Origin: Escherichia coli
Lineage (GTDB): Bacteria; Pseudomonadota; Gammaproteobacteria; Enterobacterales; Enterobacteriaceae
Reading direction: 5' to 3' (one strand)
Length of the DNA stretch: 64,000 bases
Assembly: GCF_044647545.1 (NCBI RefSeq)
Contig: NZ_CP172818.1
Shown: in pieces, positions 1 to 64,000 of the stretch
Layout of the letters: every line of letters begins with the position of its first letter
How positions within the stretch are numbered: position 1 is the first letter of the stretch
Notes under the pieces: model-generated
Seen by the model: the letters and a program-made list of their open reading frames with translations, nothing else
Database searches by the model: none
Told to the model about the DNA's origin: nothing
Program-made: the position numbers and the translations under genes

Positions 1-213
1 AGGTTCTCCCAGGCGATGGGCTAATACGTCCGCATGACGGACAACACTAAAGGCGCTACTTAAAATACCAATAAGAGCAAGAAGATTGATGGCAATGACC
101 ACTGGTAGTGTCTGGCTGCTTCCCCACAGGAACAGCACTACCAGCGCCAGAACCGGGAAAATAAGCGAAGTCTCCTTGTGGCGGGTTTTTACCGCCTCTT
201 GAGCATTTGACAT
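1..213 (-). CDS. chaA: Ca2+/H+ antiporter ChaA, N-terminal 71 codons only (gene runs off the window start)
   Basis: Minus-strand translation from the ATG at 211-213 reads MSNAQEAVKTRHKETSLIFPVLALVVLFLWGSSQTLPVV..., matching the ChaA N-terminus; no stop within the window; divergent from chaB. Confidence 0.85.
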   Translation of the reverse strand, partial: MSNAQEAVKTRHKETSLIFPVLALVVLFLWGSSQTLPVVIAINLLALIGILSSAFSVVRHADVLAHRLGEP

Positions 214-482
214 TATGGTTATCCCTTTGCAGATGAATTTATCGAAAATGTAAAAAATAGGTAGGAAAAATAACAGAAAGTGTCTGGATATCGGTAACAT
301 TTTACGAATTTTTACCCCGCTGTCGATTTTTTACTCATCGGGCCATAAAAATAAGCAATGCGTTTAGACAATGTTTGTTTTAGCACTTCTTAAGAAGAGT
401 CTGACATGAAAATTCTTATGTTTTGGCAAGAGTAGATGTTGTTGACCACACTTAATGTTCAACTTTGTAAAAGGAGTCAACG

Positions 483-713
483 ATGCCGTATAAAACGAAA
501 AGCGATCTGCCGGAAAGCGTAAAGCACGTGCTTCCGTCTCATGCTCAGGATATCTATAAAGAAGCGTTCAACAGCGCATGGGATCAATATAAAGATAAAG
601 AAGATCGGCGTGATGACGCCAGTCGCGAAGAAACCGCGCATAAAGTGGCCTGGGCTGCTGTGAAGCATGAATATGCCAAAGGGGATGATGATAAATGGCA
701 TAAAAAATCGTAA
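483..713 (+). CDS. chaB: Cation transport regulator ChaB (76 aa)
   Basis: ORF 483-713 translates to MPYKTKSDLPESVKHVLPSHAQDIYKEAF...; length and sequence fit ChaB; good RBS (aggagt) upstream. Confidence 0.9.
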   Translation: MPYKTKSDLPESVKHVLPSHAQDIYKEAFNSAWDQYKDKEDRRDDASREETAHKVAWAAVKHEYAKGDDDKWHKKS

Positions 714-870
714 AACCGGTAGCTTAGTTAAAGCTATTCGTGCGGTGTTGCCTTGCAAGTGGTCCGTGGATTGCATATTGTCCCGTTAGTGGTTTCAAAA
801 TGAGCAGTAAAAATGTCCGGAAGACACCAAAAAGTTGTCGCAGGGAAGTATGCAGTGGCGGAGGTGTAAG

Positions 871-1566
871 GTGATAACGCGTGATTTCTTGATGAATGCC
901 GATTGTAAAACGGCATTTGGTGCCATTGAAGAATCACTCTTATGGTCAGCAGAGCAACGGGCGGCTTCGCTGGCGGCGACGCTGGCTTGTCGACCTGATG
1001 AGGGACCGGTGTGGATCTTCGGTTATGGATCGTTGATGTGGAATCCGGCACTGGAGTTTACCGAGTCGTGCACCGGTACACTGGTTGGATGGCATCGCGC
1101 GTTTTGCCTGCGCCTGACCGCCGGGCGCGGGACTGCGCACCAGCCGGGACGGATGCTTGCACTGAAAGAGGGCGGACGCACCACAGGCGTCGCCTATCGA
1201 CTGCCAGAAGAGACGCTGGAGCAGGAACTAACCCTGTTGTGGAAGCGCGAGATGATTACCGGCTGTTATCTGCCAACCTGGTGTCAGCTTGATCTTGATG
1301 ATGGACGCACAGTAAACGCCATTGTGTTTATTATGGACCCGCGACATCCAGAATATGAATCTGACACTCGCGCTCAGGTCATCGCGCCGTTGATTGCGGC
1401 GGCGAGCGGTCCGCTGGGAACCAATGCACAATACCTGTTTTCACTGGAACAGGAGCTTATCAAACTGGGAATGCAGGACGATGGGCTGAATGATTTGCTG
1501 GTATCGGTAAAAAAACTGCTGGCGGAGAATTATCCGGATGCTGTGTTACGGCCGGGATTCGCCTGA
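871..1566 (+). CDS. chaC: Glutathione-specific gamma-glutamylcyclotransferase ChaC (231 aa, GTG start)
   Basis: ORF 835-1566; the known 231-aa product begins at the in-frame GTG at 871 (MITRDFLMNADCKTAFG...). Confidence 0.85.
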   Translation: MITRDFLMNADCKTAFGAIEESLLWSAEQRAASLAATLACRPDEGPVWIFGYGSLMWNPALEFTESCTGTLVGWHRAFCLRLTAGRGTAHQPGRMLALKEGGRTTGVAYRLPEETLEQELTLLWKREMITGCYLPTWCQLDLDDGRTVNAIVFIMDPRHPEYESDTRAQVIAPLIAAASGPLGTNAQYLFSLEQELIKLGMQDDGLNDLLVSVKKLLAENYPDAVLRPGFA

Positions 1567-1609
1567 GTAAACTTCCCTCATAGTGGGGCGTCAGACGCCC
1601 CCTCAAACA

Positions 1610-1963
1610 TTAAAATGTGAGCACTTTATCGGCTGACAGCGTCCATTGCGCCAGTTCCACAAGAGTACCGATTTCCACCCCATCAATCAGAGGAAGTGTG
1701 CTAATCCCGCGTCCGTCAGTACAGGTTTTGCACAATTTCACCGGTACATTCTGAGCGGTAAGGATCTCCAGCATTTGCTGAATGTTGTAGCCTTCCCCTG
1801 GTTTTTGCCCGCGCAACCCGGCTGTGACCGCATCAGACATCAGGAACAGACGCAGATCCAGATTGTTCTCCTGCTCTCGTAACGCAATGGCCAGCCGCAA
1901 GCTGTTAAACAAGGATTCGCTCCCGTAAGGTGCGCCATTGGCAACGATCACGATTTTTTGCAT
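1610..1963 (-). CDS. ychN: DsrE/YchN-family protein (117 aa)
   Basis: 117-aa minus-strand ORF MQKIVIVANGAPYGSESLFNSLRLAIAL...; expected size and position after chaC. Confidence 0.85.
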   Translation of the reverse strand: MQKIVIVANGAPYGSESLFNSLRLAIALREQENNLDLRLFLMSDAVTAGLRGQKPGEGYNIQQMLEILTAQNVPVKLCKTCTDGRGISTLPLIDGVEIGTLVELAQWTLSADKVLTF

Positions 1964-2011
1964 TATTTACTCCTGTATTCAGGGAATTAGACACTCATCT
2001 TCTATCTTACC

Positions 2012-2138
<127 letters not shown>

Positions 2139-2147
2139 ACCGACGTT

Positions 2148-3542
2148 TTGAGCCGTTTCGTTCCTCGCATTATTCCGTTTTATTTACTCTTGCTGGCGGC
2201 AGGCGGTACAGCTAACGCACAATCTACCTTCGAGCAAAAAGCGGCAAATCCCTTTGATAATAACAATGATGGTCTGCCGGATTTAGGCATGGCACCCGAA
2301 AATCATGATGGGGAAAAACACTTTGCTGAAATTGTGAAAGATTTCGGCGAAACCAGTATGAATGATAACGGGCTGGATACTGGCGAGCAGGCAAAAGCTT
2401 TCGCATTGGGAAAAGTCCGCGACGCGCTTAGTCAACAGGTTAATCAGCACGTTGAGTCGTGGCTATCACCGTGGGGAAATGCCAGTGTTGACGTCAAAGT
2501 GGATAACGAAGGACATTTCACCGGCAGTCGTGGAAGCTGGTTTGTGCCGTTACAAGATAATGATCGTTATCTCACCTGGAGCCAGCTTGGTCTTACTCAG
2601 CAGGATGATGGCTTGGTGAGCAATGTGGGCGTAGGGCAACGCTGGGCGCGCGGCAACTGGCTGGTGGGTTATAACACTTTTTATGACAACTTGCTGGACG
2701 AAAATCTTCAGCGAGCGGGCTTTGGTGCCGAAGCGTGGGGCGAATATTTGCGACTATCGGCAAACTTTTATCAGCCGTTTGCTGCATGGCATGAACAGAC
2801 AGCCACGCAGGAACAACGGATGGCGCGCGGGTACGACCTGACAGCCCGGATGCGCATGCCGTTCTATCAACACCTCAATACCAGTGTCAGCGTAGAACAG
2901 TATTTTGGTGATCGTGTTGATTTGTTTAACTCTGGTACGGGTTATCACAATCCCGTCGCGTTGAGTCTGGGATTAAATTACACCCCTGTGCCCTTAGTCA
3001 CTGTGACGGCCCAGCATAAACAGGGTGAAAGTGGCGAGAATCAAAATAACCTCGGGCTGAATCTTAACTACCGCTTTGGTGTACCGCTCAAAAAACAACT
3101 TTCTGCGGGCGAAGTTGCCGAAAGTCAGTCGTTACGTGGTAGTCGCTATGACAATCCGCAGCGAAATAATCTTCCGACTCTTGAGTACCGACAGCGAAAA
3201 ACCCTAACGGTGTTTCTGGCGACACCGCCGTGGGATCTAAAACCTGGCGAAACAGTGCCGCTGAAATTACAAATCCGCAGTCGTTACGGTATTCGGCAAC
3301 TGATTTGGCAGGGCGATACGCAGATATTAAGTTTGACGCCGGGCGCACAAGCCAACAGCGTGGAGGGCTGGACGCTGATCATGCCTGACTGGCAGAACGG
3401 GGAAGGGGCGAGCAATCACTGGCGATTGTCGGTGGTGGTGGAAGATAACCAGGGGCAGCGTGTCTCCTCCAATGAGATCACGCTAACGCTTGTCGAACCG
3501 TTCGATGCATTGTCAAACGACGAACTGCGCTGGGAACCGTAA
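2148..3542 (+). CDS. ychO: Putative invasin-like outer-membrane protein YchO (464 aa, TTG start with signal peptide)
   Basis: 464-aa ORF with an N-terminal signal-peptide-like segment (IPFYLLLLAAGGTANA); TTG start at 2148; sits between ychN and narL as in K-12. Confidence 0.75.
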   Translation: MSRFVPRIIPFYLLLLAAGGTANAQSTFEQKAANPFDNNNDGLPDLGMAPENHDGEKHFAEIVKDFGETSMNDNGLDTGEQAKAFALGKVRDALSQQVNQHVESWLSPWGNASVDVKVDNEGHFTGSRGSWFVPLQDNDRYLTWSQLGLTQQDDGLVSNVGVGQRWARGNWLVGYNTFYDNLLDENLQRAGFGAEAWGEYLRLSANFYQPFAAWHEQTATQEQRMARGYDLTARMRMPFYQHLNTSVSVEQYFGDRVDLFNSGTGYHNPVALSLGLNYTPVPLVTVTAQHKQGESGENQNNLGLNLNYRFGVPLKKQLSAGEVAESQSLRGSRYDNPQRNNLPTLEYRQRKTLTVFLATPPWDLKPGETVPLKLQIRSRYGIRQLIWQGDTQILSLTPGAQANSVEGWTLIMPDWQNGEGASNHWRLSVVVEDNQGQRVSSNEITLTLVEPFDALSNDELRWEP

Positions 3543-4193
3543 TCAGAAAATGCGCTCCTGATGCACCCATACCGCTGCTTCCACGCGAGACTTGAGCTTC
3601 ATTTTCTTCAGCATGTGCTTGACGTGCACTTTTACTGTGCTTTCGGTGATATCCAGGCGGCGGGCAATCATCTTGTTCGGCAAACCCTGGGCAATCAGCT
3701 TGAGAATATCGCGCTCGCGTGGGGTTAACTGGTTAACGTCGCGCTCAGTAGTGGCACGGTTTGCGCGCAAGCTGGCGGCCAGAACAGGCGTTAATGCTTC
3801 GCTTAATACCATTTCGCCAGCAGCTGCCTGATGTAACGCTTTCAGCAGATCTTCCGGTTCCATATCTTTTAACAGATAGCCATCCGCGCCGCGTTTCAGT
3901 GCGGTGACCACATCTTCTTCATGGTTAGAGACGCTGAATACCACAATGCGCCCTGAGAGGGACTTTTCGCGGAGTTTATCCAGCGTTTCCAGACCATTCA
4001 TGCCGGGCATATTGAGATCTAACAGGATCAGATCGGGATCAAGAGATTCCGCCAGTTCAATACCCTGTTCGCCATTACTCGCTTCGCCAACCACGGTGAT
4101 ATCTGGTGCCATACTGATAAGCTGTTTTACGCCAGTTCGCAGCATCGGGTGATCGTCGATCAGCAGGATAGTAGCCGGTTCCTGATTACTCAT
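3543..4193 (-). CDS. narL: Nitrate/nitrite response regulator NarL (216 aa)
   Basis: Minus ORF 3543-4307 contains [25 protein letters not shown]... from the ATG at 4193; receiver domain plus LuxR-type HTH; overlaps the narX stop by 8 bp. Confidence 0.95.
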
Positions 4194-5982
4194 GGGTATC
4201 TCCTTGGACGTCTGTGAAAGTTTTTTCGGGAATAAAGGTGACAACCACTTCGGTGCCACCTGATTCACGACGGCGGACGCGGCAATCGCCTCGTAAACTT
4301 TGCGCACGGTCGCGCATTATTATCATGCCGTAGTGATTGCTGCGGATGGCATTTTCAGGCACGCCGCAGCCGTTATCCTGGACGGTCAGTTTGACCTGAT
4401 TATCGTTTTGCGCCACCGTCACCACGACCTCACTCGCTTGCGAATGTTTGAGGGCGTTACTTAATGCCTCACGGGCAATTTGCAACAAGTGGATTGCCTG
4501 ATGCGAAGGCACCAGACGAGGCGGCAATTGATAATCCAGCTTCACCGGGAAGCCAAATTTGGCGCTGTACTCTTCGCAACTCGCCTCCAGCGCCGGACGT
4601 AATCCAGGCTCGGTGAGCTGCAAGCGGAATGTGGTGAGCAATTCACGCAACTGCGCCCAGGATGCATTCAGTTCGTTACGGATCTGACTTAACAGTTCGC
4701 GGCTGCTTTCTGGCAGCGCATCGCCCTGCATCTGTAAACAACTCACCTGCATCTTCATGCAAGAGAGAGATTGGGCAATAGAATCATGCAGTTCGCGCGC
4801 AATGGTGGCACGCTCTTCCATCACGATCAACTGTTGCTGACGTTCCTGATGCCGATCCAGCGCCAGCGTGGCGGTGAGTTGTTCAACCAGGGTATCCACC
4901 AGTTGTTGTTGATCATGGCTAAGATGACGCCCCTGCGGCAGGGTCGCCAGCAAAATACCGTACTGCGTATGAGAGTCAGCCAGCCGCCACTTCAGGGTTG
5001 TACCGCGATCGCCAACGGGTAATACGCCGCGCGGGCAGAGCTGGCAGCCTTTATCATCACAAGTCATATCTGGCTGGCAGGTAAACTCCTGATGATTCTC
5101 TTCATCATCAGTATCATAAACCCGCAGTTCGATATCACGTAGCAGGGTTAAATTCTGTAAGCCGTTGAGTACCGGTGACAGGCGTTCACACAGCGGGGCG
5201 CGGGAATGCAAACGGCGGTTAGCCTGCCATAAAAAAGAGAGGATCTGATTTTTATGCTCCAGCCCGGCAGTTTTCTCCTGAACCCGCTGCTCAAGTACGG
5301 CATAACTTTCGGCCAGTTCTGCAGACATATTGTTCAATGCAGTTCCAAGCATCGCCATTTCGTTGCGCCCGCTGATGTTTGCGCGTTGGGTAAAATCGCG
5401 ATGGCTGACGGCACTCGCCATTGCCAGCAGTTGCCGCCACGGTTGTAGCAGTCGCGCCCGCAACCAGATAATAGTGAACACCAGTAAAAGTGCCATAAAT
5501 ACCGCCATTACCCGATGGACCAGTACCACTGTCTCAATGCGCATTTCCGTGGTGCGGTCAAAACCAGATACCAGCTGATCAAGCCCGGCAACAAACTGGC
5601 TGACATCCGCTGACACCGTTTCGCGGTTTTGTGCACGCATCAGCGCAGGGATCAGTTCATTACGCCAGTAATCTTGTAAACCCTGTAATTGCGCCAGTTG
5701 TCCGTCTCGTTCCGCTGCTCGAGTCAACTCGGCGCTAAATGCCGTTTGTTCCATTTCTTTAATTAAGGGCTTGTCTTTCTCGCTTAATGGCACTGCCGCC
5801 AACAGACGGTAACTTTGCATGCGCAGTGATCCCGCTTTGTTGATCGCATGGGCGCTGCCCTGAACGCCTTGCACTAGCCAGCCAGAAACTGCCATCCCTG
5901 CCAGTCCAATAGCAGTAGAAAGCAACACAATAAGCGCAACCTGATTAACCAGGGTGAGCGGAGAGAGACAACGTTTAAGCAT
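4186..5982 (-). CDS. narX: Nitrate/nitrite sensor histidine kinase NarX (598 aa)
   Basis: 598-aa [37 protein letters not shown]... with HAMP and histidine-kinase regions; classic narXL arrangement. Confidence 0.95.
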
Positions 5983-6247
5983 GTAAACCTCTTCCTTCAG
6001 GCTTTAAATGAGCAATAACCTTAATGAATGTGACGATACATTCTGGAATGGCAGTATTCTCGGCTATTGGCTGAAGTATACCCATACCCGGAAAGAGTTA
6101 CTCCTTATTTGCCGCGTGGTTAGTCGCTTTACATCGGTAAGGGTAGGGATTTTACAGCACCGTGAAAAATCTCATAATTTTTATGAAATCACTGTACTCA
6201 CTATGGGTAATGATAAATATCAATGATAGATAAAGTTATCTTATCGT

Positions 6248-6261
6248 TTGATTTACATCAA
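6248..6261 (+). promoter_or_regulatory. FNR-type binding site (TTGAT-N4-ATCAA) in the narK promoter
   Basis: Sequence ttgatttacatcaa at 6248-6261 matches the FNR half-site consensus; lies about 60 bp upstream of the narK start. Confidence 0.6.
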
Positions 6262-6320
6262 ATTGCCTTTAGCTACAGACACTAAGGTGGCAGACATCGA
6301 AACGAGTATCAGAGGTGTCT

Positions 6321-7712
6321 ATGAGTCACTCATCCGCCCCCGAAAGGGCTACTGGAGCTGTCATTACAGATTGGCGACCGGAAGATCCTGCGTTCTGGCA
6401 GCAACGCGGTCAACGTATTGCCAGCCGCAACCTGTGGATTTCCGTTCCCTGTCTGCTGCTGGCGTTTTGCGTATGGATGTTGTTCAGCGCTGTTGCGGTG
6501 AACTTACCGAAAGTCGGTTTTAATTTTACGACCGATCAGCTATTTATGTTGACTGCGCTGCCTTCGGTTTCTGGCGCGTTATTACGTGTTCCATACTCCT
6601 TTATGGTTCCTATCTTCGGTGGTCGTCGCTGGACGGCGTTCAGCACCGGTATTCTGATTATTCCTTGCGTCTGGCTGGGTTTTGCCGTGCAGGATACCGC
6701 CACGCCTTATAGCGTCTTCATCATCATCTCTCTGCTGTGCGGCTTTGCTGGCGCGAACTTCGCATCCAGTATGGCAAACATCAGCTTCTTCTTTCCGAAA
6801 CAGAAGCAGGGTGGCGCGCTGGGTCTGAATGGTGGTCTGGGCAACATGGGCGTCAGCGTCATGCAGTTGGTTGCTCCGCTGGTGGTATCACTGTCGATTT
6901 TCGCAGTATTTGGTAGCCAGGGTGTCAAACAGCCGGATGGGACTGAGCTGTATCTGGCGAATGCGTCCTGGGTATGGGTGCCGTTCCTTGCCATCTTCAC
7001 CATTGCGGCGTGGTTTGGCATGAACGATCTTGCTACCTCGAAAGCCTCCATCAAGGAGCAGTTGCCGGTACTCAAACGGGGTCATCTGTGGATTATGAGC
7101 ATGCTGTATCTGGCAACCTTCGGCTCCTTCATCGGCTTCTCCGCGGGCTTTGCGATGCTGTCAAAAACGCAGTTCCCGGATGTTCAGATTCTGCAATACG
7201 CTTTCTTCGGGCCGTTTATTGGTGCGCTGGCGCGTTCTGCAGGTGGTGCATTATCTGACCGTCTGGGCGGAACTCGTGTCACGCTGGTGAACTTTATCCT
7301 GATGGCGATTTTCAGCGGCCTGCTGTTCCTGACCTTACCGACTGACGGACAGGGCGGAAGCTTCATGGCGTTCTTCGCAGTCTTCCTGGCGCTGTTCCTG
7401 ACAGCTGGGCTGGGTAGTGGTTCCACTTTCCAGATGATTTCCGTGATCTTCCGTAAACTGACAATGGATCGCGTGAAAGCAGAAGGGGGTTCTGACGAAC
7501 GTGCGATGCGTGAAGCGGCAACCGACACGGCGGCGGCGCTGGGTTTCATCTCTGCGATTGGCGCGATTGGTGGCTTCTTTATCCCGAAAGCGTTTGGTAG
7601 CTCGCTGGCATTAACGGGTTCGCCAGTCGGCGCAATGAAAGTATTTTTGATTTTCTATATCGCCTGCGTGGTGATTACCTGGGCGGTATATGGTCGGCAT
7701 TCTAAAAAATAA
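6321..7712 (+). CDS. narK: Nitrate/nitrite transporter NarK (463 aa, MFS)
   Basis: ORF 6315-7712; the known N-terminus MSHSSAPERATGAVITDWRPEDP begins at 6321. Confidence 0.95.
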   Translation: MSHSSAPERATGAVITDWRPEDPAFWQQRGQRIASRNLWISVPCLLLAFCVWMLFSAVAVNLPKVGFNFTTDQLFMLTALPSVSGALLRVPYSFMVPIFGGRRWTAFSTGILIIPCVWLGFAVQDTATPYSVFIIISLLCGFAGANFASSMANISFFFPKQKQGGALGLNGGLGNMGVSVMQLVAPLVVSLSIFAVFGSQGVKQPDGTELYLANASWVWVPFLAIFTIAAWFGMNDLATSKASIKEQLPVLKRGHLWIMSMLYLATFGSFIGFSAGFAMLSKTQFPDVQILQYAFFGPFIGALARSAGGALSDRLGGTRVTLVNFILMAIFSGLLFLTLPTDGQGGSFMAFFAVFLALFLTAGLGSGSTFQMISVIFRKLTMDRVKAEGGSDERAMREAATDTAAALGFISAIGAIGGFFIPKAFGSSLALTGSPVGAMKVFLIFYIACVVITWAVYGRHSKK

Positions 7713-7732
7713 ATCTAATATTTGATTATCCT

Positions 7733-7761
7733 TTGCGCGGCATGATGTCGCGCTTTTTTTA
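7733..7761 (+). terminator. Rho-independent terminator after narK
   Basis: GC hairpin gcgcgg-catgatgt-cgcgc followed by a T7 run (ctttttttatt). Confidence 0.6.
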
Positions 7762-7835
7762 TTCGTCATTTAGTTACAACATACTCATATTATATGGCTT
7801 ATTTCGCCGGATTTCATTAAGAGCCATTAATATGT

Positions 7836-7865
7836 TACCCATGGGGAATACTCCTTAATACCCAT
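7836..7865 (+). promoter_or_regulatory. Cluster of NarL heptamer-like sites (TACCCAT / TACTCCT) in the narG upstream region
   Basis: tacccat at 7836-7842, tactcct at 7849-7855 and tacccat at 7859-7865, about 250 bp upstream of narG, consistent with the known distal NarL-binding region. Confidence 0.5.
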
Positions 7866-7998
7866 CTGCATAAAAATCTTAATAGTTTAAATAACTACAG
7901 GTATAAAACATCTTAATTTACAGCGTGTTATGCTGTAACTGCTAATTATCCTAAAGGGGTATCTTAGGAATTTACTTTATTTTTCATCCCCATCACTC

Positions 7999-8012
7999 TT
8001 GATCGTTATCAA
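7999..8012 (+). promoter_or_regulatory. FNR binding site of the narG promoter (TTGAT-N4-ATCAA)
   Basis: Perfect ttgatcgttatcaa at 7999-8012, about 90 bp upstream of the narG ATG. Confidence 0.7.
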
Positions 8013-8103
8013 TTCTCACGCTGTTTCAGAGCGTTACCTTGCCCTTAAACATTAGCAATGTCGATTTATCAGAGGGCCGACAGGCTCCCACAGGAGAAAA
8101 CCG

Positions 8104-11100
8104 ATGAGTAAATTCCTGGACCGGTTTCGCTACTTCAAACAGAAGGGTGAAACCTTTGCCGATGGGCATGGCCAGCTTCTCAATACCAACCGTGACTGGG
8201 AGGATGGATATCGCCAGCGTTGGCAGCATGACAAAATCGTCCGCTCTACCCACGGGGTAAACTGCACCGGCTCCTGCAGCTGGAAAATCTACGTCAAAAA
8301 CGGTCTGGTGACCTGGGAAACCCAGCAGACTGACTATCCGCGTACTCGCCCGGACCTGCCAAACCATGAACCTCGCGGCTGCCCGCGCGGTGCCAGCTAC
8401 TCCTGGTATCTTTACAGTGCCAACCGCCTGAAATACCCGATGATGCGCAAACGCCTGATGAAAATGTGGCGTGAAGCGAAGGCGCTGCATAGCGATCCGG
8501 TTGAGGCATGGGCTTCTATCATTGAAGACGCCGATAAAGCGAAAAGCTTTAAGCAGGCGCGTGGACGCGGTGGTTTTGTTCGTTCTTCCTGGCAGGAAGT
8601 GAATGAACTGATCGCCGCCTCTAACGTTTACACCATCAAAAACTACGGCCCGGACCGCGTCGCTGGCTTCTCGCCAATTCCGGCAATGTCGATGGTTTCT
8701 TACGCTTCCGGCGCGCGCTATCTCTCGCTGCTTGGCGGTACTTGCTTAAGCTTCTACGACTGGTACTGCGACCTGCCTCCTGCATCTCCGCAAACCTGGG
8801 GCGAGCAGACTGACGTACCGGAATCTGCTGACTGGTACAACTCCAGCTACATCATCGCCTGGGGTTCAAATGTGCCGCAGACGCGTACCCCGGATGCTCA
8901 CTTCTTTACTGAAGTGCGTTACAAAGGGACCAAAACTGTTGCCGTCACACCAGACTACGCTGAAATCGCCAAACTGTGCGATCTGTGGCTGGCACCGAAA
9001 CAGGGCACCGATGCGGCAATGGCGCTGGCAATGGGTCACGTAATGCTGCGTGAATTCCACCTCGACAACCCAAGCCAGTATTTCACCGACTATGTGCGCC
9101 GCTACACCGACATGCCGATGCTGGTGATGCTGGAAGAGCGCGACGGTTACTACGCTGCGGGTCGTATGCTGCGCGCTGCTGATCTGGTGGATGCACTGGG
9201 CCAGGAAAACAATCCGGAATGGAAAACTGTCGCCTTTAATACCAATGGTGAAATGGTTGTGCCGAACGGTTCTATTGGCTTCCGCTGGGGCGAGAAGGGC
9301 AAATGGAATCTTGAGCAGCGCGACGGCAAAACTGGCGAAGAAACCGAGCTGCAACTGAGCCTGCTGGGTAGCCAGGATGAGATCGCTGAGGTGGGCTTCC
9401 CGTACTTTGGTGGCGATGGCACGGAACACTTCAACAAAGTGGAACTGGAAAACGTGCTGCTGCATAAGCTACCGGTGAAACGCCTGCAACTGGCTGATGG
9501 CAGCACCGCCCTGGTGACCACCGTTTATGATCTGACACTGGCAAACTACGGTCTGGAACGTGGCCTGAACGACGTTAACTGTGCAACCAGCTATGACGAT
9601 GTGAAAGCTTACACTCCGGCGTGGGCCGAGCAAATCACTGGCGTTTCTCGTAGCCAGATTATCCGTATTGCCCGTGAATTTGCCGATAACGCTGACAAGA
9701 CGCACGGTCGTTCGATGATTATCGTCGGTGCGGGGCTGAACCACTGGTATCACCTCGATATGAACTATCGTGGTCTGATCAACATGCTGATTTTCTGCGG
9801 CTGTGTCGGTCAGAGCGGGGGCGGCTGGGCGCACTATGTAGGTCAGGAAAAACTGCGTCCGCAAACCGGCTGGCAGCCGCTGGCGTTTGCCCTTGACTGG
9901 CAGCGTCCGGCGCGTCACATGAACAGCACTTCTTATTTCTATAACCACTCCAGCCAGTGGCGTTATGAAACCGTCACGGCGGAAGAGTTGCTGTCACCGA
10001 TGGCGGATAAATCCCGTTATACCGGACACCTGATCGACTTTAACGTCCGTGCGGAACGCATGGGCTGGCTGCCGTCTGCACCGCAGTTAGGCACTAACCC
10101 GCTGACTATCGCTGGCGAAGCGGAAAAAGCCGGGATGAATCCGGTGGACTATACGGTGAAATCCCTGAAAGAGGGTTCTATCCGTTTCGCTGCGGAACAG
10201 CCGGAAAACGGTAAAAACCACCCGCGTAATCTGTTCATCTGGCGTTCTAACCTGCTCGGTTCTTCCGGTAAAGGTCATGAGTTTATGCTCAAGTACCTGC
10301 TGGGGACGGAGCACGGTATCCAGGGCAAAGATCTGGGGCAGCAGGGCGGCGTGAAGCCGGAAGAAGTGGACTGGCAGGACAACGGTCTGGAAGGCAAGCT
10401 GGATCTGGTGGTGACGCTGGACTTCCGTCTGTCGAGCACCTGTCTCTATTCCGACATCATTTTGCCGACGGCGACCTGGTACGAAAAAGACGACATGAAT
10501 ACTTCGGATATGCATCCGTTTATTCACCCGCTGTCTGCGGCGGTCGATCCGGCCTGGGAAGCGAAAAGCGATTGGGAAATCTACAAAGCCATCGCGAAGA
10601 AATTCTCCGAAGTGTGCGTCGGCCATCTGGGTAAAGAAACCGACATCGTCACGCTGCCTATCCAGCACGACTCTGCCGCTGAACTGGCGCAGCCGCTGGA
10701 TGTGAAAGACTGGAAAAAAGGCGAATGCGACCTGATCCCAGGTAAAACTGCACCGCACATTATGGTCGTAGAGCGCGATTATCCGGCGACTTACGAACGC
10801 TTTACCTCTATCGGCCCGCTGATGGAGAAAATCGGTAATGGCGGTAAAGGGATTGCCTGGAACACCCAGAGCGAGATGGATCTGCTGCGTAAGCTCAACT
10901 ACACCAAAGCGGAAGGTCCGGCAAAAGGTCAGCCGATGCTCAATACCGCAATTGATGCAGCAGAGATGATCCTGACGCTGGCACCGGAAACCAATGGTCA
11001 GGTAGCTGTAAAAGCCTGGGCTGCCCTGAGCGAGTTTACCGGTCGTGACCATACGCATCTGGCGCTGAATAAAGAAGACGAGAAGATCCGCTTCCGCGAT

Positions 11101-11847
11101 ATTCAGGCACAGCCGCGCAAAATTATCTCCAGCCCGACCTGGTCTGGTCTGGAAGATGAACACGTTTCTTACAACGCCGGTTACACCAACGTTCACGAGC
11201 TGATCCCGTGGCGTACGCTCTCTGGTCGTCAGCAACTGTATCAGGATCACCAGTGGATGCGTGATTTCGGTGAAAGCCTGCTGGTTTATCGTCCGCCGAT
11301 CGACACCCGTTCGGTGAAAGAAGTGATGGGGCAGAAATCCAACGGCAACCCGGAAAAAGCGCTCAACTTCCTGACGCCGCACCAGAAGTGGGGTATCCAC
11401 TCCACCTACAGCGACAACCTGCTGATGCTGACTTTAGGTCGCGGTGGTCCAGTGGTCTGGCTGAGTGAAGCCGATGCCAAAGATCTGGGCATTGCCGATA
11501 ACGACTGGATTGAAGTCTTCAACAGCAACGGTGCTCTGACTGCCCGTGCGGTTGTCAGCCAGCGTGTTCCGGCAGGGATGACCATGATGTACCACGCGCA
11601 GGAACGTATCGTTAACCTGCCTGGTTCGGAAATTACCCAACAGCGTGGTGGTATCCATAACTCGGTCACCCGTATCACGCCGAAACCGACGCATATGATC
11701 GGCGGCTATGCCCATCTGGCATACGGCTTTAACTACTACGGCACCGTAGGTTCTAACCGCGATGAGTTTGTTGTAGTGCGTAAGATGAAGAACATTGACT
11801 GGTTAGATGGCGAAGGCAATGACCAGGTACAGGAGAGCGTAAAATGA
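8104..11847 (+). CDS. narG: Respiratory nitrate reductase A alpha subunit NarG (1247 aa)
   Basis: 1247-aa ORF MSKFLDRFRYFKQKGETFADGHGQ... with the Mo-bisMGD enzyme family signature; overlaps narH by 4 bp. Confidence 0.97.
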   Translation: MSKFLDRFRYFKQKGETFADGHGQLLNTNRDWEDGYRQRWQHDKIVRSTHGVNCTGSCSWKIYVKNGLVTWETQQTDYPRTRPDLPNHEPRGCPRGASYSWYLYSANRLKYPMMRKRLMKMWREAKALHSDPVEAWASIIEDADKAKSFKQARGRGGFVRSSWQEVNELIAASNVYTIKNYGPDRVAGFSPIPAMSMVSYASGARYLSLLGGTCLSFYDWYCDLPPASPQTWGEQTDVPESADWYNSSYIIAWGSNVPQTRTPDAHFFTEVRYKGTKTVAVTPDYAEIAKLCDLWLAPKQGTDAAMALAMGHVMLREFHLDNPSQYFTDYVRRYTDMPMLVMLEERDGYYAAGRMLRAADLVDALGQENNPEWKTVAFNTNGEMVVPNGSIGFRWGEKGKWNLEQRDGKTGEETELQLSLLGSQDEIAEVGFPYFGGDGTEHFNKVELENVLLHKLPVKRLQLADGSTALVTTVYDLTLANYGLERGLNDVNCATSYDDVKAYTPAWAEQITGVSRSQIIRIAREFADNADKTHGRSMIIVGAGLNHWYHLDMNYRGLINMLIFCGCVGQSGGGWAHYVGQEKLRPQTGWQPLAFALDWQRPARHMNSTSYFYNHSSQWRYETVTAEELLSPMADKSRYTGHLIDFNVRAERMGWLPSAPQLGTNPLTIAGEAEKAGMNPVDYTVKSLKEGSIRFAAEQPENGKNHPRNLFIWRSNLLGSSGKGHEFMLKYLLGTEHGIQGKDLGQQGGVKPEEVDWQDNGLEGKLDLVVTLDFRLSSTCLYSDIILPTATWYEKDDMNTSDMHPFIHPLSAAVDPAWEAKSDWEIYKAIAKKFSEVCVGHLGKETDIVTLPIQHDSAAELAQPLDVKDWKKGECDLIPGKTAPHIMVVERDYPATYERFTSIGPLMEKIGNGGKGIAWNTQSEMDLLRKLNYTKAEGPAKGQPMLNTAIDAAEMILTLAPETNGQVAVKAWAALSEFTGRDHTHLALNKEDEKIRFRDIQAQPRKIISSPTWSGLEDEHVSYNAGYTNVHELIPWRTLSGRQQLYQDHQWMRDFGESLLVYRPPIDTRSVKEVMGQKSNGNPEKALNFLTPHQKWGIHSTYSDNLLMLTLGRGGPVVWLSEADAKDLGIADNDWIEVFNSNGALTARAVVSQRVPAGMTMMYHAQERIVNLPGSEITQQRGGIHNSVTRITPKPTHMIGGYAHLAYGFNYYGTVGSNRDEFVVVRKMKNIDWLDGEGNDQVQESVK

Positions 11848-13382
11848 AAATTCGTTCACAAGTCGGCATGGTGCTGAATCTCGATAAGTGCATCGGCTGC
11901 CACACCTGTTCAGTTACCTGTAAAAACGTCTGGACCAGCCGCGAAGGCGTGGAATACGCGTGGTTCAACAACGTGGAAACCAAGCCGGGCCAGGGCTTCC
12001 CGACTGACTGGGAAAACCAGGAAAAATACAAAGGCGGCTGGATCCGTAAAATCAATGGCAAACTGCAACCGCGCATGGGTAACCGAGCCATGCTGCTGGG
12101 TAAAATCTTCGCTAACCCTCATCTGCCGGGGATCGACGATTATTACGAGCCGTTCGATTTTGACTATCAGAACCTGCATACCGCGCCGGAAGGCAGCAAG
12201 TCGCAGCCGATTGCCCGTCCGCGTTCGCTGATTACCGGCGAACGGATGGCGAAAATCGAAAAAGGGCCGAACTGGGAAGATGACCTGGGCGGTGAGTTCG
12301 ACAAGCTGGCGAAAGACAAGAACTTCGACAACATCCAGAAGGCGATGTATAGCCAGTTCGAAAACACCTTCATGATGTATTTGCCGCGCCTGTGCGAACA
12401 CTGCCTGAACCCGGCATGTGTGGCGACCTGCCCGAGCGGTGCGATTTACAAGCGTGAAGAAGATGGCATCGTCCTGATCGACCAGGATAAATGCCGTGGC
12501 TGGCGTATGTGCATCACCGGATGCCCGTACAAAAAAATCTATTTCAACTGGAAGAGCGGTAAGTCTGAGAAGTGCATCTTCTGCTATCCGCGTATTGAAG
12601 CGGGTCAGCCGACCGTGTGCTCAGAAACCTGTGTCGGTCGTATCCGTTATCTCGGCGTGCTGTTGTACGATGCCGACGCTATTGAACGTGCAGCCAGCAC
12701 TGAGAACGAGAAAGATCTTTACCAGCGTCAGCTGGACGTGTTCCTCGATCCGAACGATCCGAAAGTCATCGAGCAGGCGATTAAAGACGGTATTCCGCTG
12801 AGCGTTATTGAAGCCGCACAGCAGTCGCCGGTTTATAAAATGGCAATGGAATGGAAACTGGCGCTGCCGCTGCATCCAGAATATCGCACACTGCCGATGG
12901 TCTGGTACGTGCCGCCTCTGTCTCCGATTCAGTCTGCAGCAGACGCGGGTGAGCTGGGTAGCAACGGCATTCTGCCAGACGTCGAAAGCCTGCGCATTCC
13001 GGTGCAGTATCTGGCGAATCTGCTGACCGCCGGTGATACCAAACCGGTACTGCGCGCGCTGAAACGTATGCTGGCGATGCGTCATTATAAACGTGCTGAA
13101 ACCGTTGACGGGAAAGTGGATACCCGTGCGCTGGAAGAGGTCGGTCTGACCGAAGCCCAGGCACAGGAGATGTACCGTTATCTGGCGATTGCTAACTACG
13201 AAGATCGCTTTGTGGTGCCGAGTAGTCATCGTGAACTGGCGCGGGAAGCCTTCCCGGAGAAAAATGGCTGCGGCTTTACCTTTGGTGATGGCTGCCACGG
13301 TTCAGATACCAAATTCAATCTGTTCAACAGCCGCCGTATCGATGCCATCGACGTAACCAGCAAAACGGAGCCGCACCCATGA
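11844..13382 (+). CDS. narH: Nitrate reductase A beta subunit NarH (512 aa, Fe-S)
   Basis: 512-aa ORF with multiple Cys clusters (CIGCHTCSVTC, CEHCLNPACVATCP, etc.). Confidence 0.97.
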   Translation: MKIRSQVGMVLNLDKCIGCHTCSVTCKNVWTSREGVEYAWFNNVETKPGQGFPTDWENQEKYKGGWIRKINGKLQPRMGNRAMLLGKIFANPHLPGIDDYYEPFDFDYQNLHTAPEGSKSQPIARPRSLITGERMAKIEKGPNWEDDLGGEFDKLAKDKNFDNIQKAMYSQFENTFMMYLPRLCEHCLNPACVATCPSGAIYKREEDGIVLIDQDKCRGWRMCITGCPYKKIYFNWKSGKSEKCIFCYPRIEAGQPTVCSETCVGRIRYLGVLLYDADAIERAASTENEKDLYQRQLDVFLDPNDPKVIEQAIKDGIPLSVIEAAQQSPVYKMAMEWKLALPLHPEYRTLPMVWYVPPLSPIQSAADAGELGSNGILPDVESLRIPVQYLANLLTAGDTKPVLRALKRMLAMRHYKRAETVDGKVDTRALEEVGLTEAQAQEMYRYLAIANYEDRFVVPSSHRELAREAFPEKNGCGFTFGDGCHGSDTKFNLFNSRRIDAIDVTSKTEPHP

Positions 13383-14089
13383 TCGAACTCGTGATTGTAT
13401 CGCGTCTCCTTGAATATCCGGATGCTGCCTTATGGCAGCATCAACAAGAGATGTTTGAGGCGATTGCCGCGTCGAAAAATCTGTCGAAAGAAGATGCCCA
13501 TGCGCTGGGCATTTTCCTGCGCGATTTAACGGCGATGGATCCGCTCGATGCTCAGGCCCAGTACAGCGAACTGTTCGACCGTGGCCGCGCCACGTCACTG
13601 TTGCTGTTTGAACATGTGCACGGCGAATCCCGCGACCGCGGTCAGGCGATGGTAGACCTGCTGGCGCAGTATGAGCAGCACGGTTTGCAGTTAAACAGCC
13701 GCGAATTGCCCGACCATCTGCCGCTGTATCTGGAGTACCTGGCGCAGCTGCCGCAAAGCGAAGCCGTGGAAGGTTTGAAAGATATTGCGCCGATTCTGGC
13801 ATTGCTGAGTGCGCGTCTGCAACAGCGTGAAAGCCGTTATGCCGTGCTGTTTGATCTGCTGCTGAAACTGGCGAATACCGCTATCGACAGCGACAAAGTG
13901 GCGGAAAAAATTGCCGACGAAGCGCGCGACGATACGCCGCAGGCGCTGGATGCCGTTTGGGAAGAAGAGCAGGTTAAATTCTTTGCTGACAAAGGCTGCG
14001 GTGATTCAGCAATCACTGCCCATCAACGTCGCTTTGCCGGTGCCGTCGCACCGCAATATCTGAATATCACCACCGGAGGACAGCACTAA
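13379..14089 (+). CDS. narJ: Nitrate reductase assembly chaperone NarJ (236 aa)
   Basis: 236-aa [29 protein letters not shown]...; 4-bp overlap with narH. Confidence 0.95.
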
Positions 14090-14766
14090 TGCAATTCCTG
14101 AATATGTTCTTCTTTGATATCTACCCGTACATAGCCGGGGCGGTCTTCCTGATTGGTAGCTGGCTGCGTTATGACTACGGGCAGTACACCTGGCGCGCGG
14201 CGTCCAGCCAGATGCTGGATCGCAAAGGGATGAACCTGGCATCGAACCTGTTCCATATCGGTATTCTGGGGATTTTTGTCGGTCACTTCTTCGGTATGTT
14301 GACGCCGCACTGGATGTATGAAGCCTGGCTGCCGATTGAAGTGAAACAGAAAATGGCGATGTTTGCTGGTGGTGCCAGCGGTGTGCTGTGTCTGATTGGC
14401 GGCGTGCTGTTGCTGAAGCGTCGTCTGTTCAGCCCACGCGTGCGTGCAACCACTACCGGAGCGGATATCCTGATCCTGTCGCTGCTCGTTATCCAGTGCG
14501 CGCTGGGCTTGCTGACCATTCCGTTCTCCGCCCAACATATGGACGGTAGCGAGATGATGAAACTGGTTGGCTGGGCGCAGTCGGTAGTGACCTTCCACGG
14601 TGGCGCTTCTCAACACCTTGATGGTGTGGCGTTTATCTTCCGTCTGCACCTGGTGCTGGGGATGACGTTATTCCTGCTGTTCCCGTTCTCGCGTCTGGTG
14701 CACATCTGGAGCGTCCCGGTGGAGTATCTGACACGTAAGTATCAGCTGGTGCGCGCTCGTCACTAA
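14089..14766 (+). CDS. narI: Nitrate reductase A gamma subunit NarI (225 aa, cytochrome b)
   Basis: 225-aa hydrophobic [38 protein letters not shown]... Confidence 0.95.
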
Positions 14767-14785
14767 GCGAATTTTAGTTCACATA

Positions 14786-14810
14786 GACCCTGCTTCGGCG
14801 GGGTTTTTTT
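14786..14810 (+). terminator. Rho-independent terminator of narGHJI
   Basis: GC-rich hairpin (ccctgcttcggcgggg) followed by a T7 run at 14804-14810, 20 bp after the narI stop. Confidence 0.6.
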
Positions 14811-14947
14811 ATGGGCACGGTGCGGGGTGAGTTGTCGGATGCGCTTCGCTTATCCGAACTTCAGGGGAGGATATTTTAGGTCCGGTAAACGCGGTGCCAT
14901 CGGGCAGAATTAGCTCGGAGTAACAGGTTTTGAGTATTTCAGGAAGT
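14811..14947 (-). other. 3' trailer region of the tyrTV transcript (rtT/tpr-type region)
   Basis: Lies immediately downstream (minus strand) of tyrV; contains a REP-like segment (gtcggatgcgcttcgcttatccgaac); assignment is from established knowledge of the tyrT locus, not from a recognisable ORF. Confidence 0.3.
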
Positions 14948-15032
<85 letters not shown>

Positions 15033-15065
15033 AGGGGTAATTCAAATTCTGAGGTAATGCTTGAA

Positions 15066-15150
<85 letters not shown>

Positions 15151-15190
15151 ACGGGGTAATGCTTTTTACTGGCCTGCTCCCTTATCGGGA

Positions 15191-15230
15191 AGCGGGGCGC
15201 ATCATATCAAATGACGCGCCGCTGTAAAGT
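15191..15230 (-). promoter_or_regulatory. tyrT promoter (-35 TTTACA, -10 TATGATG, GC-rich discriminator)
   Basis: Minus-sense TTTACAGCGGCGCGTCATTTGATATGATGCGCCCCGCTTCCC matches the classical stringently controlled tyrT promoter; -35 is plus 15223-15228 and -10 is plus 15201-15207. Confidence 0.8.
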
Positions 15231-15309
15231 GTTACGTTGAGAAAAATGAACTGGTTGCGTAATTTTCACCCGTAACGGATTAAAGGTAACCAGTTATTTT
15301 TGCTGGCGA

Positions 15310-16152
15310 TTAAAGAATAATCGTCCGATTACCGTAAACAAAGACGCGCTGCGCCAGTACTTTGTAGAGTGCGCGACTTAAGACGTTTTTCTCGACGTCA
15401 CGACCTGCGCGCATCATATCTTCAGCTGTGTAGGTATGATCGACATGAATAACGTCCTGCATGATGATTGGACCTTCGTCCAGATTGTCATTCACATAGT
15501 GAGCGGTTGCGCCAATAATCTTCACGCCACGTTCATAGGCCTGGTGATAAGGACGTGCGCCGATAAACGCTGGCAGGAATGAATGGTGAATATTGATGAT
15601 CTTATTCGGGAAGCGTGCCACAAATTCTGGCGTTAATACCCGCATATACTTCGCCAGCACCACGTAGTCAGGCTGATAAGCATCAATGGCATCCGCCATC
15701 TTTTGATCGTGCTCGTTGCGACTTAATCCTTCATGACTTACCAGCTCAAACGGAATATCAAAACGCTCAACCAGAGAACGTAAAGTATCGTGGTTACCAA
15801 TAACTGCCGCGATTTCGACATCCAGGCCGCCGTAATTGGCTTTCATCAACAAATCGCCAAGGCAATGCGCCTCTTTAGTGACCAGAATCACTATCCGGCG
15901 ACGACCGGCAGGATTCAGCTCACGTACGGAGCCTTCTGGCAATGCGCTGTCGAGATCCGCCAGCAGGGTGGAATCATTAAAAATTCCTTCCAGTTCCGTG
16001 CGCATAAAAAAGCGCCCGGTACGGTGATCAACAAATTCATTGTTCTGCACGATATTTAACTCGTGCTTGTAGCAAATATTGGTAATACGTGCGATCAGAC
16101 CTTTTTGGTCCGGACAAATAGTACGCAGAACTTTACGTTGGAGTGAATGCAT
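15310..16152 (-). CDS. purU: Formyltetrahydrofolate deformylase PurU (280 aa)
   Basis: 280-aa ORF MHSLQRKVLRTICPDQKGLIARITNICYKHELNIVQNNEF... with an ACT domain and formyltransferase core. Confidence 0.95.
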   Translation of the reverse strand: MHSLQRKVLRTICPDQKGLIARITNICYKHELNIVQNNEFVDHRTGRFFMRTELEGIFNDSTLLADLDSALPEGSVRELNPAGRRRIVILVTKEAHCLGDLLMKANYGGLDVEIAAVIGNHDTLRSLVERFDIPFELVSHEGLSRNEHDQKMADAIDAYQPDYVVLAKYMRVLTPEFVARFPNKIINIHHSFLPAFIGARPYHQAYERGVKIIGATAHYVNDNLDEGPIIMQDVIHVDHTYTAEDMMRAGRDVEKNVLSRALYKVLAQRVFVYGNRTIIL

Positions 16153-16201
16153 TGCTGGAAAAACCTTGTTGAGAGTGTTTGCTAAACCGTACCGTCAACC
16201 A

Positions 16202-16660
16202 TTATTGGCCGCAGCACTTTTTAAATTTTTTACCTGAACCACAAGGGCAGGGATCGTTGCGGCCAAACTGCGGACGTGTACCGTCAATATAGTACCATTG
16301 ACCGTTTTCTTTCAAAAATCGCGAACGTTCAATGATTGCACCTGTTTTGCCACCTTCGGTAAATCGAGCAACAAAACTGACAAATCCGATATTGTCGGCG
16401 TCCTGCCAACAATGTTCAAATACGGTCAATCCCAACCATTCAGTATGCGCAAATCCGGCCATCAATTCGGCACGTAACGCCGCCGCTCCACAAGATGGAT
16501 GCCAGGTCTTTATTAAATAATCTGCGTCTTTCATCACAAAAGCGCAGTAACGCGAACGCATGAGATGTTCTGGATCAGGTGCAACCTTTTCACCAGACAC
16601 ATAAGGGTGGCAACATAGGCTATACTCGACAGCACTACCACAGGGACAAAGCTGAGACAC
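16202..16660 (-). CDS. ychJ: SEC-C motif protein YchJ (152 aa, probable GTG start)
   Basis: ORF 16202-16681; CPCGSAVEY and [18 protein letters not shown] metal-binding motifs at both ends; start placed at the GTG that gives 152 aa. Confidence 0.8.
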
Positions 16661-16772
16661 AAATAATCTCCCTGGAAACAATAACGGCGTATTAACCGCC
16701 TGAGTAGCACTATGTTAACCGAGCAGTAGCGATGTGGCTACGATTGCATTCCAGGGGAATCTTGCGGGAATA

Positions 16773-17678
16773 ATGAGAAAGATAAAAATAGGGCTGGCGC
16801 TGGGATCTGGCGCGGCGAGAGGTTGGTCGCATATTGGCGTTATTAATGCGCTAAAAAAAGTGGGTATTGAAATTGATATCGTTGCAGGATGCTCAATTGG
16901 TTCGCTGGTGGGCGCGGCCTATGCATGCGATCGATTATCTGCGCTGGAAGATTGGGTAACCTCTTTCAGTTATTGGGATGTTTTACGCCTGATGGATCTC
17001 TCCTGGCAGCGCGGTGGGTTACTGCGCGGCGAGCGTGTCTTCAATCAATATCGCGAAATAATGCCGGAAACAGAGATCGAAAATTGTTCCCGTCGCTTCG
17101 CGGCTGTTGCCACCAATTTAAGTACTGGGCGCGAATTATGGTTTACTGAAGGCGATCTCCATCTTGCTATTCGTGCATCATGCAGTATTCCAGGACTAAT
17201 GGCACCCGTTGCGCATAACGGCTACTGGCTGGTTGATGGGGCAGTAGTTAACCCAATTCCTATTTCGCTCACGCGTGCATTGGGTGCTGATATTGTGATA
17301 GCGGTCGACCTGCAGCACGATGCTCATTTGATGCAACAAGATCTGCTCTCCTTTAATGTCAGTGAAGAAAATAGCGAGAATGGTGATTCTCTGCCGTGGC
17401 ATGCGCGTCTGAAAGAAAGGTTGGGCAGCATAACGACACGTCGGGCGGTGACAGCGCCAACGGCAACAGAGATTATGACCACTTCTATCCAGGTGCTGGA
17501 GAACCGCCTTAAAAGGAACCGCATGGCAGGTGATCCGCCCGATATTCTGATTCAACCTGTTTGCCCGCAAATATCTACGCTTGATTTCCATCGCGCGCAC
17601 GCTGCCATTGCGGCTGGGCAGCTGGCAGTGGAAAAGAAAATGGACGAACTTTTGCCGTTGGTACGCACCAACATTTGA
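16773..17678 (+). CDS. rssA: Patatin-like phospholipase RssA (301 aa)
   Basis: ORF 16734-17678; GSGAARGW and GCSIGS patatin motifs; start at the ATG giving MRKIKIGLALGSG. Confidence 0.85.
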   Translation: MRKIKIGLALGSGAARGWSHIGVINALKKVGIEIDIVAGCSIGSLVGAAYACDRLSALEDWVTSFSYWDVLRLMDLSWQRGGLLRGERVFNQYREIMPETEIENCSRRFAAVATNLSTGRELWFTEGDLHLAIRASCSIPGLMAPVAHNGYWLVDGAVVNPIPISLTRALGADIVIAVDLQHDAHLMQQDLLSFNVSEENSENGDSLPWHARLKERLGSITTRRAVTAPTATEIMTTSIQVLENRLKRNRMAGDPPDILIQPVCPQISTLDFHRAHAAIAAGQLAVEKKMDELLPLVRTNI

Positions 17679-17769
17679 CCAGAATTTTTATCTACACTTA
17701 AGTTAATTCTGACAGGCGCAGGTGGCAATAGCATGCCACTATTGAGTAAAGCCAGTCAGGGGAGAGAAC

Positions 17770-18783
17770 ATGACGCAGCCATTGGTCGGAAAACAGATTC
17801 TCATTGTTGAAGATGAGCAGGTATTTCGCTCGCTTCTGGATTCGTGGTTTTCCTCATTGGGAGCGACAACGGTACTGGCGGCTGATGGGGTGGATGCCCT
17901 TGAGTTGCTGGGAGGTTTCACTCCAGACCTGATGATATGTGATATCGCGATGCCCAGAATGAACGGGCTTAAACTGCTGGAACATATACGCAACAGAGGT
18001 GACCAGACACCGGTTCTGGTGATATCTGCCACTGAAAATATGGCAGATATTGCCAAAGCGTTACGTCTGGGCGTTGAAGATGTTTTGCTGAAACCAGTTA
18101 AAGATCTGAATCGCTTGCGCGAGATGGTTTTTGCCTGTCTCTATCCCAGCATGTTTAATTCCCGCGTTGAGGAAGAGGAAAGGCTTTTTCGCGACTGGGA
18201 TGCAATGGTTGATAACCCTGCCGCAGCGGCGAAATTATTACAGGAATTGCAACCGCCGGTTCAGCAGGTGATTTCCCATTGCCGGGTTAATTATCGTCAA
18301 TTGGTTGCCGCGGACAAACCCGGCCTGGTGCTTGATATTGCCGCACTTTCGGAAAACGATCTGGCATTTTATTGCCTTGATGTCACCCGAGCTGGACATA
18401 ATGGCGTACTTGCTGCCTTGTTATTACGCGCATTGTTTAACGGATTATTACAGGAACAGCTTGCACACCAAAATCAACGGTTGCCAGAGTTGGGCGCGTT
18501 ATTGAAGCAGGTAAACCATTTACTCCGTCAGGCCAATCTGCCGGGGCAGTTTCCGCTATTAGTTGGCTATTATCATCGCGAACTGAAAAATCTCATTCTG
18601 GTTTCTGCGGGTCTGAATGCGACGTTAAATACCGGCGAACACCAGGTACAAATCAGTAATGGTGTTCCGTTAGGCACTTTAGGTAACGCTTATTTGAATC
18701 AATTGAGCCAGCGATGCGATGCCTGGCAATGTCAAATATGGGGAACCGGTGGTCGGCTTCGCTTGATGTTGTCTGCAGAATGA
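17770..18783 (+). CDS. rssB: RpoS-degradation adaptor response regulator RssB (337 aa)
   Basis: 337-aa ORF MTQPLVGKQILIVEDEQVFRSLLDSWF...; receiver domain plus PP2C-like C-terminus. Confidence 0.95.
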   Translation: MTQPLVGKQILIVEDEQVFRSLLDSWFSSLGATTVLAADGVDALELLGGFTPDLMICDIAMPRMNGLKLLEHIRNRGDQTPVLVISATENMADIAKALRLGVEDVLLKPVKDLNRLREMVFACLYPSMFNSRVEEEERLFRDWDAMVDNPAAAAKLLQELQPPVQQVISHCRVNYRQLVAADKPGLVLDIAALSENDLAFYCLDVTRAGHNGVLAALLLRALFNGLLQEQLAHQNQRLPELGALLKQVNHLLRQANLPGQFPLLVGYYHRELKNLILVSAGLNATLNTGEHQVQISNGVPLGTLGNAYLNQLSQRCDAWQCQIWGTGGRLRLMLSAE

Positions 18784-18984
18784 GCAAACGATAACGCGGG
18801 CTAAATTTGCATTACCTGCTAATGTCGGCTGGTGGTACTATCGTCGCCATTCGTATAAGTAATTGTCTTAATTATGCTAACTCGCCTCCTTTTCAGAACT
18901 TAGCCCCTTCGGGGTGCTGATATACTGGGATGCGATACAGAAATATGAACACGTTCAAAACACGAACAGTCCAGGAGAATTTAA

Positions 18985-19893
18985 ATGGCTGCCATTAATA
19001 CGAAAGTCAAAAAAGCCGTTATCCCCGTTGCGGGATTAGGAACCAGGATGTTGCCGGCGACGAAAGCCATCCCGAAAGAGATGCTGCCACTTGTCGATAA
19101 GCCATTAATTCAATACGTCGTGAATGAATGTATTGCGGCTGGCATTACTGAAATTGTGCTGGTTACTCACTCATCTAAAAACTCTATTGAAAACCACTTT
19201 GATACCAGTTTTGAACTGGAAGCAATGCTGGAAAAACGTGTAAAACGTCAACTGCTTGATGAAGTGCAGTCTATTTGTCCGCCGCACGTGACTATTATGC
19301 AAGTTCGTCAGGGGCTGGCGAAAGGCCTGGGACACGCGGTATTGTGTGCTCACCCGGTAGTGGGTGATGAACCTGTGGCTGTTATTTTGCCTGACGTTAT
19401 TCTGGATGAATATGAATCCGATTTGTCACAGGATAACCTGGCAGAGATGATCCGACGCTTTGATGAAACGGGTCATAGCCAGATCATGGTTGAACCGGTT
19501 GCTGATGTGACCGCATATGGCGTTGTGGATTGCAAAGGCGTTGAATTAGCACCGGGTGAAAGCGTACCGATGGTTGGCGTGGTTGAAAAACCAAAAGCGG
19601 ATGTTGCGCCGTCTAATCTCGCTATTGTGGGGCGTTACGTACTTAGCGCGGATATTTGGCCGTTGCTGGCAAAAACCCCTCCGGGAGCTGGTGATGAAAT
19701 TCAGCTCACCGACGCAATTGATATGCTGATCGAAAAAGAAACGGTGGAAGCCTATCATATGAAAGGGAAGAGCCATGACTGCGGTAATAAATTAGGTTAC
19801 ATGCAGGCCTTCGTTGAATACGGTATTCGTCATAACACCCTTGGCACGGAATTTAAAGCCTGGCTTGAAGAAGAGATGGGCATTAAGAAGTAA
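18985..19893 (+). CDS. galU: UTP-glucose-1-phosphate uridylyltransferase GalU (302 aa)
   Basis: 302-aa [47 protein letters not shown]... Confidence 0.95.
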
Positions 19894-19917
19894 CATCCGT
19901 ATCGGTGTTATCCACGA

Positions 19918-19948
19918 AACGGCGTTGAGCAATCGACGCCGTTTTTTT
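19918..19948 (+). terminator. Rho-independent terminator after galU
   Basis: Hairpin aacggcgt-(11-nt loop)-acgccgtt followed by a T7 run. Confidence 0.7.
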
Positions 19949-19988
19949 ATAGCTTATTCTTATTAAATTGTCTTAAACCGGACAATAA

Positions 19989-20012
19989 AAAATCCCGCCG
20001 ATGGCGGGATTT
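19989..20012. terminator. Bidirectional hairpin terminator between galU and hns (serves hns on the minus strand)
   Basis: aaaaaatcccgcc-gatg-gcgggattttt: perfect stem flanked by A-run and T-run, 26 bp below the hns stop. Confidence 0.65.
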
Positions 20013-20037
20013 TTAAGCAAGTGCAATCTACAAAAGA

Positions 20038-20451
20038 TTATTGCTTGATCAGGAAATCGTCGAGGGATTTACCTTGCTCATCCATTGCTTTTTTGATTAC
20101 AGCTGGAGTACGGCCCTGGCCAGTCCAGGTTTTAGTTTCGCCGTTTTCGTCAACGTAGCTATATTTTGCCGGACGCTGAGCACGTTTAGCTTTGGTGCCA
20201 GATTTAACGGCAGCAAGGCTATTCAGCAGTTCGTTCGGGTCAATACCGTCAGCGATCAGCATTTCGCGATATTGCTGCAGTTTACGAGTGCGCTCTTCAA
20301 CTTCAGCAGCAGCCGCGCTTTCTTCTTCGCGACGTTCGTTAACAACAACTTCTAATTTTTCCAGCATTTCTTCCAGCGTTTCAAGTGTACATTCTCTTGC
20401 CTGCGCACGAAGAGTACGGATGTTGTTCAGAATTTTAAGTGCTTCGCTCAT
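20038..20451 (-). CDS. hns: Nucleoid-associated protein H-NS (137 aa)
   Basis: 137-aa [44 protein letters not shown]... Confidence 0.97.
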
Positions 20452-21054
20452 TGTAGTAATCTCAAACTTATATTGGGGTGGTTTGTTGAGGTAATAATAG
20501 AGCCTTAAATTCAGTTGTGCAATAGCCAGGAATGTAAGGAATTCAAAATTGTTCTTTATTTTGTGCCGCCAATAAATATCTTTTCATAAAATTAGCCAGA
20601 AAAGACGCGGCATATAGCCCTATTTGCACCGATGATTTCGCAGCACGTGAGGTTAAAACTTCCTGATTCATGTCACATTTTATGGGGAGATTATCGTAGG
20701 CTGACGACCTTTCAGTCTTCTGTATTAGTCGTGTTTACGAGAATTCCCTATTAAGCGAATGATGAAAAGTAGAACAGTCGCAATAAGAGCAGGGACTTAG
20801 TATTGCACTATCTCCAGGAGGTCAACAGAGGGCTATTACTTGCGCAACAGGTTAAAGATTGTGAATAGTTACCAGCAGTCATTTACCCGCTTATAACAAG
20901 CGAGGCAGTTGTAATGATAGCTCAGAAGGATTATGCAAGGCTTCGTAAGGGAGAACGCATATACCACTTCTGTGCATACTGTTGAGCTGTAAAACTGACG
21001 AATTATGATAAACTCCAGCCAACTTTAATTCATATCATTGAGGGCCTGTGGCTG

Positions 21055-21672
21055 ATGGCACAGCTATATTTCTACTATTCCGCAATGAATGCGGGTAAGT
21101 CTACAGCATTGTTGCAATCTTCATACAATTACCAGGAACGCGGCATGCGCACTGTCGTATATACGGCAGAAATTGATGATCGCTTTGGTGCCGGGAAAGT
21201 CAGCTCGCGTATAGGTTTGTCATCGCCTGCAAAATTATTTAACCAAAATTCATCATTATTTGATGAGATTCGTGCGGAACATGAACAGCAGGCAATTCAT
21301 TGCGTACTGGTTGATGAATGCCAGTTTTTAACCAGACAACAAGTATATGAATTATCGGAGGTTGTCGATCAACTCGATATACCCGTACTTTGTTATGGTT
21401 TACGTACCGATTTTCGAGGTGAGTTATTTATTGGCAGCCAATACTTACTGGCATGGTCCGACAAACTGGTTGAATTAAAAACCATCTGTTTTTGTGGCCG
21501 CAAAGCAAGCATGGTGCTGCGTCTTGATCAAGCAGGCAGACCTTATAACGAAGGTGAGCAGGTGGTTATTGGTGGTAATGAACGCTACGTTTCTGTATGC
21601 CGTAAACACTATAAAGAAGCGTTAGAAGTCGGCTCATTAACGGCTATTCAGGAAAGGCATCGCCACGATTAA
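21055..21672 (+). CDS. tdk: Thymidine kinase Tdk (205 aa)
   Basis: 205-aa [39 protein letters not shown]... with P-loop. Confidence 0.95.
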
Positions 21673-21949
21673 TAAGAATTTCTTTACTGACAGGGTGAGC
21701 AGGGCGCTTTTATCCTGTCAGTTCGTTTTACTCACTTCATCCGGTGTATATACCCTTCTCGACAGTTCTTTAACGCCACTATACCCCTCACAGAGCGCTT
21801 ATACACCGACATTGACTTGTAACCTGTAAAGTACAATATCGCTGTGTGTAGGCGTTATACATCGTCGCAAATATGATGAAGGACAATGCTGTCGGTTTAT
21901 GGGAAAGTTGCTTTGGGTAAAACAAAAAAACGGCCCCAGAAGGGTAATG

Positions 21950-22850
21950 CCGATCAGTTAAGAGGAGCGGCACTATGTTTCACAGGATAACGGGTTTTTG
22001 ATATCTTTAACCGACCTCGGCCTTGATGGTCGGGGGCGTTTTGTTATGAACACCACTTCCAGAGCACCCCGAAGATGCTCCAGTCGTTTCGGGATAGTCC
22101 CTGGTAACACCCTTTACCCAGCTCTATCATTTCTGATGCGATATTCTTCCACGCAGGCAGTAGCCAGTGGCGGTTACAACCCTTCTGGTTCAGCGTCAGC
22201 AGCAGGTCTTCGCTGTAAAAAGTTTATCAAACAACGTAATAGAGTTATCCGGGATGGTGGCGAGCATGGAGTGGGCCAGCACAGTTTCGCTCTGCCGGTA
22301 AGGTGCGGTCACGGCATTCAGCAGAATGTGACTTCCCAGGTTCATTAAGGCCACCAGACGCATAACCGGGTAGGCGTTCTGCCGCTTAGTGGATGTGTTG
22401 GCAGACCCATAATATTCACGCAGCTCGGGTTTATCAGGTGTCCTGAACTGTGCGCCATCAATGGCAAAAAGTTGCAGGCCGTGCCAGTCATCCTTCAGGT
22501 AACGTTCCGCGCCCCTGTCTGTGCGGTCTGGCGGAAGAGCCATTCCACTGGGGCGGCCCCCACGCGCTGACGCGCCTGGGTGACAGCGCTGCGGGCCAGC
22601 AGGTTCATCCCCGCTTCGCCATCCGCGCTCAGGTTCAGACGGCGAACAACATCGGTAATTGGCTCATTGCACCACCATCCAGATAACCATGTCCCCCGGT
22701 AAACGACGGCGGCGAACGGTCGCATGAGCAGAAAGCGTCAGGCAGTGTTGTATCCACTCGGTGGGAAGGTGTTCTGCAAATAGTTGTGCAGAGGGCGGAG
22801 GCATAAGCGGATGGTCACTGAAATCGAGCAGATCATTGAGAAGTGGCATA
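21950..22850 (-). pseudogene. insZ: IS4-family transposase remnant (N-terminal part only, multiple frameshifts)
   Basis: Three out-of-frame minus ORFs (22664-22849, 22495-22725, 22196-22543) together resemble the N-terminal half of IS4-type DDE transposases (e.g. ...TVRRRRLPGDMVIWMVV..., ...FAIDGAQFRTPDKPE...); no intact reading frame or terminal inverted repeats seen. Boundaries are approximate. Confidence 0.6.
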
Positions 22851-22973
22851 AGAAAACGGCTCCCTGTTGTGGAAGCCGTTATAGTGCCTCAGTTTAAGGA
22901 TCGGTCAACTAATCCTTAACTGACTGGCATTACCCCAGAAGGGACCGTTTATGTTGCCAGACAGCGCTACTGA

Positions 22974-25649
22974 TTAAGCGGATTTCTTCGCTTTTTTCTC
23001 AGCTTTAGCCGGAGCGGCTTCTTTTTTCGCTGCAGTTTCACCTTCTACATAATCACGACCGTAGTAGGTATCCAGCAGAATCTGTTTCAGCTCGGAGATC
23101 AGTGGGTAACGCGGGTTAGCGCCGGTGCACTGGTCATCGAATGCATCTTCAGACAGTTTATCCACATTCGCCAGGAAGTCTGCTTCCTGAACGCCAGCTT
23201 CACGGATAGATTTCGGAATACCCAGTTCAGCTTTCAGCGTTTCCAGCCATGCCAGCAGTTTCTCGATCTTAGCAGCAGTACGGTCGCCCGGTGCGCTCAG
23301 ACCCAGGTGGTCAGCAATTTCAGCATAACGACGGCGAGCCTGCGGACGGTCATACTGGCTGAATGCAGTCTGCTTGGTCGGGTTGTCGTTCGCGTTGTAG
23401 CGAATAACGTTACAAATCAGCAGGGCGTTTGCCAGACCGTGCGGAATATGGAACTGGGAACCCAGTTTGTGCGCCATTGAGTGACATACACCCAGGAAGG
23501 CGTTCGCAAACGCGATACCCGCGATAGTTGCTGCACTGTGAACACGTTCACGCGCTACCGGATTTTTAGATCCTTCGTGGTAGGACGCTGGCAGATATTC
23601 TTTCAGCAGTTTCAGCGCCTGCAGAGCCTGACCATCAGAGAACTCAGATGCCAGTACAGAAACATAAGCTTCCATGGCGTGAGTTACTGCGTCCAGACCA
23701 CCGAAAGCACACAGGGACTTCGGCATGTCCATAACCAGGTTGGCATCGACAATCGCCATATCCGGGGTCAGCGCATAGTCTGCCAGCGGATATTTCTGAC
23801 CAGTAGCGTCGTCAGTTACAACCGCAAACGGAGTGACTTCAGAACCTGTACCAGAAGTGGTGGTGACAGCGATCATTTTCGCTTTCACGCCCATTTTCGG
23901 GAACTTGTAGATACGTTTACGGATATCCATAAAGCGCAGCGCCAGTTCTTCGAAGTGAGTTTCCGGATGTTCGTACATGACCCACATGATCTTCGCGGCG
24001 TCCATCGGGGAACCACCACCCAGCGCGATAATCACGTCTGGTTTGAAGGAGTTTGCCAGTTCTGCACCTTTACGAACGATGCTCAGGGTCGGGTCAGCTT
24101 CTACTTCGAAGAAGACTTCAGTTTCAACGCCTGCTGCTTTCAGTACGGAAGTGATCTGATCAGCATAACCATTGTTGAACAGGAAGCGGTCAGTCACGAT
24201 GAGCGCACGTTTGTGGCCATCAGTAATCACTTCATCCAGCGCGATTGGCAGAGAGCCACGGCGGAAGTAGATAGATTTCGGAAGTTTGTGCCACAACATG
24301 TTTTCAGCTCGCTTAGCAACGGTTTTCTTGTTGATCAGGTGTTTCGGACCAACGTTTTCAGAGATGGAGTTACCACCCCAGGAACCACAACCCAGAGTCA
24401 GGGAAGGTGCGAGTTTGAAGTTATACAGGTCACCGATACCACCCTGAGAAGCCGGGGTGTTAATCAGGATACGAGCGGTTTTCATTTTCTGACCGAAGTA
24501 AGAAACGCGAGCCGGTTGGTTATCCTGGTCAGTGTACAGGCAAGAGGTATGACCGATACCGCCCATAGCTACCAGTTTCTCTGCTTTTTCTACCGCGTCT
24601 TCGAAATCTTTAGCGCGGTACATTGCCAGAGTTGGGGACAGTTTTTCATGTGCGAACGGTTCGCTTTCATCAACAACGGTCACTTCACCGATCAGAATCT
24701 TGGTGTTTTCTGGTACAGAGAAGCCTGCCAGTTCAGCAATTTTATAGGCTGGCTGACCAACGATAGCCGCGTTCAGCGCACCGTTTTTCAGGATAACATC
24801 CTGAACAGCTTTCAGCTCTTTACCCTGCAACAGATAGCCGCCGTGGGTTGCGAAACGTTCACGTACTGCGTCATAAACAGAGTCAACAACAACAACAGAC
24901 TGTTCAGAAGCACAGATTACGCCGTTGTCGAAGGTTTTGGACATCAGCACAGATGCAACTGCACGTTTGATATCAGCAGTTTCATCGATAACAACAGGCG
25001 TGTTACCCGCGCCTACACCGATAGCTGGTTTACCGGAGCTGTATGCGGCTTTAACCATGCCCGGACCACCAGTCGCGAGGATCAGGTTGATGTCTGGGTG
25101 GTGCATCAGTGCGTTAGACAGTTCAACCGAAGGTTGATCGATCCAGCCGATCAGATCTTTCGGAGCACCGGCAGCGATAGCAGCCTGCAGAACGATATCA
25201 GCTGCTTTGTTGGTTGCATCTTTTGCACGCGGGTGCGGGGAGAAGATAATGGCGTTACGGGTCTTCAGGCTGATCAGCGATTTGAAGATAGCAGTTGAAG
25301 TCGGGTTAGTGGTCGGAACGATACCGCAAATAATACCGATGGGTTCAGCGATAGTGATGGTACCAAAAGTGTCGTCTTCAGACAGAACACCACAGGTTTT
25401 TTCATCTTTATAGGCGTTGTAAATATATTCAGAAGCAAAGTGGTTTTTGATCACTTTATCTTCGACGATACCCATGCCGGATTCGGCAACGGCCATTTTC
25501 GCGAGTGGGATTCGAGCATCTGCAGCAGCCAGAGCGGCGGCGCGGAAGATTTTGTCTACTTGCTCTTGAGTGAAACTGGCATATTCACGCTGGGCTTTTT
25601 TTACACGCTCTACGAGTGCGTTAAGTTCAGCGACATTAGTAACAGCCAT
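22974..25649 (-). CDS. adhE: Bifunctional acetaldehyde-CoA / alcohol dehydrogenase AdhE (891 aa)
   Basis: 891-aa [57 protein letters not shown]... Confidence 0.97.
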
Positions 25650-26125
25650 AATGCTCTCCTGATAATGTTAAACTTTTTTAGTAAATCATCTGCTCGAATA
25701 CGAGAGTATAGTCAGTGCGGTGATGATTTGCTTAACCGATGGAAATCAAAAGCTTACTCGCGCTCACACTCACTGTGATTTACTAAAAGAGTTTAAACAT
25801 TAGAGTTATTATCTCTAATGCGTCACTTCCAGGTGGCGTAAGCAAGATTACTCACTTCTGGGTACTGATTACGTGATCCAAATCAAATTTTTGCAAAGCT
25901 GACACCTTTCAGCATCGCTTTTCGCCATTATAGCTAACAGTTAATAAATTGTAGTATGATTTGTTGGCTACATTAGCATGTTTTGCACAACTAGATAACA
26001 ATAACGAATGATAGCAATTTTAAGTAGTTAGGAGGTGAAAAATGCTGTCAAAAGGCGTATTGTCAGCGCGTCTTTTTAACCTTATTTATGGCTAACATTA
26101 TCCGGCTTTTGCTTCGGAGCTAACC

Positions 26126-26773
26126 GTGATTCAGACCCTTTTTGATTTTCCCGTTTACTTCAAATTTTTCATCGGGTTATTTGCGCTGGTCAACCCGGTA
26201 GGGATTATTCCCGTCTTTATCAGCATGACCAGTTATCAGACAGCGGCAGCGCGAAACAAAACTAACCTTACAGCCAACCTGTCTGTGGCCATTATCTTGT
26301 GGATCTCGCTTTTTCTCGGCGACACGATTCTACAACTTTTTGGTATATCAATTGATTCATTCCGTATCGCCGGGGGCATCCTGGTGGTGACAATAGCGAT
26401 GTCGATGATCAGCGGCAAGCTTGGTGAGGATAAACAGAACAAGCAAGAAAAATCAGAAACCGCGGTACGTGAAAGCATTGGTGTGGTGCCGTTGGCGTTG
26501 CCGTTGATGGCGGGGCCAGGGGCGATCAGTTCTACCATCGTCTGGGGTACGCGTTATCACAGCATTAGCTATCTGTTTGGTTTCTTTGTGGCTATTGCTT
26601 TGTTCGCTTTATGTTGCTGGGGATTGTTCCGCATGGCACCGTGGCTGGTACGGGTTTTACGCCAGACCGGCATCAACGTGATTACGCGTATTATGGGGCT
26701 ATTGCTGATGGCATTGGGGATTGAATTTATCGTTACTGGTATTAAGGGGATTTTCCCCGGCCTGCTTTATTAA
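26126..26773 (+). CDS. ychE: MarC-family inner-membrane protein YchE (215 aa)
   Basis: 215-aa hydrophobic ORF MIQTLFDFPVYFKFFIGLFALVNPVGIIPVFISM... Confidence 0.85.
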   Translation: MIQTLFDFPVYFKFFIGLFALVNPVGIIPVFISMTSYQTAAARNKTNLTANLSVAIILWISLFLGDTILQLFGISIDSFRIAGGILVVTIAMSMISGKLGEDKQNKQEKSETAVRESIGVVPLALPLMAGPGAISSTIVWGTRYHSISYLFGFFVAIALFALCCWGLFRMAPWLVRVLRQTGINVITRIMGLLLMALGIEFIVTGIKGIFPGLLY

Positions 26774-26786
26774 TTCCTTTCAATTG

Positions 26787-26812
26787 AAACGGAGCTGCCA
26801 TGCTCCGTTTAC
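26787..26812 (+). terminator. Candidate terminator hairpin after ychE
   Basis: aaacggagc-tgccat-gctccgttt hairpin; only a short T run follows, so intrinsic termination is uncertain. Confidence 0.4.
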
Positions 26813-27506
26813 TTCGTCATTATTTTTACTTTGTTCCCGCGCAGTTATCAAAAGCAAAAGGAATAGGTAAAAATATTCTTCTCAAATTACAGTTAGTTAT
26901 AAGGATTTCCCTAACTGCTTCTCCTCACCATCATGTTATTTTCGCCACATCATAATCCTGGGCTTGCTGAAGAATAATTGAAATGATATTAGTAATTCCA
27001 CTACCTTTGGTAGAGGAACTAAATAATAATCAATTGTTAAATTATTGTGCATTTCACTACTGGAACTGTAATCAGAAAAGAGAGACATGCTTAACCAACC
27101 TCTATTTGATTGAATTGAAAGATGTTTGTTAAGGCATGGATGCAAGCTATAGATTCTGATACGGTCAATAAAAGAGAATTGCTTAACAATTTTGCAAAAT
27201 GTATTGGCGAGTAAGAACCGCATTTGGTACTTTCCGGGCAACCGCCAGGCGATTCTTTATTGGTAATGAGAATAATTAACAATTAAAGATCGTCGCGAAA
27301 GAATAATGTGTCTCGACAGGGGAGACACAGTACGAATCGACATAAGGTGATCGTCTGAATCACCAGAATAAATAAAGTCGGTGATAGTAATACGTAACGA
27401 TAAAGTAACCTGACAGCAGAAAGTCTCCGAGCCTGTGCAGGGTCCCAATCCGGGATTACACATGCTGGTTAATACCAGTAATTATAATGAGGGAGTCCAA
27501 AAAACA

Positions 27507-29138
27507 ATGACCAACATCACCAAGAGAAGTTTAGTAGCAGCTGGCGTTTTGGCTGCGCTTATGGCAGGGAATGTCGCGCTGGCAGCTGATGTACCCGCAG
27601 GTGTCACACTGGCGGAAAAACAAACGCTGGTACGTAACAATGGTTCAGAAGTTCAGTCATTAGATCCGCACAAAATTGAAGGTGTTCCGGAGTCTAATAT
27701 CAGCCGAGACCTGTTTGAAGGCTTACTGGTTAGCGATCTTGACGGTCATCCGGCACCTGGCGTCGCTGAATCCTGGGATAATAAAGACGCGAAAGTCTGG
27801 ACCTTCCATTTGCGTAAAGATGCGAAATGGTCTGATGGCACGCCAGTTACAGCACAAGACTTTGTGTATAGCTGGCAACGTTCTGTTGATCCAAACACTG
27901 CTTCTCCGTATGCCAGTTATCTGCAATATGGGCATATCGCCGGTATTGATGAAATTCTTGAAGGGAAAAAACCGATTACCGATCTCGGCGTGAAAGCTAT
28001 TGATGATCACACATTAGAAGTCACCTTAAGTGAACCTGTTCCGTACTTCTATAAATTACTTGTTCACCCATCAACTTCACCGGTGCCAAAAGCCGCTATC
28101 GAGAAATTCGGCGAAAAATGGACCCAGCCTGGTAATATCGTCACCAACGGTGCCTATACCTTAAAAGATTGGGTCGTAAACGAACGAATCGTTCTTGAAC
28201 GCAGCCCGACCTACTGGAACAACGCGAAAACCGTTATTAACCAGGTAACCTATTTGCCTATTGCTTCTGAAGTTACCGATGTCAACCGCTACCGTAGTGG
28301 TGAAATCGACATGACTTATAACAACATGCCGATCGAATTGTTCCAGAAGCTGAAAAAAGAGATCCCGGACGAAGTTCACGTTGATCCATACCTGTGCACT
28401 TACTATTACGAAATTAACAACCAGAAACCGCCATTTAATGACGTGCGTGTGCGTACCGCACTGAAATTGGGTATGGACCGCGATATCATTGTTAATAAAG
28501 TGAAAGCGCAGGGCGACATGCCCGCCTATGGTTACACTCCACCATATACTGATGGCGCAAAATTGACTCAGCCGGAATGGTTTGGCTGGAGCCAGGAAAA
28601 ACGTAACGAAGAAGCGAAAAAACTGCTGGCTGAAGCGGGTTATACCGCAGACAAACCGTTGACCATCAACCTGTTGTATAACACCTCCGATCTGCATAAA
28701 AAGCTGGCGATTGCTGCCTCTTCATTGTGGAAGAAAAACATTGGTGTAAACGTCAAACTGGTTAACCAGGAGTGGAAAACGTTCCTCGACACCCGTCACC
28801 AGGGCACTTTTGATGTGGCCCGTGCAGGCTGGTGTGCAGACTACAACGAACCAACTTCCTTCCTGAACACCATGCTGTCGAACAGCTCGATGAATACCGC
28901 GCATTATAAGAGCCCGGCCTTTGACAGCATTATGGCGGAAACGCTGAAAGCGACTGACGAGGCGCAGCGCACAGCTCTGTACACTAAAGCAGAACAACAG
29001 CTGGATAAGGATTCGGCCATTGTTCCTGTTTATTACTACGTGAATGCGCGTCTGGTGAAACCGTGGGTTGGTGGCTATACCGGCAAAGATCCGCTGGATA
29101 ATACCTACACCCGGAATATGTACATTGTGAAGCACTAA
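27507..29138 (+). CDS. oppA: Periplasmic oligopeptide-binding protein OppA (543 aa)
   Basis: ORF 27435-29138; the known start MTNITKRSLVAAGVLAALMAGNVALA (signal peptide) is at 27507. Confidence 0.95.
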   Translation: MTNITKRSLVAAGVLAALMAGNVALAADVPAGVTLAEKQTLVRNNGSEVQSLDPHKIEGVPESNISRDLFEGLLVSDLDGHPAPGVAESWDNKDAKVWTFHLRKDAKWSDGTPVTAQDFVYSWQRSVDPNTASPYASYLQYGHIAGIDEILEGKKPITDLGVKAIDDHTLEVTLSEPVPYFYKLLVHPSTSPVPKAAIEKFGEKWTQPGNIVTNGAYTLKDWVVNERIVLERSPTYWNNAKTVINQVTYLPIASEVTDVNRYRSGEIDMTYNNMPIELFQKLKKEIPDEVHVDPYLCTYYYEINNQKPPFNDVRVRTALKLGMDRDIIVNKVKAQGDMPAYGYTPPYTDGAKLTQPEWFGWSQEKRNEEAKKLLAEAGYTADKPLTINLLYNTSDLHKKLAIAASSLWKKNIGVNVKLVNQEWKTFLDTRHQGTFDVARAGWCADYNEPTSFLNTMLSNSSMNTAHYKSPAFDSIMAETLKATDEAQRTALYTKAEQQLDKDSAIVPVYYYVNARLVKPWVGGYTGKDPLDNTYTRNMYIVKH

Positions 29139-29223
29139 TGGCAATACGTGGGGCAGGCGTATCCTGCTCCACGGTGTCTGATTTTTATCGCATTACAGAA
29201 GGCACAGGCCAGAAGGTAGGGCA

Positions 29224-30144
29224 ATGTTAAAATTTATTCTACGTCGCTGTCTGGAAGCGATTCCGACGCTATTTATTCTTATTACTATTTCGTTCTTCAT
29301 GATGCGCCTCGCGCCGGGCAGTCCTTTTACCGGCGAACGTACTTTACCACCGGAAGTGATGGCCAATATCGAAGCGAAATATCATCTTAATGATCCGATC
29401 ATGACACAGTATTTCAGCTACCTGAAACAACTGGCGCATGGCGATTTCGGTCCATCGTTTAAATATAAAGATTATTCGGTCAATGACCTGGTTGCATCCA
29501 GTTTTCCCGTTTCTGCCAAACTGGGAGCCGCAGCATTTTTCCTTGCGGTAATACTGGGTGTTAGTGCTGGCGTTATTGCCGCATTAAAACAAAACACCAA
29601 ATGGGACTATACCGTGATGGGGCTGGCAATGACCGGGGTTGTTATCCCCAGTTTTGTGGTTGCGCCATTATTAGTCATGATATTTGCGATCATTTTGCAT
29701 TGGCTGCCGGGCGGTGGCTGGAATGGTGGTGCGCTTAAATTCATGATACTGCCAATGGTGGCGTTGTCACTCGCCTATATCGCCAGTATTGCGCGTATTA
29801 CCCGTGGCTCTATGATTGAAGTATTACACTCCAACTTTATTCGTACTGCCCGGGCGAAAGGGTTACCTATGCGGCGGATCATTTTACGCCACGCATTAAA
29901 ACCTGCTCTGTTACCCGTGCTCTCCTATATGGGCCCTGCATTTGTCGGCATTATTACCGGTTCTATGGTCATCGAAACCATTTATGGTTTGCCGGGGATT
30001 GGGCAATTGTTCGTTAATGGTGCATTGAACCGTGACTATTCCTTAGTGTTAAGCCTGACCATCCTGGTTGGTGCTTTAACCATTTTGTTTAATGCCATTG
30101 TCGATGTGCTATATGCGGTTATCGACCCGAAAATCCGTTACTGA
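29224..30144 (+). CDS. oppB: Oligopeptide ABC transporter permease OppB (306 aa)
   Basis: 306-aa ORF MLKFILRRCLEAIPTLFILITISFFMMRLAPGSPF... Confidence 0.95.
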   Translation: MLKFILRRCLEAIPTLFILITISFFMMRLAPGSPFTGERTLPPEVMANIEAKYHLNDPIMTQYFSYLKQLAHGDFGPSFKYKDYSVNDLVASSFPVSAKLGAAAFFLAVILGVSAGVIAALKQNTKWDYTVMGLAMTGVVIPSFVVAPLLVMIFAIILHWLPGGGWNGGALKFMILPMVALSLAYIASIARITRGSMIEVLHSNFIRTARAKGLPMRRIILRHALKPALLPVLSYMGPAFVGIITGSMVIETIYGLPGIGQLFVNGALNRDYSLVLSLTILVGALTILFNAIVDVLYAVIDPKIRY

Positions 30145-30158
30145 TACTGGAGCTCGCG

Positions 30159-31067
30159 ATGATGTTAAGTAAGAAAAACAGCGAGACGCTGGAAAATTTC
30201 AGTGAAAAGCTGGAGGTCGAAGGGCGCAGCTTGTGGCAGGACGCACGTCGACGTTTTATGCATAACCGTGCGGCGGTTGCCAGTCTGATAGTGCTGGTGC
30301 TGATCGCGTTATTTGTCATCCTGGCACCGATGCTTTCGCAGTTTGCCTATGACGATACTGACTGGGCGATGATGTCCAGCGCCCCGGATATGGAGTCCGG
30401 TCACTACTTTGGTACTGACTCATCTGGTCGCGACCTGCTTGTGCGCGTTGCGATTGGCGGGCGTATCTCACTCATGGTCGGTGTTGCTGCGGCACTGGTG
30501 GCAGTGGTCGTGGGGACACTTTATGGTTCGCTTTCCGGTTATCTGGGCGGTAAAGTGGATTCGGTAATGATGCGTCTGCTGGAAATCCTCAACTCCTTCC
30601 CATTCATGTTCTTCGTCATTTTGCTGGTGACCTTTTTCGGTCAAAACATCCTGCTGATTTTCGTGGCGATTGGCATGGTTTCCTGGCTGGATATGGCTCG
30701 TATTGTGCGTGGGCAAACCCTGAGTCTGAAGCGCAAAGAGTTTATTGAGGCGGCACAAGTTGGCGGTGTATCGACGCCGGGCATTGTTATTCGCCACATT
30801 GTGCCGAACGTACTCGGTGTGGTGGTGGTCTACGCATCGCTATTGGTGCCCAGCATGATCCTCTTTGAATCTTTCCTTAGCTTCCTGGGGTTGGGGACGC
30901 AAGAGCCGTTAAGCAGCTGGGGCGCATTGCTGAGTGATGGCGCGAACTCGATGGAAGTCTCTCCATGGTTACTGTTGTTCCCAGCGGGATTCCTCGTGGT
31001 GACGCTATTTTGTTTCAACTTTATCGGCGATGGCTTGCGTGATGCCCTCGACCCGAAAGATCGTTAA
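30159..31067 (+). CDS. oppC: Oligopeptide ABC transporter permease OppC (302 aa)
   Basis: 302-aa ORF MMLSKKNSETLENFSEKLEVEGRSLWQDARRRF... Confidence 0.95.
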   Translation: MMLSKKNSETLENFSEKLEVEGRSLWQDARRRFMHNRAAVASLIVLVLIALFVILAPMLSQFAYDDTDWAMMSSAPDMESGHYFGTDSSGRDLLVRVAIGGRISLMVGVAAALVAVVVGTLYGSLSGYLGGKVDSVMMRLLEILNSFPFMFFVILLVTFFGQNILLIFVAIGMVSWLDMARIVRGQTLSLKRKEFIEAAQVGGVSTPGIVIRHIVPNVLGVVVVYASLLVPSMILFESFLSFLGLGTQEPLSSWGALLSDGANSMEVSPWLLLFPAGFLVVTLFCFNFIGDGLRDALDPKDR

Positions 31068-31078
31068 GGAGTGCAGCC

Positions 31079-32092
31079 ATGAGCGTAATTGAAACTGCAA
31101 CTGTGCCGCTCGCACAACAACAGGCTGACGCACTGCTGAACGTGAAAGATTTGCGTGTCACCTTTAATACCCCGGACGGCGACGTCACGGCGGTCAATGA
31201 TCTGAATTTTTCCCTACGTGCCGGAGAAACGCTGGGCATCGTAGGTGAGTCTGGTTCGGGCAAATCGCAAACCGCATTTGCGTTGATGGGCCTGTTGGCT
31301 GCCAACGGACGTATTGGCGGATCGGCAACCTTCAATGGGCGTGAAATCCTCAATTTGCCAGAGCGTGAACTCAATAAACTGCGAGCTGAACAAATCTCAA
31401 TGATTTTTCAGGACCCAATGACTTCGTTGAATCCCTATATGCGCGTCGGTGAGCAGTTGATGGAAGTGCTGATGCTGCATAAGAACATGAGCAAAGCTGA
31501 GGCGTTTGAAGAGTCGGTGCGGATGCTCGATGCGGTAAAAATGCCGGAAGCGCGTAAACGCATGAAAATGTACCCGCACGAATTTTCTGGCGGCATGCGT
31601 CAGCGAGTCATGATTGCGATGGCATTGCTATGTCGACCTAAGCTGCTGATTGCGGATGAACCCACTACTGCGCTGGACGTCACCGTACAGGCGCAGATCA
31701 TGACGCTATTGAATGAACTGAAGCGGGAATTTAATACCGCCATCATTATGATCACCCACGATCTTGGCGTGGTGGCGGGGATCTGCGACAAAGTGCTGGT
31801 AATGTACGCCGGGCGCACGATGGAATATGGCAACGCGCGCGATGTCTTTTATCAACCCGTTCATCCTTATTCTATCGGTTTGCTCAACGCGGTGCCGCGT
31901 CTCGATGCGGAAGGTGAAACAATGTTGACTATTCCGGGTAATCCGCCAAACCTGCTGCGATTACCGAAAGGTTGCCCGTTCCAGCCACGTTGTCCGCATG
32001 CGATGGAAATTTGTAGTAGCGCACCGCCGCTGGAAGAGTTTACGCCTGGCCGTCTGCGTGCTTGCTTTAAACCGGTGGAGGAACTGTTATGA
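31079..32092 (+). CDS. oppD: Oligopeptide ABC transporter ATPase OppD (337 aa)
   Basis: 337-aa ORF with Walker A GESGSGKSQ and ABC signature FSGGMRQR; 4-bp overlap with oppF. Confidence 0.95.
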   Translation: MSVIETATVPLAQQQADALLNVKDLRVTFNTPDGDVTAVNDLNFSLRAGETLGIVGESGSGKSQTAFALMGLLAANGRIGGSATFNGREILNLPERELNKLRAEQISMIFQDPMTSLNPYMRVGEQLMEVLMLHKNMSKAEAFEESVRMLDAVKMPEARKRMKMYPHEFSGGMRQRVMIAMALLCRPKLLIADEPTTALDVTVQAQIMTLLNELKREFNTAIIMITHDLGVVAGICDKVLVMYAGRTMEYGNARDVFYQPVHPYSIGLLNAVPRLDAEGETMLTIPGNPPNLLRLPKGCPFQPRCPHAMEICSSAPPLEEFTPGRLRACFKPVEELL

Positions 32093-33093
32093 ATGCTGTA
32101 ACCGAAGGAAGAAAAGTCCTCCTCGAAATCGCCGATCTGAAAGTGCACTTTGAAATCAAAGATGGCAAACAGTGGTTCTGGCAACCGCCGAAAACGCTCA
32201 AAGCCGTCGATGGTGTAACTCTTCGCCTGTATGAAGGGGAAACATTAGGTGTGGTAGGGGAATCGGGATGCGGTAAGTCCACCTTTGCTCGCGCCATCAT
32301 CGGTTTGGTCAAGGCGACCGACGGTCATGTTGCCTGGTTAGGTAAAGAGTTGCTGGGCATGAAGCCCGATGAATGGCGTGCCGTTCGCAGTGATATTCAG
32401 ATGATTTTCCAGGATCCGTTGGCATCGCTGAACCCGCGTATGACCATCGGCGAGATCATCGCTGAACCACTGCGTACTTATCATCCGAAAATGTCACGCC
32501 AGGAAGTTCGCGAGCGCGTGAAGGCGATGATGCTGAAAGTCGGGTTATTGCCTAACCTGATTAACCGCTATCCGCATGAGTTCTCTGGTGGGCAGTGCCA
32601 GCGTATCGGGATTGCACGTGCACTTATTCTTGAACCGAAGCTGATTATCTGTGATGAGCCGGTGTCGGCGCTGGATGTGTCAATTCAGGCGCAGGTGGTC
32701 AACCTGCTCCAGCAGTTACAACGTGAGATGGGATTGTCATTAATTTTTATCGCTCACGACCTGGCCGTGGTAAAACACATTTCCGATCGTGTGTTAGTGA
32801 TGTATCTCGGCCATGCGGTAGAACTGGGGACCTATGATGAGGTCTACCACAATCCACTACATCCTTACACCAGGGCATTGATGTCGGCAGTCCCCATACC
32901 TGATCCGGATCTGGAGAAGAACAAAACCATCCAGTTACTGGAAGGGGAATTACCGTCGCCGATCAACCCGCCTTCCGGTTGTGTTTTCCGTACCCGTTGT
33001 CCGATTGCCGGTCCGGAGTGTGCCAAAACACGTCCTGTGCTGGAGGGGAGTTTCAGACACGCCGTTTCTTGCCTGAAAGTCGATCCGCTTTAA
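32089..33093 (+). CDS. oppF: Oligopeptide ABC transporter ATPase OppF (334 aa)
   Basis: 334-aa ORF with Walker A GESGCGKST and signature FSGGQCQR. Confidence 0.95.
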   Translation: MNAVTEGRKVLLEIADLKVHFEIKDGKQWFWQPPKTLKAVDGVTLRLYEGETLGVVGESGCGKSTFARAIIGLVKATDGHVAWLGKELLGMKPDEWRAVRSDIQMIFQDPLASLNPRMTIGEIIAEPLRTYHPKMSRQEVRERVKAMMLKVGLLPNLINRYPHEFSGGQCQRIGIARALILEPKLIICDEPVSALDVSIQAQVVNLLQQLQREMGLSLIFIAHDLAVVKHISDRVLVMYLGHAVELGTYDEVYHNPLHPYTRALMSAVPIPDPDLEKNKTIQLLEGELPSPINPPSGCVFRTRCPIAGPECAKTRPVLEGSFRHAVSCLKVDPL

Positions 33094-33099
33094 ACACAA

Positions 33100-33127
33100 T
33101 AAGGGCTGACAGTTGTCAGCCCTTTTT
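33100..33127. terminator. Hairpin terminator between convergent oppF and yciU
   Basis: agggctgaca-gttg-tcagccct followed by ttttt; 7 bp after the oppF stop. Confidence 0.65.
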
Positions 33128-33145
33128 CACTCCAAAAGCGATTAT

Positions 33146-34970
<1,825 letters not shown>

Positions 34971-35112
34971 AGATTAGAAATCCTTTTGAAAGCGCATTGT
35001 TATGAGTTTACGCATATGGATTCATCTGGCAAATAAAAACGCGGGAAAAGCACTGGTCAGCGTCGGGGGCGGGGGTATAATGACCATTCTGTTATTGCAT
35101 AGAGTAGTTAAC

Positions 35113-35286
35113 ATGAAGCGGAGTAGAACGGAAGTGGGGCGCTGGCGCATGCAGCGTCAGGCTAGCCGACGTAAATCGCGTTGGCTTGAGGGGCAGTCGC
35201 GCCGAAATATGCGTATCCACAGCATCAGGAAGTGCATTCTAAACAAACAGCGTAACTCGTTATTGTTTGCGATCTACAATATCTAA
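35113..35286 (+). CDS. yciY: Small highly basic protein YciY (57 aa)
   Basis: Internal ATG of ORF 35002-35286 gives MKRSRTEVGRWRMQRQASRRKSRWLEGQSRRNMRIHSIRKCILNKQRNSLLFAIYNI (57 aa); lies between convergent cls and kch. Confidence 0.6.
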   Translation: MKRSRTEVGRWRMQRQASRRKSRWLEGQSRRNMRIHSIRKCILNKQRNSLLFAIYNI

Positions 35287-35340
35287 ATGTTCTGGGCACC
35301 ATTGCGGTGCCCAATAAGTTTACTCTTCCGTCTTTAAACT

Positions 35341-36594
35341 CTATTTTTGCGCCGATTCTTTACTGTCAGCTTTCGTTTCTTGTTCATCGTTATCGCTGAA
35401 AATGCCATGACCGGAGTTCAACAACATTGAAACGAGCATATCATTATTAATCTCTTCACCATTTAAAACTCGCGCCAGAATTTCGCTGCCAAACAGTTGT
35501 GGTGAGAGAATGATATCCGGATGTACCATCTTAATCTTATTCAGGTTTTTGCTATCACTGACGGCAAGAACTGTTTTGACATCACTGCTCATATCTTTTG
35601 CCGAGAGTACAACAAACGCGTTATCTGCATCGTTATCACTCAGCGCCAGAATGGCCCGGCAACGATCGATTCCCGCTTTCTTTAACACTGAACTGTCATT
35701 ACTGTCACCGGGGATAACATCAGCGTTATCGCCTAAGCGTTGCTCAAGTTGCTTGATATCATCTTCAGGCAAGTTGCTGATAACCGTAACGTTTTGTCCG
35801 CGTTGATTCAGTTGCAGGATCGTATTGATGGCGAGAATCGAATGTCCGCAAACAATAAAATGATCTTTACGATGCATTGTATGATTGTTTCCTTTTACAA
35901 GTTTGTTGAATCCCCCGCGGATAAGCGGACCAAAAATTGAGGTCATAGAGGTGGCAAAAACGGTAATGCCGGAAATAATGACCGAAATAGTGAACAATCG
36001 TGCTGATTCAGAAACAGGGACAATATCGCCATAGCCGACGGTTGACATGGTTTCTATCGAAAAATAGAACGCGGTCATCAAACTTTCTATTCGCGGATTA
36101 AAACCTTCGCTTAAATAAAGCGCACCGTAGGTGGAGTAAAACAGTAACGTCGTGAAACTAATAAATGCGAAAATTGTCCCGGCTGCGGCGCTACTGTGGG
36201 AGAAGTCTTTGCGCAGTATCAGCAAAAACACCAGCGTAAAAATGCAAAATCCAATACTAAATTTCAGCCAGGGATAAAAATGCAGGGTGTAAATTAGCGC
36301 TATCAACAACAAAATGATACTGATTGCCCATGCGAGTTTTGCCCGGAACAGTAAGCCAATGGAGTTCAGGACAAGAAAGACGCCGAGCATAAAGAGTGGG
36401 GCGTTTGCCAGCAAGGAGAGATCCAACTCTGAAAAGGCTTTGATATGGAAAATATCAAGCAAATTGACCGACATACCATAGATTGTTTTAAAAATAAGCA
36501 ATCCATTTAAAAAAACGGCCAGCGCGAGAATGTCGTGCCGTAGGGTCACCCATAAATTAGTTGCTGTTTGTTTGAATGTAGCCCAGTGACTCAC
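35341..36594 (-). CDS. kch: Voltage-gated potassium channel homolog Kch (417 aa, GTG start)
   Basis: ORF 35341-36612; product MSHWATFKQTATNLWVTLRHDILALAVFL... with the K+ selectivity filter TVGYGD and a C-terminal RCK/TrkA domain. Confidence 0.9.
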   Translation of the reverse strand: MSHWATFKQTATNLWVTLRHDILALAVFLNGLLIFKTIYGMSVNLLDIFHIKAFSELDLSLLANAPLFMLGVFLVLNSIGLLFRAKLAWAISIILLLIALIYTLHFYPWLKFSIGFCIFTLVFLLILRKDFSHSSAAAGTIFAFISFTTLLFYSTYGALYLSEGFNPRIESLMTAFYFSIETMSTVGYGDIVPVSESARLFTISVIISGITVFATSMTSIFGPLIRGGFNKLVKGNNHTMHRKDHFIVCGHSILAINTILQLNQRGQNVTVISNLPEDDIKQLEQRLGDNADVIPGDSNDSSVLKKAGIDRCRAILALSDNDADNAFVVLSAKDMSSDVKTVLAVSDSKNLNKIKMVHPDIILSPQLFGSEILARVLNGEEINNDMLVSMLLNSGHGIFSDNDEQETKADSKESAQK

Positions 36595-36894
36595 TGATAC
36601 CTCTGTAACCACAATTTTGTTTAATTATCTCAACGTGCACATTTTCTGAACATACATGCAGCACGTGAATGTGTTAAACAATAGTAGATGACTTTATCTG
36701 AAGTAATCAAAGGTTTTGAGTGAGCAACTCTGCGTCAGGAAAGGGCATTTTTCCTGAATATGCTCACATCATATAAAGAAATACAGATAAAGTTATTATC
36801 TGCTTGTGGGGGTGAATGCACTGACCGACCTATAAGGAAAGGCCAAACAAGAACACGGTTGCAAAAACCGTGCCCTTAAATATTGAATCTCTAT

Positions 36895-37191
36895 TCAGAA
36901 CACTTTCTTAAATGGTTTCACTGAAACGTGTTCATAGACTCCTGCCGCTACGTACGGGTCAGCATCGGCCCAGGCCTGAGCTGCTTCCAGCGATTCAAAT
37001 TCAGCAATAACGGTTGAGCCAGTAAATCCCGCAGCCCCTGGATCGTTACTGTCTACTGCTGGCATTGGACCGGCGGTCAACAAACGACCTTCATCATGCA
37101 GTAACTGTAAACGTGCTAAATGTGCCGGACGAACGGAAAGGCGTTTTTCGAGGCTATCAGCTTTGTCTTGAGCGTAAATAACATACAACAC
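36895..37191 (-). CDS. yciI: YciI-like protein (98 aa, probable GTG start)
   Basis: ORF 36895-37254; Dabb/YciI-like fold sequence; start placed to give the known 98-aa length. Confidence 0.75.
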
Positions 37192-37346
37192 GGGCACAAC
37201 TCCTTGTTCGGGAAAGTTGTAAAGTACGTTATTTGAAAGGGCGAAGATCTGCAACGGAAAGATGATGTCTTTGTTAAGACCATTTAAAAAGTAAGGTCAA
37301 TTGCGCCAAAAATGACATTTTCACTGATCCTGATCGTCTTGCCTTA

Positions 37347-37370
37347 TTGAATATGATTGCTATTTGCATT
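37347..37370 (+). promoter_or_regulatory. Fur box in the tonB promoter
   Basis: ttgaatatgattgctatttgcatt resembles the Fur consensus (GATAATGATAATCATTATC-type hexamer repeats), about 45 bp upstream of the tonB ATG. Confidence 0.6.
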
Positions 37371-37414
37371 TAAAATCGAGGCCTGGTTTTTCTACTGAAA
37401 TGATTATGACTTCA

Positions 37415-38131
37415 ATGACCCTTGATTTACCTCGCCGCTTCCCCTGGCCGACGTTACTTTCGGTCTGCATTCATGGTGCTGTTGTGGCGGGTCTGCTCTA
37501 TACCTCGGTACATCAGGTTATTGAACTACCTGCGCCCGCGCAGCCGATTTCTGTCACGATGGTTGCGCCAGCGGATCTCGAACCGCCACAAGCCGTTCAA
37601 CCACCACCGGAGCCGGTGGTAGAGCCAGAACCGGAACCTGAGCCGATCCCTGAACCGCCAAAAGAAGCTCCGGTGGTCATTGAAAAGCCGAAGCCGAAAC
37701 CTAAGCCAAAACCGAAGCCGGTGAAAAAGGTGGAGCAGCCAAAACGCGATGTCAAACCCGTAGAGTCGCGTCCGGCATCACCGTTTGAAAATACGGCACC
37801 CGCGCGCCCGACATCAAGTACGGCAACGGCTGCAACCAGCAAGCCGGTTACCAGTGTGGCTTCAGGACCACGCGCATTAAGCCGTAATCAGCCGCAGTAT
37901 CCGGCACGAGCACAGGCATTGCGCATTGAAGGGCAGGTTAAAGTTAAATTTGATGTCACGCCAGATGGTCGCGTGGATAACGTACAAATCCTCTCAGCCA
38001 AGCCTGCAAACATGTTTGAGCGTGAGGTGAAAAATGCGATGCGCAGATGGCGTTATGAGCCGGGTAAGCCAGGCAGTGGGATTGTGGTGAATATCCTGTT
38101 TAAAATTAACGGCACCACCGAAATTCAGTAA
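37415..38131 (+). CDS. tonB: Energy transducer TonB
   Basis: ORF 37364-38131; recognised start [29 protein letters not shown] at 37415; proline-rich (EP)n/(KP)n spacer; C-terminal ...[13 protein letters not shown]. Confidence 0.95.
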
Positions 38132-38141
38132 ACAGAAAGTC

Positions 38142-38165
38142 AAAAGCCTCCGACCGGAGGCTTTT
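38142..38165. terminator. Bidirectional terminator between tonB and yciA
   Basis: aaaagcctccg-acc-ggaggctttt: perfect hairpin flanked by A4 and T4. Confidence 0.75.
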
Positions 38166-38170
38166 GATTA

Positions 38171-38569
38171 TTACTCAACAGGTAAGGCGCGAGGTTTTCC
38201 TTCGGGATCAACCGCGACATACTTAAATAATGCTTCTGTTGCTTTATAGCGTTGCCCGATGGGTTCAGACGCCACTTTTTTCACCCACACTTCAATATTA
38301 ATGCTGACTGATGTCGTCCCTTTCTGGACACAGCGTGCATAGCAGCACACCACATCGCCGACCGCAACCGGCCGTAAGAAAGTCATTCCTTCAACCCGCA
38401 CGGTCACTACACGACCGTGGGCAATTTCTTTCGCCAGAATAGCGCCGCCAATATCCATTTGTGACATTAACCAACCACCAAAGATGTCACCATTGGCATT
38501 GGTATCGGCGGGCATGGCTAAAGTACGTAAAACAAGATCGCCCTGAGGGACGTTATGTGTTGTAGACAT
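38171..38569 (-). CDS. yciA: Acyl-CoA thioesterase YciA (132 aa)
   Basis: 132-aa ORF MSTTHNVPQGDLVLRTLAMPADTNANGDIFGGWLMSQMD... (hotdog fold). Confidence 0.9.
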   Translation of the reverse strand: MSTTHNVPQGDLVLRTLAMPADTNANGDIFGGWLMSQMDIGGAILAKEIAHGRVVTVRVEGMTFLRPVAVGDVVCCYARCVQKGTTSVSINIEVWVKKVASEPIGQRYKATEALFKYVAVDPEGKPRALPVE

Positions 38570-38673
38570 GGTAAAACCGACTTAAAAGGAAAATCACAGG
38601 CGCGATGCTACTATGATTTTCCTGAGGAGAACAGAGGAGATACAGCGCCAGCCCCGAAGGACTGGCAGTCTGG

Positions 38674-39213
38674 TTAGGATTTATCTTCCTGCGGCATGTG
38701 GCGGTAGATATAGATACCGCTTAACAATGTGAAGATTAAGGTAAGGGCGGTCAGGCCAAAGACTTTAAAGTTGACCCAAATATTTTGCGGCAGCCAGAAT
38801 GCGATGTAGATGTTTGCCAGACCGCAAAGGATAAAGAAAACAGCCCAGGCCAGATTCAGCTTCGACCATACCGGTTGCGGCAGGGTGAGTTCTTTACCCA
38901 GCATCCGCTGAATTAGCGGCTTTTTCATCACCCATTGGCTGACTAACAGGGCACCTGCAAACAGGGCATAAATGACAGTAACCTTCCATTTAATAAACTC
39001 ATCATTGTGGAAGAACAGGGTCAAGCCACCGAAGACGACCACCAGAACAAAAGTGATCAGGGCCATCTTCTCAACCTTACGAAAGCGAACCCAGCTATAT
39101 ATAAGCACAATCGCCGTGGCGACGATCAGCGCCGCAGTAGCCGCATAGATGTCATAAATCTTGTAAAACGCGAAAAAGACAACCAGCGGTAAAAAATCAA
39201 GAAACTGCTTCAT
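38674..39213 (-). CDS. yciB: Inner-membrane (intracellular septation) protein YciB (179 aa)
   Basis: 179-aa hydrophobic [42 protein letters not shown]... Confidence 0.9.
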
Positions 39214-39242
39214 TTTACGATTCCGTAATCAAATGCTTAAGG

Positions 39243-39986
39243 TTATTGGCGAATCAACATATACAGGCGGAACAGATAGATGAGCAGTACGGCTGAAATC
39301 AGGTTGCTCAAGGTGTTCGCCAGTACGGCACCAATTTCCGGGGTTAATGCGGCAAAAGAAGAGGCAAAAAGCAGCAACAGTGTTTTTGCCAGCAACCAGC
39401 TCAGTACTGCGGGTGCCACCAGACGCATATTCGCCCAAGTCAGCCGCATACTGCTACGCATCGAGGCAAAAACGCCCATTTTGTCCTGTACCAACATCAC
39501 CGGTGCCAGGGCCAGTAAAATGGCCATGATAATTCCCGGAACGACCACCAGCATGATGCCAATCTGTACTAAAAGGGTAGTCAGAAAAATCAGAATAAAT
39601 AACTTTGGCAATATCGGCGCACTGGCACCAATAGCTCGCAGCGCACTGACTCTCTGACCCGCAGACACCAGCTGGATAATTAATATTACGCCTCCGGCGA
39701 GAATGGCGTTACCGATTAATCCTGAAAAAGTGGACGCCGCTGAAGCCTGCAGCAAAATTTGTTGCTGTTCCGGTGACATATTCTGAACCAGGTCGAACAA
39801 GCCACTACTGCCGCTAACGGGCACGCCGTCATTGAGCTGCGCAAGCTGTGCATCACTGGGTGAGAAAACATGCCCTAACACCACTGTGATAAACGCACAT
39901 AGCAACGATACCAACAGAATGGTCATAAATTGATTGCGGAAGAAATTTCCGGTGTCACGGTATACGGACTGCGCCGTGATAGACAT
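39243..39986 (-). CDS. yciC: Inner-membrane protein YciC (247 aa)
   Basis: 247-aa [41 protein letters not shown]... Confidence 0.9.
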
Positions 39987-40342
39987 GCACTCTCCTTGAG
40001 TTTTATGCAGGTGTTAATTAGCGGGCAATTGTACCCTGGTTAAGCCTCGGGTGGCAGCATCAGGTCTTGTATGGAAAAGCATATCTTTGTAAAGCGGAGG
40101 TAATTGCTGGCCTTCAGACGTGGGCAAATCGCGGCAAGTGGCGATCGAGTTAATATTTGCGTAGCGAAAATATTTAAAAATTGATTTGAATCACATTAAC
40201 CAGGATTCTTAATGCAACTTCTAAATTAATCCAGATCAATAAATGGTGAATTATCATATGTAATGTGATCTATGTAGGATCATTTGTTACTCCAATGTAG
40301 GTATATTCGTCACGTTTTTATAACCATAACGACGGAGCGGAT

Positions 40343-40981
40343 ATGAAAAAGTTAACAGTGGCGGCTTTGGCAGTAACAACTCTTCTCTCTGGCAGTGCCT
40401 TTGCGCATGAAGCAGGCGAATTTTTTATGCGTGCAGGTTCTGCAACCGTACGTCCAACAGAAGGTGCTGGTGGTACGTTAGGAAGTCTGGGTGGATTCAG
40501 CGTGACCAATAACACGCAACTGGGCCTGACGTTTACTTATATGGCGACCGATAACATTGGTGTGGAATTGCTGGCAGCGACGCCGTTCCGCCATAAAATC
40601 GGCACCCGGGCGACCGGCGATATTGCAACCGTTCATCATCTGCCGCCAACACTGATGGCGCAGTGGTATTTTGGTGATGCCAGCAGCAAATTCCGTCCTT
40701 ACGTTGGGGCAGGTATTAACTACACCACCTTCTTTGATAATGGATTTAACGATCATGGCAAAGAGGCGGGGCTTTCCGATCTCAGTCTGAAAGATTCCTG
40801 GGGAGCTGCCGGGCAGGTGGGGGTTGATTATCTGATTAACCGTGACTGGTTGGTTAACATGTCAGTGTGGTACATGGATATCGATACCACCGCCAATTAT
40901 AAACTGGGCGGTGCACAGCAACACGATAGCGTACGCCTCGATCCGTGGGTGTTTATGTTCTCAGCAGGATATCGTTTTTAA
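40343..40981 (+). CDS. ompW: Outer-membrane protein OmpW (212 aa)
   Basis: 212-aa ORF MKKLTVAALAVTTLLSGSAFAHEAGEFFMRAGSATVRPTEG... with signal peptide and C-terminal aromatic residue. Confidence 0.95.
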   Translation: MKKLTVAALAVTTLLSGSAFAHEAGEFFMRAGSATVRPTEGAGGTLGSLGGFSVTNNTQLGLTFTYMATDNIGVELLAATPFRHKIGTRATGDIATVHHLPPTLMAQWYFGDASSKFRPYVGAGINYTTFFDNGFNDHGKEAGLSDLSLKDSWGAAGQVGVDYLINRDWLVNMSVWYMDIDTTANYKLGGAQQHDSVRLDPWVFMFSAGYRF

Positions 40982-40995
40982 TTCCGCACAAAAAC

Positions 40996-41016
40996 GACCC
41001 CGTAATATACGGGGTC
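40996..41016 (-). terminator. Hairpin terminator downstream of yciE (end of the yciGFE operon), shared with ompW
   Basis: gaccccgtatattacggggtc (minus sense) followed by gtttttgtg; lies between the convergent ompW and yciE stops. Confidence 0.6.
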
Positions 41017-41040
41017 AATAAGGACATGGTATAAAGGGTA

Positions 41041-41547
41041 TTATTTCTTCGCTTCTACGCCATCAGTTTCAGAGCGAATTAAAAATTTCTCAGTTGTTTG
41101 CGGAATATGCTGAATCAGCCAGTCGGCCATTTGCTTTTCCTCATTTAAAATCGCTTCGATGGTTGGAATTGAAGCTGTATCACCGGCATTTTTTGCTGCT
41201 GCTAAGAGTGAGGTGTAACAGGCGATTTCAAATTGCTCGAAGACATATCCGCTAATAGAGCCTTTGACTATTTCATCAGAAGGGAATATACCACCGATTG
41301 ACTGCCCAAGCGCAGCCATTTTACTCATGGAATCTTTAATGACTGAACGTGAAATGTCATTACGATCAAGAATAGTTTCCAGTTGAACAATCGGTTTTTG
41401 GTTTCAATAAGATGTTGTTCAATACGAGCGCGTAGTTCAGGATAATTATCTATACGGCTGGCCATGGATTAAAGCATAGATTCGGCTTGCTTTTCCATTG
41501 CGTGGGCGTCACGTAACCAGTCATGATAATGTTCAATACGATTCATG
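41041..41547 (-). pseudogene. yciE: yciE (ferritin-like DUF892 stress protein) disrupted by a premature TAA and a 1-bp frameshift
   Basis: From the ATG at 41545-41547 the minus strand reads MNRIEHYHDWLRDAHAMEKQAESML then TAA (plus 41469-41471); the same frame continues SMASRIDNYPELRARIEQHLIETKN and then shifts by -1 near plus 41391-41394 into the 95-aa C-terminal ORF 41041-41328 (MSKMAALGQS...VEAKK). Repairing both changes gives exactly 168 aa, the expected YciE length. Confidence 0.8.
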
Positions 41548-41591
41548 AAAATGTCCTCTTTATAAAATGACTAAAAGTTAAAGTTCATATT

Positions 41592-42092
41592 TCAGGCTTT
41601 ATTTTCGGCTTTCTTATTTACGTTATTAAGGGCCAGATCAGTTAGTTTGATGTCGGTGGCCTTTTCTTCTTCAAGAGTTTCTTTCAGAAGCTTAGCTGCT
41701 TTACGGTAACCTAATTGTTCAGCCAGCGTCGCTAATGTCCCGTAACTGGCAATCTCATAATGCTCGACTTTCTGTGCTGCGGCAATCAGTGCGGCATCAC
41801 GCACTTCGTTTTTCTCGGTACTTTCGATGACCTCATTAGCTTCTTCAATAAGACCTTCCATTGCCACACATTTCATGCGCTTAATTTTCAGATTCGATTC
41901 TGATTCCACAACTTGATCAATACGTTCAATCTGTCCATGTGTTTCCTCGAGGTGCGCATGAAAAGCCTGACTTAATTTTTCGTTTGATGTTGCTCTAGCG
42001 AGTTTTGCCAGTGCACGTGTTAATTGTTTTTCTGCACTGTAGGTGTCTGAAAGCAGGTGAATAAATACATCTTCAATGGTCTTCATATTCAT
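41592..42092 (-). CDS. yciF: Ferritin-like stress protein YciF (166 aa)
   Basis: ORF 41592-42140; product MNMKTIEDVFIHLLSDTYSAEKQLTRALAKLARATSNEK... from the ATG at 42092; paralog of YciE. Confidence 0.9.
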   Translation of the reverse strand: MNMKTIEDVFIHLLSDTYSAEKQLTRALAKLARATSNEKLSQAFHAHLEETHGQIERIDQVVESESNLKIKRMKCVAMEGLIEEANEVIESTEKNEVRDAALIAAAQKVEHYEIASYGTLATLAEQLGYRKAAKLLKETLEEEKATDIKLTDLALNNVNKKAENKA

Positions 42093-42178
42093 ATTTTTCT
42101 CCAGTGAAATCACTGCGAGCCATACGGCCCGCAGATGCAATTATCTTTATCAGCTGATATTAATAATGAACGGTGAAT

Positions 42179-42358
42179 CAGGATTTTCCTGATTTATTAC
42201 CACCGCTTTGTTGACCGCCTTTTTTACCCGCTTCAGATGCGCGTTGCGGATCATTTTTAAAATTACCGCCGCTATGCTGACCGCCTTTACGGCCTGCGTC
42301 GGATGCCTTCTCACGGTCTTCGGCGAAATTTCCTGAACCACCACGATGTTCGGCCATG
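42179..42358 (-). CDS. yciG: KGG-repeat stress protein YciG (59 aa)
   Basis: Manual translation from the ATG at plus 42356-42358: MAEHRGGSGNFAEDREKASDAGRKGGQHSGGNFKNDPQRASEAGKKGGQQSGGNKSGKS. The supplied ORF 42150-42344 is in a different frame. Confidence 0.85.
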
Positions 42359-42714
42359 TTATTTCTCCCGTTGCGTTGCGTTGCGTTGCATTGTTTGATT
42401 AATATGAGTGTTGTGTGTCGACACTCATTAAAATTAGTCGCAAATGAGTATTAGTCAAATTAAGCGTAACGAGAAAAAAGAGGGAAAATATATTTTGAGG
42501 AACATTCTGGATATATTAACAATAGCCTGAGGAATAAGTGACTTAGAGAAAATTATTGATTTTACTGGTGTTATGTTGCGGGATTAATTTGTTTGATTAT
42601 ATTACTGTTGGGCGGAAAAATGACGTAAGTTGACGTTCGACAGGGGTAAACGAAACGGTAGAAAGATAAATATTAAATGAATTTAGGATTTTTCCGGCTT
42701 CGTTAAAGAAAGTT

Positions 42715-42741
42715 AAAATGCCGCCAGCGGAACTGGCGGCT
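42715..42741 (-). terminator. trp operon terminator (trp t)
   Basis: Minus sense AGCCGCCAGTTCCGCTGGCGGCATTTT directly after the trpA stop; matches the classical trp t hairpin. Confidence 0.85.
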
Positions 42742-42747
42742 GTGGGA

Positions 42748-43554
42748 TTAACTGCGCGTCGCCGCTTTCATCGGTTGTACAAAAGCTTTCAGTGCCGCCA
42801 GCATTTTCTCTGGCTCATTAATATGTTGCTCGATGATTTTAACGATGGCCGAACCAGAAATCGCGCCCGCAGCTCCTGCATCAATCGCTGCTTTTACCTG
42901 ATCCGGGGCGGAAATACCAAATCCCTGCAATGGAGGCGCAGCATTGTATTCTTTCAGCTTCGTGACCAGATGATTGAGGGGTAACGCGGCGCGGTTTTCT
43001 GCGCCGGTCACGCCCGCACGTGACAATAAATAGGTGTATCCACGACCGTAGGAGGCTATCTGGCGCAGCAAATCATCGTCGGCATTCGGCGGGCAAATAA
43101 AGATAGGTGCGACATTATGACGCAACGCGGCCTGGCGGAAGGGCGCGGACTCTTCCACGGGCACATCGGCAACCAGCACCGAATCGACGCCGACTTTCTC
43201 GCACTCGGCATAAAACTCATCAATGCCTTTGTTAAACACCAGGTTGGCATACATCAAAAGGCCGATGGGAATGGTCGGGTGCTTCTGGCGAATGAGTGCC
43301 AGCATCTCAAAGCACTGCGCCGGGGTTACTCCCGCCGCAAAAGCACGCAGTGTGGCGTTTTGAATCGTCGGGCCATCCGCCAGTGGGTCGGAGAAGGGGA
43401 TGCCTAACTCCAGCGCGTCAGCACCGGCTTCAATTAGCGTATCGATAATTCTCAACGACTGCTCAATGCCCGGATCACCGAGGGTGACGAAAGGAACGAA
43501 TGCGCCTTCTTTGCGCTCCTTCAACTGGGCAAACAGAGATTCGTAGCGTTCCAT
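42748..43554 (-). CDS. trpA: Tryptophan synthase alpha subunit TrpA (268 aa)
   Basis: 268-aa [65 protein letters not shown]... Confidence 0.97.
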
Positions 43555-44747
43555 CAGATTTCCCCTCGTGCTTTCAAAATATCGTGAACGGTGAAGATGT
43601 CTTTATCGCCGCGACCGGAAAGGTTAACCACCAGTAGCTGCTCTTTTTCCGGATTTTCGCGCATCATTTTCAGCGCATGGGCCAGGGCGTGGGAGGATTC
43701 CAGCGCCGGGATGATCCCTTCATGCAGGCAAAGCGTTTTGAAGGCTTCCAGTGCTTCATCATCGGTAATTGACACGTAATCAGCGCGTCCAGTGCTGTTA
43801 AGATACGCGTGTTGCGGGCCGACAGACGGGAAATCCAGTCCGGCAGAAATGGAGTAAGATTCTTCAATCTGCCCGTCTTCGGTTTGCATCATCGGCGCTT
43901 TCATACCGAAATAGATGCCCACGCGACCATGTTTTAACGGTGCGCCGTGCTCGCCGGTTTCGATACCGTGACCGCCAGGCTCCACACCAATCAGGCCGAC
44001 GTTGGTTTCGTTGATGAAATCTGCAAACATGCCGATGGCATTCGAACCGCCGCCAACACAGGCGATAACCGCATCCGGCAGGCGACCTTCTCTTTCCAGA
44101 ATCTGTGCTTTGGTTTCTTCGCCAATCACTCGCTGAAACTCACGGACAATGGTCGGATAAGGATGTGGGCCAGCTGCGGTGCCCAGCATATAGTGCGCGG
44201 TTTCATAACTGCCGGACCAGTCGCGCAGCGCCTCGTTACAGGCATCTTTCAGCGTCGCGGAACCGCTATGTACCGGGATCACTTCCGCACCCATTAAGCG
44301 CATACGAAAAACGTTTGGCGACTGGCGTTCAACGTCTTTGGCACCCATATAAATACGGCATTTCAGGCCGAGCAGGGCGCTGGCAAGGGCCGACGCCACG
44401 CCATGCTGACCGGCTCCGGTTTCGGCGATGATTTCCGTTTTACCCATCCGCTTCGCCAGCAACGCCTGTCCCAGCACCTGGTTAGTTTTATGCGCGCCGC
44501 CGTGCAGCAAATCTTCGCGCTTCAGATACAGCGTGGTGTTCGTCCCGGCTGTAATGTTCTGGCATTTGGTCAGCGCGGTTGGACGCCCGGCATAGTTTTT
44601 CAGCAGGTCGTTGAACTGAGCCTGAAATTCAGGATCTTTTTGCGCACTGACAAAAGCTTCTTCCAGCTGGCGCAGAGCAGGCATCAGGATTTGTGGCACG
44701 TACATGCCGCCAAACTCACCAAAATAGGGGTTAAGTAATGTTGTCAT
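43554..44747 (-). CDS. trpB: Tryptophan synthase beta subunit TrpB (397 aa)
   Basis: 397-aa [35 protein letters not shown]...; 1-nt stop/start overlap with trpA. Confidence 0.97.
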
Positions 44748-44758
44748 TGTTCCTTTCC

Positions 44759-46117
44759 TTAATATGCGCGCAGCGTCTGGAAAACCGAGGCCAAAAGACG
44801 TGCGTCTTTGATGCCCGGTTGCGACTCTACAGCAGAATTAAAATCAAGTCCGGCGCAGCCGGTTTGTGCCGCTTCCACGCAGTTATCTGCGCCTAAGCCC
44901 CCCGCCAGCAGAACGTTGCCAAGCGATTGACCGTTTAACAGTGACCAGTCGAAACGTTGTCCGCTCCCGCCCTGACCGTTGTCGAATACATATTTATCGA
45001 TGTGCTGAAAATCGCGCGCGGGAAGAGTTTCACCGACACTTAAAGCCTTCCAGATGGCGACGTGTGCTGGCAGAGCCTCACGCAGAGTGTCGATATACAG
45101 CTGATCTTCATTACCATGCAGTTGCACTGCCGCCAGCGATAACACCTTAGCTTTGTCCACCACATCGGCAATATCGTGATTGCGGAACACGCCAACATAC
45201 TGCAACGGTGCCGCAGCCATCACTTCCTGCGCCTGTTCAACGTTGACGCAACGCGGTGATGTCGCAACAAAAATCAACCCACCGTAAATCGCGCCCGCGT
45301 CATAAGCTGCTTTAGCATCTTGCCCACGCGTCAGGCCACACACTTTATTCTCACCCAGCAACACCCGGCGCACGGCGGCGTTCAAATCGTCATGGGCCAT
45401 CAACGCCGAACCAATCAGAAAACCGTTAGCGAAGTGGCTTAACTCGCGCACCTGGGCGTAAGTATTGATGCCGGATTCGCTGATTACCGTCACGTTGTGC
45501 CCAAGCTTCGGCGCAAGCTCGCGGGTACGGTTGAGATCAATCGACAAATCACGCAGATCGCGGTTGTTGATGCCAACGACCTTTGCCCCCAATGCAATGG
45601 CGCGCTCCAGTTCCTCTTCATTACTGACTTCAGTCAGCACACCCATCTCCAGACTGTGGGCGACAGCAGCAAGCTGGCGATATTGTTCGTCATCCAGTAC
45701 TGAAAGCATTAATAAACAGGCATCAGCCTGGTAATAGCGCGCCAGATAGATCTGGTAAGGATCGATAATGAAGTCTTTACATAAAATCGGCTGCGGGGCG
45801 ATTTGGCTGACGATAGGGAGGAAATCAAAGCTCCCCTGAAAATATTTCTCATCAGTCAGCACTGAAATTGCCGAAGCGTAATGTTTATAAATGGCAGCAA
45901 TGCGTGCCGGATCGAAATCATCACGGATCACGCCTTTTGACGGCGACGCTTTTTTGCACTCCAGAATAAACGCCGTGCGTGCACCCTGTAGCGCATCATA
46001 AAAATGTCGCGTGCTCGGCTGAATCTCATTCTGAAAACTGGCCAGCGGTTGCTGCTGTTTGCGGGCTTCTACCCAAATCGCCTTGTCTGCGACGATTTTC
46101 GCTAAAACGGTTTGCAT
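44759..46117 (-). CDS. trpC: Bifunctional indole-3-glycerol-phosphate synthase / phosphoribosylanthranilate isomerase TrpC
   Basis: 452-aa [32 protein letters not shown]... from the ATG at 46117. Confidence 0.95.
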
Positions 46118-46120
46118 TAT

Positions 46121-47716
46121 TTACCCTCGTGCCGCCAGTGCGGTGACTCTGTCGTAAGCGGAACCACTGCGCAGTACCTCAAGAACGGTTTGCGCATTGG
46201 CTTGCAGATCTTCATGGCCATGCAGGCGCATTAACATGGCGACATTCGCCGCGACGGCTGCTTCGTGAGCGGCGTCGCCTTTACCTTGTAACAAGCGTGT
46301 TAAAATGTCACGGTTTTCTTCCGGTGTTCCGCCTGCCAGTTGCTCCTGGTGGTAGGGTGTCAGGCCAAAATCTTCAGCGGTCAATTGATAGCTCTTAATT
46401 TCGCCGTCATGCAGTTCGGCAACGATTGTCGGCGCGTGTAATGAAACTTCATCCATCCCGCCGCTGTGCACCACCGCCGCGCGTTGATACCCCAGCACGC
46501 GCAAGGTTTCGGCAATCGGCAGCACCAGTTCCGGACTATAAACACCAATTAGCGCCAGCGGCGGATGCGCCGGGTTAATCAATGGCCCCAGCACATTGAA
46601 CAGAGTGCGGGTTTTCAGTTGCTGGCGAACCGGCATCGCATGGCGGAATCCGGTGTGATATTTCGGCGCAAAGAGGAAACAGACGCCTAACTCATCCAGC
46701 GCCTGGCGCGATTTATCGGCGTTCATATCAAGATTAATACCGAACGCCGCCAGCAGATCCGACGAGCCGGATTTACTGGAGACGCTACGGTTGCCGTGTT
46801 TCGCCACTTTCAGCCCACAGGCCGCGGCGACAAACGCACTGGCGGTAGAAATATTGATGCTGTTACTGCCGTCACCGCCGGTGCCGACGATATCGGCAAA
46901 CAGATAATCAGGGCGTGGGAACGGCGCGGCGTTTTCCAGTAGCGCGGTTGCTGCCCCGGCGATCTCGTTCGGGTGCTCACCGCGAATTTTCATGCTCACC
47001 AGCGCCGCCGCCAGTTGTTCCGGCTTCAGCTCGCCACGTACCACCGCTGAAAACAGCTGGTGGCTTTCTTGTTGGCTAAGCGTCTGTGCCTGATACAGTT
47101 TTTCCAGAATCGGTTGCAGCGTGTTGGTTGGCTCTAGTTTCTGCTGCGCCCAGGCCAGCGTTTGTTCCAGCAGGCGAGCGCCCTGGGTAGTAAGAATGGA
47201 TTCCGGATGGAACTGGAATCCACAAACGCGATCCGCATCATGACGCACCGCCATCACCATGCCATTAAAATGGGCGTTGATGGTTAAACCGGCCGGAATA
47301 TTACTGCCAACCAGCGAGTGATAACGCGCCACTGGCAGCGGGTTTGTTAATCCGGCAAACATCGCCTGACCGTCATGTTCAATGCTCGACGCTTTACCGT
47401 GAAGAATTTCGCCCGCCTGACCGACATAGCCCCCGTAAGCTTCGACAATCGCCTGATGACCGAGGCAAATGCCAATAATTGGCAGCTTGCCGCGCAGGCG
47501 GGTGAGGAGTTCCGGCATACAACCGGCTTCGCTCGGCACACCGGGGCCAGGAGAGAGCATCAGCACCGGATTGCTCATCGTCGCCAGGCGTTCAATTAAG
47601 GTCTGCGCCGGAATATGGTTGCGGTAAATCACCACGTTATGCCCATTGCTGCGCAACTGATCTGCCAGGTTGTAAGTAAAAGAATCGATATTATCGAGTA
47701 GCAGAATGTCAGCCAT
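46121..47716 (-). CDS. trpD: Anthranilate synthase component II / anthranilate phosphoribosyltransferase TrpD (531 aa)
   Basis: 531-aa [37 protein letters not shown]... Confidence 0.97.
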
Positions 47717-49278
47717 CAGAAAGTCTCCTGTGCATGATGCGCGGTGGCAATAGCGCGCAGTACAGCGCGGGCTTTATTACGGGTTTCGTCGGCTTCCGAC
47801 TGCGGAACAGAATCAAGGACTACGCCAGCACCGGCTTGCACGGTGGCGATACCGTTTTCCACGAGCGCCGAGCGGATCACAATGCAGGTGTCGAGATCGC
47901 CATTTGCGGTGAAATAACCTACCGCGCCGCCGTAGCTGCCGCGGCGACGACCTTCTGCTTCGGCAATTAACTGCATAGCGCGTACTTTCGGCGCACCGCT
48001 TAACGTCCCCATATTCATACAGGCGCGGTAAGCGTGCAGGGCGTCGAGATCGTGGCGCAGCTCACCGACAACGCGGGAGACCAGGTGCATCACGTAAGAG
48101 TAACGGTCTACTTTGGTGAGATCGGCGACGTAGCGGCTGCCGGGTGTGCAAATGCGTGCCAGGTCATTACGGGCGAGATCCACCAGCATCAGATGTTCAG
48201 AAAGCTCTTTATGATCGGTACGCATCTCCAGTTCGATGCGGCTGTCGAGGTCTCTGTCCAGTGAACCATCGGCACGACGACCGCGTGGACGTGTTCCGGC
48301 AATCGGGTAAATCTCAATCTGGCGGCTGGTGGCGTCATACTTGAGCGAACTTTCCGGCGACGCGCCAAACAGGGTGAAATCATTATCCTGCATAAAAAAC
48401 ATGTACGGGCTGGGATTACTCTTTTTCAGCACGTAATAGGCCGCCAGCGGTGACGGGCAGGGCAGAGAGAAACGGCGAGATGGCACCACCTGGAAAATTT
48501 CTCCGGCGCGAATCGCTTTTTGCAACGAACGCACTACGCCACCGAACTCTTCATCGCTCTGATTACATTCACAAAGCATATGCGGCACGGAAACTACCGG
48601 CAGCGGTGGCGCGGTTTCGGTCAGTTGCTGGCGAAGTTCGTTCAGGCGAGCAGTGAGACGTTGTTTTTCTTCTTCATTTGGAGTAAACAGGCTGGCCTGA
48701 ATGCGGGTGCTTTTCTTCTGATGGTCAATCACCATCAGCGTTTCAGCGAGATAAAAACAGAAATCAGGGCAGTTATTTTCCGCTGACAATTGCGGTAAAT
48801 CTTCAAATCCCGCCACAATGTCATAAGAGAACAGGCCGCCGAAGAACATTGCTTCTCGTTCTTCCTTCGGTACATTCAACAGATTCTGCAATATGCGGAA
48901 AGCGTCAAAAACCGAAAGGGAGCATAAGCGGGCGTCTTCATCCAGCAATGGACTGACAGGGGGGAAGCGCAGCACGCGGCAGTTTGGTGATTGTTCATTT
49001 TCCACACCCGCAGGCAGGGCGTTATCCAGTAATGCCAGCAGAGCTTCGCCATTGCCGGAAAGTGCCTGAATAGTGACAGTGTCACCTAATGCTGTAATGC
49101 GCAGCGCACTGTCCACTAGCAATAGACTTTTTAAATCATCTTTGCTGTCGATATCTGCGGATTCCAGCAGCAGCGTTGCCGGACGATCCCCACACAACTG
49201 GTGAAAAAGCGCAGTCGGGTTGTCGCGATAAGCGCCTTTGCAAGTTAGCAGTTCGAGAGTCGGTTTTTGTGTTTGCAT
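47716..49278 (-). CDS. trpE: Anthranilate synthase component I TrpE (520 aa)
   Basis: 520-aa [56 protein letters not shown]...; 1-nt overlap with trpD. Confidence 0.97.
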
Positions 49279-49298
49279 TGTTATTCTCTAATTTTGTT

Positions 49299-49330
49299 CA
49301 AAAAAAAGCCCGCTCATTAGGCGGGCTGGG
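49299..49330 (-). terminator. trp attenuator (leader terminator 3:4 hairpin)
   Basis: Minus sense AGCCCGCCTAATGAGCGGGCTTTTTTTT located between trpL and trpE. Confidence 0.9.
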
Positions 49331-49369
49331 TATCTGATTGCTTTACGCATGGTGAATACACTGCCCGTT

Positions 49370-49414
49370 TCAGGAAGTGCGCCACCAACCTTTCAGTACG
49401 AAAATTGCTTTCAT
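49370..49414 (-). CDS. trpL: trp leader peptide (14 aa, tandem Trp codons)
   Basis: ATGAAAGCAATTTTCGTACTGAAAGGTTGGTGGCGCACTTCCTGA = [14 protein letters not shown]. Confidence 0.95.
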
Positions 49415-49441
49415 TGTCGATACCCTTTTTACGTGAACTTG

Positions 49442-49480
49442 CGTACTAGTTAACTAGTTCGGTGATTAATTGTCAACAGC
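49442..49480 (-). promoter_or_regulatory. trp promoter with TrpR operator
   Basis: Minus sense TGTTGACAATTAATCA(C)CGAACTAGTTAACTAGTACGCAAG: -35 TTGACA (plus 49471-49476) and the palindromic operator CGAACTAGTTAACTAGTACG (plus 49442-49461). Confidence 0.9.
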
Positions 49481-49551
49481 TCATTTCAGAATATTTGCCA
49501 GAACCGTTATGATGTCGGCGCAAAAAACATTATCCAGAACGGGAGTGCGCC

Positions 49552-50433
49552 TTGAGCGACACGAATTACGCAGTGATTTACGACCTGCACAGCCATACCA
49601 CAGCTTCCGATGGCTGCCTGACGCCAGAAGCATTGGTGCACCGTGCAGTCGAGATGCGCGTCGGCACCCTGGCGATCACCGACCATGACACCACAGCTGC
49701 AATTGCACCAGCAAGAGAGGAAATTTCACGTTCGGGACTGGCGCTGAATCTTATTCCTGGTGTGGAAATTTCCACGGTCTGGGAAAATCATGAAATTCAT
49801 ATTGTCGGGCTGAATATTGATATTACTCATCCGCTAATGTGTGAGTTCCTCGCGCAGCAGACAGAACGGCGCAATCAGCGGGCGCAGCTGATTGCCGAAA
49901 GACTTGAAAAAGCGCAAATACCTGGGGCACTGGAAGGCGCGCAACGACTGGCGCAGGGCGGTGCGGTGACGCGCGGTCATTTTGCTCGTTTCCTTGTGGA
50001 GTGCGGAAAAGCCAGTTCAATGGCGGATGTCTTTAAAAAGTATCTGGCGCGCGGGAAAACCGGATACGTTCCGCCACAGTGGTGTACAATAGAACAAGCT
50101 ATTGATGTCATTCATCATTCTGGCGGTAAGGCGGTGCTAGCTCATCCTGGGCGGTACAATCTTAGTGCTAAATGGCTGAAAAGATTGGTTGCGCATTTTG
50201 CCGAACACCACGGCGACGCGATGGAAGTCGCGCAGTGCCAGCAATCGCCCAATGAACGCACCCAGCTGGCGACACTTGCGCGTCAGCATCATTTATGGGC
50301 ATCACAAGGATCTGATTTTCATCAGCCATGCCCGTGGATCGAACTGGGTCGTAAACTCTGGCTGCCCGCAGGCGTTGAAGGCGTCTGGCAGCTATGGGAA
50401 CAGCCGCAGAACACCACAGAGAGGGAATTATGA
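49552..50433 (+). CDS. trpH: PHP-domain 5'-3' exoribonuclease TrpH/YciV (293 aa)
   Basis: 293-aa ORF MSDTNYAVIYDLHSHTTASDGCLTPEALVHRAVEMRVGTLAITDHDT... (PHP motif). Confidence 0.9.
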   Translation: MSDTNYAVIYDLHSHTTASDGCLTPEALVHRAVEMRVGTLAITDHDTTAAIAPAREEISRSGLALNLIPGVEISTVWENHEIHIVGLNIDITHPLMCEFLAQQTERRNQRAQLIAERLEKAQIPGALEGAQRLAQGGAVTRGHFARFLVECGKASSMADVFKKYLARGKTGYVPPQWCTIEQAIDVIHHSGGKAVLAHPGRYNLSAKWLKRLVAHFAEHHGDAMEVAQCQQSPNERTQLATLARQHHLWASQGSDFHQPCPWIELGRKLWLPAGVEGVWQLWEQPQNTTEREL

Positions 50434-51050
50434 GCCAGTTTTTTTATATTCATCCTGATAACCCGCAGCAACGTCTGATCAACCAGGCGGTGGAGATCGT
50501 GCGTAAAGGCGGGGTGATTGTTTATCCAACTGATTCCGGCTATGCGCTCGGCTGTAAAATTGAAGATAAAAACGCGATGGAGCGTATTTGTCGTATTCGC
50601 CAGCTGCCGGACGGTCACAACTTTACCCTGATGTGTCGCGATCTTTCTGAACTCTCGACCTATTCATTTGTCGATAACGTTGCGTTTCGTTTAATGAAAA
50701 ACAACACGCCGGGCAACTATACCTTCATCCTGAAGGGGACGAAGGAAGTGCCACGCCGTCTGTTGCAGGAAAAACGCAAAACCATCGGTATGCGTGTGCC
50801 GTCTAACCCGATTGCGCAGGCGTTGCTTGAAGCACTGGGCGAACCGATGCTTTCCACTTCGCTAATGCTGCCAGGCAGCGAATTTACCGAATCCGATCCC
50901 GAAGAAATTAAAGACCGTCTGGAAAAACAGGTAGATTTGATTATTCACGGCGGCTATCTCGGGCAGAAACCAACAACGGTTATTGATCTTACTGATGATA
51001 CGCCGGTCGTGGTGCGTGAAGGCGTAGGTGATGTGAAGCCTTTCTTATAA
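50430..51050 (+). CDS. yciO: Sua5/YciO/YrdC-family protein YciO (206 aa)
   Basis: ORF 50394-51050; product MSQFFYIHPDNPQQRLINQAVEIVRKGGVIVYPTDSGYALGC... from the ATG at 50430, overlapping the trpH stop. Confidence 0.9.
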   Translation: MSQFFYIHPDNPQQRLINQAVEIVRKGGVIVYPTDSGYALGCKIEDKNAMERICRIRQLPDGHNFTLMCRDLSELSTYSFVDNVAFRLMKNNTPGNYTFILKGTKEVPRRLLQEKRKTIGMRVPSNPIAQALLEALGEPMLSTSLMLPGSEFTESDPEEIKDRLEKQVDLIIHGGYLGQKPTTVIDLTDDTPVVVREGVGDVKPFL

Positions 51051-51077
51051 CAAATTGCGTTCCACGGATGGAAGACT

Positions 51078-52967
51078 ATGGCAGGGAAGTTTCGCTGCAT
51101 TTTGCTGTTGATAGCAGGGCTTTTTTTCTCTTCGTTGAGTTATGCGAAAAACACGGAGATCCCTTCTTATGAAGAAGGGATCTCGCTCTTTGATGTTGAA
51201 GCCACTCTGCAACCGGATGGGGTGCTCGACATCAAAGAAAATATTCATTTTCAGGCGCGAAATCAGCAGATTAAGCACGGATTTTATCGTGATTTACCAC
51301 GACTCTGGATGCAGCCTGATGGGGACGCTGCACTGCTGAACTATCATATTGTTGGCGTCACCCGTGATGGTATTCCTGAACCCTGGCATCTTGACTGGCA
51401 TATCGGGTTAATGAGTATTGTCGTGGGCGATAAACAACGTTTCTTGCCTCAAGGCGACTATCATTATCAAATTCATTATCAGGTTAAAAATGCTTTCCTG
51501 CGTGAAGGGGATTCTGATCTGCTAATCTGGAACGTGACCGGTAACCACTGGCCGTTTGAAATTTATAAAACCCTATTTTCACTCAAGTTGCCTGATATTG
51601 CGGGTAATCCATTTAGCGAAATCGATCTCTTTACTGGAGAAGAGGGCGACACATATCGAAATGGCCGCATCCTTGAGGACGGAAGAATTGAATCCCGCGA
51701 TCCGTTTTATCGTGAAGATTTCACGGTACTCTACCGCTGGCCTCACGCTTTACTTAGCAATGCCCCGGCTCCACAAACGACGAATATTTTCAGCCATCTT
51801 CTTTTACCCTCCACGTCATCGTTGTTAATTTGGTTTCCTTGTCTATTCCTGGTTTGTGGATGGTTATATCTCTGGAAGCGCAGGCCGCAATTTACGCCGG
51901 TAGATGTGATTGAAACCGATGTCATTCCGCAAGATTACACACCCGGCATGTTACGTCTCGATGCGAAGCTGGTTTACGACGATAAAGGTTTTTGTGCCGA
52001 TATCGTAAATCTGATTGTGAAAGGAAAAATTCATCTGGAAGATCAGTATGATAAGAACCAGCAAATCCTGATTCGTGTTAATGAAGGCGCGACCAGAAAT
52101 AATGCGGTATTACTGCCCGCAGAGCAGTTATTACTGGAAGCGTTATTTCGTAAAGGCGATAAGGTCGTTCTTACGGGTAGACGCAACAGCGTCTTACGCA
52201 AGGCATTTTTACGGATGCAGAAATTTTATCTGCCGCGTAAAAAGTCTTCGTTTTACCGACCTGATGCGTTTTTGCAATGGGGCGGAATGGCAATATTGGC
52301 GGTCATTCTCTACGGTAACCTGAGTCCCGTAGGCTGGGCAGGAATGAGTCTGGTTGGCGATATGTTTATTATGATCTGCTGGCTTCTTCCTTTCTTATTT
52401 TGTTCCCTTGAGCTTTTGTTTGCCCGCGATGATGACAAGCCTTGCGTTAATCGTGTAATCATCACTTTGTTTTTACCGCTGATTTGTTCAGGCGTGGCCT
52501 TTTACTCTCTCTATATCAATGTCGGAGATGTATTCTTTTACTGGTATATGCCAGCGGGTTATTTTAGCGCTGTTTTCCTGACCGGCTATCTCACTGGCAT
52601 GGGGTATATTTTTCTGCCAAAGTTTACCCAAACTGGGCAGCAAAGTTATGCCCACGGTGAAGCTATCGTTAACTATCTTGCGCGTAAAGAGGCAGCAACA
52701 CACAGTGGGCGTCGGCGGAAAGGGGAAACACGGAAACTGGATTACGCGTTGCTAGGTTGGGCAGTCTCGGCAAACCTTGGCAGAGAATGGGCAGCACGTA
52801 TCACGCCGTCACTCACAGCGGCTGTTCGCGCCCCGGAAATTGCCCGTAGTGGCGTTTTATTCTCATTACAGACGCACCTGAGTTGCGGGGCCTATACCAG
52901 TTTGTTGGGGCGGAGCTATTCCGGTGGTGGTTCTGGCGCTGGTGGCGGAGGCGGTAGTGGCTGGTAA
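51078..52967 (+). CDS. yciQ: Membrane protein YciQ (DUF2207 family, 629 aa as read here)
   Basis: 629-aa ORF with an N-terminal signal peptide, internal hydrophobic segments and a Gly-rich C-terminal tail (GGGSGAGGGGGSGW). Confidence 0.85.
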   Translation: MAGKFRCILLLIAGLFFSSLSYAKNTEIPSYEEGISLFDVEATLQPDGVLDIKENIHFQARNQQIKHGFYRDLPRLWMQPDGDAALLNYHIVGVTRDGIPEPWHLDWHIGLMSIVVGDKQRFLPQGDYHYQIHYQVKNAFLREGDSDLLIWNVTGNHWPFEIYKTLFSLKLPDIAGNPFSEIDLFTGEEGDTYRNGRILEDGRIESRDPFYREDFTVLYRWPHALLSNAPAPQTTNIFSHLLLPSTSSLLIWFPCLFLVCGWLYLWKRRPQFTPVDVIETDVIPQDYTPGMLRLDAKLVYDDKGFCADIVNLIVKGKIHLEDQYDKNQQILIRVNEGATRNNAVLLPAEQLLLEALFRKGDKVVLTGRRNSVLRKAFLRMQKFYLPRKKSSFYRPDAFLQWGGMAILAVILYGNLSPVGWAGMSLVGDMFIMICWLLPFLFCSLELLFARDDDKPCVNRVIITLFLPLICSGVAFYSLYINVGDVFFYWYMPAGYFSAVFLTGYLTGMGYIFLPKFTQTGQQSYAHGEAIVNYLARKEAATHSGRRRKGETRKLDYALLGWAVSANLGREWAARITPSLTAAVRAPEIARSGVLFSLQTHLSCGAYTSLLGRSYSGGGSGAGGGGGSGW

Positions 52968-53177
52968 TCAAGCTGATATTAATCGAAACAAGCTTTAACC
53001 ATAAAGATAGTGTAGTATGTTGCGCCTCAAAGCCAGGCCGATAAACGTCGAGTCGTTTACTTAAGGCCTGAAGAGTTCAAACAGACTTTACTATCAGTGA
53101 GTCAGATGTAAGTTCTGACTCACTGTTGCACAAAAGCATATCAGACGCCTGGGAAGGCGACACCAAAAGGAAGCTCT

Positions 53178-54053
53178 ATGAGCGAAAAGCTACAGAAAGT
53201 GCTGGCGCGTGCCGGCCACGGCTCTCGCCGTGAAATCGAATCTATTATTGAAGCCGGTCGTGTGAGTGTTGATGGCAAAATTGCTAAACTCGGCGATCGC
53301 GTTGAAGTTACCCCTGGATTGAAAATCCGTATCGATGGTCACCTGATTTCGGTACGTGAGTCCGCTGAACAAATTTGTCGCGTTCTGGCCTATTACAAAC
53401 CGGAAGGTGAGTTGTGTACCCGTAACGATCCGGAAGGACGTCCAACGGTGTTTGACCGTCTGCCAAAACTGCGTGGCGCACGCTGGATTGCCGTGGGTCG
53501 CCTGGACGTTAACACCTGTGGTCTGCTGCTGTTCACCACCGATGGTGAACTGGCAAACCGTTTAATGCACCCAAGCCGTGAAGTTGAACGTGAATATGCC
53601 GTGCGTGTATTTGGTCAGGTTGACGACGCGAAACTGCGTGATTTGAGTCGTGGCGTGCAGTTGGAAGATGGTCCGGCAGCCTTTAAAACCATCAAGTTCA
53701 GCGGCGGCGAAGGGATCAACCAGTGGTACAACGTTACTCTGACCGAAGGCCGTAACCGTGAAGTTCGTCGTCTTTGGGAAGCGGTTGGTGTGCAGGTGAG
53801 CCGCCTGATCCGTGTTCGTTACGGTGATATCCCACTGCCAAAAGGTCTGCCACGCGGTGGCTGGACGGAGCTGGACCTCGCCCAGACTAACTATCTGCGC
53901 GAACTGGTGGAGCTACCGCCAGAAACCAGCTCTAAAGTCGCTGTAGAAAAAGACCGTCGTCGCATGAAGGCGAATCAGATTCGTCGTGCGGTGAAACGTC
54001 ACAGTCAGGTGAGCGGCGGTCGTCGTTCTGGCGGACGTAATAATAACGGTTAA
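53178..54053 (+). CDS. rluB: 23S rRNA pseudouridine(2605) synthase RluB (291 aa)
   Basis: 291-aa [45 protein letters not shown]... (S4 domain plus RsuA-type catalytic domain, Arg-rich tail). Confidence 0.95.
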
Positions 54054-54466
<413 letters not shown>

Positions 54467-54508
54467 TGCGGATAATGACATGGAATATCCGGCATTATAT
54501 TTACAGCA

Positions 54509-55099
54509 TTAATAATCAATCCCTATTTGCGCCTTAACACCGGCATCAAACGCATGTTTGATGGGGCGCAGCTCACTTACCGTATCCGCCAGTTCGAGTA
54601 TATCCCGATGACAACCACGACCCGTGATAATCACCGTTTGTTGATGTGGACGTTCATTTAACGCCTGCACCACTTCTTCCAGTGGCAAATAGTCATACGC
54701 CACCATATAAGTCAGCTCATCGAGCAAAACCATATCCAGTGAAGGATCGGCCAGCATTCGTTTGGCATGTTGCCAGACTTCACGGCAGGCCGCAGTATCA
54801 GATTCGCGATTTTGTGTATCCCAGGTAAAGCCCGTTGCCATCACCTGAAACTCAACGCCATGTGGCTCCAGTAGATTGCGCTCGCCATTAGGCCAGGTGC
54901 CTTTAATAAACTGCACGACGCCCACTTTTTTGCCATGGCCTACTGCACGAGTTGCCGTACCAAATGCCGCGGTGGTTTTGCCTTTTCCATTGCCGGTAAA
55001 GACGATGATAATACCGCGTTCATCCTGGGCCTGGGCCACACGAGCATCGACTTTTTCTTTCACTCGCTGCTGACGCTGTTGGTAGCGTTCATCACTCAT
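54509..55099 (-). CDS. btuR: Cob(I)yrinic acid a,c-diamide adenosyltransferase BtuR/CobA (196 aa)
   Basis: 196-aa ORF MSDERYQQRQQRVKEKVDARVAQAQDERGIIIVFTGNGKGKTTAAFG...; 4-bp overlap with yciK. Confidence 0.95.
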   Translation of the reverse strand: MSDERYQQRQQRVKEKVDARVAQAQDERGIIIVFTGNGKGKTTAAFGTATRAVGHGKKVGVVQFIKGTWPNGERNLLEPHGVEFQVMATGFTWDTQNRESDTAACREVWQHAKRMLADPSLDMVLLDELTYMVAYDYLPLEEVVQALNERPHQQTVIITGRGCHRDILELADTVSELRPIKHAFDAGVKAQIGIDY

Positions 55100-55854
55100 T
55101 GGGAAATTCCTGGTTTACGGCCCGGTTGGGCGTCAAAGGTCATGCCGGTTTTACGGCGGCTGTCATCGCCCATCAGCCAGAGGTAGAGCGGCATGATATC
55201 AGCGGGTGTTTTAAGTTTCTGTGGATCTTCGGTCGGGAAGGCGCTGGCACGCATTGCGGTGCGCGTACCGCCTGGGTTAATGCAGTTGACGCGCAGGCGC
55301 TGCTGATATTCATCGGCCAGTACCTGCATCATCCCTTCGGTGGCAAATTTCGACGCTGCATATGCGCCCCAGTTGGCTCGTCCCTGACGTCCAACGCTTG
55401 ATGAAGTAAAGACCAGTGAACCGGCGTCCGATTTGAGTAATAAAGGAAGCAGTGCCTGGGTGAGCATAAAGGTGGCATTAACGTTGACCTGCATGACGTC
55501 CTGCCAGACCTGCGGATTTTGTTCGCTCATTGGGCAAACATCGCCGAGCAATCCGGCATTATGCAAAACACCATCCAGACGCGGATAATTAACGGCAATG
55601 CGCTGTGCCAGTTGTTGGCAATCTTCGGACGTGCAGGTCAGCAAATCGAGAATAAACCACTGTGGCTGACGCCCAGTTTCTTCGTTTATGTGGCTGGCTA
55701 CCTGACGTAATTTTTCTTCATTACGGCCCAACAGAATCACTGTCGCACCATAGCGTGCATACGTCATCGCGGCTTCACGACCAATACCATCACTGGCTCC
55801 CGTCACCAGGATAATGCGATCATTGAGTAAATCTTGTTTTGGCTGGTAATGCAT
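55096..55854 (-). CDS. yciK: Short-chain dehydrogenase/reductase YciK (252 aa)
   Basis: 252-aa ORF MHYQPKQDLLNDRIILVTGASDGIGREAAMTYARYGATVILLGR... (Rossmann TGASDGIG motif). Confidence 0.9.
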   Translation of the reverse strand: MHYQPKQDLLNDRIILVTGASDGIGREAAMTYARYGATVILLGRNEEKLRQVASHINEETGRQPQWFILDLLTCTSEDCQQLAQRIAVNYPRLDGVLHNAGLLGDVCPMSEQNPQVWQDVMQVNVNATFMLTQALLPLLLKSDAGSLVFTSSSVGRQGRANWGAYAASKFATEGMMQVLADEYQQRLRVNCINPGGTRTAMRASAFPTEDPQKLKTPADIMPLYLWLMGDDSRRKTGMTFDAQPGRKPGISQ

Positions 55855-56073
55855 GGCTACTCCTCAACGACGTTGTCTGTCGCGCTGCCAGTGTTCTTTA
55901 TGACTTTGGGGCTTTATGCCTGAAACAGAAGGGCATTTCAATCAGCCTGGGGCGATAACACCGCAAAATGGATACTTTGTCATACTTTCGCTGCAATAAC
56001 ATCTCTGCGAGACGGCTTAACATGCCTGTTGTAAACTGTGAGCCAAAGCGTTGTTTAACCAAGGTGGGGACTC

Positions 56074-57123
56074 GTGGAATTGTTGTCTGAATATGGTTTG
56101 TTTTTGGCGAAAATCGTTACCGTTGTGCTAGCGATTGCGGCGATTGCCGCCATTATTGTCAATGTTGCTCAACGTAATAAACGCCAGCGTGGCGAGTTAC
56201 GGGTCAACAATCTCAGCGAACAGTATAAGGAGATGAAAGAAGAACTGGCCGCGGCGCTGATGGACACTCATCAGCAAAAACAGTGGCACAAAGCGCAGAA
56301 GAAAAAGCACAAGCAAGAAGCGAAAGCAGCAAAAGCGAAAGCTAAACTGGGCGAGGTGGCAACTGACAGTAAACCTCGCGTCTGGGTGCTGGATTTTAAA
56401 GGCAGCATGGACGCCCATGAAGTGAACTCGCTACGTGAAGAGATAACGGCGGTACTCGCAGCATTCAAACCGCAGGATCAGGTTGTGCTCCGTCTGGAAA
56501 GCCCTGGTGGCATGGTGCATGGTTACGGGTTGGCGGCTTCGCAGCTGCAGCGTCTGCGTGATAAAAACATTCCTTTAACTGTTACGGTAGACAAAGTCGC
56601 TGCCAGCGGCGGTTACATGATGGCCTGTGTGGCGGACAAAATTGTTTCCGCACCGTTTGCTATTGTGGGTTCCATTGGCGTGGTGGCACAAATGCCCAAC
56701 TTTAACCGCTTCCTGAAAAGCAAAGATATTGATATCGAACTGCACACCGCCGGGCAGTATAAGCGCACGCTGACCTTGCTGGGTGAAAACACCGAAGAAG
56801 GGCGGGAGAAATTCCGCGAAGAGCTGAACGAAACGCATCAGTTATTTAAAGATTTTGTGAAGCGTATGCGTCCGTCTCTGGATATTGAACAGGTGGCAAC
56901 GGGTGAACACTGGTACGGACAACAGGCGGTAGAGAAAGGCCTGGTTGATGAAATCAACACCAGTGATGAAGTTATTCTTAGCCTGATGGAAGGCCGTGAA
57001 GTGGTCAATGTACGCTATATGCAGCGTAAACGACTCATTGACCGATTCACCGGCAGCGCGGCAGAGAGCGCCGATCGATTGTTGCTACGCTGGTGGCAGC
57101 GGGGTCAAAAGCCATTGATGTAA
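56074..57123 (+). CDS. sohB: Inner-membrane peptidase SohB (S49 family, 349 aa)
   Basis: 349-aa ORF MELLSEYGLFLAKIVTVVLAIAAIAAIIVNVAQRNKRQRGEL... with a Lys-rich linker. Confidence 0.95.
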   Translation: MELLSEYGLFLAKIVTVVLAIAAIAAIIVNVAQRNKRQRGELRVNNLSEQYKEMKEELAAALMDTHQQKQWHKAQKKKHKQEAKAAKAKAKLGEVATDSKPRVWVLDFKGSMDAHEVNSLREEITAVLAAFKPQDQVVLRLESPGGMVHGYGLAASQLQRLRDKNIPLTVTVDKVAASGGYMMACVADKIVSAPFAIVGSIGVVAQMPNFNRFLKSKDIDIELHTAGQYKRTLTLLGENTEEGREKFREELNETHQLFKDFVKRMRPSLDIEQVATGEHWYGQQAVEKGLVDEINTSDEVILSLMEGREVVNVRYMQRKRLIDRFTGSAAESADRLLLRWWQRGQKPLM

Positions 57124-57128
57124 AAGAC

Positions 57129-57156
57129 AAACGCGAGGGTAAGACCTCGCGTTTTG
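57129..57156 (+). terminator. Rho-independent terminator after sohB
   Basis: aaacgcgagg-gtaag-acctcgcgtttt hairpin with T run, 6 bp after the sohB stop. Confidence 0.75.
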
Positions 57157-57158
57157 CT

Positions 57159-57410
57159 TTAATCAACCAGGTGATATTTTTCTGAAAGCACATGGGCCAG
57201 GTGTTTGAACATATTAAACACCGCGGTGCTTTTGGCTGTTGGCAATCCTTGTTCATCTAAAAAGTAGTCGCCGGTAAATACCAGCACGCCATTACGCTGC
57301 GTGACGCCGGTGGCTTCAATCCCTGCGAGCGTATCCTCATGCTCACGAATGATTTTGTTGGCCTCTTTCAACAGCGTCTCGCGGTCGATGGGTTGTGTCT
57401 CTTTGTTCAT
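57159..57410 (-). CDS. yciN: Small protein YciN (83 aa)
   Basis: 83-aa [86 protein letters not shown]. Confidence 0.9.
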
Positions 57411-57789
57411 TATTTACTCCTTAAACAAGGACATTAGTCTACGCCAGGCATGGCTTGCAGACAAATATACCACGCTGGTGGCAAGAGCGCCTTACTGGCA
57501 ACTTTGGATTTTGCATGCTAATAAAGTTGCGTATCGGATTTTATCAGGTACAGTGTGACGCTTTCGTCAATCTGGCAATAGATTTGCTTGACATTCGACC
57601 AAAATTCCGTCGTGCTATAGCGCCTGTAGGCCAAGACCTGTTAACTCAGTCACCTGAATTTTCGTGAACAGAGTCACGACAAGGGGTTGATATCCGCAGA
57701 GAGCGAGTCCATATCGGTAACTCGTTGCCAGTGGAAGGTTTATCAACGTGCGACGCATTCCTGGAAGAATCAAATTAGGTAAGGTGAAT

Positions 57790-60387
57790 ATGGGTAAAGC
57801 TCTTGTCATCGTTGAGTCCCCGGCAAAAGCCAAAACGATCAACAAGTATCTGGGTAGTGACTACGTGGTGAAATCCAGCGTCGGTCACATCCGCGATTTG
57901 CCGACCAGTGGCTCAGCTGCCAAAAAGAGTGCCGACTCTACCTCCACCAAGACGGCTAAAAAGCCTAAAAAGGATGAACGTGGCGCTCTCGTCAACCGTA
58001 TGGGGGTTGACCCGTGGCACAATTGGGAGGCGCACTATGAAGTGTTGCCTGGTAAAGAGAAGGTCGTCTCTGAACTGAAACAACTGGCTGAAAAAGCCGA
58101 CCACATCTATCTCGCAACCGACCTTGACCGCGAAGGGGAAGCCATTGCATGGCACCTGCGGGAAGTGATTGGTGGTGATGATGCGCGCTATAGCCGAGTG
58201 GTGTTTAACGAAATTACTAAAAACGCGATCCGCCAGGCATTTAACAAACCGGGTGAGCTGAATATTGATCGTGTTAATGCCCAGCAGGCGCGTCGCTTTA
58301 TGGACCGCGTGGTAGGGTATATGGTTTCGCCGCTGCTGTGGAAAAAGATCGCTCGTGGTCTGTCTGCCGGTCGTGTGCAGTCGGTGGCGGTTCGCCTGGT
58401 GGTCGAGCGTGAGCGTGAAATTAAAGCGTTCGTGCCGGAAGAGTTCTGGGAAGTCGATGCCAGCACGACCACGCCATCTGGTGAAGCGTTGGCGTTACAG
58501 GTGACTCATCAGAACGACAAACCGTTCCGTCCGGTCAACAAAGAACAAACTCAGGCTGCGGTAAGTCTGCTGGAAAAAGCGCGCTACAGCGTGCTGGAAC
58601 GTGAAGACAAACCGACAACCAGTAAACCTGGCGCTCCTTTTATTACCTCTACGCTGCAACAAGCTGCCAGCACCCGTCTTGGATTTGGCGTGAAAAAAAC
58701 CATGATGATGGCGCAGCGTTTGTATGAAGCAGGCTATATCACTTACATGCGTACCGACTCCACTAACCTGAGTCAGGACGCGGTAAATATGGTTCGCGGT
58801 TATATCAGCGATAATTTTGGTAAGAAATATCTGCCGGAAAGTCCGAATCAGTACGCCAGCAAAGAAAACTCACAGGAAGCGCACGAAGCGATTCGTCCTT
58901 CTGACGTCAATGTGATGGCGGAATCGCTGAAGGATATGGAAGCAGATGCGCAAAAACTGTACCAGTTAATCTGGCGTCAGTTCGTTGCCTGCCAGATGAC
59001 CCCAGCGAAATATGACTCCACGACGCTGACCGTTGGTGCGGGCGATTTCCGCCTGAAAGCACGCGGTCGTATTTTGCGCTTTGATGGCTGGACAAAAGTG
59101 ATGCCTGCACTGCGTAAAGGCGATGAAGATCGTATCTTACCGGCAGTCGATAAAGGCGATGCTCTGACGCTCGTTGAACTGACACCAGCCCAGCACTTTA
59201 CCAAGCCTCCAGCCCGTTTCAGTGAAGCATCGCTGGTCAAAGAGCTGGAAAAACGCGGTATCGGTCGTCCTTCTACCTATGCGTCGATCATTTCGACCAT
59301 TCAGGATCGTGGCTATGTGCGAGTAGAAAATCGTCGTTTCTATGCGGAAAAAATGGGCGAAATCGTCACCGATCGCCTGGAAGAGAATTTCCGCGAGTTA
59401 ATGAACTACGACTTTACTGCGCAGATGGAAAACAGCCTCGACCAGGTGGCCAATCACGAAGCAGAGTGGAAAGCTGTACTGGATCACTTCTTCTCGGATT
59501 TCACTCAGCAGTTAGATAAAGCTGAAAAAGATCCGGAAGAGGGTGGTATGCGCCCGAACCAGATGGTTCTGACCAGCATTGACTGCCCGACTTGTGGTCG
59601 CAAAATGGGGATTCGCACAGCGAGCACCGGGGTATTCCTTGGCTGTTCTGGTTATGCGCTGCCGCCGAAAGAGCGTTGCAAAACCACCATTAACCTGGTG
59701 CCGGAAAACGAAGTGCTGAACGTGCTGGAAGGCGAAGACGCTGAAACCAACGCGCTGCGCGCAAAACGTCGTTGCCCGAAATGCGGCACGGCGATGGACA
59801 GCTATCTCATCGATCCGAAACGTAAGTTGCATGTCTGTGGTAATAACCCAACCTGCGACGGTTACGAGATCGAAGAGGGCGAATTCCGCATTAAAGGTTA
59901 TGACGGCCCGATCGTTGAGTGTGAAAAATGTGGCTCTGAAATGCACCTGAAAATGGGCCGTTTCGGTAAATACATGGCCTGCACCAACGAAGAGTGTAAA
60001 AACACACGTAAGATTTTACGTAACGGCGAAGTGGCACCACCGAAAGAAGATCCGGTGCCATTACCTGAGCTGCCGTGCGAAAAATCAGATGCTTATTTCG
60101 TGCTGCGTGACGGTGCTGCCGGTGTGTTCCTGGCGGCCAATACCTTCCCGAAATCGCGTGAAACACGTGCGCCACTGGTGGAAGAGCTTTATCGCTTCCG
60201 CGACCGTCTGCCGGAAAAACTGCGTTATCTGGCCGATGCGCCACAGCAGGATCCGGAAGGTAATAAGACCATGGTTCGCTTTAGCCGTAAAACCAAACAG
60301 CAATATGTCTCTTCGGAAAAAGACGGAAAGGCGACTGGCTGGTCAGCATTTTATGTTGATGGCAAATGGGTTGAAGGGAAAAAATAA
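57790..60387 (+). CDS. topA: DNA topoisomerase I TopA (865 aa)
   Basis: ORF 57748-60387; product [38 protein letters not shown]... from the ATG at 57790; C-terminal zinc ribbons ([16 protein letters not shown]). Confidence 0.97.
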
Positions 60388-60418
60388 CCTTTAATTTTGT
60401 CAGGTTTTTATAAACAAA

Positions 60419-60443
60419 GGGTCGCGAAAGCGGCCCTTTTTTA
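60419..60443 (+). terminator. Rho-independent terminator after topA
   Basis: gggtcgcgaaagcggccc hairpin followed by a T6 run. Confidence 0.7.
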
Positions 60444-60572
60444 TTGCATATTATTTTTTCTTCACACCTATACACTAAGGCTATAAATGATATAGTGGTT
60501 ATAGTTAGCCCCTTTTTTATTATTAAATCGTATTAGTCACCCGCCTGGCGTGACGAAAAAACGATGTTCTGA

Positions 60573-61571
<999 letters not shown>

Positions 61572-61889
61572 TTTCTTGCGTTATTTTCGGCACCTTTTAT
61601 GTAGCGAAGGTGCCGGAATATGTTCTCTTTTGTTACTTATTTCTATACCGTGCACAATATTTTTACCCCTCATATTTATAGGGTAAATTACCTGTAAAGT
61701 AGTGTCTAATTACCCGCCTAGCAAATTCCCGTTTTCAAATATCTATTTCAGGTCAAAAGATTGAATTATTCACTGGCGACGATTCGTAAATTCGCTGGAT
61801 TTTTGACTAAAGTTTCTTTAGGATTTGTCTCATCGTATGATTAATTACACCAATCGTTCAACGTCTTGCTGATAAGTGATGGCGATTAT

Positions 61890-62030
61890 ATGAGGTTAGC
61901 AATGCCTTCTGGAAATCAGGAACCCCGCCGCGATCCTGAATTAAAACGTAAAGCCTGGCTGGCGGTTTTTCTTGGTTCTGCACTTTTCTGGGTGGTTATC
62001 GCACTGCTGATTTGGAAAGTGTGGGGATAA
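61890..62030 (+). CDS. ymiA: Small membrane protein YmiA (46 aa from ATG 61890; alternative in-frame ATG at 61902 gives 42 aa)
   Basis: Manual translation: M(RLAM)PSGNQEPRRDPELKRKAWLAVFLGSALFWVVIALLIWKVWG*; single hydrophobic helix; stop overlaps the yciX start (TAACTATG). Confidence 0.55.
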   Translation: MRLAMPSGNQEPRRDPELKRKAWLAVFLGSALFWVVIALLIWKVWG

Positions 62031-62032
62031 CT

Positions 62033-62200
62033 ATGGTCGGTCAGGAGCAACTGGAGTCGTCACCATTATGTCAGCATAGTGATAATGAACCAGAAACGAA
62101 ACGGGAATGTTCCGTCGTTATTCCAGACGACTGGCAACTAACATCGCAGCAGCAAGCCTTTATAGAACTGTTTGCTGAAGATGATCAGCCGAAACAATAA
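62033..62200 (+). CDS. yciX: Small acidic protein YciX (55 aa)
   Basis: ORF 62012-62200; MVGQEQLESSPLCQHSDNEPETKRECSVVIPDDWQLTSQQQAFIELFAEDDQPKQ from the internal ATG at 62033. Confidence 0.6.
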   Translation: MVGQEQLESSPLCQHSDNEPETKRECSVVIPDDWQLTSQQQAFIELFAEDDQPKQ

Positions 62201-62313
62201 TTATCATCATTCTTATTACCCATTTTTAATGAATTACAGGGCTTTTAATACACCGCAGCAATAACAGGTTGAGTTATCTCAACACAAAGTAATAACCGTT
62301 AAGGGTGTAGCCT

Positions 62314-62409
62314 ATGATCAACACAAATATGAAATATTGGTCCTGGATGGGCGCGTTTTCTCTGTCGATGCTCTTCTGGGCTGAACTCCTCTGGATCATT
62401 ACTCACTAA
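62314..62409 (+). CDS. Candidate 31-aa small membrane protein upstream of acnA
   Basis: ATG at 62314 preceded by aagggtgtag (weak RBS); encodes MINTNMKYWSWMGAFSLSMLFWAELLWIITH*; followed by a hairpin terminator. May correspond to a described K-12 small protein, but I cannot confirm the name. Confidence 0.4.
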   Translation: MINTNMKYWSWMGAFSLSMLFWAELLWIITH

Positions 62410-62415
62410 TCCCTG

Positions 62416-62437
62416 ACCCCGCTGCGGCGGGGGTTTT
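62416..62437 (+). terminator. Rho-independent terminator after the 31-codon ORF
   Basis: gaccccgc-tgcg-gcggggg followed by ttttcatttg. Confidence 0.65.
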
Positions 62438-62573
62438 CATTTGCTTTGCCACAAGGTTTCTCCTCTTTTATCAATTTGGGTTGTTATCAAATCGTTACGC
62501 GATGTTTGTGTTATCTTTAATATTCACCCTGAAGAGAATCAGGGCGTCGCAACCCTGTCATTAAGGAGGAGCT

Positions 62574-64000
62574 ATGTCGTCAACCCTACGAGAAGCCAGT
62601 AAGGACACGTTACAGGCCAAAGATAAAACTTACCACTACTACAGCCTGCCGCTTGCTGCCAAATCACTGGGCGATATCACCCGTCTGCCCAAGTCACTCA
62701 AAGTTTTGCTCGAAAACCTGCTGCGCTGGCAGGATGGTAACTCGGTTACCGAAGAGGATATCTACGCGCTGGCGGGATGGCTGAAAAATGCCCATGCTGA
62801 CCGTGAAATTGCCTACCGCCCGGCAAGGGTGCTGATGCAGGACTTTACCGGCGTACCTGCCGTTGTTGATCTGGCGGCAATGCGCGAAGCGGTTAAACGC
62901 CTCGGCGGCGATACTGCAAAGGTTAACCCGCTCTCACCGGTCGACCTGGTCATTGACCACTCGGTGACCGTCGATCGTTTTGGTGATGATGAGGCATTTG
63001 AAGAAAACGTGCGCCTGGAAATGGAGCGCAACCACGAACGTTATGTGTTCCTGAAATGGGGAAAGCAGGCGTTCAGTCGTTTTAGCGTCGTGCCGCCAGG
63101 CACAGGCATTTGCCATCAGGTTAACCTCGAATATCTCGGCAAAGCAGTGTGGAGCGAATTGCAGGACGGTGAATGGATTGCTTATCCGGATACACTCGTT
63201 GGTACTGACTCGCACACCACCATGATCAACGGCCTTGGCGTGCTGGGGTGGGGCGTTGGTGGGATCGAAGCCGAAGCCGCAATGTTAGGCCAGCCGGTTT
63301 CCATGCTTATCCCGGACGTAGTAGGCTTTAAACTTACCGGAAAATTACGTGAAGGTATTACCGCCACAGACCTGGTTCTCACCGTTACCCAAATGCTGCG
63401 CAAACATGGCGTGGTGGGGAAATTCGTCGAATTTTATGGTGATGGGCTGGATTCACTACCGCTGGCGGATCGCGCCACCATTGCCAATATGTCGCCAGAA
63501 TATGGTGCGACCTGTGGCTTCTTCCCAATCGATGCTGTCACCCTCGATTACATGCGTTTAAGCGGGCGCAGCGAAGATCAGGTCGAGTTGGTCGAAAAAT
63601 ATGCCAAAGCGCAGGGCATGTGGCGTAACCCGGGCGATGAACCGATTTTTACCAGTACGTTAGAACTGGATATGAATGACGTTGAAGCGAGCCTGGCAGG
63701 GCCAAAACGCCCACAGGATCGCGTTGCACTGCCCGATGTACCAAAAGCATTTGCCGCCAGTAACGAACTGGAAGTAAATGCCACGCATAAAGATCGCCAG
63801 CCGGTCGATTATGTTATGAACGGACATCAGTATCAGTTACCTGATGGCGCGGTGGTCATTGCTGCGATAACCTCGTGCACCAACACCTCTAACCCAAGTG
63901 TGCTGATGGCCGCAGGTTTGCTGGCGAAAAAAGCTGTAACACTGGGCCTCAAGCGGCAACCGTGGGTCAAAGCGTCGCTGGCACCGGGTTCGAAAGTCGT
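62574..64000 (+). CDS. acnA: Aconitate hydratase A, N-terminal 475 codons (gene runs off the window end)
   Basis: ATG at 62574 after a strong RBS (aaggagga); reads [55 protein letters not shown]..., the aconitase A N-terminus; no stop before the window end. Confidence 0.9.

Follow-up and report, generated by a model that had tools for sequence, protein, structure and literature searches.

The tryptophan operon control region of an Escherichia coli chromosomal segment, with a single base difference from K-12 at position -22

The minus-strand region at 49300-49476 of the window (by which we mean the whole stretch of 64,000 nucleotides of Escherichia coli DNA analysed here) is, with a probability that we put at about 97%, the native and functional region that controls the trpEDCBA operon of E. 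coli. The promoter, the operator, the trpL leader gene and the attenuator were all read directly from the sequence; every element is present in the arrangement of the reference and is identical to it, and the leader RNA is able to fold into each of the alternative hairpins. No sequence feature contradicting a native trp control region was found. The function of the region would follow from its identity with the experimentally characterised region of K-12, and what is described here is an already known system in its ordinary form. The sequence-only reading of this DNA had bracketed exactly this region (49299-49480), leaving the strand unstated, and had described the -35 hexamer TTGACA, the operator, the 14-codon leader with UGG-UGG, the attenuator hairpin and the U8 tract as present without change. 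All of them were found, and each is unchanged relative to K-12; “without change” holds for every named element but not for the region as a whole, in which one base at 49462 differs from K-12 (T>C at -22). The coordinates of all features are collected in Table 1.

Table 1 Features of the trp control region and operon in the window. Positions are those of the 64,000-nt stretch; leader nucleotides (nt) are counted from the predicted transcription start.
Feature	Position in window	Strand	Details and evidence
-35 hexamer TTGACA	49471-49476	-	read directly; same as K-12 in alignment
Promoter spacer		-	17 bp between TTGACA and TTAACT
-10 hexamer TTAACT	49448-49453	-	read directly; K-12 alignment; pattern search
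TrpR operator, 20-bp near-perfect palindrome CGAACTAGTTAACTAGTACG, made up of CGAACTAGTT and AACTAGTACG	49442-49461		-21 to -2; identical to K-12
Predicted transcription start +1, first A of AAGUUCACG	49440	-	from sequence identity with K-12
trpL leader peptide ORF, 14 codons + stop	49370-49414	-	ATG at 49414, UGA ends at 49370; translated
Tandem Trp codons UGG-UGG	49382-49387	-	nt 54-59; overlap segment 1
RNA segments 1+2, 1:2 pause/anti-antiterminator hairpin	49349-49387	-	nt 54-92; sub-segment fold -17.5 kcal/mol
Antiterminator 2:3	49322-49367	-	nt 74-119; fold -15.6 kcal/mol
Attenuator, terminator hairpin 3:4 AGCCCGCCTAATGAGCGGGCT	49307-49327	-	terminator scan; fold -14.0 kcal/mol; Rfam alignment
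U8 tract	49300-49307	-	eight T ending at 49300
trpE	47716-49278	-	ATG at 49278; 520-aa ORF
trpD	46121-47716	-	531-aa ORF
trpC(F)	44759-46117	-	452-aa ORF
trpB	43554-44747	-	397-aa ORF
trpA	42748-43554	-	268-aa ORF

Pattern searches showed that the promoter and the operator are both unique in the window. The combination TTGACA-N17-TTAACT occurred a single time, against 0.04 occurrences expected by chance, and a search for the 18-bp operator core GNACTAGTTAACTAGTNC, in which up to 3 mismatches were allowed, returned one site in 64 kb, with 0 mismatches, against 0.07 expected by chance. The operator palindrome overlaps the -10 hexamer, and two CTAG motifs are present. A generic sigma-70 promoter scan of the window left the trp promoter out of its list for one reason only: the scan accepts just those -10 hexamers whose second base is A, and TTAACT has a T there; the K-12 trp promoter fails this position-2 rule equally. 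The trpR gene lies outside the 64-kb window and is unlinked to the trp operon. On the plus strand, a promoter-like TTCAGA-17-TATGAT was observed at 49485-49513; it stands back-to-back with the -35 hexamer of trp and precedes the divergently oriented ORF of rnm (trpH/yciV; 49552-50433).

Counted from +1 at 49440, the leader is 162 nt long and reaches the trpE AUG at nt 163. The positions of the trpL AUG (nt 27-29), of UGG-UGG (54-59), of the trpL UGA (69-71) and of the trpE AUG match the textbook numbering. A Shine-Dalgarno-like AAGGG is located between the leader start and trpL, whose ORF reads ATG AAA GCA ATT TTC GTA CTG AAA GGT TGG TGG CGC ACT TCC TGA, and RefSeq genomes carry the trpL annotation (WP_001700591.1) on the identical stretch. 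Downstream, the T8 tract ends the attenuator 21 nt upstream of the trpE ATG. All five structural genes of trpEDCBA (42748-49278, minus strand) are full-length ORFs, with lengths equal to those in the annotation of E. coli strain 1428 and with a sequence 100% identical to that strain.

The Rfam Trp_leader model (RF00513) matched the stretch from 49393 to 49300 over model positions 1-100 of 100, with 93.1 bits (E 1.1e-18) against a gathering score of 41 bits. Membership in RF00513 is indicated by this covariance score together with the tandem-Trp leader ORF, the intrinsic terminator and the mutually exclusive antiterminator, all of which were found. The his, leu, thr, pheA and ilv leaders follow the same logic, in which a short leader ORF enriched in the relevant codons is combined with alternative antiterminator and terminator hairpins. 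These leaders, however, use other regulatory codons, and the best Rfam match here is Trp_leader.

RNA folding, which the sequence-only reading had named as a check, showed that the 1:2, 2:3 and 3:4 hairpins all form, with the energies given in Table 1. The 1:2 hairpin is also contained in the minimum free energy structure and in the Rfam consensus structure. The 2:3 hairpin is formed between nt 74-78 (CGGGC) and nt 115-119 (GCCCG) and thereby sequesters the terminator's 5′ arm (nt 114-121); it has bases in common with both 1:2 and 3:4 and is thus a mutually exclusive antiterminator. The 3:4 stem consists of 7 pairs, 6 of them G-C. The 141-nt leader as a whole has a minimum free energy of -46.9 kcal/mol, which makes it more stable than any of 200 shuffled sequences (z = -3.69). 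When a ribosome footprint was masked at nt 27-72 and the RNA was extended only to nt 125, 2:3 became the minimum-energy structure; when the full 141-nt RNA was folded at equilibrium with the same footprint masked, no switch to the antiterminator was seen and 3:4 persisted. This preference for 3:4 at equilibrium is no defect of the sequence, since the choice between the hairpins is known to be made kinetically, during transcription. The preference holds equally for K-12, because the two leader sequences are identical.

The mechanism of ribosome-mediated trp attenuation in E. coli has been summarised in PMC13178558, and the 100% identity of the leader with that of K-12 suggests that tryptophan-dependent termination would also operate here. 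At initiation, tryptophan-loaded TrpR bound to the operator that overlaps the -10 hexamer would occlude RNA polymerase from the sigma-70 promoter. When charged tRNA-Trp is plentiful, the ribosome would reach the stop codon and cover segment 2, so that 3:4 and U8 would cause termination at about nt 140. A shortage of charged tRNA-Trp would stall the ribosome on UGG-UGG, the 2:3 antiterminator would form, and transcription would read through into trpE. The attenuated trp leader has further been described as rnTrpL, an Hfq-dependent trans-acting sRNA that pairs with dnaA mRNA and affects sanA and mhpC (PMC12612679, review). The 140-nt terminated leader encoded here equals the K-12 RNA in sequence, and the reported targets are those of the K-12 RNA; such an activity would come on top of the role of this element in attenuation and would not give it another identity.

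To place the region against its reference, it was aligned with K-12 MG1655 (NC_000913.3). The K-12 trp system (RF00513; trpL b1265) shares with it both hexamers, the 17-bp spacing, the 20-bp palindrome and the distance to the trpE AUG, as well as the whole 162-nt leader with the TrpL peptide, the tandem Trp codons, the 1:2, 2:3 and 3:4 hairpins and U8. This alignment, which had been proposed as the check able to refute an intact leader, revealed no mismatch in the Trp codons or in the terminator stem. Across 49244-49560 exactly one substitution was found, a minus-strand C in place of T at 49462. This base corresponds to position -22 from the K-12 start and belongs to the spacer, directly 5′ of the palindrome, outside it and outside both hexamers. 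The neighbouring genes differ from K-12 by roughly 2-5%, with an average of 30 SNPs per kb, and a lone difference amid such diverged neighbours is the pattern expected of a regulatory region that is presumably under constraint.

We then surveyed natural E. coli genomes for the region and its variants. A 261-bp query (49270-49530) was 100% identical, -22C included, to at least 30 natural E. coli RefSeq chromosomes, among them those of strain 1428, ST648, ECONIH1, FDAARGOS_497 and relatives, and the features annotated under the match were “Trp leader region”, “trpL: trp operon leader peptide” and trpE. A match covering at least 80% of this query was present in 5421 of 5426 complete genomes. Alleles were counted with variant-centred 41-mers, each 28-base seed word being forced to include -22: the -22C allele was found in 88 of the 5426 complete genomes (~1.6%) and the K-12 41-mer in 4373, with other variants in the remaining ~960 genomes. 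Six of these ~960 were sampled, and eight diverse E. coli sequences were aligned overall. Among the sampled genomes, -28 T>C was carried by O157:H7 TT12B and strain 121, -24 C>T by two strains, +13 A>G by SCEC020007, and -16 T>C, within the left CTAG of the operator (GAACCAG), by strain 121 and CUWW06. Since -16 is a core TrpR contact position, strain 121 and CUWW06 might be partly derepressed. Between the ATG codons of trpL and trpE, all 8 of the 8 aligned sequences were the same. It appears from these alignments that the spacer and the left operator flank tolerate lineage SNPs, whereas the attenuator does not.

The -22C allele is thus a natural minority allele. The 88 genomes that carry it are close in number to the 85 with at least 99% identity over the surrounding 25 kb, which fits the view that -22C is a clonal-lineage marker, carried by the lineage of strain 1428, ST648 and ECONIH1. 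That -22C was planted or is an artefact was also considered and is ruled out by its presence in 88 complete genomes.

This one base is also what lends some plausibility to a reading in which the region is intact and yet not regulatorily equivalent to that of K-12, the T>C change at -22, which adjoins the palindrome and falls within the part of the operator where further TrpR dimers bind in tandem, altering TrpR occupancy or promoter strength in this lineage. Apart from this base the roughly 320 bp of regulatory DNA are invariant, a minority lineage is fixed for the C allele, and a 1987 source places the trpEDCBA operator among the operators that bind more than one TrpR. Against this, -22 lies in neither the 20-bp palindrome nor the -35 and -10 hexamers, and the natural SNPs in the same spacer stretch (-28 and -24), together with that at -16 inside the palindrome, suggest relaxed constraint; moreover, in an upstream tandem register, with its centre near -19.5 as reasoned from the half-site spacing, the consensus base at this position is G, a mismatch for T and C alike. 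In the literature searched, no measurement of how position -22 affects the binding of TrpR came up. We consider such a loss of equivalence unlikely. That -22C could tune trp repression in the lineage, by way of the upstream operator flank (tandem TrpR) or of a spacer-dependent promoter strength, is likewise given a low rating, because the base falls outside the palindrome and the hexamers and because nearby spacer positions vary as well. The substitution is most likely neutral, and the region is best read as an ordinary trp control region of its lineage.

The sequence-only reading had further treated the trp region as an internal control for the faithfulness of the window, in contrast to unexpected lesions in adjacent genes. 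Comparison with strain 1428 (NZ_CP023366.1) upheld the conclusion that the window is, for the most part, faithful native sequence: about 62.6 kb aligned at 99.97% or more (99.968-100%), with 99.968% identity over 1-21962, 99.974% over 22915-54074 and 100% over 54509-64000. It is this whole-window comparison that carries the argument, a single 180-bp region being a weak control. Strain 1428 shows no difference in the trp region, and the window departs from it at 21963-22914 and 54075-54508. Over 36515-54063, which spans the trp operon, yciG, yciF, yciE, ompW and rnm up to rluB, zero differences were found.

The supposed contrast with yciE did not hold. In the window this gene (41041-41546, minus strand) carries a 1-bp deletion relative to K-12 at 41393, by which its ORF is split into pieces of 95 aa and 46 aa. 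Strain 1428 has the same lesion, annotated there by PGAP as a pseudogene (“frameshifted; internal stop”), and the strain 1428 lineage has this frameshift and the flanking 17.5 kb in common with the window. As a mark of non-native sequence the lesion is thus ruled out; by this comparison, the frameshift is a native pseudogene of the lineage. Just upstream of yciG, a 10-bp insertion relative to K-12 (42369-42378), consisting of two extra CGTTG units (CGTTGCGTTG), is likewise found in strain 1428.

Elsewhere in the window, several local features were recorded in passing. Relative to strain 1428, a 2-bp and a 1-bp deletion are found at 14948 and 15065, directly following the 3′ CCA ends of the two tandem tRNA-Tyr genes, both of which are intact. 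A 952-bp remnant of an IS4-family transposase lies between adhE and tdk (21963-22914); its best match among the 5426 genomes is only 98.6% (K-12-like strains), while its flanks are 99.97% identical to strain 1428, which at this site has an unrelated 1390-bp IS4 instead. In the cysB-acnA intergenic region, the Rfam enterobacterial sRNA STnc180 was matched on the plus strand at 62241-62444 with 204.9 bits, overlapping the site of ymiC, a small gene.

The one clearly anomalous stretch near the trp region is an A-rich tract between rluB and cobO, 4.6 kb away from it. It comprises about 400 bp (54075-54470) with 80% A and A runs of up to 48, and its junction extends up to 54515. In strain 1428, whose genome is the closest, this site is occupied by a 1544-bp island that has 36% G+C and bears two hypothetical genes; in K-12 and in strain 23AR0806 the corresponding interval measures just about 39 bp. 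At the right junction of the tract, 26 bp of the island interior are joined to the island-less allele through the common ATATCC, with three extra bases, so that two natural alleles are fused there into a chimera. A tract joining both flanks in this way was absent from all complete E. coli genomes searched. We regard the tract as probably artefactual or non-native.

The tract, its chimeric junction and the lack of any complete E. coli genome in which the flanks are joined over such a tract could also be taken to mean that the stretch as a whole does not come from a living strain and is a reconstructed or machine-altered window, in which intactness would be uninformative on function, but this is very improbable, as the trp region and the surrounding 17.5 kb are base-for-base identical to strain 1428, and at least 15 independent natural genomes matched a 25-kb query around trp with 100% identity, the A-rich tract excepted. 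Whatever the nature of the tract, its origin left the trp region untouched, and it is without effect on the trp control region.

The trp region is among the best-studied regulatory regions in biology, and its presence here is of little importance in itself. Its practical value is that of a calibration point, which sets the A-rich tract apart from its surroundings. The survey also yields a small catalogue of natural trp promoter and operator variants, at -28, -24, -22, -16 and +13. Taken with the ~17.5 kb around it, the identity of the trp region to a natural isolate indicates that the window is chromosomal sequence from a lineage of E. coli near strain 1428 and ST648.

Follow-up and report, generated by a model that had tools for sequence, protein, structure and literature searches.

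The locus analysed here lies in a 64,000-nt stretch of Escherichia coli DNA (the window), in which the 351 nt surrounding the feature of interest are found in 4917 of 5426 complete E. coli genomes and are annotated there with yciQ (DUF2207) and rluB. The gene context given in the first-pass annotation, an inverted repeat between yciQ and rluB, is confirmed by the open reading frames and by the annotation of the matching E. coli genomes, and the distances estimated there agree with those measured, the yciQ stop at 52967 lying 128 nt 5' of the hairpin and the rluB ATG at 53178 lying 52 nt 3' of it. K-12 coordinates are obtained by adding 1273674 to window coordinates, an offset checked against K-12 records; the hairpin accordingly falls at 1326769-1326799 in MG1655, where its 81-nt region is identical to the window. 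The features of the locus, from 5' to 3', are the following.

51078-52967, + strand: yciQ (DUF2207), the upstream neighbour, an accessory gene not tied to the hairpin
53013-53018, + strand: candidate -10 hexamer TAGTAT, 8 nt 5' of the mapped start
53026 (K-12 1326700), + strand: rluB transcription start, from SMRT-Cappable-seq (PMC6131387)
53034-53070, + strand: leader hairpin 1, CAGGCC...GGCCUG, predicted by folding and Escherichia-specific
53072-53089, + strand: leader hairpin 2, AGAGUU-CAAACA-GACUUU, a minimum-free-energy and centroid prediction only
53095-53106 / 53114-53125, + strand: rluB leader hairpin, a perfect 12-bp stem with the 7-nt loop UGUAAGU
53126-53143, + strand: single-stranded spacer after the stem, UUGCACAAAAGCAUAUCA in E. 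coli and UUUUU-GAAAG-UAUACC in relatives
53144-53164, + strand: conserved box GACGCCUGGGAAGGCGACACC, directly 5' of the Shine-Dalgarno sequence
53167-53173, + strand: rluB Shine-Dalgarno sequence AAGGAAG, read from the sequence and ending 4 nt before the ATG at 53178
53178-54053, + strand: rluB coding sequence, encoding the 23S rRNA pseudouridine-2605 synthase; the leader serves this gene

The inverted repeat and neighbouring leader structures

Read directly from the window, the inverted repeat at 53095-53125 is CAGTGAGTCAGA-tgtaagt-TCTGACTCACTG. The span reported in the earlier annotation therefore stands, whereas the 11-bp stem with a 9-nt loop described there is replaced by a stem of 12 bp with a 7-nt loop, the repeat finder returning two 12-nt arms that are 100% complementary and separated by 7 nt. 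The window contains four perfect inverted repeats with arms of 12 bp or longer and loops of 3-20 nt, whereas 0.07 would be expected on the basis of 100 first-order Markov simulations with the same dinucleotide make-up; besides this hairpin, the four comprise two ordinary terminators, at 19988 and 38140, and a repeat within yciQ. The arm sequence of the hairpin occurs only once in the window. Folded in isolation, the hairpin reaches -20.1 kcal/mol on the + strand (z = -5.0 against shuffles) and -19.6 kcal/mol on the - strand, with a stem of 50% G+C, and thus provides the stable stem-loop that an intrinsic terminator requires.

The smaller palindrome noted in the same region, TAAACG-N6-CGTTTA at 53042-53059, was likewise recovered by the repeat finder. 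It is nested in the larger predicted hairpin 1 (53034-53070), its left edge varies among E. coli (GAT versus AGTTA), and a 6-bp repeat is by itself unremarkable, nine inverted repeats of at least 6 bp being present in the same 351 nt. The hairpin 1 segment is unconserved beyond Escherichia, and its region is polymorphic, with an indel and an 8-bp duplication. Downstream of the main stem, RNAalifold predicts that the conserved box folds into a 5-bp hairpin (53146-53150 / 53155-53159, loop GGGA), which carries no covariation information because the box columns are invariant by construction.

Conservation and covariation of the stem

The 81-nt hairpin region is present as a single copy per genome in 3976 of the 5426 complete E. 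coli genomes. A REP, ERIC or MITE repeat was considered and rejected, the element occupying one place per genome in these 3976 genomes and the alignment with an ERIC-like insert (L009) scoring below shuffles. In approximately 940 further E. coli genomes rluB directly follows yciO, without yciQ, and is preceded by a different, shorter leader with a hairpin of its own, AATGGCGC-TATACG-GCGCCATT; the box at 53144-53164 is common to these yciQ-less E. coli and to Klebsiella. About a quarter of E. coli genomes lack the hairpin described here and carry another, shorter hairpin leader instead, which indicates that the element is replaceable.

Where it is present, the 210-nt yciQ-rluB spacer has diverged 4-6 times more slowly than the flanking fourfold-degenerate sites, with the following differences from the window.

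E. whittamii: spacer 9/209; yciQ fourfold sites 74/267; rluB fourfold sites 28/163
Escherichia sp. MOD1-EC7003: spacer 6/210; yciQ fourfold sites 31/280; rluB fourfold sites 16/165

By sequence comparison, the rluB leader hairpin is found to be under purifying selection. The substitutions that do occur in the stem within Escherichia, three out of four of which create G·U on the + strand, are these.

C->T, right-arm position 10, in JJ1886, AVS0456 and ECONIH4: Watson-Crick to G·U on the + strand
C->T, right-arm position 2, in Escherichia sp. MOD1-EC7003: Watson-Crick to G·U on the + strand
A->G, left-arm position 6, in E. whittamii: Watson-Crick to G·U on the + strand
T->C, innermost pair, in ECONIH4

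Beyond Escherichia, the place of yciQ between yciO and rluB is taken in the Klebsiella oxytoca group by relatives of YciQ with 53-57% identity. A contig scan with YciQ yielded only two loci, and wider sampling was obtained from a metagenome pattern scan with the conserved box GACGCCTGNGAAGGCGACACC, in which 120 loci were recovered; 79 different sequences lie upstream of the box in these loci, nearly all of them containing a hairpin that ends 17-19 nt 5' of it. In the long leaders the box reads GACGCCUG(G/U)GAAGGCGACACC, and these leaders come from several genera of Enterobacteriaceae and their relatives; exact look-up of the adjacent RluB proteins assigned them to Klebsiella pneumoniae, K. aerogenes, K. 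michiganensis and Citrobacter freundii, as well as to Leclercia, Scandinavium, Buttiauxella and Enterobacter hormaechei.

Twenty-five distinct long leaders were aligned with plain MAFFT, so that the stems were brought together without structural guidance. In this alignment 88.3% of the cells are paired, and both sides have changed in 7 of the 12 pairs; pair 12-41, for example, occurs as UA (11), CG (5), GC (5) and UG (4). Sliding the partner by 1-3 columns lowers pairing to 27-42%. At 0.372 the covariation score lies above that of shuffles (0.208 ± 0.021), none of 500 of which reaches it; this shuffle-based significance is inflated by relatedness, the sequences having been drawn from a pattern-anchored metagenome scan. 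RNAalifold found the same helix independently in the leader alignment, together with a small downstream hairpin, and a covariance model built from the alignment has only one match in the window, at 53087-53164, with 79.9 bits. The pairs of the rluB leader hairpin are therefore maintained by compensatory change across species, and the check for conservation that accompanied the earlier annotation gave a positive answer, the hairpin being kept across E. coli and two other Escherichia species and recurring in covarying form in other genera.

The pattern of change also bears on the molecule in which the stem functions. Of the cells in the ten core pairs, 201 are Watson-Crick, 36 are G·U and 3 are A·C, and core pairing amounts to 94.8% on the + strand versus 81.6% on the - strand; the excess of G·U over A·C, 36 to 3, indicates that the functional molecule is the sense-strand RNA and not a DNA operator. 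An operator for a dimeric transcription factor would suit the perfect 12-bp two-fold symmetry downstream of a promoter, and a DNA-level recombination site would suit the nearby conserved box, which is an integration site in Klebsiella. However, natural variants are altered in a single half of the repeat and, by way of G·U, still pair as RNA, the arms covary across genera, and the asymmetry between G·U and A·C would be meaningless for duplex DNA; moreover, we know of no operator consensus that the hairpin sequence matches. A role at the DNA level is accordingly extremely improbable, and the protein operator offered in the first-pass annotation is unlikely in view of the one-sided, G·U-type changes of the stem and the 36-to-3 ratio.

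The long leader, which includes a conserved GTGTAGTATGT promoter motif and the hairpin, adjoins rluB in three upstream settings.

Setting 1: yciQ upstream (Escherichia, K. oxytoca group)
Setting 2: the end of yciO 360-379 nt away, with nothing between (K. michiganensis)
Setting 3: yciO and rluB separated by 1-14 kb of unrelated genes (K. pneumoniae and others)

That the hairpin might form part of a yciQ gene cassette was rejected, the same leader adjoining rluB where yciQ is absent.

Transcription and termination at the rluB leader

The rluB start at 53026 was mapped in a single dataset, SMRT-Cappable-seq, in which a forward transcript from 1326700 to 1327761 covers b1269 (rluB) alone, with 37 start reads, 18 of them ending at 1327761, and which also gives 1326297 as a second rluB start (PMC6131387). 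With a start at 53026, the rluB leader is 152 nt long, the hairpin spans +70 to +100 and the AUG is at +153, so that the hairpin lies inside a mapped transcript and upstream of the open reading frame that it would regulate; the hairpin belongs to rluB and not to yciQ. Furthermore, the ACA at which MazF is reported to cleave rluB lies 49 nt from the start codon (PMC5001579, Table 1), a site that fits the ACA at 53130-53132, 5 nt past the stem, and a cut 49 nt 5' of the AUG makes the hairpin region part of the mRNA independently of the start mapping. The palindrome is well supported as the DNA image of a sense-strand RNA stem-loop in the rluB messenger.

The candidate -10 hexamer TAGTAT is followed by the GC-rich discriminator GTTGCGC. 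The hexamer is kept as TAnnAT (TAGTAT, TACCAT, TACTAT, TAATAT, TAAGAT) in more than 40 distinct leaders from several genera, and TAnnAT followed by discriminators of the GCGCC type recurs in leaders of all three upstream-gene settings, while neither a scan of the window nor comparison of the relatives' leaders yielded a convincing -35 element. Promoters for sigma-28, sigma-32 and sigma-E were also considered and set aside, the partial matches seen by eye being misspaced or unconserved. In promoters of the rRNA type, GC-rich discriminators point to stringent or growth-rate control, and by analogy the discriminator of the rluB promoter suggests that rluB may be under control of this kind.

One reading that must be weighed against this leader assignment is that the hairpin marks the 3' end of an rnm-yciO-yciQ transcript, either as a weak terminator or as a stable stem that halts exonucleases once Rho-dependent termination has occurred. 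Its position 128 nt past the yciQ stop and the missing U tract would suit such a role, Dar and Sorek (2018, PMC6061677) reportedly describing this very anatomy for processed Rho-dependent 3' ends, and in yciQ-less genomes the equivalent hairpin lies approximately 45 nt past the yciO stop, a typical terminator position. The likeness to such stems extends to stability, the missing U tract and a place downstream of a gene with Rho-dependent termination; it does not extend to a mapped 3' end, and the hairpin, lying 3' of the rluB start, is contained in full-length rluB transcripts. In E. coli K-12, Term-seq places a 3' end of rluB at 1327761, and the Rho-termination region that it maps, at 1325258, is within yciQ (Adams et al., PMC7815308). 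The same data contain no RNA 3' end at 13267xx or 13268xx under three growth conditions (PMC7815308), so that attenuation is not observed in K-12, a result whose weight is limited by the low expression of rluB, and the TERMITe supplements list no 3' end at the hairpin either. Additionally, the same hairpin accompanies rluB behind quite different upstream genes, and K. michiganensis has a separate terminator-like hairpin before the rluB promoter. On this balance we regard a role as the 3' end of the upstream transcript as unlikely.

The remark in the first-pass annotation that no U tract follows the stem, and that the structure is therefore not a canonical intrinsic terminator, is borne out for this genome. 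The stem is followed by TTGCACAAAAG, and the stretch UUGCACAA contains only 2 U in 8 nt, short of a U tract; no 3' end was mapped there by Term-seq, and a terminator scanner called no terminator at the hairpin in the window. The relatives differ in this respect: at least four U occur within 6 nt past the stem in 19 of 21 non-Escherichia leaders, typically as UUUUUGAAAG, as opposed to UUGCAC in all four Escherichia leaders, and in many relatives an upstream AGA(A/U) is able to pair with the U run. Simple terminator scans of three orthologous loci did not call the hairpin, owing to long loops and to stems that absorb U residues, and tail and discriminant scores were then computed directly. With the discriminant of d'Aubenton-Carafa (1990), the window hairpin scores -3.3, and the proportions of positive scores are as follows.

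Long non-Escherichia leaders: 9/21
Short leaders: 2/6
Escherichia leaders: 0/4 (scores -3 to -18)
Terminators in the window, as controls: 2/2 (+35 and +10)

Many of the orthologous stems are weak, at -7 to -12 kcal/mol, and 12 of the 21 orthologous leaders fail the discriminant, so that the reading of the ancestral element as a terminator is only half supported. Altogether, these sequence features give the leader family the look of a weak or leaky leader terminator in some of the taxa that carry it, E. coli not being one of them.

Proposed function and comparison with known systems

The reading that we favour, at a probability of roughly 60%, is that the palindrome is a conserved cis-acting leader hairpin descended from an attenuator-like element, which in E. 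coli probably serves as a pause or stability element, by a mechanism that we infer. The four or five U that directly follow the stem in most relatives make the ancestral element look like a leaky intrinsic terminator or attenuator; such a hairpin, lying past the rluB promoter and ahead of the coding region, would have damped rluB transcription. In Escherichia the U run would then have been eroded to UUGCAC, the stem being now perfect over 12 bp, at -19 to -20 kcal/mol. Full-length rluB transcripts read through the E. coli hairpin, which, judged from these together with the eroded U run, probably no longer terminates efficiently. It is probably retained as a self-contained cis element, through which RNA polymerase would be slowed or the leader and mRNA protected against ribonucleases.

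The first-pass annotation had also offered a 5'-UTR structure affecting rluB translation, and of its three options this is the best supported, in that the start at 53026 does place the stem in the 5' UTR; the part that concerns translation fares less well. Control of access to the Shine-Dalgarno sequence and start codon, for example by a thermometer or switch, would be compatible with a hairpin in the 5' UTR 52 nt from the AUG, and in some genera the right arm, CUCGUUG, appears by eye to be complementary to the start region, CAAUGAG. This pairing, however, is absent in K. michiganensis and weak or absent in E. coli, and the accessibility of the Shine-Dalgarno sequence and AUG computed in silico is 0.58 for the intact leader, 0.57 and 0.54 after disruption of one arm or the other, and 0.58 in the double mutant, so that masking of the ribosome-binding site receives no backing and translational control by occlusion is not favoured. 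We consider such control quite unlikely. Inspection revealed no conserved leader peptide common to the leaders of the Escherichia, Klebsiella and Enterobacter types, and an AUG-UAA mini-ORF in the loop was rejected as a candidate, its stop being lost in E. whittamii (TAC) and no Shine-Dalgarno sequence preceding it.

Processing by RNase III or another double-strand-specific enzyme, the remaining option of the first-pass annotation, would find a perfect 12-bp duplex in the mRNA leader. Substrates of RNase III, however, typically present about two helical turns, a duplex that runs nearly unbroken for some 20 bp or more, and by this length criterion the 12-bp stem is too short, with no coaxial extension predicted; in addition, the orthologous stems contain G·U pairs and bulges and have weak energies. 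A processing site of this kind is very unlikely.

As regards known regulatory systems, a search of the Rfam covariance models at an E threshold of 10 returned only chance-level matches on the opposite strand, to the eukaryotic families snoU105B (E = 0.77) and mir-929 (E = 7.4), and full-text literature searches on yciQ, yciL and rluB retrieved no description of an rluB leader. The rluB leader is an undescribed conserved cis-acting leader stem-loop of an ordinary type. The closest class is that of the enterobacterial leader attenuators, of which the conserved rnk, rimP and greA examples, built on intrinsic terminators, were reportedly catalogued by Naville and Gautheret in 2010. Like these, the rluB stem-loop lies between promoter and start codon, covaries across genera, is followed by a U run in most relatives and precedes a gene of the translation and RNA machinery; unlike them, it has no U run in E. 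coli and no mapped 3' end there, the orthologues that score as terminators amount to only 9 of 21, and no antiterminator, leader peptide, sensing partner or Rfam match was found for it.

A second resemblance is to protective 5'-UTR stem-loops. Hairpins of the ompA type at the 5' end extend mRNA lifetime, and Richards and Belasco reportedly described in 2019 how hairpins block scanning by RNase E. The rluB hairpin shares with these a stable, self-contained fold in a long leader and, in silico, a ribosome-binding site that is left untouched; it differs from ompA-type hairpins in lying 70 nt from the 5' end and not at the end itself.

Finally, the stem could be a protein-binding RNA operator, notably one at which RluB would bind a helix-93-like stem with G-U-U at its 3' base and so regulate its own synthesis. 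Autogenous operators that mimic rRNA exist for the ribosomal proteins S4, S8 and L20, and KsgA is subject to translational autoregulation; RluB, an rRNA-binding protein with an S4 domain, and the conserved base of the rluB stem, ending in G-U-U, recall these systems, and co-crystal work on RluB and RluF is said to have found a minimal helix-93 stem-loop accepted as an RluB substrate. Within the 25 aligned leaders the pairs C9-G44, A10-U43 and G15-C38 and the following U are invariant, and the stem base of K. michiganensis, GAAC...GUUU, resembles GAAC...GUUC of 23S helix 93. Such a match is nevertheless confined to leaders of the K. michiganensis/oxytoca type, E. coli having UAUC...GUUG, and a G followed by U residues is to be expected of any terminator-like stem. 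Across the whole 23S rRNA the best score of the leader is 19, against a shuffle mean of 20.6, and mimicry of the helix-93 sequence was rejected after Smith-Waterman comparison of the leader with rrlH, in which none of the six best matches fell at helix 93 (2588-2606). Two pseudouridine-mapping papers, moreover, report no RluB-dependent mRNA site. Unlike the established rRNA-mimic operators, the rluB leader thus has no significant similarity to helix 93 and its binding by RluB is hypothetical, and we give an RluB operator only a slim chance.

A broader proposal, which we put forward as a long shot, is that the rluB leader, comprising the promoter with its GC-rich discriminator, the covarying hairpin followed by a U run and the invariant GACGCCUGNGAAGGCGACACC box, could be an undescribed regulatory RNA coupling the synthesis of an rRNA-modifying enzyme to ribosome assembly, with RluB or an assembly factor binding the hairpin, whose stem base G-U-U is like that of 23S helix 93, and so setting termination or decay. 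Should the hairpin that we favour as a pause or stability element only trim expression constitutively, the finding would be a routine one. For annotation, the result moves an "intergenic palindrome" from the tail of the upstream gene to the leader of rluB. To our knowledge, almost nothing is known about the regulation of bacterial rRNA-modifying enzymes, and the rluB gene is here seen to possess a compact, strongly conserved leader in which a promoter whose discriminator is of the stringent type is combined with a covarying hairpin and an invariant box of 21 nt, and which stays beside rluB despite adjoining a hotspot of gene insertion. This leader constitutes a defined target for reporter and in-vitro transcription work and a candidate new RNA family.

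Variable DNA between yciO and rluB

The junction between yciO and rluB is a hotspot for variable DNA, as seen in the window (yciQ, 51078-52967) and at compared loci including L004, L005, L026, L031, L044 and L047, among others. Some 73% of complete E. coli genomes carry yciQ; ~940 lack it, and in these rluB directly adjoins yciO. In other genera, unrelated genes spanning 0.3-14 kb separate yciO from the rluB leader. The yciQ-rluB spacer of Klebsiella sp. RHBSTW-00484 and K. huaxiensis (L009, ~5110-5380; L011) reaches 1.3 kb and includes an 87-aa open reading frame on the opposite strand, with the rluB leader intact downstream of it. A candidate ERIC-type repeat, recognised by eye only, lies in the same spacer.

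E. coli strains differ in the length of the glycine-rich tail at the YciQ C-terminus (GGSGAGGGGGSGW, window 52900-52967), and this explains much of the 94-96% identity found here within the species. The first leader hairpin, which is specific to Escherichia (window 53040-53062; L003), is polymorphic: its left edge reads GAT or AGTTA, and an 8-bp tandem duplication, TACTTAAG, occurs in it in ETEC4068 and in L057.

Inverted repeats and transcription signals

Three further perfect inverted repeats of at least 12 bp lie in the window:

19988-20014, 12-bp repeat with A and T runs at its flanks
38140-38167, 12-bp repeat with A and T runs at its flanks
51156-51184, 13-bp repeat with a 3-nt loop, GAGATCCCTTCT-TAT-AGAAGGGATCTC, within the 5' part of the yciQ coding sequence

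The two 12-bp repeats are textbook intrinsic terminators and served as positive controls. The 13-bp repeat, which coincides with codons 27-36 of yciQ (EIPSYEEGIS), is unchanged across K-12, Escherichia sp. MOD1 and E. whittamii; Klebsiella yciQ lacks it. A published map places one Rho-termination region within yciQ (K-12 1325258, + strand; window ~51584) and a further one antisense to the 5' part of rluB (K-12 1326939, - strand; window ~53265) (Adams et al., PMC7815308).

At the rluB promoter (window 53013-53026) and in orthologous leaders, the -10 element is kept as TAnnAT, with a GC-rich discriminator (GCGCC) after it and a conserved A/T-rich block, CTAAAATTC, upstream; no -35 element is recognisable. 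Judged by these motifs, the promoter resembles those under stringent control.

Contig joins and an integration site at the conserved leader box

In some metagenome contigs (L030, L129), a leader of Escherichia type runs into an rluB start of Klebsiella type, or vice versa, and the junction falls precisely at the conserved box, the leader segment (53144-53164) just upstream of the rluB Shine-Dalgarno sequence. These hybrids are probably assembly chimeras, with real recombinants a possible alternative.

The same box is interrupted in a Klebsiella pneumoniae-type contig:

L138, 5411-9237, 3.7-kb insert with a 15-bp direct repeat, GACGCCTGGGAAGGC, at its flanks

The observation extends to L032, L045, L054, L120, L123, L128 and L136. 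The insert contains split phage-integrase-family open reading frames and a YecR-like lipoprotein, and its end brings in a small hairpin and an outward-facing promoter close to consensus (TTACAA-N16-TATAAT), both now positioned upstream of rluB. The insert splits the rluB leader box, which thus acts as an integration site.

Follow-up and report, generated by a model that had tools for sequence, protein, structure and literature searches.

In our study, the interval between cysB and acnA was found to hold the known small-protein operon ymiA-yciX-ymiC, whose genes had been annotated and experimentally validated beforehand. We consider it very likely that the whole interval is to be read as this operon, which E. 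coli shares with its relatives, together with the scheme of promoter, translational coupling and membrane-protein modulation proposed below. The window, that is the whole stretch of DNA analysed, comprises 64,000 nucleotides of Escherichia coli (contig NZ_CP172818.1). In its coordinates cysB ends at 61571 and acnA starts at 62574, and all the features described here lie on the plus strand. Three small coding sequences are annotated by RefSeq in this gap, ymiA (b4522 in K-12), yciX (b4523) and ymiC (b4741), and their coordinates match in an identical strain and in K-12. The original prediction had placed three ORFs of fewer than 60 codons between cysB and acnA; all three are present as RefSeq coding sequences, and the names it had offered for the first two, ymiA-like and yciX, agree with the annotation. 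Its remark that the supplied ORF track had mis-started some of them also held, as the first two begin there at TTG codons, at 61866 (54 aa) and 62012 (62 aa), respectively.

The cysB-acnA interval of about 1 kb was found in 5421 of the 5426 complete E. coli genomes, and its identity with many complete genomes was 100%. The locus, the gene order and the offset-adjusted coordinates were the same in the window and in K-12, and the proteins were 98–100% identical; YmiA and YciX each differed in one residue, with nothing material changed. Short ORFs were abundant, with 62 ORFs of at least 20 aa in the 3.5 kb scanned around the locus, so that the presence of an ORF alone is not above chance. The three ORFs are raised above chance by cross-genus conservation, codon-level constraint, matches to curated HMMs and published experiments. 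As a discovery the finding has little weight, since annotation covers each of the three genes and experimental characterisation two of them. Its value is one of calibration, as a reading of the sequence alone recovered three true genes of fewer than 60 codons, which the ORF track had missed or mis-started.

The first gene, ymiA (61890–62030), encodes a 46-aa single-pass inner-membrane protein, as indicated by the RefSeq CDS, the Pfam and NCBIfam matches, pN/pS and PRM. Translation from ATG 61890 gives 46 aa and from the in-frame ATG 61902 gives 42 aa, with the stop codon at 62028–62030. YmiA was above the curated cutoffs of PF22868 (124.7 bits, cutoff 27) and NF000536 (96.4 bits, cutoff 30). 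It contained a single hydrophobic helix, LAVFLGSALFWVVIALLIW, with the best 19-aa Kyte-Doolittle window (mean 2.56) at residues 24–42, and seven K+R residues, mostly N-terminal, which form a basic tail ahead of the helix. This layout, a protein of about 42–57 aa with a basic tail followed by one hydrophobic helix, was common to the eight genera and to distant loci. By the positive-inside rule the N-terminus would be cytoplasmic, consistent with the N-terminal GFP fusions, and the published GFP-YmiA fusion was membrane-localised. Targeted proteomics (PRM mass spectrometry) has reported YmiA, given as 46 aa, at about 1000–3000 copies per cell. The single deletion of ymiA was reported to have no phenotype; overexpression of YmiA prolonged the lag and lengthened the cells. 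A single-helix membrane peptide of 42 to 46 aa had been predicted, and the two ATG codons, the hydropathy peak and the published membrane localisation of YmiA bear this out.

The two start codons of ymiA were conserved to different degrees. The ATG at 61902 and its Shine-Dalgarno sequence GAGG, six nucleotides before it, were invariant in all eight genera, whereas the annotated ATG at 61890 was substituted by ACG in two of the eight. The NCBIfam model NF000536 comprises 42 positions, the first of which is the Met at ATG 61902. Initiation-complex profiling by Weaver et al., on the other hand, indicated that K-12 YmiA likely starts with MRLAMP, which corresponds to ATG 61890, as annotated. Both starts, giving 46 and 42 aa, may be in use, and the range of 42 to 46 aa is an apt hedge between the conserved start and the profiled one. 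The point bears on curation, because the universally conserved start gives the 42-aa protein, whereas the annotated, profiling-supported start of E. coli gives 46 aa.

The second gene, yciX (62033–62200), encodes a 55-aa soluble protein, as indicated by the RefSeq CDS, its position next to ymiA and its constrained C-terminal part; the ATG is at 62033 and the stop codon at 62198–62200. The yciX ATG had been predicted to overlap the ymiA stop codon, which was wrong: the junction reads TAA (62028–62030), CT and ATG (62033–62035), so that the two genes are adjacent with a gap of 2 nt. In every examined locus with yciX (nine distinct loci), including those of the three most divergent relatives, the yciX start codon followed the ymiA stop codon after 1–4 nt. 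The Shine-Dalgarno sequence GGGGA of yciX sits in the conserved final codons of ymiA (TGG GGA TAA; W-G-stop). Judging from this arrangement, yciX is probably translated by coupled re-initiation after ymiA. The description of its product as an acidic protein of 55 aa was right as to length, and as to acidity in E. coli, where YciX is hydrophilic with a pI of 4.05 and contains 12 D+E against 3 K+R residues, but the acidity is not conserved across the family. The Enterobacter orthologues have a pI of 8.7–9.8, owing to their lysine-rich N-terminal halves, and YciX was acidic only in Escherichia and Citrobacter.

The C-terminal part of YciX contained the conserved motif [IV]P..W.L[TS]..Q..FI..F, and residues P31, W34, L36, Q40, F43, I44, F47 and D50 were invariant among seven orthologues. 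In the AlphaFold2 model, built on a small alignment, the helix at residues 38–51 had a pLDDT of about 90, whereas residues 1–18 were below 50, so that the variable N-terminal part is predicted to be disordered; the confident helix coincides with the constrained C-terminal segment. This helix looks like a short binding motif, and together with the fixed, putative coupling to ymiA it provides a concrete starting hypothesis for the role of YciX. In one Salmonella study, yciX was among the Cpx-regulon genes up-regulated in egg white.

A profile of the seven YciX orthologues was searched against 1.84 billion representative proteins and matched 67 clusters, about 60 of which were stand-alone proteins of 38–100 aa with the same motif. 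The few long matches look like artefacts of multi-stretch and low-complexity regions. The three most divergent relatives were all found in a topA-cysB-ymiA-yciX-...-acnA context, in loci whose AcnA N-termini were 72–83% identical to that of E. coli, as distant as those of Rahnella and Yersinia. YciX is a narrow family of stand-alone proteins of about 55 aa that lie beside ymiA at the loci examined. The ymiA-yciX pair is therefore of greater age and wider distribution than the sample of Enterobacteriaceae had suggested, and its retention is patchy. Searches with PADLOC, PHROGs and PDB sequences found nothing significant for YmiA, YciX, YmiC or the YciX profile.

The third gene, ymiC (62314–62409), encodes a 31-aa Trp-rich single-pass membrane peptide, as indicated by the RefSeq CDS, the Pfam and NCBIfam matches and tagging, with the ATG at 62314, the stop codon at 62407–62409 and the motif KYWSW..AFS.S.LFW. 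YmiC was above the curated cutoffs of PF23694 (87.5 bits, cutoff 27) and NF041484 (66.3 bits, cutoff 42), and hydropathy indicated one hydrophobic helix. Positional analogues of YmiC in two distant loci fell below the family cutoff. In published work the chromosomally tagged protein was detected, tetracycline ribosome profiling was positive and a GFP-YmiC fusion was membrane-localised; the single deletion of ymiC had no phenotype and overexpression of YmiC had no effect. Some E. coli strains carry an IS1 inserted within ymiC. The translation-initiation data that the original prediction had named as a check have already been published, as initiation-complex profiling covers both ymiA and ymiC.

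For the comparison across relatives, loci were collected with a search of the AcnA N-terminus, which gave eight Enterobacteriaceae and seven other Enterobacterales loci among the matches listed. This AcnA-anchored set comprised at least 15 usable Enterobacterales loci, the rest being mostly distant Proteobacteria, and Salmonella and Klebsiella were outside it. The ymiA gene was present in two Citrobacter species, four Enterobacter species and Superficieibacter. The yciX gene was present in the same two Citrobacter and four Enterobacter species and absent from Superficieibacter, and ymiC was present in the four Enterobacter species and Superficieibacter and absent from the two Citrobacter species. 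Citrobacter contained neither ymiC nor the terminator that follows it in E. coli. E. albertii was devoid of ymiA, yciX and ymiC; it showed a clean loss of the three ORFs and kept the terminator and a remnant of the block upstream of ymiA, GGGATTTGTCTCATC. None of the three ORFs was found in Rahnella, Acerihabitans, Photorhabdus, Yersinia and Providencia, including the cases in which cysB and acnA have stayed neighbours. From the losses in E. albertii, Citrobacter and Superficieibacter and the IS1 insertions, the cluster is dispensable in nature.

In Enterobacter, Citrobacter and Superficieibacter the true frames stayed open, and changes at third codon positions were in excess. The pN/pS (Nei-Gojobori counts, codon alignments) was 0.23 for YmiA, 0.53 for YciX and 0.38 for YmiC, against 0.93–2.36 in the wrong frames, which contained stop codons in most species, although the true-frame proteins served as the basis of the codon alignments, which biases this test somewhat toward that frame. 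For YmiC the wrong frames gave 0.93 and 1.35, with stop codons in five to six of the six species. The codon-level conservation that had been named as a check was thus found. It also bears on whether one or more of the ORFs could have stayed open by chance within a conserved regulatory spacer and make no functional protein, which we regard as extremely unlikely. The weakest of the three is yciX: neither Pfam nor NCBIfam holds a model that matched YciX, its N-terminal half is near-neutral (pN/pS 0.72), it is the gene missing from Superficieibacter, and AlphaFold2 confidence is low over half of the protein. Against a chance frame, the C-terminal 26 residues gave 0.31 compared with 1.3–2.4 in the wrong frames, the motif and size recur in the stand-alone clusters of the profile search, and yciX stays beside ymiA in very divergent genomes. 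The start-site profiling paper, which examined the yciX and ymiA starts, also discusses a proteomic peptide from yciX.

A conserved non-coding block, presumed to be a promoter or regulatory region, was found upstream of ymiA at 61786–61845 in the alignment of eight genera. It contained the invariant TTAGGATTT at 61818–61826 and a -10-like TATGAT at 61836–61841. This block probably holds the promoter of the operon, with predicted positions for its -10 element, its -35 element and the start of transcription. Polymorphisms in the cysB/ymiA intergenic region, seen in silver-nanoparticle evolution, are uninformative on function since control populations carry such changes too. In published reporter fusions, PhoQ-dependent activity was found upstream of the operon and the activity directly upstream of ymiC was negligible; the authors of the reporter study describe a ymiA-yciX-ymiC operon. 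By Ribo-RET, 17 small proteins showed an induction of at least 3-fold at low Mg2+, YmiA and YmiC being two of them. A search upstream of ymiA for the PhoP box (KGTTTA-N5-KGTTTA) gave only matches with three mismatches, at 61804 and 61815, and across the window 193 such matches were found where 149 were expected. Direct control of ymiA by PhoP is without sequence support, since the upstream matches, with three mismatches, are at chance level; the reporter paper mentions no PhoP box.

The yciX-ymiC spacer of 113 nt contained the conserved motif ATACAC..CAGCAAUA, followed 12–20 nt later by a hairpin, GTTGAG-TTAT-CTCAAC (62268–62283), which was found in single-sequence folds and in the Rfam consensus. 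This hairpin was present at the same relative position in six genera with a different sequence in each, and it belongs to the consensus structure of the Rfam family STnc180. MAFFT and RNAalifold yielded no consensus structure for the spacer because of indels. Past ymiC, an intrinsic terminator (62417–62442) was found by the terminator scan and by folding, and reads CCCCGC-TGCG-GCGGGG followed by GTTTTCATTT. Its hairpin (62417–62432) has a 6-bp all-GC stem that starts 7 nt past the ymiC stop codon and is followed directly by the U-tract GUUUUCAUUU, with a folding energy of -14.5 kcal/mol. The prediction of a 31-aa hydrophobic peptide followed by a clean intrinsic terminator was accurate, ymiC and this GC hairpin being the two elements. 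Five genera as well as E. albertii have retained the hairpin, and among seven taxa six of nine pairs stayed paired despite changes on both sides. The published 3'-end lists, as far as they are available to us, hold no end between K-12 positions 1333823 and 1335835, in cultures that were not Mg2+-limited; the operon may be poorly expressed in those cultures.

The ymiC leader, the ymiC coding sequence and the terminator together gave a full-length match to the Rfam family RF02079 'STnc180' (62241–62444), with a covariance-model score of 204.9 bits against a gathering threshold of 50 and model positions 1–208 of 208 covered. STnc180 was described by Sittka et al. (2008) as a cDNA cluster from Hfq co-immunoprecipitation in Salmonella, and the same study saw only bands of 500–2000 nt and no short RNA and judged STnc180 likely to be a processed mRNA. 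Signals of this size fit the operon transcript of about 600 nt. STnc180 is filed as a non-coding sRNA, whereas the matched region here encodes the validated YmiC under purifying selection, and in other genera RF02079 matched only where ymiC exists. As a discrete non-coding sRNA, STnc180 was therefore rejected, since it contains this selected and validated coding sequence and the founding study found only the long species. For curation, RF02079 is essentially the ymiC coding region with its terminator.

A related proposal treats the region as a dual-function RNA that would encode YmiC and, as a structured and Hfq-associated molecule, also regulate in its own right; we consider this unlikely. 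It gains from the full-length Rfam match, from the first recovery of the region by Hfq co-immunoprecipitation and from the ymiC leader, where the hairpin is conserved in position and A-rich AAUAA motifs occur. The Rfam helices within the ymiC coding sequence were 79% paired against 31–51% in slid controls, and one of them showed three compensatory pairs in the six-genus alignment, but the sample was six related sequences, and the pairing is inflated because the structure itself was derived from their clade. The outer ACACC/GGUGU helix, which would reach the ymiC Shine-Dalgarno sequence, was broken in four of the five other genera, the founding authors favoured a processed mRNA, and most of the sequence conservation is explicable by coding constraint alone.

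The position of ymiC ahead of acnA also raises its relation to that gene. It is very unlikely, in our estimate, that ymiC is mainly an upstream ORF, translated in order to govern termination at the hairpin and through it the expression of acnA, with the peptide incidental. A sigma-38 promoter, P1acnA, reportedly starts 407 nt upstream of acnA, presumably at about window position 62167 inside yciX, and such a start would place ymiC and its terminator in the acnA leader. The short distance from the ymiC stop codon to the stem in E. coli would suit control of this kind, and Adams et al. name ymiC-acnA as a candidate uORF-dependent regulatory sequence. The 3' end of Adams et al., however, is at K-12 1335835 (window 62577), away from the hairpin and already 4 nt into acnA, and it is not Rho-dependent. 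Depending on the genus, the ymiC stop codon and the terminator were between 7 and about 68 nt apart, which argues against a fixed geometry of ribosome occlusion, and no antiterminator competes, since the terminator is preserved in the MFE fold and in the centroid fold of ymiC with its terminator. Citrobacter retains the acnA promoter block without ymiC or terminator, whereas E. albertii has the terminator without ymiC. The peptide, moreover, is under purifying selection with its KYWSW..LFW motif conserved and is membrane-localised as a GFP fusion, and the reporter region just upstream of ymiC was nearly inactive. Attenuators of the mdtU-mdtJI type share with ymiC the arrangement of a short ORF and then a terminator ahead of a larger gene; ymiC differs from them in its conserved and membrane-targeted peptide, its variable geometry and its lack of an alternative RNA fold.

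A different link to acnA would be read-through. In this proposal STnc180 is an Hfq-associated structured RNA, and a leaky terminator, with the interrupted U-tract UUUUCAUUU, would let PhoP-driven transcription that starts at the ymiA promoter pass into acnA, which seems to us improbable. If it were true, Mg2+ and envelope stress would be tied to the level of aconitase A, and the reported PhoP dependence of acnA in Salmonella could be explained without recourse to the weak PhoP site in the acnA promoter. Closer to acnA, the promoter P2, which we take to lie at -50, is indirectly consistent with the reported +1 'U then C' at 62524–62525.

In the small-protein operon that we favour, one promoter upstream of ymiA would drive the three genes and, through PhoQ, respond to low Mg2+, and a transcript of about 600 nt would end at the GC hairpin and U-tract past ymiC. 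YmiA, of 46 or 42 aa, would span the inner membrane and leave its basic N-terminal tail on the cytoplasmic side. YciX would be made as a soluble protein by coupled re-initiation 2 nt past the ymiA stop codon, its C-terminal helix being the sole constrained part. YmiC, too, would cross the membrane once, with its N-terminus in the cytoplasm by the positive-inside rule, and would have a ribosome-binding site of its own past the structured 113-nt spacer. YmiA, YmiC and YciX may then be small proteins that are induced by envelope stress and, in the manner of MgrB and MgtS, bind larger membrane proteins and tune them, which would be their most likely role. The likeness to regulators of transporters or sensor kinases, drawn in the original prediction for the hydrophobic peptides, stands as an analogy.

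The comparison with MgrB and MgtS shows both differences and likeness. MgrB and MgtS have defined partners, whereas for YmiA and YmiC no partner has been reported and the deletions are without phenotype, and there is no sequence similarity between the two pairs. In their general properties the proteins are alike, as MgrB, MgtS, YmiA and YmiC are all single-pass inner-membrane proteins of at most 50 aa whose induction by low Mg2+ requires PhoQ, and overexpression of YmiA prolongs the lag, as is the case with MgrB and MgtS.

The conserved non-coding block at 61786–61845, the presumed promoter and regulatory region of the ymiA-yciX-ymiC operon, was found to overlap a 27-aa frame with a TTG start (61761–61844; …IRKFAGFLTKVSLGFVSSYD), the translation of which was seemingly conserved in Citrobacter and Enterobacter. 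The start codons of this frame varied and the substitutions were not concentrated at the third position; the conservation therefore most likely reflects a promoter conserved as DNA.

Loss and disruption of the operon were found within Escherichia. In Escherichia albertii NBRC 107761 (L004, 2339–2600) ymiA-yciX-ymiC was cleanly deleted; the spacer between cysB and acnA was just ~260 bp, but the ymiC terminator was retained, as was a vestige of the promoter block upstream of ymiA. In Escherichia coli 2023CK-01509 (L083, 1043–1833) the 3' end of ymiC was interrupted by the insertion of an IS1A element, and RefSeq annotates the gene as a partial pseudogene. IS1 was also present between cysB and acnA in several further E. 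coli strains, in one of which ymiA and yciX were gone from the match. The ymiC position of two distant Enterobacterales was occupied by a Trp-rich ORF of 28–30 aa followed by a terminator (L085, 2853–2939; L087, 2731–2823). Against the Pfam model of YmiC (PF23694, cutoff 27 bits) these ORFs scored below the cutoff (14.4 bits) or were unmatched, and they could be either highly diverged YmiC or independent replacements.

Elsewhere in the window, ~370 nt of nearly pure poly(A) was found between rluB and cobO/btuR (54090–54467); its 5' margin carried short runs that were T-rich or AT-rich. The flanks from rluB to cobO/btuR spanned 1301 bp in the window, whereas they spanned ~885 bp in other complete E. 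coli genomes, and none of 5426 E. coli genomes covered at least 80% of the query for this region in a BLAST search, in which the low-complexity filter would mask the poly(A) itself. The window thus contains ~416 nt of extra sequence, apparently either a low-complexity insertion or an artefact of sequencing or assembly.

Upstream of acnA, the TTATCAATTTGGGTTGTTATCAAATCGTTACG block (62466–62500), which contains a direct repeat of TTATCAA, was near-invariant in all the taxa compared, including E. albertii, Citrobacter, and the distant Enterobacterales. This block probably serves as a transcription-factor site in the proximal promoter of acnA. The acnA 5' UTR (62528–62577) contained conserved CCCTG (62528–62532), CAGGG (62541–62545), and CCCTG (62554–62558) elements, which could form two mutually exclusive hairpins immediately 5' of the Shine-Dalgarno sequence. 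An RNA 3' end mapped in the literature (K-12 position 1335835) corresponds to 62577, 4 nt inside acnA.

The published +1 of acnA, a U followed by a C, is compatible with 62524–62525, i.e., −50 relative to the ATG. The candidate −10 element TATCTT (62512–62517), which is likely that of P2, is overlapped by TGTTTGTGTTATCTTTA (62503–62519), a match to the PhoP box with two mismatches that was unchanged upstream of acnA across nine taxa. This sequence is exactly identical to the published site in the Salmonella acnA promoter, where TGTTTGTGTTATCTTTA was reported to be bound by PhoP (EMSA).
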